A stretch of 56,038 nt of DNA, counting the filler, from Sphacelaria rigidula (taxonomy: Eukaryota): NCBI GenBank assembly GCA_964200075.2. It is 6 parts of 6 records of this genome, joined end to end, with 100 filler letters (N's around TTAATTAATTAA, not from the genome) between each part and the next. Parts side by side here need not be neighbours in the genome. Positions count along the whole stretch, not along the records: positions 46,783 to 56,038 come from CAXNAA020008908.1; 5 more parts are not named here. One strand, written 5' to 3'. Under the pieces are notes generated by a model. The model was not told where the DNA came from and ran no database searches. It saw only the letters and a program-made list of their open reading frames with translations. Position 1 is the first letter of the stretch. Every line of letters begins with the position of its first letter. This document shows, in pieces, positions 1 to 56,038 of this stretch. Position numbers and translations under genes: made by a program.

Positions 1-279
1 GACCCACGCCATCAACCGCCGACAGCAAAGGTCCTATGGCTTTCACGAAACGCTGTCGGTAGTACGGCAGGCAAACCCGATCATAGCTAGTTTTCGTTGT
101 CCCCGTACTTCCTCCCGACCGAAGTTTGCAACGGGTATGAAAGCTAAACTGTTGATTTTTCTCAACTTTATCCACCAAATTCAAACGACGCTCAAGACCT
201 GAGGGAAGGTGGCCGCCTCGGGTCCGGTTAAACACTTCAACCACATTTTGTAGATGAACCCATTTTCTAGGATCCACTT

Positions 280-3035
280 TTATACGGACGACCTCATCCC
301 GCTCCCGACCTTCCTAAACCTATTTCGGAGGGTTTCTAGCCTTCCGTTCCCCCAAAGGGTCTGCGCGAAAGCACATCTTTGCCTCGATTTCGTGGTGAAA
401 AAAGGACATTTTTTTACCCCAAAATCGTGCTTTCGCACATAAACACGGATCTTACAAGTTGGGGATGGATCGTTTTTTGGGGAAGAGAAAATCGGAGAAT
501 TCAAAGCTTCGTATCAACACCAAATCTTCGAAATATGGTTCCATTTCTTCACCTTCTGATAGCTGTTGACAACTGCTACACGCCATAGAAATTTGGGTTC
601 CGATCACCGAAATGTTGCGGTCCTAGGTGAAAAACCAATTTCGGAACCTTTTTGGCGTTCGATCGGACACTGTGATGGTATATGACCGCGTGCGAGAATT
701 CAACTAGCCCCGTGGGACGTCACGATCGTTCTCACAAACGACTGGCGAGTAAGAAATGAGGATCCTGGTCGGAAGTGTGCTTGTGTAAAGCAGAAACTGG
801 ATTGCGGTAAGTTGAAATAGCAGTTGGAGTTAGATATGGTTTGCACATGATTAGTCGTGGGCGCACGTTACTACTGACGCTTTGACTGGCCACAGCATGG
901 CGCGTCAGGCTGATTTTGTAATATGGCAGTTGTATGCGTGGCTACAAAAAAGGTTTTTGCCAAAGGCCTCGCGCGCACACCTCTTTACTTGCGTTCTCCG
1001 ACCATCTAGCCATCTTTTGGGTGACGTAGAATTAATACAAGAAGGGTCTCCTGCTATCCTCTGCGCTACTGGCTACTGACACCCACTGGTCTGCAAGCCG
1101 TGACTAGCTAGCGTGAGTCACGTGTACCATAACTCCTCGCTTCTATTTTGTCTATCGATTGCACGCACGAGCATGGCGCCTGGTGTAACTTCCCCAGCAG
1201 CGAAATCGGTGTATTGAGATTGAAACCTGCAGTTTAGGGTAGCAAGCCGAACATAGGACCGCTGGCTAACACCACTCAAGGGTGTGGCTTGCTTGCATCG
1301 GCGTATACGGCATTACTGCTCTGCAGTATTGCTTTTACTACTACATATTGGGGCTTCAACGGTGGCTTGTTTCATTCCAGCTGTAGGGTTTTCTCTCTCG
1401 CTCGGCCGCTGTTGCGCGCCAGCCTGCATATTTTCGTATTTGTTGCTTGACTTGAGTATTGGCAGACCAGACCTCGGGCGTCTGGTTTTGGTTTTTCAGA
1501 GACAGCTGTCTTCATTTCTCCTTGCAGTTCGACAGCTGGTCTGACCACAGGCCACAGATGGCTCACAATGTGCCCACTTCCGTCTCAGACAGTGACGAAG
1601 GCACCGTCAGGCGCTTGAGGCGCGCGCGCATTCGCGGGCTCTCCTTTGGTGTACAACCAACCTTTTCCCGATCCACAAGTCATTGACACAGTGCAGATAA
1701 CCATGCCATGAAGAAGGAGCTCTCTCTGGTACCGTTATACAACGTGCGCAGAGAATAGCATGCTATCGCGCAAATTCGATTTGTACAACCGTTCCCTTTT
1801 TTATCCACAAACGTGTGTCTGAAAATACAGCGCTGACGTTTTTCTTGTTTCAGCATGACCGTTCTGGACACACTTCTACATTCTCCCCTCTGCTCCACAT
1901 CCCCCGTTCATTTCTCGTCGGCCCTGTACTCGCCGAGCCGATCGATAAGTGTGTAACTGCCGATCTTTACCGGCAGGCAGGGTCCACAGGGGCTGTTTTA
2001 AATTCACACCGCTGTACAGACGGTAAACTCCTTTATACGTTGACAGAACGTGACGTCCAACTGCCCGATACGTACATCTATGCTGCACTCATGCCAAACA
2101 TGGTTCAGTGCGATGAAATTCGGTCTGTACACCCGACCGGATATCCAACATCCAACTTGGGACGTTCACAACCACGGACGAGCTCTTACATTTCCCCGAT
2201 ACCCACGAATACACATCTTCATACATGTACAACGCCCAGATCCCTAATCAACCTTTTGATTTCCACTCTGCCTACACCACGTACTACTACAAGTACGCAT
2301 ACCATGTCTGATGTCGAACGCACGCCGGGAATACCTGTCCAAGGTACACTCGCAGACGGTGCCTCCTCCTCGGACAACGGTATGACCAGGTCTGGTAGTG
2401 TCGATAGCAACGGTCAGGACCCAGGCGTGGACGATTTTTTTCATCACGGTCATGCTTTCGTCAATACAACTGTCGACGTGGATACGGGGGCCAATCCCCC
2501 TTTGGCCCCCACCCTTCTGACCACTGAAAACAGTGACGCCCCACTCCAGTCAACCGCTGCAGGCGGTGACACAAATTTGACACTGATAGAAACCGCTTTC
2601 CCCCCCGTAGGTGTTAAACCGGATATAGACTTTATACCCTCAACCGTGGACCAGGTGAAATCTAGCCCCACCGCAACGCGCCGTCCGAAAAAAGCGAGGG
2701 ACAAAGCGCAAACATAGTTTCACCACTCACGCCCGGACACCCAATTCTCTCGAAATTATTTCTTCACCTCGGATCCTAAAATTTCGGTTATCGAGATTCA
2801 AATTTCTATGACGTGTAGTAGTTGTCAATAGCCATCAGTAGGTGAAGAAATGGAACCATATTTCGAAGATTTGGTGTGGATACGAAGATTTTAATTCTCC
2901 GGGTTTCTCATCCCCAGTAAAAGATCCATACCCAATTTGTAAGATCCCGTGTTCATACCATTTGGGGAACGGAAGGCTGCAATTTCCCAGAAATATTTTA
3001 GGCGGGTCGGGAGGGACGGAGTCATCCATATGAAA
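280..3035. mobile_element. Putative non-autonomous DNA element with long imperfect inverted repeats (~280-645 and ~2745-3035)
   Basis: 521-594 (caaatcttcgaaatatggttccatttcttcaccttctgatagctgttgacaactgctacacgccatagaaattt) is the reverse complement, with substitutions, of ~2800-2873. The match continues to ~290-360 versus ~2955-3025 across one ~75-bp indel. No transposase is seen and the ends are approximate. Confidence 0.6.
2304..2717 (+). CDS. Possible 137-aa low-complexity ORF or exon (S/T/D/P-rich, basic C-terminus RRPKKARDK) inside the inverted-repeat element
   Basis: ATG in an ACC-ATG context, protein-like composition. It is the 3' half of ORF 1815..2717. No recognisable domain. Confidence 0.3.
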   Translation: MSDVERTPGIPVQGTLADGASSSDNGMTRSGSVDSNGQDPGVDDFFHHGHAFVNTTVDVDTGANPPLAPTLLTTENSDAPLQSTAAGGDTNLTLIETAFPPVGVKPDIDFIPSTVDQVKSSPTATRRPKKARDKAQT

Positions 3036-4271
3036 ACCATTTGTCATAAATTTGGGTCAGAAAAAGCACAGCTTTTGAGTTGAACCTCATTTTGTTTTTA
3101 ACCCCATTTTCGAGAGTTTACTGTTTGTTGTTGGCCCTTTTGGGACCGACTCTCCACTGACACAGGGTCAACCCTATGTTAGTGGAATAACAAAAAATAC
3201 GTCTTCGAGCGACCTGCCCAATCACGACGGGGCGAAATTTATCGACCAGACCCGAACGACCAGCGCCGGGATTGTTGGCGAGTGTGATGCCACTGCAAAG
3301 ATCGTGTGGGGGCCCTATCCCTGGCCCAGATAAGCCTTCTCAGGTTTCCAAGTACAGGGCGGTAGGAGCTTGGCTTTATGGTATTTCTTGCACTCAGTAC
3401 AGCATTCCCGAGTTTTTCCGGCGTTTGTTTGGGTCACAGTTCTATACTAAAACGTAGTAATTACACTAATACAGGGTTGATCGGAAAAAAACAGGAAGGA
3501 ATGTACATCCTACAATGTGATCATTCTCACGAGGCTCTAAACCCAGGTGGGCCGTGAAAGACAAAAGGAGCTACCGTCATGAATTCTGCTTATCCCTCTG
3601 GCAATGACTTGCACTGTGCACTTCGTTAATATGTACGTAGTGGGCGGGGATGAAGAAGCGGTATATAGGCAGTTGATCTCGGTAGCTGAGAATTGCCCAA
3701 AACGTGCAAGGGAGTATGTAGCGACATCTGCTGCTGCAGACGGAGAGGCGTACTGCACTATACTGTACTACGTGTAACAATGTTTTCGTGAGGTTGAGAG
3801 TTCAAGCTACGATTGAGAGTAGGGCTTGAATTCGAACGACGGGTTTGGCGTGCCTTTCCGATTAACGGACGAAACAAGCGGGTAGCGTCATGTAGTCGGG
3901 AAAAAATCAAATAACAGTGGATCCTGAAAAATGAGGTCGATCGAAAAAATGAGGTTCAAGTGATATTGTTTTTTTCAGGGATGACGCGAAACAGTAACTC
4001 AGAGCGAAACCATCTTTCCCCCCAAAACTCTGCACCAGTGAATCATCAGTTGCGGCTAAATGCACCGAATGACTGCAGTTTACACGCGTGTCGACGACGA
4101 TATCACCAGAGAGAGAAGCAACGACAGAGGGGAAGCTCCTCGCCCGTGTCCTTTGTGTGCCCTCGCTGGGCAATTACCAATCGCTCGAGAGACTGGGGCC
4201 ATGCAAGTTACCAGCACGTACCGAATTTCTCATGCGCCGGTAGGTATCCCCAAAGAACATGACCCAGGTTT

Positions 4272-6746
4272 AAGATTGGGTCGCCCTGATTTTCGGGTTT
4301 GTCGTTTACTAATTCGAGCATGACCCAGGCGGTGACTACCATACCCAGGAGTTCCAGGAGGTCAATGGTGATCGTGCATGTTTCGCGAAGTTGAGCTTTT
4401 TTTTTAGTTCTGCGGTAAGTTCCGGTGGTAAGCCGTATCTCCAGTATGTTCTTTTCTCTGGGCAGTAGCCGCCTACGGCTTCGAAGCTTGCGTCCGAGAG
4501 GTAGTGCCGGTGGGCAGGTCACTTTACTATGGAGTAGCAGGGTGCACTCAGAGATTCACCATGCTGCAGGAGTTTGGCCTCGATCGCCCACTTCCATAAA
4601 TTCAGGTCGGCATGAAATTCTTGGCCTATCTCTACTATACGGCTCTGGTTGTCTCTCGCTCTAGAATAGTGGAGCCCTGCAAGTCGCAGAGTCCCCCAGA
4701 CGAAATACTCTCCTGGTCGCATTGCGTATGTGAGGTTCCACAGCTTTCCTGTCAGGCTCAATATTTTTCTAGCAGTCGCTGAACGTCGAGTTGGGGGCCA
4801 CTCGGTTAGCAACGTTTGTCGGAGCGCCTCAACCTTCTCGCGGGATACGGAAACCCGCATAGTGTGCGAGTTACCGATCAGGCCCAACGGCTCCATCTCA
4901 GTATCCCAATTTGTACTTTTCATGGGGGCTAGGATAGGTGTCTCGCCTTCTTCTCCGTTGCCGAAGAGTCTGACGTGGTCGGATGCGAGGGACGCGGGCG
5001 CGATCAAAGCGCTCGTGTCGTCATCGGAGTGCTGTACGCGAATCTGCAGATAGTCGTCTACGTACACTGACGTGAAGAATTTATCATGTAAGCCTCCTGC
5101 TGGGTGTGGGGTGGTCGTAGAATCTTTTGGAATTGGTGTGGGGTCCCCCGTTTCCCACCTATCGACTATCTTTACGTGAGCCGTCATCTCTTTGCCTTTT
5201 GGCAGTAAAATCGCGTTGTCAATGTTCGTGTGGCAGTGGGCGTGTTCCACCGCCAATGCCAATACTCCCCAGAAACCTGGCAAGCCTGACCAGCCGAACG
5301 TGAGCCGGAAGTGACACACGACCAGGTTATCCACGACGTAGCCGAATTGATGGGCGTGGTCTGGATTTATCATCCATTACGGAACGCATCCGATACGTCT
5401 GCCTTTGTCATTAGTATGCCTTTTTTCGGGTATTTTTTCCGTAACGAAATGAGCTCTTGTGGGAACTTCTGCAGCGCTTCTCCGCATAAACAGGCCGGCA
5501 CGTCTTCAGGGTTCGTGTCACCGTTCAACCCTCCTTTTTTTTCCCGAGTACGTTGCGCGTCGAAAGACAAATCGTTGATTATGCGGACTTTGTGCGTGGT
5601 TACTGCTCCCAGGGGGGACAACCGCAGGTTCGAGATTTTTTGGGCGGCCGACTTTTCGACTATCAGACACACTCCCCTGCGTACATCATCTCCCAGGTTT
5701 TCCCATATTTTTGGTAGTTGATCGTGGGCGCTACTGTGGTTGCCATACTGTAGTGCACAGTCGAGGTTCTCTTGTGTGGGGGATGCAGTGACTGTCGCGC
5801 CGACGGGGACACCTATGAATACGATAGTAACGAGTTCGTCTGTCTGCGAGAAACCCTTTTCCTCCCCGAAATACTTCCTGATCTCGTGCGGGTCTACCGG
5901 CGGCGTGTCTAGCGGTCCCCCGATAGACCTCGCGACATCCCCACCGCGTCCACCGTGTTTTTTCTGTGACACACGTGCAGATATTTGCGAGGCTGTACAG
6001 TATGCCTTCCTTTTTCTTGGCTATGATACCTGATTTTTCCAACTGTTCTTTTTCTGAGTACCACCGTGTCACTAGTTCAGCGTCAGACTGTCCCGACTCA
6101 TCTCCACCGTTAGGAGGCGGCACCGCTGCCGACCCGTTAGACTGAAAACCAACAATGACACGTCTGGTTTCTGTTCTACACTGGACGCGGAACTACTGGC
6201 TCCTTGATGCGTTGAGGAATTACTAGCGGGGTAACTGGCCCCTGGTTCGCCGAAAGGGTAACTGGCCCCGTGTACACCGAGGTGGTAACTGATCCTACGA
6301 TCGCTGATGGAGTAACTGGCCTCGTGCTCACTGGAGGGGTAACTGGCCCCATGGTCACTACTGGGGTAACTGGCCCCACGGTTAGTGAAGGAGTAACTGG
6401 CCCCATGGTCACTTAAGGGGTAAGTAGCCCCATGCTCGTTTAATGGGTAACTGGCCCCACGGTCACTACTGGGGTAACTGGCCCCACGGTCACTCAAGGG
6501 GTAACTAGCCCCATGATCGCTTAAGGGGTGATTGGCCCCACGGTCACTCAAGGGGTAACTGGCCCCACGTTCATGAATGGTGTAACTGGTCCCCGATGCA
6601 TGAAAAACTGGTGTGGCTTGTTCTAATGAGCCAGGGGTTACTGTTGTCGGTGGCGCTACGCCGACCGCCTGTGAGAGCAAAACTGAGTGGTTGTCTGCTA
6701 TCTGGTGGGTTACGCGATCATGTCCTGAACTAACTGACGCGACATG
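4272..6746 (-). pseudogene. Disrupted pol (reverse transcriptase + RNase H) of the DIRS-like element
   Basis: The reading frame is split across ORFs 6072..6680, 5731..6123, 5370..5972, 4519..5373 and 4208..4522. Frameshifts lie near 6120, 5970, 5373 (DAFRN/INPD) and in the A-run at ~4400. An in-frame TGA at 4519-4521 precedes PAHRHYLSDASF. Confidence 0.85.
6216..6593 (-). repeat. 27-bp coding minisatellite, 14 copies (9-aa unit GASYPLSDR/H)
   Basis: Exact 27-nt period (6593 to 6242 is 13x27). All units stay in frame in ORF 6072..6680. Confidence 0.95.
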
Positions 6747-8513
6747 CTAGCGAGGACACACTGATACCCCGTTTCCTTCGTAACCATGATTTCCCATGTG
6801 CTCACCACCCCGGCCGCAAGGCACCGCTACCTCTGTCTGCTCTTTACATCTCTCACCATGAAACACGGTCACTGGGACCGACCCAGGTGAAGGTGCCCCG
6901 ATAAGCCCCACGGACCTAGAGGCGTCCGCAAACATCGTGTTCACGTCGCTAACCGCTTCCCCTGTCAATGTCGGCCCTGCCGGTGGGCAGAGCCCGCGCC
7001 CTCTTCCGCTCCCGTTTCCTCTCCCGCCGGCGGCGCTTCCCCCCCTTCCCTCGCTGCGCCCTCCGTAGCTGTGTGAGTAACGTGCTACCGGTGCCGGGGC
7101 GGGCGCCGATCGCTGGTGCTGGTTAGCGGGCAGTCGGTGCACTTGAGGTAGTGTATGCTGTGTCGGGGTTGCCGGGGGCTGCGGGGGCGGGGGCGGGGGC
7201 GGGGGCGGTGTTTGGGCCGGCACTAGCGCTGTCGGCGTCAGCGTAGCCTGCGCCTGCCCGGATGCCAGTGGAGACACGATATCGTGTGAGAACCTACAGT
7301 AGTTCCGCGTGCACGGTTGGTTTTGCCAGTGGTAGATGCAAACGTCCTTCGGGGTCTGCCACTGGACCTTTCTCTGCGCGAAGGTCAACAGGGGTTCCGC
7401 CGGCGTGGTGTTGCTCGAGGAGGGGGGAGCTGCGGAGCCTGCCTGCGACATCGCTTTACGTTTTTCTTGGGGTTTTGCCTCCCCGACCAGCCAGAATGCA
7501 GATTTTTCGACGAAGCAGTTGGGCCCGTCGTCGGTGACGAGGGCTTTTAGTTTTGTAAAAGCCGGCGCCGCTACCAGCGCTCCCCTCATCGACGGCGGAA
7601 CGACGGCCGGATATGTCCTCCGGAGCTGTTGTGCCTGAAGTTCCACCCGGTAGAAGAACTCCTCGATGCCGGTGTCCATGCCTGGTAGGAGCGTGGCGCG
7701 GACCGTCGTTCTATGTGGGTACAATGATGTGTGATGATAATCTGAATACTCCCTTACTTGGTTAGCTACTGATTCGAACTCCGACTGAAGGGCGCGCGTG
7801 CGTGTCTTGCAGAGGTCGGGAGCGTGCTTCATGGGGGTGAGCGAAACCGTGAACAGGGACGCGACGAACGTGTGAAAATGTACATCAGCCGGCATGTCCA
7901 TGGGGGTCGAGCCTGGTGGCACCGGTTTTTTTAAGTCCGTTGTCTTGAAATTAGCCAGGTCTTGCAGCTGATTGGCGGACGCGTGCGTAACGTGAGCCAC
8001 CTTCTTCAGCGTGAGTTGTTGGAGGTGGAAGGTGAGATCTTCATTCACGTCAACGCCCCCCCTCAAGAGGAAAAACATTGGGCCAGTGATGGCCCGCCAC
8101 GAGTCGACAGCACGTTTGACATTTGCTTTTATACCCGCCTGTTCAGCTGCGGTCCGTTGTGCCGCCGCTTGCGCGCCAGCTGCTGAAACCTGCGGGTGTG
8201 GTGGTTGTTGCCATCCGTTCCCAATCTGTAGCGGTAGTTGCTGTGGAGGGAGCTGCGGGAGTTGTAGCGGCTGCGGCTGCTGGTTATTCTCGACAGCCTG
8301 CAGGCGATTGGTCATCTGGACGAATGCGGCCAGTATGTGCTGCTGAAAAGCCTGCTGCGACATCACGGGCGCTTGCAGTACGCCCTGGATTTGGTCGGCT
8401 GCCGCTGCTGCTGCCGCGTGTGGGTTATTATGCCCTGCCACCACCTCGCCGCCTTGGGGCGCTTGGCTCCCGCCGCCGTCTGTGGGAGGTCCACCGGCCC
8501 CTACCCCAGCCAT
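6747..8513 (-). CDS. Gag-like ORF1 of the DIRS-like element (588 aa, CCCH zinc finger)
   Basis: Uninterrupted 588-aa ORF with a Q/P/A-rich N-terminus, CIYHWQNQPCTRNYCRFSH (C-x8-C-x4-C-x3-H), poly-Pro and an RG-rich segment. It lies directly upstream of the RT. Confidence 0.8.
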   Translation of the reverse strand: MAGVGAGGPPTDGGGSQAPQGGEVVAGHNNPHAAAAAAADQIQGVLQAPVMSQQAFQQHILAAFVQMTNRLQAVENNQQPQPLQLPQLPPQQLPLQIGNGWQQPPHPQVSAAGAQAAAQRTAAEQAGIKANVKRAVDSWRAITGPMFFLLRGGVDVNEDLTFHLQQLTLKKVAHVTHASANQLQDLANFKTTDLKKPVPPGSTPMDMPADVHFHTFVASLFTVSLTPMKHAPDLCKTRTRALQSEFESVANQVREYSDYHHTSLYPHRTTVRATLLPGMDTGIEEFFYRVELQAQQLRRTYPAVVPPSMRGALVAAPAFTKLKALVTDDGPNCFVEKSAFWLVGEAKPQEKRKAMSQAGSAAPPSSSNTTPAEPLLTFAQRKVQWQTPKDVCIYHWQNQPCTRNYCRFSHDIVSPLASGQAQATLTPTALVPAQTPPPPPPPPPQPPATPTQHTLPQVHRLPANQHQRSAPAPAPVARYSHSYGGRSEGRGGSAAGGRGNGSGRGRGLCPPAGPTLTGEAVSDVNTMFADASRSVGLIGAPSPGSVPVTVFHGERCKEQTEVAVPCGRGGEHMGNHGYEGNGVSVCPR

Positions 8514-9027
8514 GCCGTCTCCGTGTGGTGCCAGATCTTCAACTCCGCCTGCTTGAGCCGCGCTCCCGCCTATACCAACATGATGTAAAAGTCGATTGAT
8601 CCTCTGCGAAGCGCGCTACTTCTTGCCTACTTCTACCTACTTGTGCTGCTTAGACCAGTAGGCCGCTGCTAGATGAAGGCTACTCGTTGCTGGTGACAGT
8701 ATCTGTACGCGTGTGTACGCCAGCCTAGCTGCGATGGCCAACTTTTCTACTGGCAGCGGCACTGCCGCTGAGAAACAAGGACAGACGACGCACCACATAA
8801 ATTAGCACGTCTATTTTTTCTGTACCTACGTCCTACATCGTCAGAATTCGTACACCCCTCCGCAAAGACCGCTTTCATACTGAACACTACATTCTTTTCC
8901 CTCGTGGTATTCTTCTCCGCGCGCCGCAAATTATAATTTTGAGTTAAAGCCTTCAACGAACATACATGCCGTGGACCTATGAGATCGGCCAAAACAAATC
9001 GACAGCATTTTTTCGATCGAAAAACTA

Positions 9028-9051
9028 TTTACTATTATTATTTTTATTATT

Positions 9052-9117
<66 letters not shown>

Positions 9118-9200
9118 ATTATTACTATTTTTATTATTTTTATTGTTGTTGTTGTTGTTATTGTTGTTGTTATTATTATCAATATTATCAATATTATTAA
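9028..9200. repeat. Compound (TTG)n/(TTA)n microsatellite
   Basis: Directly visible. It lies ~60 bp from a contig end. Confidence 0.95.
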
Positions 9201-9257
9201 TGACGAAAATGATCCCCCGCTCCAATACTGGGATCAAGTAACCGTGTGATCCTTCTC

Positions 9258-9357
9258 NNNNNNNNNNNNNNNNNNNNNNNNNNNNNNNNNNNNNNNNNNN
9301 NTTAATTAATTAANNNNNNNNNNNNNNNNNNNNNNNNNNNNNNNNNNNNNNNNNNNN
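9258..9357. other. Artificial contig linker (N44-TTAATTAATTAA-N44)
   Basis: Exactly 100 nt, with stops in all six frames. Identical to the four other linkers. Confidence 0.98.
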
Positions 9358-9449
9358 CCGCGCGCGGCCCGGCGTACCGGGTGGTCCCCCCTCCCTTTGG
9401 GGGGGGGAGGCCTTTTCCGCGCGCCCTCGGCGTTTTTTTTTTTTTTGTG

Positions 9450-9607
9450 ACGTCTTAGTCTGCTATGTCGTTCTGTTCCATCCCCCCCCTTTTTTTCTTC
9501 TCAGAGCGTGTTCCAGTTTCGTTTTTCTTGAGGACGTCTATCATGAGACCATGGCTGGACCCCTGGGGGGTCAGTTAAAGTGCGATAATCAAGCAATCAA
9601 TCAAATC
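9450..9607 (+). mobile_element. Retroposon 3' end with (AATC)n tail (family shared with 15890-16071 and 44500-44840)
   Basis: cttagtctgctatgtcgttctgttc...gtctatcatgagaccatggctggacccctggggggtcagttaaagtgcgataatcaagcaatcaatc recurs at 15894-16070 and, inverted, at 44500-44835. Confidence 0.75.
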
Positions 9608-9676
9608 GATCATCACAATACCACCTTGGTAATTCCCACTTTCGCGGTGGACCTTCGTTGGTGCTGGGACTCTCAG

Positions 9677-12600
9677 GCAGCGGCTACTGCTGCCCCAGCA
9701 GCAACAGCGACGGCGGGAGTGGCGGCACCCCCACGGCCCTCCCCCACCGGGGACTTCACGGACTACCCGCTGTCGGAAGAAGCCATGGCGATCGCGCAGG
9801 GCTTGACGGTTTCGAAGCAAACGGTGCCGCACTACTATCTCACGGTTGACCTGAAGTAAGCTTTTTATTTATTTATTTTTCGGGAGTGGTGGTATGTGAG
9901 AGATGGGGTATGACGAGTACCAACGTACAGAATCTCGAATGAAAGATCAAGAAAATTGTGGGCTCATGAATAAGGATGGTGGAAGGAACATGTGAAAATG
10001 TTGAAATAGAGAGCTTCAAAATATATATATGTATATATGTTCTCACGAATAATTAATGAATCGGAATTTTTTTCATTTTTGTTTTTTCTCTCCAAGGAAT
10101 TCGTGTTGAATAAATGATGGTATGTGTATGTGGAGGACAAATACACTCCGAGTTTTTTTCCCTCTAAGATTTGTGATTGCTGGCTGACTGCCGTCATTTC
10201 TGGCGTTGTCGATTTGGATGTACCACTACCGATGCGACATTGTCGGGAGAACCCTACCGCAACTCGGCCTCGGAGCATATCTACATTTGGCATATTTGAC
10301 GATTGATGCACTCCGATCGACGTTGTCATCATTAACCCGCCAGTCGCGCCAATTTTCATGGCATCGTCCGTGCTGACGCCGGTCGTTTGGTTTGGTTTCG
10401 ATTCCTTCCCTTGAGATCCCAACGGCCAGCTACGGGCCTGGATATGTCACAAGGCAGATAATATTTGAATTCATGTATTGTTCTAAATGATTAAATTAAT
10501 TGTTACTGATCTTAGGTATTAACGGGTTTATTTCCCCTCCCCCGAAATCCCCGAACTTTGGGGGTGGAAATAGTTTTATCGGAAAACTGTGAGAGCAGAT
10601 TTCTTCACCAGGTCAGGCAACAGATGAAATCGAGATTGGCTACAGATTTCTCCGAAAATCTAGCTTCGGAGTTTTTGTCAGCATTTTCTTTTAAAAGTCG
10701 GGAATTTTAACTTTTTTTCCAATTTCTCGAAAAAGAGCCAAATACACAAATCTGTAGAAGAAAAACTGCTTCTTCAGTCCGACCCCTTACTTGACTGAGC
10801 CATTCATTTTCCTCGATGATCATTCGTCAGCTTCAAACACACCACTACGTACTACTCTTTTATGAATTTGGTTGTGTGCGTGTGTGTTGCTGATAATAGG
10901 CTTGAGAAGCTTTTGAAGGTGCGAGAAACCCTCAACGAAGGTCTTCCAGAGGGCGAGAAACTCTCCCTTAACGACATGCTACTCAAGGCGGCGGCGCTTG
11001 CATCCGAGAAAGTCCCTGATGTGAGTCAACCGTCCCCTCCCGTGCCGTGTCGTCTCCCTCCACTCGAAAAATAAGAGGAAGAAGAATTCAGCAAGGTTGT
11101 GTTCTGTAGGGTACGTGAATGTTTTGTAGGGTATGATATTCCTTGCAGAACTTACAGGAATATCGGGTACCGGTATGGAAGCATTACAGAAATTACCAAA
11201 CTGTCGGGTACGGGTTCGAAAGTCTTCACGGAAATTGAAGAACTTGTCGGGTACGGTATGGGAGGCAGACGGGAAAACCGTACTGGCAACCGGGTATTTC
11301 TTCAAGAGCATACCCGCTCCCGGGTACGGGTAAGCATTCCGTACAGAACTCACAGGGCTGTCGGGTAAGGGGATGAGAGGCTTGCAGAACTCACAGAAAC
11401 TGTCGGGTAGGGTATTGAGGTTACACAGAAAACCGTAACTGCAACCGGGTATCCCATTAACAGCATACCCGTGCCCCGCGGTAATGCCACAGGAGGCTTG
11501 CAGAACTCAAATAACTATGGGGTAAGGGTATGAAAGTCCTACAGAGGTTACAGAACTGCTGGGTACCGGTATGAGAGTGTCTTACAGAGTGTGCAGAACT
11601 GTCTGGTACGGTAAATACCCCGGGTATACAGAAAACCGACCTCTACAGCACACAGCCTTGGAATCCAGCTTCCGCTAGCAAGCTCTCGTACTCCTTCGGT
11701 GACACCGCTGAGTAGACTTGAGACAGTAAATAGAGATGAGACGAGTAATGAAATATAGCAAGTATAGTGCGATGGAATCAAAATGTAATGAAAATGAGAA
11801 CCAAAAAATAAGTAAGAAAAAACGAAGAAGATTTTTATCAACGGGAAAAATTACTTTTTATGTTTAACGCGCCTTCCCGTAGCCGTAATATGAAATAAAA
11901 TGAGAGCCAAAATGAAAAATAAAAAAGTATTACAAATGTTGGAAATTCTTTTGTTTTTTTCACTCATCTCCCCGAAAGGTGAAACGGAAATGAAATGAAA
12001 CCGAAAAAAAAAATCCAAAGAGTAGTATCAACGTAAAATATATGTATATGCATATATTTTCATGCACTCCCCCCTACCCGTGACGGTAACACAAGCTTCG
12101 CACGCGTTCGTTTCCCGCTTTTTGTATTGTCAGGTAAATGCGTCATGGATGGATACGTTCGTTCGACAGTACAAATCTTTCGACGTTAACGTCACCGTAG
12201 GCGTTGGCGACGGGCTGGTGGCACCAGTCGTGAAGGACGTCGGGGGTCGTGGGCTTAAGGCCATCTCGGATGACGTACGGGAGTTGGCTCGTGGTGCTCA
12301 GGAGCAGGAGCTTGAGCCGCATCAGGTGCGTTTTTTTTTATTTCCCCTTGGGGGACATTAATGTGTTTCAACAAGTTGTTACTTCCTGTGGTTCGTGTTT
12401 TGATTGATTGATGTGCGATCTAACTAGCCATTCCTCCTGGAAGGTTTTACACGACAGTGTCCGGCAAAGTGCCAGTCCCATGTGAGAGTGGTGCGATAGC
12501 CCCCCTCCCCCCCAAAACAAAACTAAACAGACTGAGACCGATTACGAGGTAAGCGGCCATTATTATTATTCATCATCATTATTTACCCACATTAGTCCGA

Positions 12601-15600
12601 TCTCGCGAACCCGTGGTCACAGACGTACGCTTGCATTTCCAATACCGTTTCCTGCTATTCCTTACCAGACACAGTACCAAAATGAAATAAGTAGAGAGAC
12701 GCCACGAAAACCGGTGAGAAGCAGCTCCCCCGAGCTCAACGGGGAGGCAAAAGAAAGAAAAACAAGCAAACACGCAAACAACAAACGCCAGATCTGTCAA
12801 AAATGTACACCAAAAGAAAGGAAGAGAGAAAATATTAAAAACCAAAACAGGAAAAGACAGGTGACACGAGCAGATTAGTATGGCCACTATGTTCGGGTTC
12901 AACTCAAGAACAACCATACAGCGTATGATAGCTTGTTGAAGATTGCATGAAATGTCTCATCTTGGCGATATTGGAGAAAACGATCCCGAGCGTGGGAGTC
13001 CGCAGCTGCTCGGTCTGCTCCACTTCCATCATTTTTATTTTCAGACAGATTTTGCCTCCTCAAGCCGGCCACTTTTCTCGGGCGGGGGGGTGCAAGATAT
13101 CGCGGCATGACTCGTGAGTAGTAGATACAATAGTTCGCGACTCGTGTGCCCTTAAGTCGGTTGCTAGAGCTATGTGCTATTAATACTATCGATGGCCTTG
13201 CCTCTTGTTCAATGTCCTCGTTTTTCGTTATTTGTTGTTTTTACTCCATCACCAAATTCAGTCCGCCCGCACTAGCTTCTTGTTTCTTGTTTCTTGTCTT
13301 TATTCGTCAGCTGAGCAGGCATTAGAAAAAAGCAAAGACCATCACCCCTACCCCCCGTGTACTGTGCACCTTGTAGTACGGCATTGACATCAATTGGAAT
13401 CGTGAGTACACCCCTCCCCCGCCCCCCAGAAAATATGAAGCAACTCATTCGAGGATGTCCTCCCAACGCGAGATAATCAGCACGCTTCGGGCCGAACAAC
13501 CCTAGTAGGATGCAGGTCACCCCTCATGCCACTTGCTGCACACACCAGGGCGCTTCGCGCTTCGTGATTGCAAGCCTGGTCCGGCGAAAACCCGGCGTGC
13601 TCCTTTCCGGCTTTGTAGGGATGCAAGGTCGATGGTCTTTTGACTACTGCTTGAAGAGTCATGAGTACACCCGCTCAGTCGCCTCTTGACCCCTCCCGAC
13701 GGCTGTATACCCTGTTTTGTACCTTCCTGACCTTCGTATACCCTGTCTTGGCGAGTGCAGGTGGAAACAGGAACATTCACCGTGACCAACTTAGGTGCCT
13801 ATGGCGTCAAGAACTTCGCTCCGATAGTGCGTATGCCCCAGGCTTGTGCGCTGGCTCTGGGAGCCGCGGAAGAAAGGGTCATCCCCAACGAGGGTAAGTA
13901 ATCGTTCACAGCCGGCTATGGTCTGTACTCAATTTATTGTGAGTCGTGGATACTGCTGCGAGTCTGGCTTTATTCCCCCGCCCTAACTCTGCCGTGCCCC
14001 ACCACCAGCTTGGCTGTGCTCCCTGCGCGATACTTACCAGCTAGTGTTGCTTCCGCCTGCCTAGAACACCGTGCGGTTGGCTCCGACGTACTGTATGTAC
14101 TGCGTTCGCCGACCACGTGGGGCGCTCTCAGTTGGAGCTTTGGTTGTGTCGCACGATAAGGTGTTTCCGAGACGGCAAGAGAGAGAAACTGACTGGGTAC
14201 ATGCGTCATCGGCTCGGCGTTCATGTTGACCGCTCCATTTTTTTTTTTTGCATCTGGAGGTTCCGTTGTTGGCATGCATGCACATGTTCTGCGTTTATTG
14301 TGTTGTTTCGTGATATCTTTTATTCACGAGCTGGGCCAGCAGTACATCCCGCATTTGCATCTCCAACCATAACTCAAGTTTACCAAATCAGCTCGACTTG
14401 AGCATATCGCTGTGAATTGCAGACCAACCTGGTGATGCACGGCATCGACGCTGGTCGATTGGCGAAGGTCTGGCGATGATGTTATTGTACTGCATTGAGT
14501 ACCGGGAACGTCTCGTGTCTTTGCGTGGTAGCGTGTCTAGAGACGTTTCGTTTCACGAAATGCGCTGAAATTACGGTAGGGAATCGCACCGCACAAGCAC
14601 GCGTTGACTCGACATGCGCAGGCAAAAGCACAGTGGTACGAGTAGTGCTGCAACATGATATCAAGGTCGTCAACAGCTCCATCATGGGAGAGAACCTCCC
14701 AGTCGACGGCCATTTATCACCGTCAGAGGGAGAAGTACTCCCCCAAACTGCGCTATACACCCCCTAGGTGCAAGGCGCTATGCCAGATTATTCCCCCCCA
14801 AAATGGTCGTGTCGGGATTCGAACTCGTGACCTCTGTAATAACAGGCGGTTCTATCAGTTTGACCACCGGGGGTGCAGCTGTGCCACACGAAAAATTGGA
14901 TGCTGTGCCAAATTTCTCAAAGTTTTGGCCGATATTGCACCAGGATCTCTTTCACACAAGGACGCACAACATTTATGGGGGCCTCCGTATTGTTTTTTTT
15001 GCACGGAGTTGAAGCAGTTTTCTAGTTTTCGCAGAAGGTTCAAATCGCTCTAATTTCCTTTTTTATTTTTTTCCTTTTTGGGATCCTCAAAAATGTTGTG
15101 TGTGACGATGACTAGAATGTTGTGTCAAAATTTCAGCGCCTAACTCTTCGAATTACTGATAGCATCGCCAGGATATATTCAGAAATCACTGTCAGCTGGC
15201 CCAGCCTGTATTAATCTGTGCTTTTACTCCTTTTTTTTTGTCAAATTCTACATGCGTTTCCCGGTGCTCACATAACACAGGAACATGGGGTAGAACTTGA
15301 TTTATAAATTGTAGCAACACAAAAACATCGCCACAAGTCCATGGTTAGAACAAACTCGAGATACCAATGTGGGCCGATAAAATTGGGTCGCTGATGAAAG
15401 ACTGGCGGTCCGAAAGTGGTCACCTGGCTGGCGCAACACGACACCTTGCTCTTGAGGGGATGTCTCAGCTCGGCCGATGCATGCCTGCCCGTGAAGCTCT
15501 CTGCACACAACCGTTGCTCACAGTTTCTCCCGATGTCTCGGGTGTGGGGGTTAGAACCACGATTACTCTTCATTTCCTTCTACAATACTACTATTTGTCA

Positions 15601-17292
15601 ACCAAGGAATTCAACGACGGATCGGCGTAAACATGAGTCATCCGTGTTCCCCCCTCGTCCCTCCCCCCGTTTTGCAGATCCAGAGAGCGAAGAGATTTAC
15701 CAGCTGGAGACCATGCTCTCCGCCACGTTGAGCTGCGATCACAGGGTGAGTTTTGTATACCATCATACATCAACCACCGCGCCCCACTGGTCTGCGGATC
15801 AAAATTGACTCCACAAGGGTGGAAAGAATACGGATTCGATCCCCACGAGATGCGTTTAGAGTGATACCTATTATATTACCTTTTTTGTCACGACTTAGTC
15901 TGCTATGTCGTTCTGTTCGACCCCTATTATTTTATTTTATTTTCTGTTCCTGTTTTTTTTTTCCCTTGGAGCGTGTTTCAGTTTCGTGTTTCTTGGGTAC
16001 GTCTATCATGAGACCAGGCTAGACCCCTGGGGGGTCAGTTAAAGTGCGACAATCGATCAATCAATCACTCAATTTCGGAGGTATATGATTCACGTGGGTG
16101 AAAGCATGAGGACGTGGTCGGCAAAAAATAACTTGATGACAGTCGACGCCCTGCGGCAGTGCTGATCCAATCCAATCTAAGAGACTAGAGTGCAAGGCGT
16201 GTACCGTGTACCATGTACCGAGGAAGAGATTGAATGATCCCTCGAGACCACGGGCCCGTCTCGACGAGGGGGCGCGGAGGGGTACTCACTTGTTGCTCGC
16301 CTTGGTAATTTGACCTCGAGGGAGGGGGAGGGGGAAGGGAGTTCTTTTTCGTTGCTCGCCTTAGTCGTTGACCAAGCATTCCTTTTGAGACTGAGCATCG
16401 TACCTCTAGCGAGCGAGGGGACGGGGGCGAAGGGGGGTGACGAAGAATAACTAAATGTAGGCAATGTAGGTGATCTAGGTATATCCATGAGAAGTGCGGC
16501 ACAGTATGTGCAGTAGTAGCACGCCCAACACGTGGAACTCCTGGCTGTTTCTTTCGTATATATAAATGTGTCCATACTTATGTATGTAAAAATATATAAG
16601 TTGGGCTCAAGAAGCGGAGATGCGATAACTGCAAGATGAGGTGCGTGTATTATGGCTCGCTGTATTAGGTCACTTCGTGTGTGTGACTGCGGATATCAGG
16701 TGTTGGACTAATGTGGCGGCGACGTCGAAGGTTAATCGTGTGGTATTTTCGGGATTCTTCAAGGGTCAAACGAACAATGGTTGATTCGTCCCAAGTTGCT
16801 TGCTTTTCGTGATTGATTCGTACTGTACGAATCAACCGTTGGACTGTTTTCGCAGCGTTGCACTCCAGGTACGCGCACCAAGGGGCGTGAAGTGGCGCAA
16901 AATTTGAGCCAAGACTTCGTTGATCCGCGGTCAACTTGTTTTTTCCTCGAGAAATTAGGCCTCAGAAATCGTTCATTTGTTGACTCGCACCAGCGGTGAT
17001 TCCTTTGACCATTTTTTCTCCCCCCTATTTCGTACCTGGAAACACACCATGTGTTCGTCTGAATGGTGAAACGACACTACTCAGCACAATATATATATAT
17101 ATATATATATATGAACGAGAAACAGAAGAAGTGTGTGTGCTGTCGTGCTTGACGATTTGTGCTGGTATCCGTCTGCGTGTCATGTTTATCGCCATGTCAT
17201 TTATGTTCCAGGTGGTAGATGGAGCGGTGAGCGCGCAGTGGCTGGCTGCTTTCCGAGGGCTGGTGGAGAATCCACTGACGATGCTGCTGTAG
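9677..17292 (+). CDS. DLAT: Dihydrolipoamide acetyltransferase (pyruvate dehydrogenase E2), 3' six exons; 5' part absent from this contig
   Basis: Exons 9677-9855, 10900-11020, 12134-12325, 13761-13893, 15678-15745 and 17212-17292. All have GT-AG boundaries with consistent phases (2,0,0,1,0). The spliced product contains SKQTVPHYYLTVD, LSLNDMLLKAAALA..VPDVNASW, GTFTVTNLG.YGV and the catalytic LSCDHRVVDGA, ending in ENPLTMLL*. Confidence 0.95.
11104..11648. mobile_element. Intronic non-autonomous element built of ~36-40-bp cagaactcacagaa..tcgggtacgggtatg units, with short terminal inverted repeats
   Basis: About a dozen degenerate tandem units. The ends CTGTAGGGTACG and CGACCTCTACAG are approximate inverted repeats. 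Confidence 0.6.
12560..12920 (-). mobile_element. Probable retroposon 3' end with (AAT)n tail
   Basis: The minus strand has a T-rich body ending gtgaccacgggttcgcgagatcggactaatgtgggtaaataatgatgatgaataataataat. It carries the same GACCACGG pre-tail motif as the (AATC)-tailed elements. Confidence 0.5.
13545..13673 (-). repeat. GGGTGTACTCATG-headed short dispersed repeat
   Basis: The reverse complement aligns with 41130-41235 (tgtactcatga..gtca..agac.at.gacct.gcatccctacaaa.gc..ga..ggagcacgccg.g.tttcgccggac.aggct). Confidence 0.75.
14600..14876 (-). mobile_element. Probable tRNA-derived SINE (third family)
   Basis: The minus-strand head GCACCCCCGGTGGTCAAACTGATAG...GAGTTCGAATCCCG has an A-box and B-box but no full cloverleaf. 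The 3' limit is uncertain. Confidence 0.5.
15779..16071 (+). mobile_element. SINE-like element: degenerate tRNA-like head followed by an (AATC)n-tailed body
   Basis: The head gcgccccactggtctgcgg...agggtggaaagaatacggattcgatcccc resembles the SINE family 1 head. Positions 15894-16071 match 9450-9607. Confidence 0.55.
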
Positions 17293-17833
17293 TAGTAGGA
17301 CTCTGCTTGTGAAGGCGGGGAGGAAGATACGCGGATAGCTTAGCGTTGCTTTTTGGTGCTGTTTTTACCGGTCCCTAGTACGCGCACCCTGTGTTTTGAC
17401 CACCATTTTTGTAAGTTCTTCAAATCCCGTGGCGCGTTTCATTCATTTTTTCTTCTTGCTCTTCTGTCTCCATGTTTTGGATCCTGGAACTCTCATGCTG
17501 GTATGATCCGCGAGAGGGGATGGATACATGTTTTTTGGAGATATTTTGTCGGGGGTTTGACTCTTCGTGTGACTAGTTTTTACTTTTCTGAAAAAAAAAA
17601 GAGCCAGGAATCGAAATTCCTGTGAGTCTTCGCAGATTTTTTGATGTAATGTGCGCGTTGGAATGAACCGAGTCTTGGAAGTGCACGTGGATGTTGCTCT
17701 TTGAGGATAACGGCAAGACGCCGCACAGTAAACAAGCGATGTGCGCAATAGTCTCGGGTGTTTCCTTTTTCCAACGTTTTTGGTCGATCGGAGGACTGCC
17801 GCATTTGGGGTGTGGTCGCTGTTGATCCGTTAA

Positions 17834-17949
17834 CCCTTTCAGAACTCACTGGCGATTTTGTTTTTCGAACGGGCATCATTTTCAGTCATTTTCAAGTCAA
17901 AGTGATGCCGATTCACAAAAACACAAATCGTCAGTGGGCTCCCGGAGGG
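17834..17949. mobile_element. 116-bp foldback MITE with piggyBac-like ends
   Basis: TTAA|CCCT ... AGGG|TCAA. The two halves are imperfect reverse complements (ctcactggcgattttgtttttcgaacgggcatcattt versus aaagtgatgccgattcacaaaaacacaaatcgtcagtggg). Confidence 0.65.
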
Positions 17950-18614
17950 TCAAGCACCTTCTATCTGCGAACGTTTTCGACAGATTCAAGGGAGAGGGTG
18001 ATTTGACTTCCGGAAGTCGAGATATTTATTCTCGCTAGCAGCACGACGCGAGTGCGCGATAGGCCCACCGCGCACCGTCGGCATGCGGTTTGCTTCGTCC
18101 AAACTTGAAACTAGAAAAGTGCTGTAGTGTAGAAATCAATTACCATTGAAGTGTTCGCACAACACGATATCTGTCTCGTCGATTGATCTTCATCTCTCAT
18201 CTCACTGTTGGATCCTCCACTCCAATGTACCGACGCGAATGTCCCATAACCGTTGGGTTGTACAAGACGTCGAAGTCCGTCGGTGTATGAAGTTCAGGGC
18301 CCAGAGCCATCCCGATGACTATTAATGAAATATGAGTAGAGACTACCAAATACAGACAAGTGCTGAATACAGGCGAATAGCGCCACCATTTTGGAAGTTA
18401 TGATTTGGCGTAAGGCTCGAGTTGTTATTTCCTCTGGGCCACCGAAAGCCCCTGTGTAGGTTCAGGTGTAGGGCTCTTAGTCAGGCGTCACAATTTGTCC
18501 TCAAGTTTTTAACCGCCATGTTCTCAAGTGGTGGTGCTACCTACATGTAACAGCCGATTTTATATTTTGGGGTTCATACAAAATATGGGGCTGAAGTGGC
18601 ATTTCTCTCTTGCA

Positions 18615-18714
18615 NNNNNNNNNNNNNNNNNNNNNNNNNNNNNNNNNNNNNNNNNNNNTTAATTAATTAANNNNNNNNNNNNNNNNNNNNNNNNNNNNNN
18701 NNNNNNNNNNNNNN
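18615..18714. other. Artificial contig linker
   Basis: Same N44-TTAATTAATTAA-N44 structure. Confidence 0.98.
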
Positions 18715-21700
18715 CCCCCCCCCCCCCCCCTGCGCTCGGGGCGGGGGGAGGGGGGGGGGGGGCTGGAGAAGAGACGAAAACCTCCAACCAGCATCGACTT
18801 TGTGTTGTATGCCACGGTAGTATGTAATGGTGACGCCGGGAAATCTGTGTGTCACCTGGGAAGATATCGGCGAGATATGCACGTGACGTTGTTTAATGTA
18901 CAGGTTGTCGATTCAATGCCGAGAAGTGTCTCGGGTGGCTTTTTTTGTCACCGAAGGGTAAAATCCCCCGTTATCATTTGTAGCTCCAAATACGACGAGC
19001 TGGGAGCAGGGGGTGCGGGGGGGAAGGAGCTGTGGCTTCTAGCGAACCTTGCCCAATACCCCACCACTATGGCTGGAGATGTGACATGGAAGATGACTGC
19101 AACGAGCGAGACGTTGATACATCTGAACAATAGCACGGTCTAAAAATCATTTTTTTCGAATACCTATGCTAGCGTATAACTCCAGATGGGGACGTTTGGC
19201 ACGACGGAGGTTTTCAGCTATTGTTCTTTCTGTTGCGTGGTTATTTTTTTGTCTACTCGAATTCCACTTCGAGGAGTATTCCCATTGTCAATATGCCTTG
19301 GGCATGTTCATGTTCCCCGTGACTACCCCTGCATGTCGCCTCGGGTTGGTCAATCAATCAATCAAAGGTGCACATGAACGCGGCTGAACATCGTTCAACA
19401 CTGGCAAAGGCACTGCTGGGTACCAGCATTGTATTTGCTGCCATACAGTGTGTTTAGCCCATGTTTTGGTCCCTACTGCACCGGCACCCCGGTCCTCCTC
19501 TGCTGCTTTTCATACACACAATATATTGAACATATTTATTCGTTTTTCATGCTGTGCGTGCGTGCGTGGGGGGGGGGGGTGTAGCTTCTTGTGCGTAATG
19601 GAAGCATATTCCTTTACCGCTGCCTTTGTCGTTGAACAAAGAAACGAGTACTTGTACAGAGTGTTATTCAAGTGCGTTGGGTTGCCGGTCGACGGTCCAC
19701 GTGCGCTTTTGGCCCAGCAGGGTAGAGTGGGTGCCGTTTTGTTTGCCGGGAGTCGTTCCTCGGCTGTCAACTACCAGTATACCTGCGTGTGCTTCGGGTA
19801 CAAAACTATTTCGCCGTGCGTGATTGTGCGCGTGCGTACGTGCATGTTCGTGGGTTCATGATGAAATGGCAGAGTAAACCCCGTATATGTTTCGGTAGTA
19901 GGCTATGAAGGCAGTGGAAATGCAATTCGAAAGAAGATCATTGTATAGCATACGGTGTGGTGTTCGCACATGGACTTACTTGGCAACCCGGCTATTGGTC
20001 AGCACAAGCTGTGATTCCCGGTTCTATTGATATTGTTCGGAAGTATGCTGGGGGGAGAGACCCAGTCTGAAGTTGGACATGAAGGATGCGTGTATGTGCA
20101 TGTTACCAACGGAGTTCACTCCTTACTCATCTGATGCGCAGGGCTGTGTGTTGCGACCTTTACACATTCGCTAATGCTAGCATTGTTGAAATTAGTGTAG
20201 TGGCTTACCGTACATACAAGTAAACACTATGCTGTGTTCAGCTGTCCGACGGACAGGAGCTGTGGTTCAACTCGTACGACGACACGGTGACAGTTCAGAG
20301 AACGTGTAGTGTAGTGTTGGTAAAGGAATTCAGCTCTTAGCTGGAATACTGTACTCAGATTATAGGTACAACAAACCAGCGGCGTAATAGCGCCACAGCG
20401 TGTTTCGTAAGACGTTTCAGCTCAGCAGTAATGAAGTAGAGAAGATGCAGTGACGAACGGACTGGCCGTGCGGAAGGGCTAGTCGCAGGGACAAATGCAA
20501 ACAGAGTAAGGACAAATAACGCAAGTGTTGTGAGGTTCGAGTACATAAGTCTTGGATCAACGAAGAGTTGCGTGCATAGAGTCAAACGTGAAGACTTTTA
20601 GCATGAAGCGATTCGATGTACAGTTTTACGGTAGGAATAATCTGATGGGAGAACTTCACAGATTGGAACAACCGTCCACCACCACTCTTCAAGAAACTCC
20701 CGTTATCAGCTTTTCTTCAGCTCTTTGCGCGAAGAAGAGACCGAGTGTTTTATTCTTTGCTGGCGATACAAGCGCCTTCAAAAACTATGGACTTCTTTCT
20801 CTTGCTGCACAGCGCACTTACCTCAACCGTTGTTGCGCTGGGTTCCTCTTGCCAACTCTGTTCGGTAAGTTCTCTGAACAGTCGCTGAGAAGGCAGGCGA
20901 ATTGATACAGAGTTCTTGTTCGTCGGACAGCTGAGCGTACAACACTGTGCACTTGTAAACGGCAAGCCCAGTAGTTTCCGACACTCTTCTATCTTGATGA
21001 CAAGAGCTCGCAGAGGGCGCACAGTACTATAAAGTGACTTGCGCCGTGCAAAAAAGTAATCAGTCGAGAGTAGAATGATATTACAGACACGTAAGTGGCC
21101 AACACGAAATAAAACACCCAGCCCCTTCGTAGAACAAGGAGCTGTGTGAACAGTGGTTGGTAGGAGCCTTTACAGACGAGTTTTTTCTTCACCCATTTTC
21201 ATCAATTTATGGATATATTTTTGAGGGTAAAAATGGATGAAATGTATAAGATTATGATACCCTGGACGATAGATTCCACCGTCGAAACGTGTACTGCGTA
21301 TGGTATGGAATTATTCTTTATTGCAATAGATACAATAGTCGATGCTGCACACAGGATACTCTTTGACGGTGTATGCTCTTGTCCAGCGTGTGGAAATTAT
21401 GGATGAAAATGGATGAAAATAGACGAAAAGTATGAAAATTAAACCCATTAACAAGGGCCTGAAGAGAGTGAATACGTTGGGGGATGTATCCCAAGGTGTC
21501 AAACTCTCCAAGCAACCCTTTGATCCTACAATCTCAAAGCTTCCCTCCGATTAATCTTACGTCCATCTTTACGTACTAGAAAACTGTACGCCTAGTCTCT
21601 ACGTATAATCTCTCTGTTCGGTCAGTCATTTCGTACCAAAGACCTCTAAATGTAGCGCTTTTGTATACATCCCCTTGGTTGCAGTATTGTCCCATTTCTT

Positions 21701-22489
21701 CTGCCACACTAAGCTGAAGGTGTGACTGTTGTGATGAATCGTCACAAAACATACCGCATATCTTGTTGGATGCTAAAATAATGTTATTTGTTCATTCGCA
21801 ACGAGCATGTGTCCATGTGGAGAACCTGCGCAGTTGTTTAGCTCTTGTCTTATCAAATGCTCGCGGTCGCCAGGCAATGTACTCATAATTCATATCGTTG
21901 ATAGCCCGTGTTTCCCTAGCTCGCGTCATACAAAGCTGGTGCAGTATACGGGGGGATTTTCAACAGTGACCAAGAGGGAATGGGATATATCGTGAATGGA
22001 TACCATGAATGACAACGAGGCCTTAGTACGTCGTAAGGAGGGACTGCTGGCCTGACAGGGCCAGAATTTCTGCATTTATATTTCCGCACATTAGCCCGGT
22101 GCCTCGAACTCGTGGCCACACATGTACGCTCACCTGTTGAGTACTGTCACTGCTATTTATTTCATGACGTAAAAGCGCTTATTGAACGGCTTCTATGAGA
22201 CTCTAGAACAAGAAGAATAAACAAGGAGAAAAAAACATCCCACCGATCTAGCCGGAGATGTCGTGAAACGAAATATCAGATCTGGTAATAGAGTAACAGA
22301 ACTCGAGAGACGTAGTAGTAAGCAAAGCGTCAATAAAACACCCCAGGTTCCCGAGGACAAAAACAGCGAAAACGTCAGCAAGATGGCAGATGCACCAGTG
22401 AGTATATCGCGCGATGGGCTCCTTGATAGGTTTCGGCGAATTTCGATAGACACAGAGGGAACTCGAGTGGTAACACGGCGAAAATTTCC

Positions 22490-24282
22490 TACGCATGTTG
22501 CGCGTTGGTCGTATTCACGTGCGTAGTGGTCCAGTGTACCATATACTTCTTAGCTCGTTCCCCTACGATCCGGTACCACTCGGAAAATATCTGGAGCAAT
22601 CTTTGTTCGTGGTACCGCATCTCTTCCGGAGGTAGAGTAATAGTCAGAGGCACGGTGTTGTGGGTCTTTTGCGGATTGGCCTCCCTTCCTCTTCCCCCCA
22701 ACCATTTCTCTGCGCATGATGATGTTGGGGAGGCGTACGTCATGCATGTGCACGACGCGGCCGGCGTACATAGAATGTGCTTCATCACGTTAGCCTCGAT
22801 GCAGTCGCAGCCAGTTCTTTCGGGGGCCTCATAGTATGGCATCATGTATTAGTCGGGAGCGCTCCGCGTTGAGGTGCTCTTTGAGGCACCTCAGCCGGAG
22901 CCTGCGGTGGGCTTGCCGCGAAACGCCAAGATAATCAGGCGAGAGAGTCCAGGTCACACAGCCGTATGGCATGACTTCGATCACTTCTGCCTTCAGGAAA
23001 CGAACCTTTTTTGCCAGGGCGACGTATGGGTTGTCGTATACCGATTTGCTTTATTTGACGGAGCACTTCCAGGCATGGTCGTTGCGGCGGTTGACCTCAG
23101 GGGTGACTTCGTCAATGCCGTTGATGACGCCACAGAGATAGATGAAAGACTCAACATTGCCGAACATTTGGCCTGCCGCCTCCACCTCAAGCACACCCAC
23201 CTTCTTCATGCTTGGTGAGCGCGTGTGCATGGCTTCCATATAATTTTCCGTCACGACGGGACCTCGTCTCGCAAAGACCTCGACGATGGCCGTCATCACC
23301 CTTGCCAGGCTCAGCGTCGTCGGCGTACAGCATAGTCAAAATGCACTTTACCAAGCTCGTTCCTGGTTATCCCACTCCTTGCAACGACGCAAATAAAATC
23401 GTCCATCATCACCTTATCGATCGACAAGAGATCGCAAGGAACAATATATTCAACAAAATCGGGGGCAATCACAGCCTTGGAGGAGGTCCTGGTTAAGGTC
23501 AAACCACTCAGAAGTCTCGCCGCTGTCGAGGTGCGCACACGCCCGCATGCTGTCGTGGAACTGACGGGTGGTATTCGGACGCATCGTGCTTCAGGTGCGT
23601 TGTCGGGGAGGGCAGGTGGCCGCACCAGGTCAATGTAGACCAAACACCATATATTACAATGTATTCATCACTTTTTCGGGTCATGGTAAAATTCTGAACA
23701 AAAACAATACCGTTATATCCGTATTTCCCCCGAAACGTCGTGATTCAACCTTCGGGAGAGGAGAGCGGTCACCTGAGTCGTACGCCTCCCGAAAGTCGAT
23801 GAAGTCCGCCTACAGCGATAGGTTTCTCTCCCTGCCCAGTTCTTGGAGTCTGCTCACAACGTACATCATGTCGACTGTCGACCGGCGGGGTCGAAAACCG
23901 CACTGAGCTTCTGGTAGGATTCCCGTACACTCACAGTTGGTGCTAAGGCGAATCGTAGTTACCTTGAGGACCACCATAATTACCCACGTGGACCTCTCGC
24001 GAAATATCGTGATAGTTGCTGCACTCGTTCGGACCATTTTTCTCGAACAGTACATCGATGATGATTGATTGATTGAGTGATTGATTGATTGATTGATTGA
24101 TTATGTCATAGCAGCTGATTGCAACAATCCAGACCGTGGTCAGGAGCAGCAAAAATAAAACAGAATAATGAAAAAAGAAAATGGAACAGAAAACGACAGA
24201 ATCAACGGCCTCAGAAAGGAAAGAAAGGGAGCAGCGATAACAACAAAAAACACCACCACCACCACCACCACCAACGACAACG

Positions 24283-24324
<42 letters not shown>

Positions 24325-25830
24325 GCAGCAGCAGCAGCAGCAGCAGCAATAACAACAAAAATAACGGCAAACACAGGCACGAACAACAACAAAAATATGA
24401 TGATCGCGCATTACGTAGCTGATTGCAACACTCCAGCTCGTGATCAGAAACAAAAAGGAGAAACAGGACACAAAATTAAAGAAAAATGATGTAATCTTTC
24501 CATTACTGTAACCCTACTTCCTTACGCCACACCATGACGACAATATTGTGGACGCCCTTCTCGAAGAGTCGTCGGTGAGGCCGCGCTTCAACAATTCACC
24601 ACACAGGTTGGCAATCCCAATGGCATCGCCATTCGCCATCTCGCCCACCGGTTCCATCACTTCTTTCATCAAGCATTTGGCCCCAGGCGGTGCGTGCTCC
24701 GGCGTCTGTCTGATGCATTCGATGACATAGGGGTCGAGGATAGGCGAAATTGCGTTCAAAAGGGTTTCATATCCCTTTTCCCACTGCTTAAGGAAAGCTT
24801 GCTTGTCCCGCAACAGCCCGCCAGACGCTCCTGATGTAAGGTGAGCCACGTCCCTCTTGCCTTCCAGTTCCAAGCACCTGATGTGTTGATACCGCGCTGT
24901 CTGGCCCTTCCTGTGGGTCAATTCCGCTGTCCTGGTGGTGAACTCGTGCGGGTGGTTCTGCAATTCAGCGTGCTTCACCCGCTTAAACGCCCAGTCCGTC
25001 ACCTTCAGCGCCTTTCTCAGGCCAGGGTCGTGGGTGCTGATGCATCATTCCTCCCATGCACGCTCCCTGGTGTTCCACGCCTGATGGAGGGATGCTTGAG
25101 CCATTGGCGGCTCACTGACACCTCTAGATGAGAGATTCTCTTCGGGTAAAGAGGGAGTGTATCCGCGGGCGTGTGGCGCATGGTGTGGGCGAAGGCAGAG
25201 GGTATAGTGTCAACGTCCAAGACCGCTAGAGAGTTGACGGCATTCGGAAGCTTAGCGACAAGGGCCTGCGACCCCGTCGTTCTCCAACGCCAGCCGACGT
25301 AAGGAGTTTCCGGTCAAAACTTACTCCGCCGCCCCCGCCTCCGGTTCTGGCCGACGGCCGTGTGCGCTCTGTCCGAAGAGACAGATGACGGCTGAAACTG
25401 GTCGATGGTCCGATTCCATCTCGGGGTGCACGGTAACGCTTCGAAGGGGTCTTCGCCTAGGATGTAATCACGATGTAATCAGGATGTAATCCAGTCGCCA
25501 GCGGTGTCCGCTGCTCGGCTCCCAGGGCGTGTACGAGGCTGAGCTTTCCCCACAAGTTCGCGTGCTGAAAAATGTGTTGGTGATTACCATCTCATGCTCT
25601 GGAGTGCATGTCAGCGATTGCATGCCATCGCCGCTGACGGTGTCTCTGCTTCATTATCCCAGGACCCGATCGTCTCCCAGGCCTCCTTCTCCCCCTTTCT
25701 TTCCGGCGCGAGCGTGCATTCGATGAGCATCAGGTGAACGTTGGTGGGTCCTCTAGCGATGGAACTACGAATTTTCTTCCGGGACTTGGTGTTGTCGGGG
25801 GTGGGTGCTGTTTAAGTAGATAGAGGAGAA
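22490..25830 (-). mobile_element. Decayed near full-length RTE-clade LINE (AP endonuclease + RT)
   Basis: Minus-strand motifs in order: APE (VITNTFF ~25580, RLDYIL ~25490, ESDHRPV ~25410), linker (TLLNAISPILDP..GELLK 24514-25002), RT (LPEAQCGFRPRRSTVDMMYVVSRLQELG, FIDFREAYDS, QDLLQGC, MLYADDA at ~23320, FIYLCG) and C-terminus (RLPNIIMRREMVGGKRKGG). Many stops and frameshifts. Confidence 0.9.
24058..24500 (-). mobile_element. (AATC)n-tailed retroposon 3' fragment with internal trinucleotide microsatellite, inserted in the LINE RT
   Basis: It interrupts the LINE between 24514 and 24055. The minus strand ends tgaccacggtctggattgttgcaatcagct...aatcaatcaatc. A compound CAC/CAA/CAG repeat occupies 24251-24360. 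Confidence 0.7.
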
Positions 25831-26807
25831 GTAAAGGCGATACCGTACAGTTACTGCTTGAGACTGCGAAAACATAGTTGCTTGATAACCCCGTGCGACT
25901 TGCAAGTGAGTTTATACAAATGAAATGCGTAGCCTAGAGAGGTGAATGGGAGAACCAGTAAGAATCACGTTGAAATGATGGAAAATCCCGGTGTGCCGTC
26001 ACGACGAGGACCTTGAGCTGGATGAAAGTGCGCACCAACAACAACTGCAAGCGAGGTGGGCCAGATTTTCGGTAAAGTGAATGGACGACTCTTGCAGGTT
26101 TCCTCGCACTTCCGTTTTCTGTCTCAAACGGTGGAAGAATGTTCATGGTTTTGCATTATTGTCATACAACACCCATCTGTGATATATTCAGACATGAATC
26201 TGGGATATCCATCTGAAACATCCATTTGTGACAAATCAGGCTCGAATAGTGTATTCCTAGGTAGCGTCCACGATTTTCTTCGCGTTTCTATTTTTCCCTT
26301 CCTGATGGTATGTTCGCCGGAAGCCACGTGACAGCGGGCAGCCATTGGCCCTTTTTAATGGTTCGTATTTTGTCACCATTTAAAAATTTCTATTGAGACC
26401 GGTTGTTTTGTGTTCTTATTCCACTTTCCATTCCTTCCCCTGTGGTTTTCCTGTATTTGTTTCCGTCTCATTTTTGTTGAGTTTGCTCCGTATGTTCTAT
26501 CGTTCTTTCGCAGTGTTGGTACCTTTTTTTCGGGTTTCTTCAAGGGTTAGTTTGAGCAGATACTTGTTTTGTGCGCAAATCATTACTCAGTTCAACTTAC
26601 AGGCAGCATTGCTTGTTTATAAAGAGCCGTCGATTTGCACAGGTTAAGAACATGTACAACTTGTACCCAATGATGGCTCTTCAAGCTGGTCCTCAACGGG
26701 TATTGTCGTTTTGTTTAGCTTCGGTATTTTTATATTTTGACCATGGCTAGATACCCGTGGATCAACTATTATTGTACGACACAGGTAAAGATGACATATA
26801 TTTCCAC

Positions 26808-26932
26808 CTAGGACATCCGTCTGGGATTTTTATCTCGGATATCCACGCCGACCTAGGATATCCATCTAGGATCTTTTATCCATCTGGGATATCCATGTGG
26901 GATGCACGTTCAACCTAGGACACACATCTATC
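26808..26932. repeat. Cluster of ggatatccatctggga-like short units
   Basis: About six degenerate copies. A related patch lies at 26170-26228. Confidence 0.55.
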
Positions 26933-27309
26933 GGGGGTATTGTGGTTCCCAGGGTTGTGGTTCAGGAGTGTGGGAGAGAGTCGCGTTGTCGCCGACACTA
27001 CCGAAAACGCTGCCCACGCCGGATGAGATTGTCGGTGGCACAGCTAGTGTATTGCCCGCACCCACCACAGCGCAGGCCACAGAGGTGGGTACCTGCGGCC
27101 GTACCGCTGAAGCGCCGGCACCAAGTATCGGTGACAAGTGTGGTGTGCAGGGATCGGCCAGGCTAACAGCAACTGCGATCGACAGCGTCGGGCACAGTTG
27201 TTAGAAGTGTTGACGATGGGTGACAAGCCACATCTATCGTTGAGGAAACTGTGGTCGACACTTACCGTCACCCTCAACCGCGGTGCCGCAACCTTTTTTT
27301 CTGTCGCAC

Positions 27310-27598
27310 TTCAAACCCTCCCCTTCCTCGGGATGAGTCCGTGGTCTCAAGGGATCAACCTATCTCTCCCCGGCACACGCCTTGCATTTTGGTCTCGCGG
27401 ATTGGATCATGACCAACACTTCCGCACCGCGTCAACTCACGTCAAACAAACTCCGTCGACTACTTTGTTTACTCACGTTCTCACGCTTTACACGGTGGAA
27501 ATCAGATACTACAAAGAAAAAACCCAACGCGTCGGGAATCAAACCCTTGTTCTCTCCACCTTAATGGCGACAGTCGGACCATTATATCACTGGGGCGC
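27310..27598 (-). mobile_element. tRNA-derived SINE family 1 copy
   Basis: Aligns over its length with 31230-31503. Minus-strand head gcgccccagtgatataatggtccgactgtcgcc...gggtttgattcccg. Confidence 0.8.
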
Positions 27599-27970
27599 GG
27601 CGGCAACTGTCGGCGACATTGTCGGAAACGGGTTCCTTCCCATGGACACATCCATGCAAGCTTAATAGGTGAGGCTGATGAAGAAAGTACCACAATGCAC
27701 GAACTACGCACAATCAGGCGGGGCGGCATTTTGAGAGAAGGCCGATGGGTGGGTCGGGAAAATGAACGATTCTGATGTGCCAATCATATGAAATTGCGTC
27801 GCCCAGAATCTCCCACCCGTGGGAGAGCGCACGTTATGAACGACAACGAATTGCAATAACAATAACACCCCCCCCCCTCCCCCCCGAAGGAACACACGCA
27901 TGAAGCGGTGTATAAGCCGTGGCTGTCTCTGGAAGTGGCGATACCACAGAAAAAGACAACTCATTATTGG

Positions 27971-28070
27971 NNNNNNNNNNNNNNNNNNNNNNNNNNNNNN
28001 NNNNNNNNNNNNNNTTAATTAATTAANNNNNNNNNNNNNNNNNNNNNNNNNNNNNNNNNNNNNNNNNNNN
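27971..28070. other. Artificial contig linker
   Basis: Same N44-TTAATTAATTAA-N44 structure. Confidence 0.98.
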
Positions 28071-30133
28071 TGTTGGTTTGTGGTAATGGTTGGTGTGGGT
28101 TGTGGATGGGTTGTGTTTAGGGGAGTGGGGTGGTGGGGGGGGTGTACTCATGATCATGCATATCATAGTCATAAGACTATTGAAAAAGGTCAGGAGAGGG
28201 GGAGACAACCCTACCCATTGCAATCTACCGGAGATAATTGCTCACGAAACGAGCACCGGTCAGGGTACGGGATGCTTCTCAGTGTATACCCCGTTTCACG
28301 CCAAAATTGTCCTTTTCATTGCCGAGGTTCCACGTCATAAGTATGGTTTAGTCAAAACACTACAACCGAATCACGCTTGCATAAAACAGTCCAATACGTC
28401 GTGCACAATGAACGCGAAAAACGGCGTGAAAAGGAAACGCGTTTTGAGCTTTGGGGTGGGGGATACACGAATATATTAGCTCGCGGCAGCACATGTTCAT
28501 GTTGTAGATCACCGCCTTCGCGAGTACGCCAATAATCAAACACAACGGACGCAAAAAATGAAGTGATACGGTAAGGTGTCTGGTGGTTTGGGGTAGGTAT
28601 TATAGTAGTCAGCATCAGAAGTTTTCAGAGTTCGTAGTTGTTCTATTTTTTTTTTGTTTTTCTGGAGCATCATTTTTCCCTACTACTTGAAAGTGCTAGC
28701 GCCGGTAGATTTAGGGAGAACGCGTAGGCTGCGCTCAAACTGCAGTGCTCGAGTTGGTGTTTTTGGGGCGATACGGACTTGATACCCCGTTTATCAGGAG
28801 TGTGCTATTGACCGTTTTTGGTCCAATATAAGCAGTTTTCCCGCTCTTTCTCTGGTGAAGTGACACAACAGTATGGAAAAAAAGGAAGGGCGCCGAAAGA
28901 GTTGGCATCAGCTACGAGCTCGACAGAGGAAGGATCAACATGCAGGGCGGTGCAGTGGTCTCCCGTAATCGGTATGCCAGACGGCCGTACCGGGGCGTCG
29001 AACATCCAGCAAGTCAGCGACGTCGCAACGGATCTTGCGGCTGGCGCGAACGCACGGTTGCGCTCGCAACGGACGGTGTCGCGGAGACCAAGGGTTGAAG
29101 GATGAAAGCATGCCGATCCAATAATGATACACCAACACCAAATATGCGATTGATTTTCAGTCGCAAGGAGGCGCTTTGTTTGCAATCGAACATTCATCGA
29201 CCTCTTGGTTTGATACCATGAAGGTTTACAATAGTTTCCCTGACCTCTAGACGCCGCTGAGGGGTAACGTACATTACCCGTATCGTCCGTGCGGAGTGAA
29301 CTATTATCGAGTATGTTCATTGGAGCGCTGCAAAGCGTTGAACGTGGAGGCTGGAGGAAATGAAGCCCATGTACATAAACGTGCACAATGCGCACGAAGC
29401 ACCGCACTGCTTGCTCGCGACATGACAAACGTACACGGGGTAAAGTCTCACCATGTGGTAGTGCCTTGCTCCATCTCAGGGGTGTGCATGTGTATGGTGG
29501 CTATTGCGGCGTGAATGCAACCGTCGGTATTTTTCCTCGAGGAGCTCTCACCACAAGGGCCGCCGTTTTTCGACTGAAAGGACCACCACGGAACACAAAA
29601 GCCACAGGATGGACGATTGTTAGTACTGACCGCGGAGGGGGGATGGGGGTTGGGTGTATGCAGGGGGGGGGGGGGGCGTACTCATTCGTTGCTTGCCTTC
29701 ATCGTTTGACCAATTACCACCCATCCCTTTCGAGACGAAGTAAGCGGGGGGGGGGGGGGGGGGGGGGGGAGAAGGTCCCAGAAAAATTCATCGTATTTCA
29801 CAGAAAAGGTCGCCTCAGCCCCACCTCTCCTGACCCCCCAAACAGTGAGCCCACAATGATACATATAGCGATACAGACGCTAATTCGTTCTCAATTCACG
29901 TGAACAGACCTTGGCGTATCTACAGTAGTGTGAGCAAAATTGATGCTGTCTTCCACTTTGCCTCCTCCCCCGACGATGGTGATGACCTCTGCACAGCACA
30001 AACTAAGGGTTCAGTCACGAACGGTTCGACGGTTTACAACAAAATAAATGCCAGTGCACTAATCAAGGCGAACATGTCCCTCGAATAGGTTAACGTTGCG
30101 CCACCGTCAGGCGGACCTAATCTTCATCCTCAC

Positions 30134-30505
30134 CTTGCACTGAATTAATATGCGGCTGCCGCTGCTGCTGTAGAACTTGACGTGCGCCCACCCCCCAATA
30201 ACGGTGCGATTGAACTTCGTGCAGTCCCTCACGGCAAACCAACCGGTGTCCCCCAGGCGCACAAGCAACGGAACGCCTTCTTCCTCGGCCGCACTTATGC
30301 GTTCGCGAATACGTCTCAACGTGTTTTTATTCAAACTCCCTGCTGGCAGACTTTTCAACACACTTTCTAATTCCGCCCCTTCGGTGAACACCGGAGTCGC
30401 TGCTTCTATCCGATCTGCCTGGTGCACCGCCTGTGCATGAGTGCAACGGACCGGGAGTGCGGCGTCCGTATCGCCGCCATCGTTCGCCGCGCGGAGGTGC
30501 TCGAC
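30134..30505 (-). CDS. Probable coding exon of an unknown protein
   Basis: Protein-like, GC-rich part of ORF 30107..30670 (ELESVLKSLPAGSLNKNTLRRIRERISAAEEEG...), ending at a plausible AAG|GTGAGG donor. The 5' boundary is uncertain. Confidence 0.4.
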
Positions 30506-31057
30506 TTTGCTAGATAAGTTCGTCGAGCGAGCGGGGGTAGAGAGTGTATACCAGTTGCAGAAGTAAACGAGTGTTCCGGTGACTGTACCATGAATATAGA
30601 GGTCAAAACTCGAAACAAAACAAATTCGATTGTTGTTGAAGGCGATTTTTCCCGCTTCTTCGATTTCCACAACTCATCACGATTTCTGTTTGATTCCAAA
30701 CTATCGGAATCAAGAGACATGAGCACCCGGCATGAGTTTCCACACGTCGGACAACTCATGAGCTACCAAATTGTTACTTCTTATTTTGTACTGATCTAGA
30801 TCATGAGCTATTATTAATAGCTTATTTGGACCCTATTCCTACATTTGCCCCGTACAGCGCTGGACGCCGAGGACGCGGAGTAGCTCAAAGGTGGCAATGT
30901 GGCACCCCCTCGTCACGTATTTAATGTTCTTGGACGAGCGATCTGAGAGTCTTCGTGGATCCTCTAGGGTAGCTCATGACCTGTCCGACGCGCGCAAGTT
31001 TCGAAACCCTGAAACACCCCTTAATAGTTAGACCGCCCACTACTGAATAGGAGAATA

Positions 31058-31917
31058 CAGTAGTGGGCGGTCTAACTATTAAGGGGTGTTTTGGGGTTTT
31101 CCTCGCGTACTACTCTTCGATAAAACTTGAAATTGCTAGCGTCGATAGATTTTGGTACAACAAAACAGATCATCTTCGAAACACAGTACCCAAGTCAGTG
31201 TGTGTGTGTGTTTTTTCTCCTCACACTTTGAACCCCTTCCTTCCTCGGGATGAGTCCGTAGTCTCAAGGGATCAACCTATCTCTCCCCCGGTACGTGCCT
31301 TTCATTTTGATCTCGCGGGTTGGATCAGCACTCCCGCACCACGTCGACTCACGTCACACAAATCCAGTCGACTACTTTTGCTTACTCACGCTTTCCACAG
31401 TAAAAACCATACATTTCGAAGAAAAATACCCAGCGCATCGGGAATCGAACCCCCGTTCTCTCCACCCTCATGGCGACAGTCGGATCATTACACCACCGGG
31501 GCGCAGCGCGTTAGTTGGTGTTATCGGGCGAAACGAGTAAATACCCCATTTTCCAGGAGGGTGTTATTGACCGTGAAACACAGTTTTTCGGTCCTAGTGC
31601 ACTAAGTAGGCAGAATTTGAAAAAAATTAAACCGTACACTTCTTTACAAATATGATCGGGACGGGCTCGATCGACGGAAATTATAAGAGAGTAAGAATCT
31701 GGCCTGAAACGTGGCAGGACCCCCGATGACCGGTCAGCCCGTAAGTCAATCAATATTGAGTACAGATGGTTTTTCTTCCTGGAATGTGGAGCGGACACAA
31801 ATATCTGCAGATCCCCGATGTGATAAAGGGTGGCGAGCGAAAGGAGCCCAAGAAAATCACCAATTACGAAAAAAACACAAAATGTCACAAAATGATTAGT
31901 TAGACCGCCCACTACTG
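31058..31917. mobile_element. Tc1/mariner(pogo)-type MITE with TA target-site duplication
   Basis: TA|CAGTAGTGGGCGGTCTAACTA ... TAGTTAGACCGCCCACTACTG|TA, a perfect 21-bp TIR starting CAGT. No coding capacity. Contains a SINE. Confidence 0.85.
31198..31503 (-). mobile_element. tRNA-derived SINE family 1 copy nested in a MITE
   Basis: Head cccggTGGTGTAATGatcc...GGTTCGATTCCcg (A and B boxes), shared ~290-bp body, and a (CA)n 3' tail on the minus strand. Confidence 0.85.
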
Positions 31918-32557
31918 TATGTTTCGACCAACTTTGAAAAGATGCGGGCTCACCCGTCTTCGGGGGTCCTAAGAATGTACAGCCCCCGGATCTCTCTCTT
32001 AGATATTTTCGCTCGACCGAAAATTCATGCGGGTCGTTATATAACACAATTTTGTGCCTTCAGTCTTTCATTTTTCTTGATATTCATTGCGCGACAGCCG
32101 AAAAACAGTATCTTCAAGTCATGTAGAGTCAGTAACAACCCCTCAATGAACGGGTTTTTACTCCGTATCGCCCCGACACCACAAAATCGGGGAATGTGTC
32201 CTGGGAACGACTTGCCTCATTTCCAACGCCTATCGACTCTCTAACTCTCGAGTGAAGGTGGAAAATTGTCTGTGAAAAAAGTCCCGATTGAGTGAGAACC
32301 ATATTCAAAGTTTGACTACTGCAACAGTCTCTACTGAGCACAAGTGTTTTCACAGTATTTTGGCATACGAAAAAGCACATATAATACAAAAATTATTCCC
32401 CACGGAACGCTCTGAGGAATGACGAGGATTTGCGTTGTAATCTCACCGTCTGCAATCTGCCCGTGAGCACATGAATGTCTTGTCATCCTTCCCCTTGATC
32501 ACCCCTACTCGGAGGCCGCTCGTCGACGTACATACGGAGTACGTGGTAGGGTACACG

Positions 32558-34028
32558 TCAGGCGCGACTGCAATGCCCCCTCCCAGCGGGGCTGTCACCG
32601 TCACTGGGGGCGGACGGGTCTTCGTTGGTTTCGGAAGTTCGATAACGCTGATCTTCACGGTACGCGCCTTCGCTTGTTCCGATCGCGATAACGAAGTCGT
32701 CGGCACTCTTGCCCGCGATTTTCTGATGTGGCCGGCAGCGGTGTGATACGGACATATTGAACGGGCGGGTATAACGGTCAGTTACGGCACGTTTTCTGGC
32801 GGCAAAATAGCGAGGACAGGAACACCTGTCATACGTGTTACTGCAATACGGCGTTGAATACCCCTCATGTTTACTGCGTTGTCCCCCCTCACCTTTGGAA
32901 CACGCACGGCCCTCTGGTGTGCACGCAGCAGATGAAGTCGTCATTCACAGCGTTTCCAGCGTTCTCTTCCGCACCCCCAGCACGCTGCCATTTTTCAAGG
33001 CATTTCCTGCACACCCAGTAGTGGCAACGTTTTCCCTTTCCATCCGCATTCTCCTGGCCGCGGCACAAAGCCTTTGCTTCAGGTTTCACCCTTCCTTTTT
33101 GATTCCTACACCCATGGCAAGTTTTGGCTCGATTGGTTAGCATTCCTTTCCGCTTCCCCGGCCGCGATCTACAAGCGGATTGGGTCCGCGGGCATTTTTC
33201 ACTGTCCTGGGATGAAACGGTGTCATCGGAACCAGCGGTTGCTTCCAATGCTCTCGTGTCCGCCACTCCTCCAGCGTTCGATCCTCCAGATTGCCTATAG
33301 CCTTCTGCCATGCCGGCTGCTATTTTCTCACCAGGGTCGTCGTATGTGGTGCCACTTGCGCCCATGCTCAGCACTCGCGGTTGATAATCACCCGCAAAAG
33401 AACGAACAGCATTGACGATATCCGGGTACTGCCACATACTCGGCCTCCTTGCACCTCCAGAGCGTACACCAACAGCGGATACGGTGCACGGTGACACTGT
33501 TGCCTTATGACGAACCCTTGCATCCCCAGCAGGGCCAGAGACAGTGTCCGGGGAAATTGGCGCCCTTTCCCGGATCCTTATCCTTGAGTCCCTGCAAGAA
33601 CCTGAAACAGCGCCCATGGACCCTGGAGCTCCAACACTTCTATACCCAACGCGGGAAACAGTGCCGCTGGTCACCGGCGCTTCATTCCGCCCCCTTCTAC
33701 CCACCGAATGTCCGAAGACGATGCTTGGGGAAATCGACGCCCTCTTCGCGACCCTTGCGTCCAAACAAGGACCACAGACAGTGTCCGGGGACGCTGGTGC
33801 TCCTATATGTCTACAGCCAACGCGGGAAACAGTGCCGCTGGCCACCGGCGCGCCATTCGCTCCCCTTCTACCCATCGAAAGGCCCGAGACATTCCCCGGG
33901 AAAATAGGCGCCCTCTTCCCAACCCTTGCGTCCGAACAAGGACCATAGACAGTGTCTGGGGACGCTGGTGCTCCTACCCTTGCACCATGACCAGGATGTG
34001 CCTCTTCCTTCTTCGTCTCGTTGTCAAC
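32558..34028 (-). CDS. Unknown protein with 57-aa tandem repeats and a zf-4CXXC_R1-like Cys/His finger (partial gene)
   Basis: Exon 34028-32893 (acceptor ttcag|GTT), a predicted 67-nt intron 32892-32826, then an exon from 32825. Spliced: KTCHGCRNQK..ALC..KRCHYWVCRKCLEKW..FICCVHTRGPCVFQRCSCPRY. Confidence 0.55.
33460..33985 (-). repeat. 171-bp in-frame higher-order repeat (~3 copies, each made of three 17-20-aa subunits)
   Basis: gtgtc.ggggacgctggtgctcc occurs at 33781 and 33952, 171 nt apart. The protein repeats GAPASPDTV.GPC.DARV.KRA.I.P..V.G.S.GRRG.N.APV.SGTVSRVG.R. Confidence 0.9.
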
Positions 34029-34399
34029 CTGAAGATATGAAAAAAGCGGCGGCGCAATGGTGACCGATTCGTGGCGGAACGCTTTTGACGGTCTCATGTA
34101 CACAGAATCTATGTCATGCGCATTGCCCCCTGACCTGTGCCACGTTGACACACGTTTTTGTTCATCTTCTCAACATGTGTTACGAGCAGTTGCAACCACA
34201 TGTGTTCGCATTAAAGCAGTGAACGGTGACGATGATAGTGAGAGATGTTGGCCGGCCTATAACTGAGTTCGACATTCTGAAATATTCAAATGACACCATC
34301 GATGTACTCGAGGGTATTCCCGCCATATTCAATGGGTCGACAGCCAAGATACATGAGCACCGGTGATGCGTCATGGCTCATGGCACAGTTTGAATAAAA

Positions 34400-35360
34400 A
34401 ACGTAGCTGCTCATCAGCGGAACACCTGGTATGTGACCTTGCACTAGTCAGGCCAGATTTAATGAGGAGCGATGGTTTGTGTGAGGCGAGCGCACAGTAC
34501 ACACACAGAAGCAGTCAGCATCCATCAAGAAGATGCCGACTAAGATCTCACAAAAAAGGGAACAGCGCTGCCTTCGGCCAGTCGCGATGAACACAACTTG
34601 CACATGCCGTGGACGTAGTAGCACCAGCTACAGCAATGCAGAGACAGGGGAAAAGAAAGTACAGTTGAGGCGATGAGAGATACGTGCAAGATGAAAACAC
34701 GCCCCAGGTTGGTGGCCCGCCCCGAGAGGAATCCAGTTCCATGGAGAGCGGCTGCACGATTTCATGTCTTGTCTCCCGATTATCAAATGAACATGGTGTC
34801 AATTCAAATTTCGAGTAAACCCAACAGTATCATAGATGTCCCGCTGACAGTGGCACATGCAAAAGCTTGACACGACTTAACACAATGAAAGATTAACCTG
34901 AGGAAGTTACTGCCCCCGGAAACCGAAAACACGCAGCTGGAGCCGTAGCTGCTCATCAGCTGAGCACGTGGTGCACGACTTTGCACTAACTTTATCGGAA
35001 TTCAAACGACAAACGACAATTTGAGTGGGACGCGCGCACAACACAGGCACACATAGCGTCAGCACCCGTTGAGATGATGCCGATTCAAACTCGAAAAAGA
35101 AGTGAATAGCGCTGCATCCGGTCCGTCATGGTGAACAAAACTTGTATGCACCGTAAACGTAGTAGCATCAGCTGCAGCAGGGCACAGACGGGAAAACGAA
35201 CAACAGTTGAGACATGAAAACAAGATCAAAACACGCTCCAGGTGTGCTGCCCCGAGAGGAAGACCGTGTTTAATGGGAAGCGGTGACATGATTTCATGTC
35301 GTATCTTTTGATCGTCGAATGACCGCGATGCCGATTCAATTTTCAAGTAAAGCCGATACT
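34400..35360. repeat. Degenerate tandem duplication with ~545-bp period
   Basis: cgtagctgctcatcagc at ~34402 and ~34945, cccgagagga at 34721 and 35251, atttcatgtc at ~34759 and 35291. Confidence 0.8.
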
Positions 35361-37326
35361 GATTCGGCGAATTAAGAGGGATGGATGACGGTACCCCTCG
35401 CGGTTGAATAGTCTGCTGAGACGTGAACACAGGAGACTAAACGGAACGCACCGCAACGCCATAACGCCCTGACGCCATGCAGAAGACACCGCGGAAAGCA
35501 AATACACTCCGAACCTAAGAAGAAAAAGAACTCACCCTATTATTGTCCAGCGAAATGCAAGCGAACATGTATCACCAAAAAAGTCTACTCTAAAATCAAG
35601 TAGAGGCGAAATGCTGGCCTGTGGAAGCTTGAGAGCAAAATGACACCTGTCTGCAGGGAATAGATTGAGTCTCAATGCAATCACTGTAACTTGCACAAGG
35701 TTTTAGGCGCTTCGTCCCACCGCCCAAATTGAGCGATTCCAAGGCAAAGGATGATCTTGAGTGTTCGGACCTGGAGGCATTATTCGGAGGTTAACTCAAA
35801 ATTCAGAGGGAAAATGGTATCCTGGAAAGAGGATGTGTGCAGGTTGGCGTTCGCACAGCGGGCCTACAACTGCCCGTGCGGGCGAAATAAGGCAACCTGC
35901 CCAAGACCCGCCCGCAAAATAAGAAATGAACCACATCCAGTAACGAGAGTCATCTGCCAACGGGGCTCGATCCCGCGGGGTAGCCTGTGCATTGAAGTGC
36001 GCAACTTCAAGTAGAGGGCCCTCATCTATTTTAGACTCATGACCTGTATAACGCCTCGGAATTACAAAGTATTGAAGTACATTGATCTGCATAGCCAATC
36101 GCATCGCGCAGAGGAGGGAGGTATGGCACAACGATGTGGCGGCGCGGCCGAATTGGTGGTGCAGTCGTGTTGGCCGAAGGGACGGGTGGGTAGTGGATTT
36201 GCTGTCTGTTTGGATACATGCATCACTAACGCATCCACTGCAGGCAGCATATCGGCACCGCACCGAACGATAGAGTGAAGTTGCTGTATGCACAGCCCCC
36301 GATTACCCTTCGCACAACCTCAGTAAGCGCTGTGTGTGTGTGTCGGCACCGGCGGTTGTGCTGTTGGGTCAAGTGCGGTCGCCGACCTCTCGCAATAGAT
36401 CGCTGTTAATAAAAAATGTCGATGGAGATTTACAGTACATACTCACCAGTCGATGATGCCGTGGCCTTCTCGACTGCCTTGCTGTTTCACAGGAAGGTCA
36501 CGGCAAAGATATTGACTGTAGTTTGGACTCCCATACACGTGCAGGAAATATCTTCTCGTCATTCACTTTGCCGGGGCGGTGCTTGGCACGAGAGCAAGGG
36601 AGGGGTAAATCGTATGAAGCCGCTTGCTGTTGTGCAACAAACAATCTCTCCATAACGGCCTATCTGGGTGATTCAGTACCGACTTTCGCCGGCACACGTA
36701 GTTCGGCGGATCGTGCCACCTTATGAAGAATTGTTGCTGCACTCGCTGACAGGATTCTAGCGCATGTTTTCAAACTTTCGTGCACCCAGTTTGACTTTTG
36801 GCCGGATGAATATTTTGTCGAACAGCACACAAGAACAGTTTTTCAAGCAACCCAAAAACGTTCTCTGGGAGAGACCACGAACGTTTTTGTGGACTACTTA
36901 CTGTTTGACAAATCATACGTCCGGCCAAAAGTCAAGGTGGACCTGCGAAAAGGTCGGAAAGGGCGGGAAAGAGCGCTAGAATCCTCTGGGACAAGTTCAG
37001 CAAGACTTTTCGAGGTGGCACAATCCGCAAAGTCACGAAATACTACTACCGTACTCGGGGCAAAATTAGCGCTGAATCGCCTGACAAAACATATACTTCC
37101 TCTGTCCCATAAGCAAAGGTACCTCAATTTGTACGGGCCCTTAACGATGTCCGATCGTTTGTTTGTTTTTTTATGAAATTTACGGTGTTTTTTGGGTTAG
37201 GAAAATGTTTTTCAAATTTTCAGCTCGTGCTTGAACCATACCGCCGAACGGCTGCAAAAAAAGTAGTCGGCCCAAAAATGGGCGTTCTTTGCCCCTTTCC
37301 GGAAAGGAGCAAAAAACGCCCATTTT

Positions 37327-37426
37327 NNNNNNNNNNNNNNNNNNNNNNNNNNNNNNNNNNNNNNNNNNNNTTAATTAATTAANNNNNNNNNNNNNNNNNN
37401 NNNNNNNNNNNNNNNNNNNNNNNNNN
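37327..37426. other. Artificial contig linker
   Basis: Same N44-TTAATTAATTAA-N44 structure. Confidence 0.98.
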
Positions 37427-37811
37427 AAAGCACTGTTTTAGGCTTGAACCTCATCTCGAAGTTAAACCTCAATTCGCACAATTTGTTGTTATAGGCATGT
37501 TTATGGTGGGTAAGCACGACGGACGGGGCGATTAACAACCTCTGGGCGCGGCAGCTACCTGACAGTTCGCGTAATGTCGACGAACTCTACTGTGGCCAGT
37601 TCGTGTCGTGGGCAGTTTACCCCCGCTTGCACACTATTATAGCTTCCCCCCTTCCCATCCTCAAGTTATAAACGGCATGAACCATAAAAAGACCGAATAT
37701 ATGGATCAGGATTTTCCTGTTCATCTTCCGGCAGTAACACCACCACATGTTTTTATCCAATGCACCGTATGTGTGCCAGCGATATCGTCAAATCGACTAC
37801 TGGGTGCATAC

Positions 37812-40800
37812 CCGAGCTCTGCCTTGAGGGTCCGTAGTGCGCATAACCGGGTGGGGAAGTAGCCGGCAACGTCCGCAAAGGGAATATCCGTGGCCCATCG
37901 CCTGTCTCCGATCAACCGCCGGTAGTTCGCGTCTCCCTTTACGAAAACCAGCTCACTCTCGCTTGCCAGCTCCTGCATTTCGTGGGAAGATGTGCAGTAA
38001 CTTTTGCTTACAGTCAGTACTATTATAGCGAGAAACACAGTTCAGTCAAGGCCTCAACAATATTTTCTCCCTGTCATACTTTCAACCTGCCCTCCTTCGA
38101 GATGAGTCCGTAGTATCAGGGGATTGACCCACCTCTCCGCCGATGCCTACCTGGTATGTTGATATCTCGGGCTGGATCAACAACCAGCAATCTCGCGCTG
38201 AGTCGAAGTTCGTCAGGTTTCTTTGCTACCCGCGTCCTTACGTTTCCCACTATGAAAATCAGATACTTTTGGAGGGGAAACTATAAAATTGTATCTGCTG
38301 CTACTGGCGATTGAGCCCCCAACTCCGCTTTAACCATTTTCATTCCGTATTCACTACATCCTCGGGGCGTGGCATTACTGTGAAATATATTGGGTATATT
38401 TTGCGTGTCTTGGCCGTACTCTTGAAATGGGTATGCTTTCGCTTGTTGGTTGTTCTGGCAACACCATGGTTCTTTTTTGGCATCCATCACGAAAACACGA
38501 GGACACCATCCGTTTTCATCCGCTATTCATTGTGATCAAAATGAGTTGTTTCCGACGACATTACATTACTTTCTAAAGATGGCATGCATTATTGAAAACA
38601 GAAATAATATGTCCGTTTACTCTACGATTGTATTGCGTTTCTTCACCAAACCTTTCGAAGCCGTGACGGCATCTCCCAGAACGGCCGCGGTTGTGCCCAG
38701 AAGAAATCTTCCCTCAGTTCCCACCTGCCGTCCGCGATCAAGCCCCTCCACCGCTGCGCTACCGCCCTCGCGCTGCGAGCATTTTCGTTTGTTTCGTTTA
38801 TGCAACACCCCCGATCATGACGCGAAGCGGCAAACCGCACATACGGTATATCACATGCACAAAAACAACAAAAACAACAAAAGAGCAGAACGTGCATGCA
38901 GAAGCAGAGGGTGAGGCAAGGGGCCTCAACTTTTGGGTTCCGACGAGCCTCGAAGGGAGCAAATTCTTCTTGTGTGATGACACAATACGAGCGCGAGATT
39001 CATGCAACGCGGAGGAAGAGCACATCTAAGCGTATCTTTCCACCCATGGTTTCCAGATTTCACCCCACTTTGCCATCGAAATTTTCCACTCGCTTTCTGT
39101 TGCGGATGTTTAGATTCATATTTGAGGGACTGGCAGTCGCAAGTGCTCGCCAGCGTGCACCGCACACGCTTTTGCTTGGATATCAACACCTGGCGTCAGC
39201 GATTTGAGCTATGTCAACCTACACTACCCACACTTTTTCCTGGGTACCCTCCGAAGCCCTATAGTCTCCAACCTCAGTTGCCCGAGGGTTTTTTGTTGGA
39301 GTTGGGTTGGATTTGGGGTCATAGTGTCATTCCGGTTTCATGTAGCTTCACAGCAGCTGTCGAGCATGTAAACTACGGAATTATATAACGGCAACCTTGT
39401 TCAAACACCATAAGTCCTTCTCGCGCTTGCACACTATGACAGTGCCATGCTGGTACCGCACAAAGTCTCACCCTAAATACTACACCGTGCCATATTTCCG
39501 TCACTGCACAACACAGCATTTAACAAATCTCCGGGGTAAAAGTAGGCACAGACCATCCAACAGCCCGCGACTCGCCAAGCCCACAGCTCGAACACTCCTT
39601 TCACTACTTCGCTTGCACCAAAACACAGCCCCATGATGCAAATCCTGCGGTTTGTACTCAGAGACAAACCACACAAATCTAATAAATTGATCAACATCAA
39701 AACCTGGGACAGTCGTTCACCGAGAGACCGGCGAAGAGGTCGACTATGGCTACCATATCCTTCGACCTTGGAACTTGTTCCAAAGAGATTCTTCGTAAGT
39801 ATGCATGCAGTACAGGAACACTGCAAGTGCGACGGTATTTGCACAGTTACCATAGCTCAAATACATTGATTGACCAATGATGGATTGTTGAAATTCGCGA
39901 AGTTTACATCAATCAGACCACTGAGACCACCCACCACCCCTAACAATCACACCTGGGATACTCGTTAATGTCAAGATCAGCGAGAAGGTCGATCATGGCC
40001 ATCATATCTTTAGACATGGCATCCGACACGAACGTGGGGTGCCCCTTGAGCTGGATCACCACCCGCTTCGCCGTTCCTCCCGTGGCTAGACAGTCGGCCA
40101 GGCACAGGTCGCAGAACAACTCGAACCCTTTTGTGTGTATACGCATCACCATCACGCCAAGACAGGGACAGAGAAGACGGAGGATCGTGGGGAACCATGA
40201 AATAGCGAGAGGAGTAGGGGGGGCTATCCTTGGTTGATCAAGCCAACAACCCTGCACCTCCACGTGGATAACTGTGGTATTCATGTAGATGTGCGCTCAC
40301 TACCTGTATATACGACAGGAAGAGCTGTTCCATCGTCCTACTCAACATCAAACAAGATCGAGACCACTGTTGCCTGCCCCAACTTGCAGGCCACACCCCA
40401 GGTGCATCCAATGACTAGGGACACGTCAGCACAGGGGCTAAGTACTCTCTCTACACGCTTGGTAGGGGACGTGATACAAATGCAGCGGCAAGTAGTCCAA
40501 ACGAGGAATATTAAGTCCATTTTGCGTACAAGGCGCTATGTGTCCAGAGGCCCGAGAAACACACGTACTCGAAGATGTGGAGGGAGAGAAGCTGAACGAC
40601 AGTATATCTCATGGGTGCAGAGGTAAGTAGCGTGAACATGAAATATGGGACAAGTTGCACGCGCAAGTTGCGATACGCTCAGGAAGTAAGAAACAAACGT
40701 TTTTTGAGCGACTGACAACAACGAGCACTCCTATTGAAACAAGGGGGCGGGGTTCGTCTTGACCGGATATACCCGAACAAGTCCCCTTGACGAAATTTTA

Positions 40801-43800
40801 GCTGACTCTGAACCCTAGCCCTGAACCCCTGAGTTTGAAAAGATGCTGAGCTCTTACAACTCACCGGCGTTATCAACAACGACGTCGATTCTGTCTCCAC
40901 CCCTTTTCCCGCAAGCCACCAACGCCTCAACGAGTCTGTTGGAATCATCCGCCAGCAGATTCTCCGAACTAGATTCTAAAACCTGCGAGAACACGTCGAC
41001 TGTCCTTCCCGCAGAACTTTCATCTTTTTGTTTTGTTTCGGAAGCAACATGAAGAAGAGTGTTTCGAATAAAACGGTGGATACAAGAAGACCGTATTATC
41101 GAATCAGGGGGAGGGGGAGGGGGAGCGGGGGGGTGTACTCATGATCTTGCATGCCCTAGTCATACGACAATTGACCTCGCATCCCTACAAAAGCCTGGAC
41201 GGAGCACGCCGAGCTTTCGCCGGACTAGGCTCGAGGGGAGGGGGGGGGGGGGGGGGGGGTACTCATTTGTCGCTTGCCTTAGTCGTTTGACCATTGATCA
41301 GGCATCCCCTTCGAGACAGAGCGCGTGTGAGGTGGGAAGGGAGGCACGGGTAGAGGATAGAGTGGAGATCATGATCTCATCTCTTTCTAGTATACATTCA
41401 CTCGGCAACCCGCCGGGATCCGTAAAATTCGTGAAAACGCAGCTCTCAGCATCCATGACATGCCGCTTCTTGTCTTTACGAATATGTTACCCGCTCCACT
41501 CGGTGGGTTTCTTTTGCTTCTTGCAGTGAAAACAGCACTTTAGGGTAACGGTCAAGCGTCGGGCATTCACATAACCCACGACACAATTCGAGCCGTACAT
41601 ACCGCATTCCCGTTCAGCGGGCACTGACTGTATCAATCGAAACATCCTTACGGTCATGGAGTACAATTTTTAACGCTGGACGCCCATGCTCTAGCGGCAT
41701 ACATCGGTAGCAATATTCTCTCGGTCAGTGTGAAGCTTTTCGTGCTTACCCACAGGCCAGATGCTAAGATCCATTCGGTTACCCCACAGCGCCGCGGAAA
41801 TATACAACTTCATTCCCGTCGCGGAGCCCAATACCTCCGCCTGGAGCATATAACAAAAATACGAGTAATGGCAAAACAGCAGATTCCTATTTGCTTGGTT
41901 TTCATTACTGAATCAAATTAATGCAGTGAATATCCAAAGCGCTGTAGGCGTATGCAACCCATCATATTAAAATACTTCAAAGTAAATACAAAATTAATTT
42001 AAAAAACGTGAGCGCATAACTCGTGCAGCATTGCCAATTAAACTCTGTATATCACAGCATTCCTTAAAACAGAATTGTCGGGTAAAACCCAATGCCAAGC
42101 ATTTTGCTGATAATGCCGTTCCTTCAGCATGTAGGACTCAGAATACGGATATCGTGTACCCCTTATATTTCGGACGAAGATACTACGCTAAAAAATAGAA
42201 TGCAGATCCAACTAACAAGCTGGTCGCCCCGGTGGCTCAGTTAGTAACCTCGAAACCCTCTGACGGTTGGGTCATGGGTTCAAATCTCGGAGCGATCTGG
42301 GATTTTTCTCACATCATGCCCAACAGTGGAGAGCGACTATGTCGTGGGTGCACAAAATTCGACTTAACGGCCGGTGAGGGAACGGGAACACTGAACCCCT
42401 CTCGCGATAAAAAATAAAGGCAAGCACTGCAAAAGGAAGGTGGGGCACTAAAAACAAAAAACAGAAAAAAATCTCCTGTGTTGACCTTCTTCTTGTGTGA
42501 CCCCTGCTGGTGCGCCCACATATCCCGAAAGGTATAGACCGGCGCCCAGAATAGATGGGACGACAACAGAGAAGTCTCCTCTACAATACAATAAAACGAT
42601 AAGGTTTAGGTATAGCAAGAGAGTAGTGAAACGAAACAGGGTCATGGTCCAAATCATACTCTCGTGGGGGAGTGACTTCATTAAGTTACACTGCAGTAGA
42701 GTAGAACATGACTGAGGGCAAAAAGTGGATGAATCATGCATACAGTGCATATTATTATTGAAACATGTGAGTGAAATCAGACTGGCCTACTGAATATATG
42801 TTGGTCGGCGCAGCACAGTATACGCTCCCCTTCCATCCCTACCGCAGCCCGAAGGCACAACCACAAAGGCATACACAAAAACGGTCGGGTACGAAACCGG
42901 ATGAAATACAGGGCGAAAAGCGCTACTCGCTGTTTTACTCACATCTGTCGCCAGCAAGCGCTTCGCCAAGGCCTCGATAGAGCTTAATGCCGACGTAACC
43001 CCTAGCATCTTTGGTCCGGAGAAGGGATCCACTCCTGAAAGACGGCAACGATGGCGACACCAAGTGCGACACACACACAGGGTAAAAAAACGTGCCTATA
43101 ATAGGTGGAGAAACAAAACAGCCAAACTTCAACAGATTTCGAAACATACGATGCGTTTTCAAACACAACAGCTGCAACATGACCACGCAACACATCATGG
43201 AGGCCCACATTTATCGTTTTGGCTGTTGAGTTTTGAGAAAATCAATGATACAAGCCATGAACAAGTCGTGACTGAACCAGCCGAATCGAAAATGAAGTAG
43301 AGTCAAAGACATGAAAATAAGACGTGTTGGGTGCAGCTTGGACGTTTCGGATGACGCTTTTACAACGAATATAACCATTTTTATGTTTTCGTTCTGGGAG
43401 AGTAAAGTTATCGAATTTCTGCCATGAATTATCAGCAACAACAACACATGGTAATAAAAACACAGCACTCGCGATTCATGTCCACTGTATAAAACTTACC
43501 CGTCTTGAAAAATGAAAACGCCTCCATCAAGCGCCTGTAGGCGTAAAACTCCGCGTAGAGCCACGGCGTGTCTAGCCAGTTCATGCCTAGGTACGGTTCC
43601 ATGATCTTGTTCCACTCAGAAACTTCTGGGCCTCCGTCTTCCGATATCGGTCTCAACTGCGTATAAGTGGATATGTCGATACGTCAACGTGAATGTACAA
43701 AACAGAAAAAACGGCACTGGAGTTGTCTTGCGATAAATTTCAATTCAAGGTATTATTTACAGATTCCATGTCATGTCACCAATGCAGAAATGTTATATAT

Positions 43801-46244
43801 ATATATATACATATTTCATACGTGTCTTGTGATGTCGATCTCAACTAGCCACTGACCGCGCACGTATGAAATATGTATATATATATATATATATATAACA
43901 TTTCTGCATTGTCGCATGCAATGTTGACGATGGGTGAACTGCTAATTATTCCCACCAATATTTCTGACAAGCAGAATTCGGACTATGCACGTCAGTAAAA
44001 CGCAAACGTTGAGCTCATTCCAGAACACTGTGAGCGACGTTATGTCATGTTCTGGTCGCATAACTTTGATTTGACTTCATTTCTCGGATTCAACACATCG
44101 AATTTGACTACGTAGAGTCAGCCCGTGGTGACGCGACACAACATTCTGCGGGAAGCACAACCCCGTAAATGCACGCACTCCCTCTTGAGAGAGGGTACCG
44201 TACTTGTACAAATACCTATATACTCGTACGACAACGCGGATGGGCGTGTGCGGAGCGTGGCATACACGGGCGCAGTGCGACACGCTTTTGACAACCAGCC
44301 CGCGGACCAGCGAACGAGGCCCAGTCACCGCACTCTGCAGATTTCGGGCCGTGGGTTTCAAGAGCTTGACCAAACTGAAAATGCGCATTGAAGAGCAACG
44401 CTAGTATTTCGTCCGCACACATGATACGGGTTAGCCTTGGGACCATCTCTTGGCCGTTGATAAAAAATATCCGAGTTACTTCCCTCCGCACCGCATCAAG
44501 CATTGATTGAGTACCACTCATTGATTTTTTTATTGATTAACTGTCGCACTGTATATGACCCCCCAGGAGTCCAGCCGTGGTCGCACAACCTTCCAGTGAC
44601 CATCCACTTCTTGATAGTGCTACACGCAATTCAAGCCATCATATTTGGCACAACCAAATCTCTGAGGCTGTGTACCGCAAAATGAAAACCATAAAGTTTG
44701 CTAGCGGGAAGTGCCGATCGCAGTTTGGTTGGTTGCATGATAGACGTACCCAAGAAAAGCAAATCTGAAACACTCGCTCAAGAAAAGGAGGGACAGAAAA
44801 AAGTCGGACAGAACGACATGGCAGACTAAGACGTGAAAAGAGAGAGAGAGAGAAGAATGAAAAAGTCAATAAAAGCAAAGCACAGAACGAGAGGCTGCAC
44901 CTTGGAAAGCTCGGGAGTCTTGAGGTCCTCCACGAACGCGTCCAACCCGGCCTTTGCCAGCTCCATGCCCGGCGCATCCATATCATTGTCATCATAGATT
45001 TTCATCATAATGTTCTCGCGGAGTCGCCGAGACTGATGTTCCTCTCATCCCCCCCAGGAACAAAATAAAAGAAGAAAGAAAAAACAATCTTTAAGTGGCC
45101 CGAGGCACAAGAAAAAACAAGAGACCCTTCCAGAAGCTCTCGCTCGCCTAGTTTTCGAGTCATGACTTGAACGACTTACACACAAGTTGGTTTCCGTGGT
45201 ACGAACAGCCATGCTTCGTGTATTACTGACCATTTCTCATTCTACTCGATGCTGGATAAGTTGGCCCCCGAGGAAATGAAAAATGCCTAGCAAACCACAG
45301 TTGATGTAGTGTGGACAACATCATCTGAGCACTTTTTGAGGTCATAACTGCAAAACTGGGCGGGGAAAAAGCAAGAGCAGCGATAAGTTTTACCTTGGAA
45401 CCATCTCATACATTACCATAAGCATCTAACGATAGGTGAGTCTCTCCCGGACATCACTAAATGTGCGACGACCAATCAACTAATCAAATAATCGAGCATG
45501 ACCCGAAGCTGGGGATGGATCAGACATCCAAACTGGGTTTAAGATTTCTCTAGTATCTTCAGGTATCCGCAATGAAAATTTGATCAAAATCGGATCCTTT
45601 TGCGCCATACATCAGATGTACTGCGAACGTTATCATAATATCTGCTGCCTGTCTGACATTACCGTCATGATGATGGTGATGGATATGGGTAATATTTGAC
45701 GAGAGAGAGCGCTAGGCGATTCGAGCCACGACGTTTCCTTCGCCTTGTGCCCAGGGTCAAGTGGAACACGGTATACCTTCATCCCGAGGAAAACGGCAGC
45801 GAGAGAATCACACTCTTGGTGAGCGCACGCACCACAGGCTTTGTGTGCTCTGTGGACTCTCCGTTGGCACACATTTCAATGGATAGCCACCGATTGAGAA
45901 TCCCCTATAAACTTCACTTCCTGATCCAAGGGTTTCAGGATTACTTTCCCGACTAAACCCAAGACACCACTGTTCCCGTCTCTTGTCTATCCCACCTATC
46001 CACCTCGCCGCTGTTTTTCTCCACCCTACTCTATATCGCTCGCTGTCTGGCTCACCATGGTGTCGTAGGCCCAGGATCCTGGCTGGTTTGAGAGGATGAT
46101 GTCGGGCAGGGGAGCCCGAGGGCGCAAGAATGCCTCATCGTTGTCTTTCGCCGCCGCCGCCGTCTCCTGAGCCTCTGCCGAAGCTGCCATCGCTGTTATG
46201 CTGACGGCTTTCAGCGGCCTTGTCGCGAAAATTCTTTGCTTCAT
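37812..46244 (-). CDS. ARMT1: ARMT1-like / DUF89 metal-dependent damage-control phosphatase, nine exons; last exon(s) beyond the contig end
   Basis: Exons 46244-46056, 45032-44901, 43656-43500, 43034-42943, 41840-41750, 41023-40865, 40127-39953, 38772-38652 and 37972-37812. All are GT-AG and phase-consistent. Motifs: PWLYAEFYAYRR, DPF..K, LWGNRMDLS, VVDNAGFELFCD, KGHPTFVSD, FVKGDANYRRLIGD, LRTLKAE. The start codon is tentative. Confidence 0.92.
38080..38280 (-). mobile_element. 5'-truncated SINE family 1 copy (intronic)
   Basis: gatgagtccgtagtatcaggggattgacccacctctcc...ggatca...atcagatac matches 27332-27510. Confidence 0.7.
41125..41325 (+). repeat. Two adjacent G-run/GTACTCA-headed short repeats
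   Basis: 41130-41235 is related to 13545-13673, 28140-28185 and 55990-56038. 41257-41325 is related to 29678-29745 and 16280-16400. Confidence 0.75.
42226..42566 (+). mobile_element. tRNA-derived SINE family 2 (intronic, antisense to ARMT1)
   Basis: Head GCCCCGGTGGCTCAGTTAG (A-box) and GGTTCAAATCT (B-box), followed by a ~270-bp body. The same head occurs at 46606. Confidence 0.75.
43780..43911. repeat. Intronic near-perfect inverted repeat (hairpin)
   Basis: caatgcagaaatgt(ta)n catatttcatacgtg, then a 36-nt loop, then cacgtatgaaatatg(ta)n acatttctgcattg. The arms differ only in TA copy number. Confidence 0.9.
44500..44840 (-). mobile_element. (AATC)n-tailed retroposon 3' end with ~140-bp extra internal segment
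   Basis: The reverse complement matches 9450-9607 at both ends (cttagtctgccatgtcgttctgt.. and gaccacggctggactcctggggggtca..agtgcgaca..aatcaat). Confidence 0.7.
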
Positions 46245-46605
46245 GGTCACGACCGTTGATTACAGAAGATATAGGGGGGGGGAGTGGGTAGAAGAAGTGG
46301 GTACATGTAGAGGGCAAAGGTGGGTGCACGAATTGGGTTGACAGCGAGGCACAATTGATGTCAGAAATGAAGCAGGTTACGAATACGCCTCGGTATTTCT
46401 GCCCGCCCGTGGTCAAAACGAGAAACAAAATTCAAAGTAGCCAAGGCTGGACTGGGTGCAAGTTTCGCATCGTGCGAGAGAGAGAAGGCTCGAAGGCTAG
46501 ATGATTCGCATGCATCGTGCGCGGTACTCTCTGTATTGTCATGTAGCTGCTTTCCTCCTCTACCTTCAGCTCACACATCAACAAAGACATTCACACGTAC
46601 ACGCC

Positions 46606-46682
46606 GCCCCGGTGGCTCAGTTGGTAACCTCGTAACCTTCTGATAATTGAGTTGTGGGGTTCGATTCCCGGAGTGACCTATG
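46606..46682 (+). mobile_element. SINE family 2 head cut off by the contig end
   Basis: GCCCCGGTGGCTCAGTTGGTAACCTCG...GGTTCGATTCCCGGAG is near-identical to 42226-42295. It cannot form both the T-stem and the acceptor stem. Confidence 0.7.
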
Positions 46683-46782
46683 NNNNNNNNNNNNNNNNNN
46701 NNNNNNNNNNNNNNNNNNNNNNNNNNTTAATTAATTAANNNNNNNNNNNNNNNNNNNNNNNNNNNNNNNNNNNNNNNNNNNN
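46683..46782. other. Artificial contig linker
   Basis: Same N44-TTAATTAATTAA-N44 structure. Confidence 0.98.
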
Positions 46783-47614
46783 ATGACGTTTTTGTACTGC
46801 ATAGAGTACAGGGTGGGTCTGATATTGTTGAGCAATAGCGTGTCGGAGTGCGTTTTTTTTACAATGGGCGGGTTCACGTCAGCAATCACCCCGCACTGGG
46901 TACTAGCGGGGTGCAGCGCGTCACGTCAAACGTTGCACGCACGGCCAAATTCGACTACTCTTGAGCTGAAACTTCACGTAGACTTTCTGAACCCAAGGAA
47001 ATACTGCGTCCCGTGAGCAGCTGCAGATTCTCATTTTTTTGCTGGATTTATGATATCGTCTTGTTTTTGCTGAAATTTCAAATCTCATAACTTCCTTACT
47101 ATTCTTTTCTCCGCTTCTCGCGTGATGTTGTGCATGTTGATCATAAAAAGCTGCCGTCAAAATTTCAGCGCCCAACTCGTAATATCACGCCGTGTGTCGC
47201 CTGAGCGAGATTCGTACCCACTCTTGGGTGGCCCAGCTCGCAGTGGTTCACTCCTTGACTATACAACTCAATGCAAGGAGAGGGGAGTAATGACTACTGA
47301 GGGAGAGCAATGGGGTGATCCCTCGATAATACTCATACTATACCTGATACGGAAAAGAGGACAGGCGGGCGGGGTGGGTATGAATAGCGCATCAAGGATG
47401 GACGCGATAACGTCAACTGCTGATCCGCCTTTCATTGAACGATAGACTTCACACTCGCATTTCTGTGGAAGACTCGTGCCCTTCCTTCATGCGTGCAACA
47501 GTGCGGCAGAGGCCATCATCGTCATCCATGCCAAAATCTCACCAAAACACAGCACGCACGCTCCCTTCATCCATCAACTATCGTATCAAACCCGAAGCAC
47601 GATTCCTATCCCAC

Positions 47615-50600
47615 CTTCAGCATCGTCTCTTCCTGCTCGGCCTCGGTGAGCGCGTGAGCTTCGACTTCTGCCTCCAGTGTGAGGTGCAGGTCACCTAGCT
47701 GGCGGGTGCAGACATCCCTATCCGTCTGCAACGTTGTCGACAGCGTGTCCACCCTTGCCTCCGCGGACACGCGAGCTTCTGCCTCCCCCTGCAGCTGGAC
47801 GTTAAGGGCGTCCAGCTCGCGGCCGCAAACCTCCCGGTCCTTCTCGAGCGAAGTAGTCAGCGCGTCCACCCTCGCACTCTCGGTCTTCACCAAGCTCTCC
47901 AGCTTCTCGCTGTGTAGCTTGCTGTCGTCGAGGGCGTCTTGGAGGAGAGCCAGCTGCCGAAGGAGGACGGCTTCCGCCTCCTGGATTATTGTTCAGTTTG
48001 GTGTTCCAGTCGACGGCGCGTGCAGAGAGCGGCGATTTGAGGAACGGGTGAAACCAAACGCCGAGGGCGGCAAAACAGTTCAGCGAGCGGGCGGTCACTA
48101 CACTATGTCACCCTGTCACCGTGTCCGTCCCGCTTTCGCTCTCGTGTGTTGAAGAACAAATGGTATAGAAACAAAAATGTCTCAGGGGCCACCTGGAGCG
48201 AGCACATGCACGAGTGTCTCCCTTCAAATATTTCCGACTTGCTTGTGTATATACAGTATATACACCATGGTTGACATGAGGATGCTTGAACGCAACGTGT
48301 AACGTGATCACCCCTAACGGCAAGGATATTGATCGGCAATATCCCAACAGCTCTCAACTCGGTATCATATCAGGGTCCTAGAGCTTTCAGTGCCCACGGA
48401 GAAAACATGCTCCCCAGGCAACAGCAACAACAGCAACAACAGGATCAGAGCGTTGATTGCAGTGTGCGTGAGCGTAATGATGACCATGTATTTTCACGTA
48501 CCACGACCACTGCCTTCCAAGCTACGGTTACGCACGACGCAGCATCGACTACACAAGAGAAAACAAATCAAGAAGTGACAACGGTCATAAAACGACGAGA
48601 AAAAACACAACGGTGGCGATTTCAACTCACCGCTGGACAAGCCGGAATCGACGATGATACGAGTAACAACAGACTATACAGGGGAAAATTGAGGAAAACG
48701 ACGATCGTTCCGGGGGGAAGGTGGAGGCGTCGTACGGTACTCAGGATTCGCATGAGGTTGCTCTTTGACCGTCGACTACGTACACATCACCGACACTCTC
48801 ACGTGTCTGAACGAAATCTAGCAACCGAGTGAGTGCCTGTAGAATGCACGAGGCATGCATGTGCACCTTGCCTTCCTCATCGCTTCTTAGCGCTACAGCC
48901 CTCCCCGCACACGTGGATGTACAGCACCATGTACGTGCCGTGATATAGACAGCGCTTTCAATCTCCCCCCCCACCCCCGCCGAATACGCCAACTTCGAAC
49001 CGTAGACACATAATCACAACATATCAATGTAACACAAGCACAGCACGCCACCTGCTGCTGCGCGATGGTGCTCTGCATCTCCTCCATTCGGTCCGTGTTG
49101 TGACGAACGGTGTCCTCCAGCTCCGCCACCCTAGACACCGCGAGCTGCTTCTTGTCAGTCATAGCCAAAGATTCCTTCGAAAGCTCTCCCAGCCTTGCGG
49201 TGACTCCGCGGTATTCGGTATCGCAGGTGGTGAGGGCACCCGAAATCTCCAGCCTTTTGTTCAAATCTTTTTCGTGGGCTGCCTCCTCCTCCCGCAGTTG
49301 GTCTTGGAGAGTCACCACGCGCTCGAGTGTCACGTTCCTCTGTTATTTGTTTTTTCCAGTCGATTTGGCAAACGTTTGTGTGGGACGCGGGGGGAGCAAC
49401 GTGAGACATACTATGTATGTAGTACAGTGGACGAGGATGTGATCGTTTCAGAATATTATCGCTGCGACAATTCGAGTCACGCATTTTGTCCCGAGCTTTT
49501 GTTCCACATTTCGACTGAAACACCATTAAACAGTGGTGTGCTTCCAGGATACCCCTGCCGCTGTTGAGACGCTGGGCCATTCGATCGTTTCAACACTCCA
49601 TGAGTGCAAAAGCAGATCGAAGCCATAGCCCATAACTCAGTAGTATTGTCGCACATGATGAAGTTATCCGCTACGAATCCGACATTAGTAACAAGATACA
49701 CGTATACGTATACATACGTATACGACACAAAAAATCGAAAACACCCCACTGATGGAACTTCGAGGAAGGGGAAATACAAGCAAGACAGAAAACAATATCA
49801 ATGGAGTAAAATGCAAAAATGAAGGGAGATAAAAGTGAGGCCAGTATTTACTGCCGGTCCCGAAAATATATACCCAGCCGAGCTGGTTCACGCTCATCAC
49901 CCGAGACATCCTCATCGGCGAATTCCTTCCGCAATACCTACCCAATGGCCGCATGACTGGCACCATATCGACTGCAACGGACAACTGAAGAGGGTGACAC
50001 AGCTGGGGTTTTTTTAAGGCCATAGCGGTGGTGCTAAGGGCTACAAGGTGCCTCGACCAATCGGAGACCTTCAAATTATTTAGAAATCGCTAACATCAAT
50101 TCTCATCACCATTTCTACCTCATTTTCACATACTTCACATCGCAGTAGCCGCCCCCGGCCCGAGAATCTAAGGGGAAGAAAAAGTGAAAACGGTTGCTAT
50201 GATATCAGATTACACTCAAATACGTAGTGTGAACGGTTGCTATAAGATCGGATTACACTCAAAACCGTATAGCGTTTCGGTGATGTCGGGTTTTGGCGTC
50301 GTCGTATTTCCACTGACGATGGACACCAAAGATACATGAAGACACCTGGCGGTTTCCCTCTTCGGTGGCAGAAAAGCTCTGACCACCCTCAAGCCTGGCA
50401 CTTCAGTAGATATCGGTGTTCCGTATGGCAGTATGTATTGTTGACAAATATCTCAAAGATATTTTCTATCCGACTCGATTTCCGCGGGTCCCGGTGTGAA
50501 GACCCCTAGTTGGCGGTACAGGATGACACGAAACGGAAACTTCAAGAATGCTCACGTCCCGGAGTAGTCCAAGGGGCGTTTGTACAGAGTTTCGTTGTGT

Positions 50601-53600
50601 AACTCGCAAAGATTCCGCAACGTATTCTTTTCCACGGTACAGCAAGCCGCCACGGCCCGGCGGTGTAAAAAATAAAATTGTCCGACTGTCGCCATCAGGG
50701 TGCAGCGAACGTTGTTTCGACTCCCGATGCGTTGCATTCTTTCTTTCAGGTATCCGATTTCCACCGTCGAAAGCGTGGGTACGGTGGTAGCAAAATAGTG
50801 TAATATACTTTGTTTGACGAGAGTCGACGCCACGCGGGAGTGCCGGTGGTCATGATCCAGTCCGCGATACCGAAGTGCAAGGCGCGTATCGGGGGAGAGA
50901 TGAGTTGTTTTCTTGACACTACTGTACAGACTCGTCCCGAGGAAGGGCGGGTGTTCAAAATGCGACGAAAAAACTGAAAAAACGTGAGCGATGGTGGCAC
51001 CGTACCAGCAGAGCACCTACCTCCACTTCAAGGATAACCTCAAGCGACTCGATCAACAGGCCCTGGTCGACAGCCGTGATGTTCCGGGCGGCCTTGACGG
51101 TGGAGGAGAGCACATCTGCCTCGAGAGTCTGCTGTGCAAACCTGTACATCCAAGTCGCGAATCACGTCAACCAAGCGAACATGCAAGCGACGGCAGAGGG
51201 GGCAAGAGGTGGATCCAACAACACTGGACAACGCCTGCGCCGTATGCATGTAGCTTGGATGTCAATCATTGCGACAGTCGCACGAAAACACTCCAGCGGT
51301 GTGCTACCAGTGACCCGATGTGGAGCAATGGACAAGTCAGACAAACAAAGTTTATTTCGGTCCAACGCGATGAAGACATCCACCCAACCACCCCAGCACT
51401 TGGACCAAAGTCCTGGTCCCATTCCACAATCAACCTGTATTACGTCAAGGCTCACTCACATTTCGGATGGGGCTACGAGATAAGATTTCTACAAGCGCCG
51501 TGTGACGTGCAGTACGAGTTTGGTACCAGAGGCCCGGTACCCCGACCCATGGCTTGCAGCAAAGATACAGATAGGCAGAGGAATAAGTGCTATACCGATG
51601 AACTGATTGATCGATTGATCGGTTTTTGTACATGAAGTCATCCTCCAGGAATCCAGCCGTGATCACGACATAGGCATAGCCAAGGTAAACAAAAACGGAA
51701 ACACCCGCTACAGGAAATTCGAGGAAGGAGAACAATGCAGAAAAAATTAGATCAGCAGTACTCTGAAATGCGATGAGCAAAGTAAAACTGACACCAAAGT
51801 CCAAAAGGGAGAGGCTGGAAAGGAATGAAAAAAGGCAGGCAAAACAAGAAAAACGGCAAGGTTAAATAAAGCACCGGCTCGGATGAACATAACGGGGAAA
51901 AGGACGGCCACTGCCGCATGGCTTCGAGTTAACAAGTCCCGCAAACAGTAAAAAGCGAAACAACACAAAACCGACAGCAAAAAGGCCCGTGAAAGCAGGC
52001 TAAGGCTCAGCTGTGTTGGAGCCGCACTGTTTGGACATGGAGTCTCCCCTACGAGCTCTGTAGGGACGAGATACGAACAATGTTGTGGTAAATTTCGGTG
52101 GACACTTGATCAGGTATGTACAGCCTAACAACAAACCGCCGTCTTTTTCAGGGCATTACATTTATTGGGCAACCAGCAGTTATTGGGCAACCAGGAGGTG
52201 GAGAGAGAAGACAGCAGGGATATGTGGAGGAACATCGCACACAAAGTGTAACAGACAGCGGGCATATGCACGTGATGTAAACATGAGCATTGCATCGTCT
52301 CGTCTATTCCACCTGGGGAGCTAACACACCTAACCAAACTGTCGAGTCATGTGAGGGTCGAGGTAAGTAACGAGAAGCACACATCACTCCTTGCATCTTC
52401 AGGCATACGCGACAGGGAGATGTTTTCACTCCTCCATCGCCATAGTCATACAATACTATCAATATTCGTGCATCAATAGCATACAGTACCGGCCTGCATA
52501 CATATCAACACACGGACGGGAAGGAGCGACTCATATTGAAACGAGCCGAAACTATCTAGCGAATCTTTGCACCACATTTAAGCACCATGATCGGATCACC
52601 TGCACATTTTTGGAAACCATGCTTACCCGTTGGTTGGACTACGAAGCACTCCCGCACATCTTTGACTCCTCAGGACCATTTATACACACGCGAATCAAGT
52701 CACATCCAGTCTGTCTCGACTAAAGCATGACACTATCAATGCGCAGTGGGGGGCTCCCAGGCGAGGAGCTAATACTCCTTCGTCGGCGGAGCCTTTGCGG
52801 CGGACCCTAATTCGGTGAAAGAGCAAACATTGCTACGAATATTTACATCCAAATGAAGCCACGGCAAATGAGTTGCAGTGAAAATCGAATATAAAAAATA
52901 GCACTCAAATAGCACAGGTGCCGGGGGGGAGATGGCTTGACCCATTGAATAGACAAAACCATAGACTTGTCCCCCGAGGAAGGGGAAGTCATCGCAAGTG
53001 GCGAAGAAAAAGACAAGACCGCCGTGCCCTCGTGGTCAGACCGATACACCGACGGACGGTTACGAAGGAAGGTCACGGGTTACGGGTTCAAATCCCTACA
53101 GATAAGGCCATTCTGGACAGGATCTGGTTCGTTTTGGGCCGTTGAAGGCGTGACGGCGTGAGTAGCGAAGAAAAATCGACGACAGTTGACGTGGTGCGAG
53201 AGTGCTGCTGGTCATCATCCAATCTTGCGATATGAAAATGGCAGGCAGGAAGGTATACTGCCGGGGGATAGACAGGTCGATCTCCTAAGACCACGAAGTT
53301 ATTATTCTGATGAAGGCGAGAGGTTAATGATACGATAAGATATTACATGGCGACGCTAAGAAGAGACAAGAGGAAGCTGTAGGTCACGCCCAAACGGCCA
53401 AACATCGGTTGGGCAGCGCATAAGCCGGTGGTAGACGCATGTATACTTAAATACACACAAACACACATACACCAATTAGCTTACCGCGAGTCGTGGCGCA
53501 AGGAGTCTTCCATGTTGTAAACCGCGATGGCGTTGCGGGCTACCTGGACGGCCTCGCCCGAGTAGCCCTCGTACACAGCCATGTCCAGGTAGAACTGGAC

Positions 53601-53660
53601 AGCGGCCAGGTCGCCTACGCCCAGTAACTCCTCCAGCATATGGCCGCAGTTCTCGTTTCC
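47615..53660 (-). CDS. Unknown coiled-coil protein, four internal exons (gene incomplete at both ends)
   Basis: Exons 53660-53485, 51141-51021, 49339-49052 and 47980-47615 are GT-AG and phase-consistent (2,0,0). Content is E/L/A/Q-rich and heptad-like. The last exon has an internal 39-aa duplication (ARVDALTTSLEKDREVCGRELDAL / ARVDTLSTTLQTDRDVCTRQLGDL). Confidence 0.8.
50654..50982 (+). mobile_element. tRNA-derived SINE family 1 copy (intronic)
   Basis: tccgactgtcgccatcagggtg...tttcgactcccgatgcg...gtatccgatttccaccgt...ggtcatgatcc...gactcgtcccgaggaaggg is the reverse complement of the 27310 and 31230 copies. Confidence 0.8.
51600..51980 (-). mobile_element. Retroposon 3' end with (AATC)-like tail
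   Basis: The minus strand has a T-rich body ending gtgatcacggctggattcctggaggatgac...gatcaatcgatcaatcag. Confidence 0.55.
53025..53330 (+). mobile_element. Divergent SINE family 1-related copy with a different tRNA-like head
   Basis: B-box GGTTCAAATCC at ~53085. The body (gtgagtag..tcgac..agttgacgtggtgcg.gagtgctg..ggtcatcatcc...ccgggggatagacaggtcgatctcctaagaccacg) matches family 1. Confidence 0.6.
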
Positions 53661-55286
53661 CTGATTGTCATAGCGTACACGGCAGCATGGGTAAAACATA
53701 GGCGTTTGAGTACATCACCATCATCACCGCCACCATTGTCTGAGTTGCTCTTCTAATAGACAACAATTTTATCAACTCCAAGTGTAACCGCCCAACTCCG
53801 TCAAGATGAAGGTCAACCGTCACGGAAACGAAGTGCATCGAACGCAATACCTCAGCAACCGTACAGCCAGCCTGTCTCGACTCTACCAAAGGTGTAGGGG
53901 CACGATTAGAATCGCCTCAAGTCTTAGGAATACCTGTGTGTTCACAGTCACTTCGGACCATTTTGTACGAAAAAGGGGGGATTTTCGTAATTTGAAATTT
54001 CTCTCCCCCCAACCCAGGACCGCTCTCGCTCCTTTCCTCACACCTCGACCACATGTTGAACAATCAGCAGCACCATGTGACCAGGAAGCCTCGGGGTTTC
54101 AAGCACTAGTACCGGGTACAGTAGTACCCTAGAGCATCGTCACGGGGTCATCCGATGCTCCCTCCCCCTATATCAAGAACCTACCCCCTATAGGATAAGG
54201 TCAGGTACGACAACAGTTGTGTGAATCAGCTTTCCTGCCCCGCGCGCAGAACAGCCTGGTCCACTAATGGCATACTGCACTGCACTCTACTGTACCGCAC
54301 TGTACTATGGTATGTCTAGGTAAGTTAGTTTTAGTCATAACTTCCGAACGAAAACGAACTGTAATGTGAACCAGTCATGCTTGTGAAGGGGGGGGTTGAA
54401 TTAAGTCGATCGTCGCGAGGTTATTCATTAGATACAACATTTTGGCCCAAAATTAGCCCGAAATTCGTCAGTTTACCCTGAAGAGGAAACTGTTTGCCCC
54501 GAGTTTTCGCGAGACGAATCGATAGTCCACTTGTGAAAAACGTCGTTGTTCGTGTGCCATTACATCGTGATATATTTCATAATATGATTCACACCAAAAA
54601 TCATGCAAACCATACCCACACCATGATGCTCCTCTGCTCCAACATAAAGGCAAGACCAAATAAAATGGAAAATCTCGTGAAATTTCATCTTCCCAGAGAA
54701 TGCAAAAAAAATACTCTTTGGGAGATTCATGAGGGAAAGGATTTGTCGTCCTCGATTTTGAAATCAAGAGGTTGATTGCCGCACGAAAAGCGAACAAAAT
54801 GACCACATTGTACACCTCGATAACTAAACTGCGTCAAGTTTTGCTATTGCAAGAATTTGAGAAAAAAAAAGAAAGAGCAAATTGCAAGAGCTGTTCAATT
54901 CTGACGTCGAAACTGTCATTTGCATAAACACACATCCCCCCGCAAAAAGTCAGCAAGAGCTTCCGAATTTTGGGCACAAAGGGACAACGGCAAAAAATGA
55001 GAAAATATTCTTCACAGACACCTACTCGGAAACCAGGCTTTTCAAGGGGCTTTTGAATATCAGAACAACAACCTCCACCTCGGGAAAAGTGTATGTTTGT
55101 GGTGTGTGACAATATGAAGAAATTGTCCAGGACGAACCATACAGCGGCAGCAATGTGCATCAAGGGGGTAAGGATAGTGGAGTATTAAGCCATCGTCGGC
55201 CGTACGATTTGTGTTACTGACCCCCCGCCCCCCCCCCAATCCCCCTGTGTTCTCCCTGTCGTGCCGATGACGTATCATTTACGCAG

Positions 55287-55406
55287 GAAACACTTGAGGC
55301 GGGCGTTACGGTCGGAGCGAGGCGCCCACACCAGACCTACGGGTATCCGCTCGTGTGGGTTGTGTTCGCCAAACACCTGAGCGCCCGTAGCAACTCTTAT
55401 GTGAAG
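55287..55406 (+). other. Inverted 120-nt exon cassette C (ETLEAGVTVGARRPHQTYGYPLVWVVFAKHLSARSNSYVK), antisense to the host gene
   Basis: tttacgcag|GAA ... AAG|gtacca on the plus strand. Same length, intact splice sites, no stops. Not reported by the ORF track. Confidence 0.8.
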
Positions 55407-55448
55407 GTACCATAGAAAAGGAAGTACCCCTAATCTTTTCTGAGGTAC

Positions 55449-55568
55449 CTTTACGTAGGCCTCGCTACGGGCGCTCAGGTTCTTGGTGAAAGTATCCCGA
55501 ACGAGTGGGTAACTGTGGATGTGGTGTGCGTGCCTCGCTTCGGCCGAAACACCCGGCTCGAATGTTTC
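55449..55568 (-). CDS. 120-nt phase-0 exon cassette B (ETFEPGVSAEARHAHHIHSYPLVRDTFTKNLSARSEAYVK)
   Basis: tttgcgcag|GAA ... AAG|gtacct. Open frame. Confidence 0.75.
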
Positions 55569-55814
55569 CTGCGCAAATGATACGCCATCGACATGGCAGA
55601 GAGAACACAAGTGACTCTCACAATCATTGTTAGGGAGGACAACGTACCAAGTATTTTGCTTCCCGAGGGGTAAGTATCGCCCGGTCAGTGTTTCAGCGTT
55701 CATAATTTTTGTATCGTGACTAGCTTGTCCCCACCGCTCAAACTCATCAAGCACGCAAATAAGGGATGAACCAAAGAATAAAGTCAAGCTTCTCTCTTTT
55801 TCTGAGGTACCCAC

Positions 55815-55934
55815 CTTGATATAAGAATTGCCACGTGCGGCGAGGTGCTTTCCAAAAACATCCCGGACAAACGAGAACCCGTAGATGGCGTGGGCGTGCC
55901 TGGCTTCGGCCGCGATGCCCGCCTCAAATGATTC
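55815..55934 (-). CDS. 120-nt phase-0 exon cassette A (ESFEAGIAAEARHAHAIYGFSFVRDVFGKHLAARGNSYIK)
   Basis: tttacgcag|GAA ... AAG|gtgggt. Paralogous to cassettes B and C. Confidence 0.75.
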
Positions 55935-56038
55935 CTGCGTAAATGATAAAGCCATCGGCACGACAGGGAGAACACAGGGGGGCGCGGGGGGGTGTACTCA
56001 TGACCATGCATGCCATAGTCATAAGACCATTGACCTCG

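Follow-up and report, generated by a model that had tools for sequence, protein, structure and literature searches.

Tandem and inverted duplication of a 120-nt exon probably left unused, exon-like copies in an intron of a Sphacelaria rigidula coiled-coil gene

Intact or inactivated copies of LRR and TPR exons lie on the non-coding strand in Ectocarpus, confined to introns of the repeat region, as described by Zambounis et al. (2012, PMC3341825), whose supplementary table 2 also lists a few shuffling candidates of neither kind that may be comparable to the locus here. The locus analyzed here, from Sphacelaria rigidula, resembles these ROCO-LRR and NB-ARC-TPR spare exons (PMC3341825; Teng et al. 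2024, PMC11378527) in that equal-length, symmetric-phase copies of an exon occur in its own intron, one of them on the non-coding strand, with the acceptor and donor dinucleotides kept. A second likeness is to mutually exclusive exons that arise by tandem duplication (Ivanov & Pervouchine 2022, PMC9013439; Pillmann et al. 2011, PMC3228551), which share with two of our copies, A and B, the properties of being adjacent, co-oriented, equal in length and phase, homologous, and bordered by AG and GT. Work on docking/selector structures (Ivanov & Pervouchine 2018, PMC6071210) provides a third, as the remaining copy, C, read antisense, is complementary to each of two elements lying upstream of it, the A region and the B region, but could not pair with both at once. 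Finally, plant hairpin small-RNA genes formed by inverted duplication (PMC3237417) have in common with this locus a coding segment duplicated in inverted orientation, a long imperfect hairpin, and a position in a transcribed region.

The window, that is, the whole 56,038-nt stretch of DNA that was analyzed, contained three paralogous units of ~190 nt, each with an open 120-nt frame and AG and GT borders. Cassettes A (55934-55815) and B (55568-55449) were on the minus strand and cassette C (55287-55406) was on the plus strand, so that repeat search and translation bore out the three open cassettes, one of them inverted, of an earlier sequence-only reading of this DNA. Each frame encoded 40 residues with zero stops, and 14 of the 40 columns were invariant across the three products, in agreement with the 40-aa framework that had been described. 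Pairwise identity was 72-78% for DNA and 53-55% for protein, far above chance (blastn E between units of 1e-21 to 1e-36); A and B, both in phase 0, were 55% identical in protein. C and B were arranged tail-to-tail across a gap of 42 nt (55407-55448), as previously reported. No fourth copy was detected by tblastn in the 56-kb window, where the next best match had an E of 0.13.

The repeat search recovered A and B as a direct pair (55447-55582 and 55813-55948; 136 nt, 71%, spacing 366) and B and C as an inverted pair with 78% complementary arms of 175 nt (55246-55420 and 55435-55609). The latter formed a palindrome, also found in the RNA fold, that spans 55246-55609 when read on the minus strand, its arms separated by a 14-nt loop at 55421-55434. 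C and A were likewise paired in inverted orientation, both over the exon (55273-55408 and 55813-55948; 136 nt, 74%) and over the far flank (55230-55269 and 55953-55992; 40 nt, 90%). The upstream intron flank of A (55935-55992, minus), comprising a C-rich tract, a pyrimidine tract, and the cgcag acceptor, belonged to the duplicated unit and was matched most closely by the upstream flank of C (55230-55286, plus). In the upstream flank of B (55569-55615, minus), the alignment to A and C stopped ~47 nt ahead of the acceptor.

With regard to splice borders, the cgcag acceptors and AAG/gt donors previously noted were present in all three cassettes, but 4 nt located in A just past the donor GT were missing from the alignment of both B and C. 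Because of this gap after AAG, common to both, the extended donors of B (gtacct) and C (gtacca) depart from the five confirmed donors of the host gene (gtgggt, gtaagc, gtaggt, gtggcg, and gtggga). The acceptor of B was almost identical to that of A, while its donor differed from all of the five confirmed donors at +4 and from most of them at +5.

Cassette A proved to be a genuine exon within a minus-strand coiled-coil gene. In three of three RNA-like runs, all from one study, spliced contigs joined A directly to the next exon, exon 2 (53660-53485, minus; 176 nt), and jumped both B and C. Supporting contigs were X6 rec12 (5799 nt), X7 rec16 (2995 nt), and X8 rec19 and rec20, of which X6 rec12, X7 rec16, and X8 rec20 covered A and went straight on at 53659. 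The chain of aligned pieces ran through 55814-55935/6, 53483-53659, 51021-51139, 49051-49339, and 47615-47979, was contiguous in record coordinates, and had 0-2 mismatches per piece. Each of the four junctions had a single canonical GT-AG placement, that of A lying between 55815 and 53660, which confirmed the proposed phase 0 start of the exon at 53660 and placed the further minus-strand exons at 51021-51141 (121 nt), 49052-49339 (288 nt), and 47615-47980 (366 nt as placed, with an approximate lower border). The joined frame, taken in the frame proposed for A, was open over 357 codons (1071 bases) and, together with the transcript junctions, fixed A as the phase 0/0 exon that it had been said to be. 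Therefore, A is a real exon and B is skipped in the assembled transcripts. The idea that any cassette could be spliced onto the coiled-coil gene held for A and was not borne out for B in these contigs.

The three runs (X6-X8) come without an RNA record, the RNA status of X6-X9 being a guess from their small share, and it was the canonical splicing seen in their contigs that led us to treat them as RNA-derived. Among the contigs of these runs no assembled transcript contained B, although assembled contigs from one study lose rare isoforms, such that a minor or condition-specific isoform with B would be missed. Binned cover in the same runs, which we set aside as evidence in favor of the contigs that run across B, was none for the B bin and 0.28 for the C bin (X7 only).

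Two exon products of the host gene were helical in AF2 models. The A product was predicted as two helices (residues 3-18 and 20-39, pLDDT 71.5), and that of exon 47615-47980 as one continuous helix of 120 residues (2-121, pLDDT 97). The 40-aa unit gave no LRR or TPR signal, in agreement with its previous description as neither. Homologue searches, which covered proteins up to 2000 aa and would let a longer orthologue escape, returned 46 candidates for exon 2 (58 aa), with zero at E <= 0.01, and 5448 candidates for exon 5 (122 aa), with zero at E <= 0.001. Of 600 pattern matches to exon-2 peptides in metagenome contigs, zero were confirmed, and the common acceptor-flank motif had zero matches there. 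Pfam returned no match at E <= 10 for the three cassettes and no family for 10 ORFs that are among the longest of the window; a DUF555 match on the exon-2 ORF scored 17.2 bits, under the cut-off of 25, and was dismissed. An HMM built from the three cassettes found no real relative among 1.84 billion (1.84e9) representative proteins. One match to this HMM, P0004, was rejected as a repeat-inflated chance match, as it consisted of five near-identical repeats that each matched profile positions 16-34 only. Without relatives in 1.84 billion proteins and without a Pfam family, the 40-aa module is therefore not a repeat-domain array.

On balance, we favor tandem and inverted exon duplication that left unused relics, an ordinary remnant of exon duplication and not exon switching. 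A is an ordinary expressed 120-nt exon. The 40-residue two-helix module that it encodes would lie in the N-terminal half of a coiled-coil protein that is large and lineage-restricted. A segment of ~190 nt, composed of the exon, ~50-60 nt of acceptor-side intron, and ~15 nt beyond the donor, would have been copied locally at least two times, long ago, and would have given, in an order that we infer, one tandem copy (B, 366 nt downstream) and one inverted copy (C, tail-to-tail with B). Both now reside, presumably as relics, inside the 2.1-kb intron between A and 53660, and would normally be unused by the spliceosome. In the pre-mRNA, B may be held by antisense C in a hairpin with ~175-nt arms, and its donor, which departs from the other donors of the gene, would help explain its skipping, hairpin and weak donor together being the presumed cause. 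C, on the wrong strand, would be gathering radical replacements. As relics, these copies would illustrate clearly how exon-like sequences come to be left in an intron when an exon is duplicated locally, once in tandem and once in inverted orientation.

How far intactness speaks for function was addressed by simulated neutral decay, in which the ORF, AG, and GT were all retained in 50% of cases after 12 substitutions and in 42% after 15. With a neutral retention chance of 0.42-0.50, intactness requires no selection and is a weak sign of function; an "intact ORF plus AG/GT" thus proves little, as a neutral copy keeps these about half the time at such divergence, which advises caution when scans take spare exons for diversification systems. 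Indels numbered zero in the three 120-nt frames versus two in ~63 nt of aligned flank, which counts against the relic reading. Nei-Gojobori dN/dS was 0.32 for A-B, 0.38 for A-C, and 0.54 for B-C (40 codons, hence of low power), and pairwise dS was 0.5-1.0. These ratios do not point to diversifying selection on the cassettes, contrary to what a diversification system would lead one to expect.

Private changes of each cassette were assigned by three-way parsimony. In A, 8 were synonymous and 12 non-synonymous, and the private residues were conservative (mean BLOSUM +1.25). In C, 3 were synonymous and 9 non-synonymous, with an even spread over codon positions ([3,5,4]), and the private residues were radical (mean BLOSUM62 -1.25), including R24W, D25V, E10G, and A14P. 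The private changes of C thus look neutral or radical, which, alongside the neutral chance of intactness, argues against the view that C is kept as a silent reserve. In B, the distribution over codon positions ([8,1,6]) avoided second positions, a deficit for which a hand-calculated binomial gave P(<=1 of 15) of ~0.02, uncorrected for three tests. Based on this distribution and the A-B dN/dS of 0.32, B may be, or may have been, under coding constraint.

The acceptor flanks behaved differently from the exons. A and C were identical at 44/47 flank positions versus 83/120 exon positions (Fisher p = 5e-4) and 25/40 third codon positions, so that the acceptor flank was the better conserved; the flank of B was identical to that of A at 37/47 positions and to that of C at 37/46. 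Conservation between the A and C flanks is unexpected under pure decay of a wrong-strand copy and would need gene conversion or some constraint. At informative sites upstream of -23, C was A-like at 15/16, and elsewhere 19 sites were A-like and 22 B-like. A recombination test on C gave a maximum chi-square of 10.7 (permutation p = 0.012), but we do not claim gene conversion in C, as approximately half of the upstream signal came from columns in which B is probably non-homologous.

The B and antisense-C palindrome has the potential to form a very stable hairpin. The fold of 55225-55630 (minus) had an MFE of -234.6 kcal/mol versus -137.4 +/- 5.6 in 100 shuffles (z = -17.2). In the MFE fold of a longer, 776-nt region (z = -13), antisense C was split between the acceptor region of A and the 3′ end of B, and silencing of B by C is therefore not the sole possible fold. 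Complementarity of antisense C was 78% with B and 74-77% with A, so that it comprised one element with two competing partners. Over the whole unit, wobble-compatible versus incompatible transitions numbered 11 versus 19 for B-C and 12 versus 10 for A-C, and in the exon portion of B and C there were 5 G-U compatible versus 15 incompatible changes. Given no excess of wobble-compatible transitions, the pairing itself bears no sign of selection.

It is unlikely, though deserving of weight, that A and B are alternative exons, either mutually exclusive or of the cassette kind, that came from tandem duplication, with antisense C docking with the A or the B region and influencing the choice of the 40-aa module. 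A and B fit the structural criteria of Pillmann et al. (PMC3228551) for mutually exclusive exons, namely gene, strand, length, phase, homology, and AG/GT; the sparing of second positions in B and the conserved A-C acceptor flanks are in keeping with use as exons. The complementarity of antisense C to A and B, and its split between them in the 776-nt fold, also give a geometry like that of the docking/selector scheme (PMC6071210). However, all three RNA-like runs join A to 53660 and B is in no assembled transcript, the B donor is unlike the five confirmed donors, and G-U compatible transitions are not enriched. Docking/selector elements are short intronic sequences and are not known as whole antisense exons, and this too counts against alternative exons here. 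Unlike mutually exclusive exons (PMC9013439 and PMC3228551), the locus has only A in the assembled transcripts, a B copy with a degenerate extended donor, and a third, inverted copy; it departs from docking/selector structures (PMC6071210) in that the complementary element is a whole ~175-nt antisense exon copy from an inverted duplication, with A alone in the assembled transcripts and substitutions that bear no sign of selection for pairing.

A more specific version, which we hold to be distinctly improbable, is that one inverted exon duplication made C as an antisense docking copy, whose pairing with the A or B region would decide which 40-residue module, or neither, enters the coiled-coil protein, and that RNA-structure-controlled exon choice has thus had an independent origin in an alga. 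It is no easier to credit the corollary that C would resemble an intact exon only through mirroring its coding partners. If B were in use, the locus would represent rare duplicated alternative exons in an alga that are neither LRR nor TPR, accompanied by an antisense copy of their own that can pair with the one or the other, and would provide a direct test of duplications that generate competing RNA structures along with the exons that they regulate.

It is quite doubtful, more so than either of these, that small RNAs are cut from the hairpin of B and antisense C, which would then be a young hairpin-RNA locus from inverted exon duplication with possible feedback on A transcripts. Such a locus would be in keeping with the very stable hairpin, whose ~175-nt arms and 14-nt loop lie in an intron that is transcribed. 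An inverted-duplication model, reportedly put forward in 2004, offers a precedent. It concerns the way microRNA genes arise in plants (PMC3237417); the hairpin here differs in lying within an intron of the gene from which it derives. However, with 72-77% identity to A, the arms have diverged too far to target A efficiently, and the stem, 78% complementary, has many mismatches. A weak, shape-only match of the hairpin tip to an Rfam microRNA precursor (RF03356; 26.6 bits, E = 0.06) was dismissed, being far under the gathering score of 100.

We regard as very improbable the sequence-only reading's main proposal, a DNA-level system of exon shuffling and reserve of the Ectocarpus ROCO-LRR and NB-ARC-TPR kind, in which C would be held in reserve, intact and silent, for recombination into the gene. 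In its favor, the presence of C, intact and with splice dinucleotides kept, on the non-coding (plus) strand in an intron of the same gene (between A and 53660) matches the description in PMC3341825, and the units, one per exon, have identical lengths and symmetric phase 0. To this extent, the likeness to Ectocarpus spare exons was upheld. However, compared with the many serial LRR- or TPR-encoding exons there (PMC3341825 and PMC11378527), only three units were present in the window, of which one is in mRNA, and the module, two predicted helices in 40 aa, has no family, repeat domain, LRR or TPR signal, or relatives. Moreover, the units are old (dS 0.5-1.0, 72-78% nucleotide identity) and not recently shuffled, dN/dS is below one, the changes in C are radical, and homologous exchange would be inefficient at 74-78% identity over ~180 nt. 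Evidence of dynamic content, in the form of recent copies or strain differences, was not seen in the one other sample compared: in this second DNA sample, an independent assembly, the order and orientation of the cassettes were unchanged, and the anticipated variation in orientation did not appear. With B skipped by the assembled transcripts of three of three runs, we see no indication of switching or shuffling at the locus, for which we retain duplication and relics as the probable explanation.

That the palindrome and duplicated units were mis-assembled near a contig end is next to impossible: although the locus is <100 nt from the window end and adjoins a very high-copy repeat, identity between its arms is 78%, well short of 100%, and a 782-nt DNA contig assembled in another study (X3 rec8) follows 55230-56010 colinearly, differing by 3 mismatches and 1 gap. 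Depth over B in X3 was 33.9, equal to that of one contig, and therefore no copy with >=90% identity is present elsewhere in the X3 assembly. A transposon origin of the palindrome was also rejected, as the flanks had no visible target-site duplication, the X3 depth was single-copy, and the far flank of C was common to A.

Sequence inspection resolved positions 55230-55995 into three paralogous units, each with a stop-free 120-nt frame translating into 40 residues: A (55934-55815) and B (55568-55449) on the minus strand, and C (55287-55406) on the plus strand. Each shows a cgcag acceptor, an AAG/gt donor, and a run rich in pyrimidines; protein identity was 53-55%, with 14 invariant columns. The three cassettes described in the sequence-only reading were borne out in coordinates, open frames, and splice borders, and the invariant columns reproduced its residue framework. 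The 40-residue module was predicted to form two helices, 3-18 and 20-39 (pLDDT 71.5, three-sequence alignment). The repeat search returned a direct pair (55447-55582/55813-55948; 136 nt, 71%, spacing 366), inverted pairs at 55246-55420/55435-55609 (175 nt, 78% complementary, 14 nt between arms) and 55273-55408/55813-55948 (136 nt, 74%), and an inverted far-flank pair (55230-55269/55953-55992; 40 nt, 90%). In neither DNA nor protein comparisons did the 56-kb window yield a fourth copy; the next tblastn match had E = 0.13. In X3, a DNA run of another study, a 782-nt contig was colinear with 55230-56010 (3 mismatches, 1 gap), so that the cassette arrangement is identical there; depth over B (33.9) equaled that of this single contig, and hence the X3 assembly holds no further copy at an identity of at least 90%. 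The minus strand also held a frame open for 240 codons (55275-55997), the fifth-longest stop-free frame of the window, running through A, the A-B intron, B, the spacer, and antisense C, that is, C as read within the host pre-mRNA. The A-B intron comprises 246 nt, or 82 codons, a multiple of three without a stop; its retention would keep the frame and was shown by no transcript contig.

A search of sequencing runs with 46800-56038 returned nine runs from three studies matching all or part of it, four of which share about one-tenth of its words and are presumed to be RNA; one of the runs carries the label "algae metagenome". Spliced contigs were present in all three RNA-like runs of one study (X6, X7, and X8), with pieces at 55814-55935/6, 53483-53659, 51021-51139, 49051-49339, and 47615-47979 that were contiguous within the contigs and differed from the window by 0-2 mismatches each. 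Canonical GT-AG placement was unique at each of the four junctions and set the minus-strand exons of the host gene at 55934-55815 (A), 53660-53485, 51141-51021, 49339-49052, and 47980-47615, which joined gave 1071 bases, or 357 open codons in the frame originally proposed for A. Based on these contigs, the unique junctions, and the open frame, A is a real exon, spliced to the exon at 53660, and the latter starts in phase 0 as had been proposed. The suggestion that any cassette could splice onto this exon held for A, which was joined directly; B, which lies between A and 53660 on the same strand, was skipped in the X6-X8 contigs. Contigs extended 5′ of A, into sequence outside 46800-56038, by 447 nt (X7) and 27 nt (X8), and one from X6 extended about 4.7 kb 3′ of 47615, indicating that the gene is large and starts beyond the window's end. 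The product of exon 5 (47980-47615) was predicted as one 120-residue helix (pLDDT 97), in agreement with the earlier description of a coiled-coil gene.

Directly after AAG, the alignment placed a 4-nt gap relative to A that was common to B and C. The confirmed donors were gtgggt for A and gtaagc, gtaggt, gtggcg, and gtggga for the other four, whereas the unused copies had gtacct (B) and gtacca (C), keeping GT in an extended motif unlike that of the gene's working donors. Nei-Gojobori estimates gave dN/dS of 0.32 (A-B, dS 1.0), 0.38 (A-C, dS 0.77), and 0.54 (B-C, dS 0.50), with no pointer to diversifying selection, and the copies are old. Private changes, assigned to the odd copy out in a three-way comparison, fell at codon positions [8,4,8] in A (8 synonymous, 12 non-synonymous; mean BLOSUM62 +1.25), [8,1,6] in B (5 and 10; +0.43), and [3,5,4] in C (3 and 9; -1.25), the private residues of C including R24W, D25V, E10G, and A14P. 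This pattern resembles neutral decay in C and constraint in A, with B intermediate, its second-position avoidance being suggestive (binomial ~0.02, uncorrected). Under neutral-decay simulation from the three-way consensus, open frame, AG, and GT were kept in 50% of cases with 12 substitutions and 42% with 15, so an intact frame by itself is weak evidence; the lack of indels in the three 120-nt frames, versus two in ~63 nt of aligned flank, is a further weak hint of constraint.

On balance, A is probably a constitutive exon, and B and C are probably relics left when a ~190-nt unit (exon, acceptor-side intron flank, and a short stretch past the donor) was duplicated locally. The tandem event would have yielded B and the inverted one C; a degenerate donor and the hairpin would keep both from the mRNA, as would, for C, its strand. 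The 47 nt upstream of the acceptor were more conserved than the exon in pairwise identity, at 44/47 versus 83/120 for A-C (Fisher p = 5e-4), 37/47 versus 80/120 for A-B (p = 0.14), and 37/46 versus 88/119 for B-C (p = 0.43). Of 16 informative sites upstream of -23, C matched A at 15, part of this signal being columns past the end of B's homology, while the rest of the unit was mixed, with 19 A-like versus 22 B-like sites (permutation p = 0.012). C had its far upstream border in common with A and its donor-side gap in common with B; lineage-specific events can suffice to explain these affinities without recombination, so that gene conversion is only a candidate explanation.

The main rival, which we consider unlikely, treats B as an alternative exon used rarely or conditionally, with antisense C modulating the choice by competing pairing. 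The codon-position pattern of B and the conserved flanks favor this, as does fold geometry: the pre-mRNA hairpin of B and antisense C (~175-nt arms) had an MFE of -234.6 versus -137.4 ± 5.6 kcal/mol for shuffles (z = -17.2), and a 776-nt fold including A gave a hybrid MFE structure (z = -13.2) in which antisense C is divided, its 3′ part bound to the acceptor flank and start of exon A and the 5′ part to the 3′ end and donor of B, so that competing pairings would be possible on paper. However, the transcripts and B's donor argue against it, as does a comparison of wobble-compatible with incompatible transitions, which showed no sign of selection for pairing in B-C (11 versus 19 across the unit, 5 versus 15 in the exon) or A-C (12 versus 10), counts in the A/B control being similar. 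Exon choice under RNA-structure control, born from inverted exon duplication, is less likely still, and it is improbable that the hairpin is a small-RNA source. It is very unlikely that the locus is a DNA-level shuffling or reserve system, as the sequence-only reading proposed. It shares with the loci described by Zambounis et al. (PMC3341825) an anatomy in which introns contain intact copies of exons on the non-coding strand, but array size, lack of a repeat domain, age of the copies, selection, and polymorphism all count against the model. Duplicated exons with unused intronic copies are a known phenomenon (PMC9013439, PMC3341825); the locus is notable only for its tidy palindrome and the resulting competing-pairing geometry.

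The host gene looks lineage-restricted. Searches among proteins of up to 2000 residues found no homologues of exon 2 (53660-53485) or exon 5, metagenome scans were negative, and Pfam gave no families for the cassettes or largest window ORFs; Rfam gave a sub-threshold match only. The sole match of the cassette HMM among 1.84e9 representative proteins, a protein whose five near-identical repeats each covered profile positions 16-34 only, was rejected. Open frames without a Pfam family were at 6750-8615 (minus, 622 codons), 1701-2714 (plus, 338 codons), 4522-5376 (minus, 285 codons), and 32892-34169 (minus, 426 codons), the last with a G/A/P/S/R-rich internal repeat of ~40-50 residues and a Cys/His-rich tail; it may be part of the same long transcript or another gene. 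N runs of 44 nt each occurred as five pairs, regularly spaced at 9356 nt (9258-9357, 18615-18714, 27971-28070, 37327-37426, and 46683-46782) and look like masked stretches, not assembly gaps.

Adjoining the upstream flank of A, 55986-56038 comprised a G-run and ~45 nt of a very high-copy dispersed repeat, with three further copies (83-92% identity) at 41121-41179, 28136-28183, and 13626-13672. Summed contig depth in the last bin reached 8e5 in the DNA run and ranged over 3.7e4-5.4e4 in the RNA-like ones, versus ~30-36 for unique sequence, and hundreds of contigs had loose ends at 55984-55989. The host-gene intron segments 46800-47415, 50188-51111, and 52960-53267 are repeated elements, based on their high DNA-run depth (5e2 to 3.6e4), and 50672-50973 had diverged counterparts (72-75%) in two places, 27295-27587 and 31213-31484.
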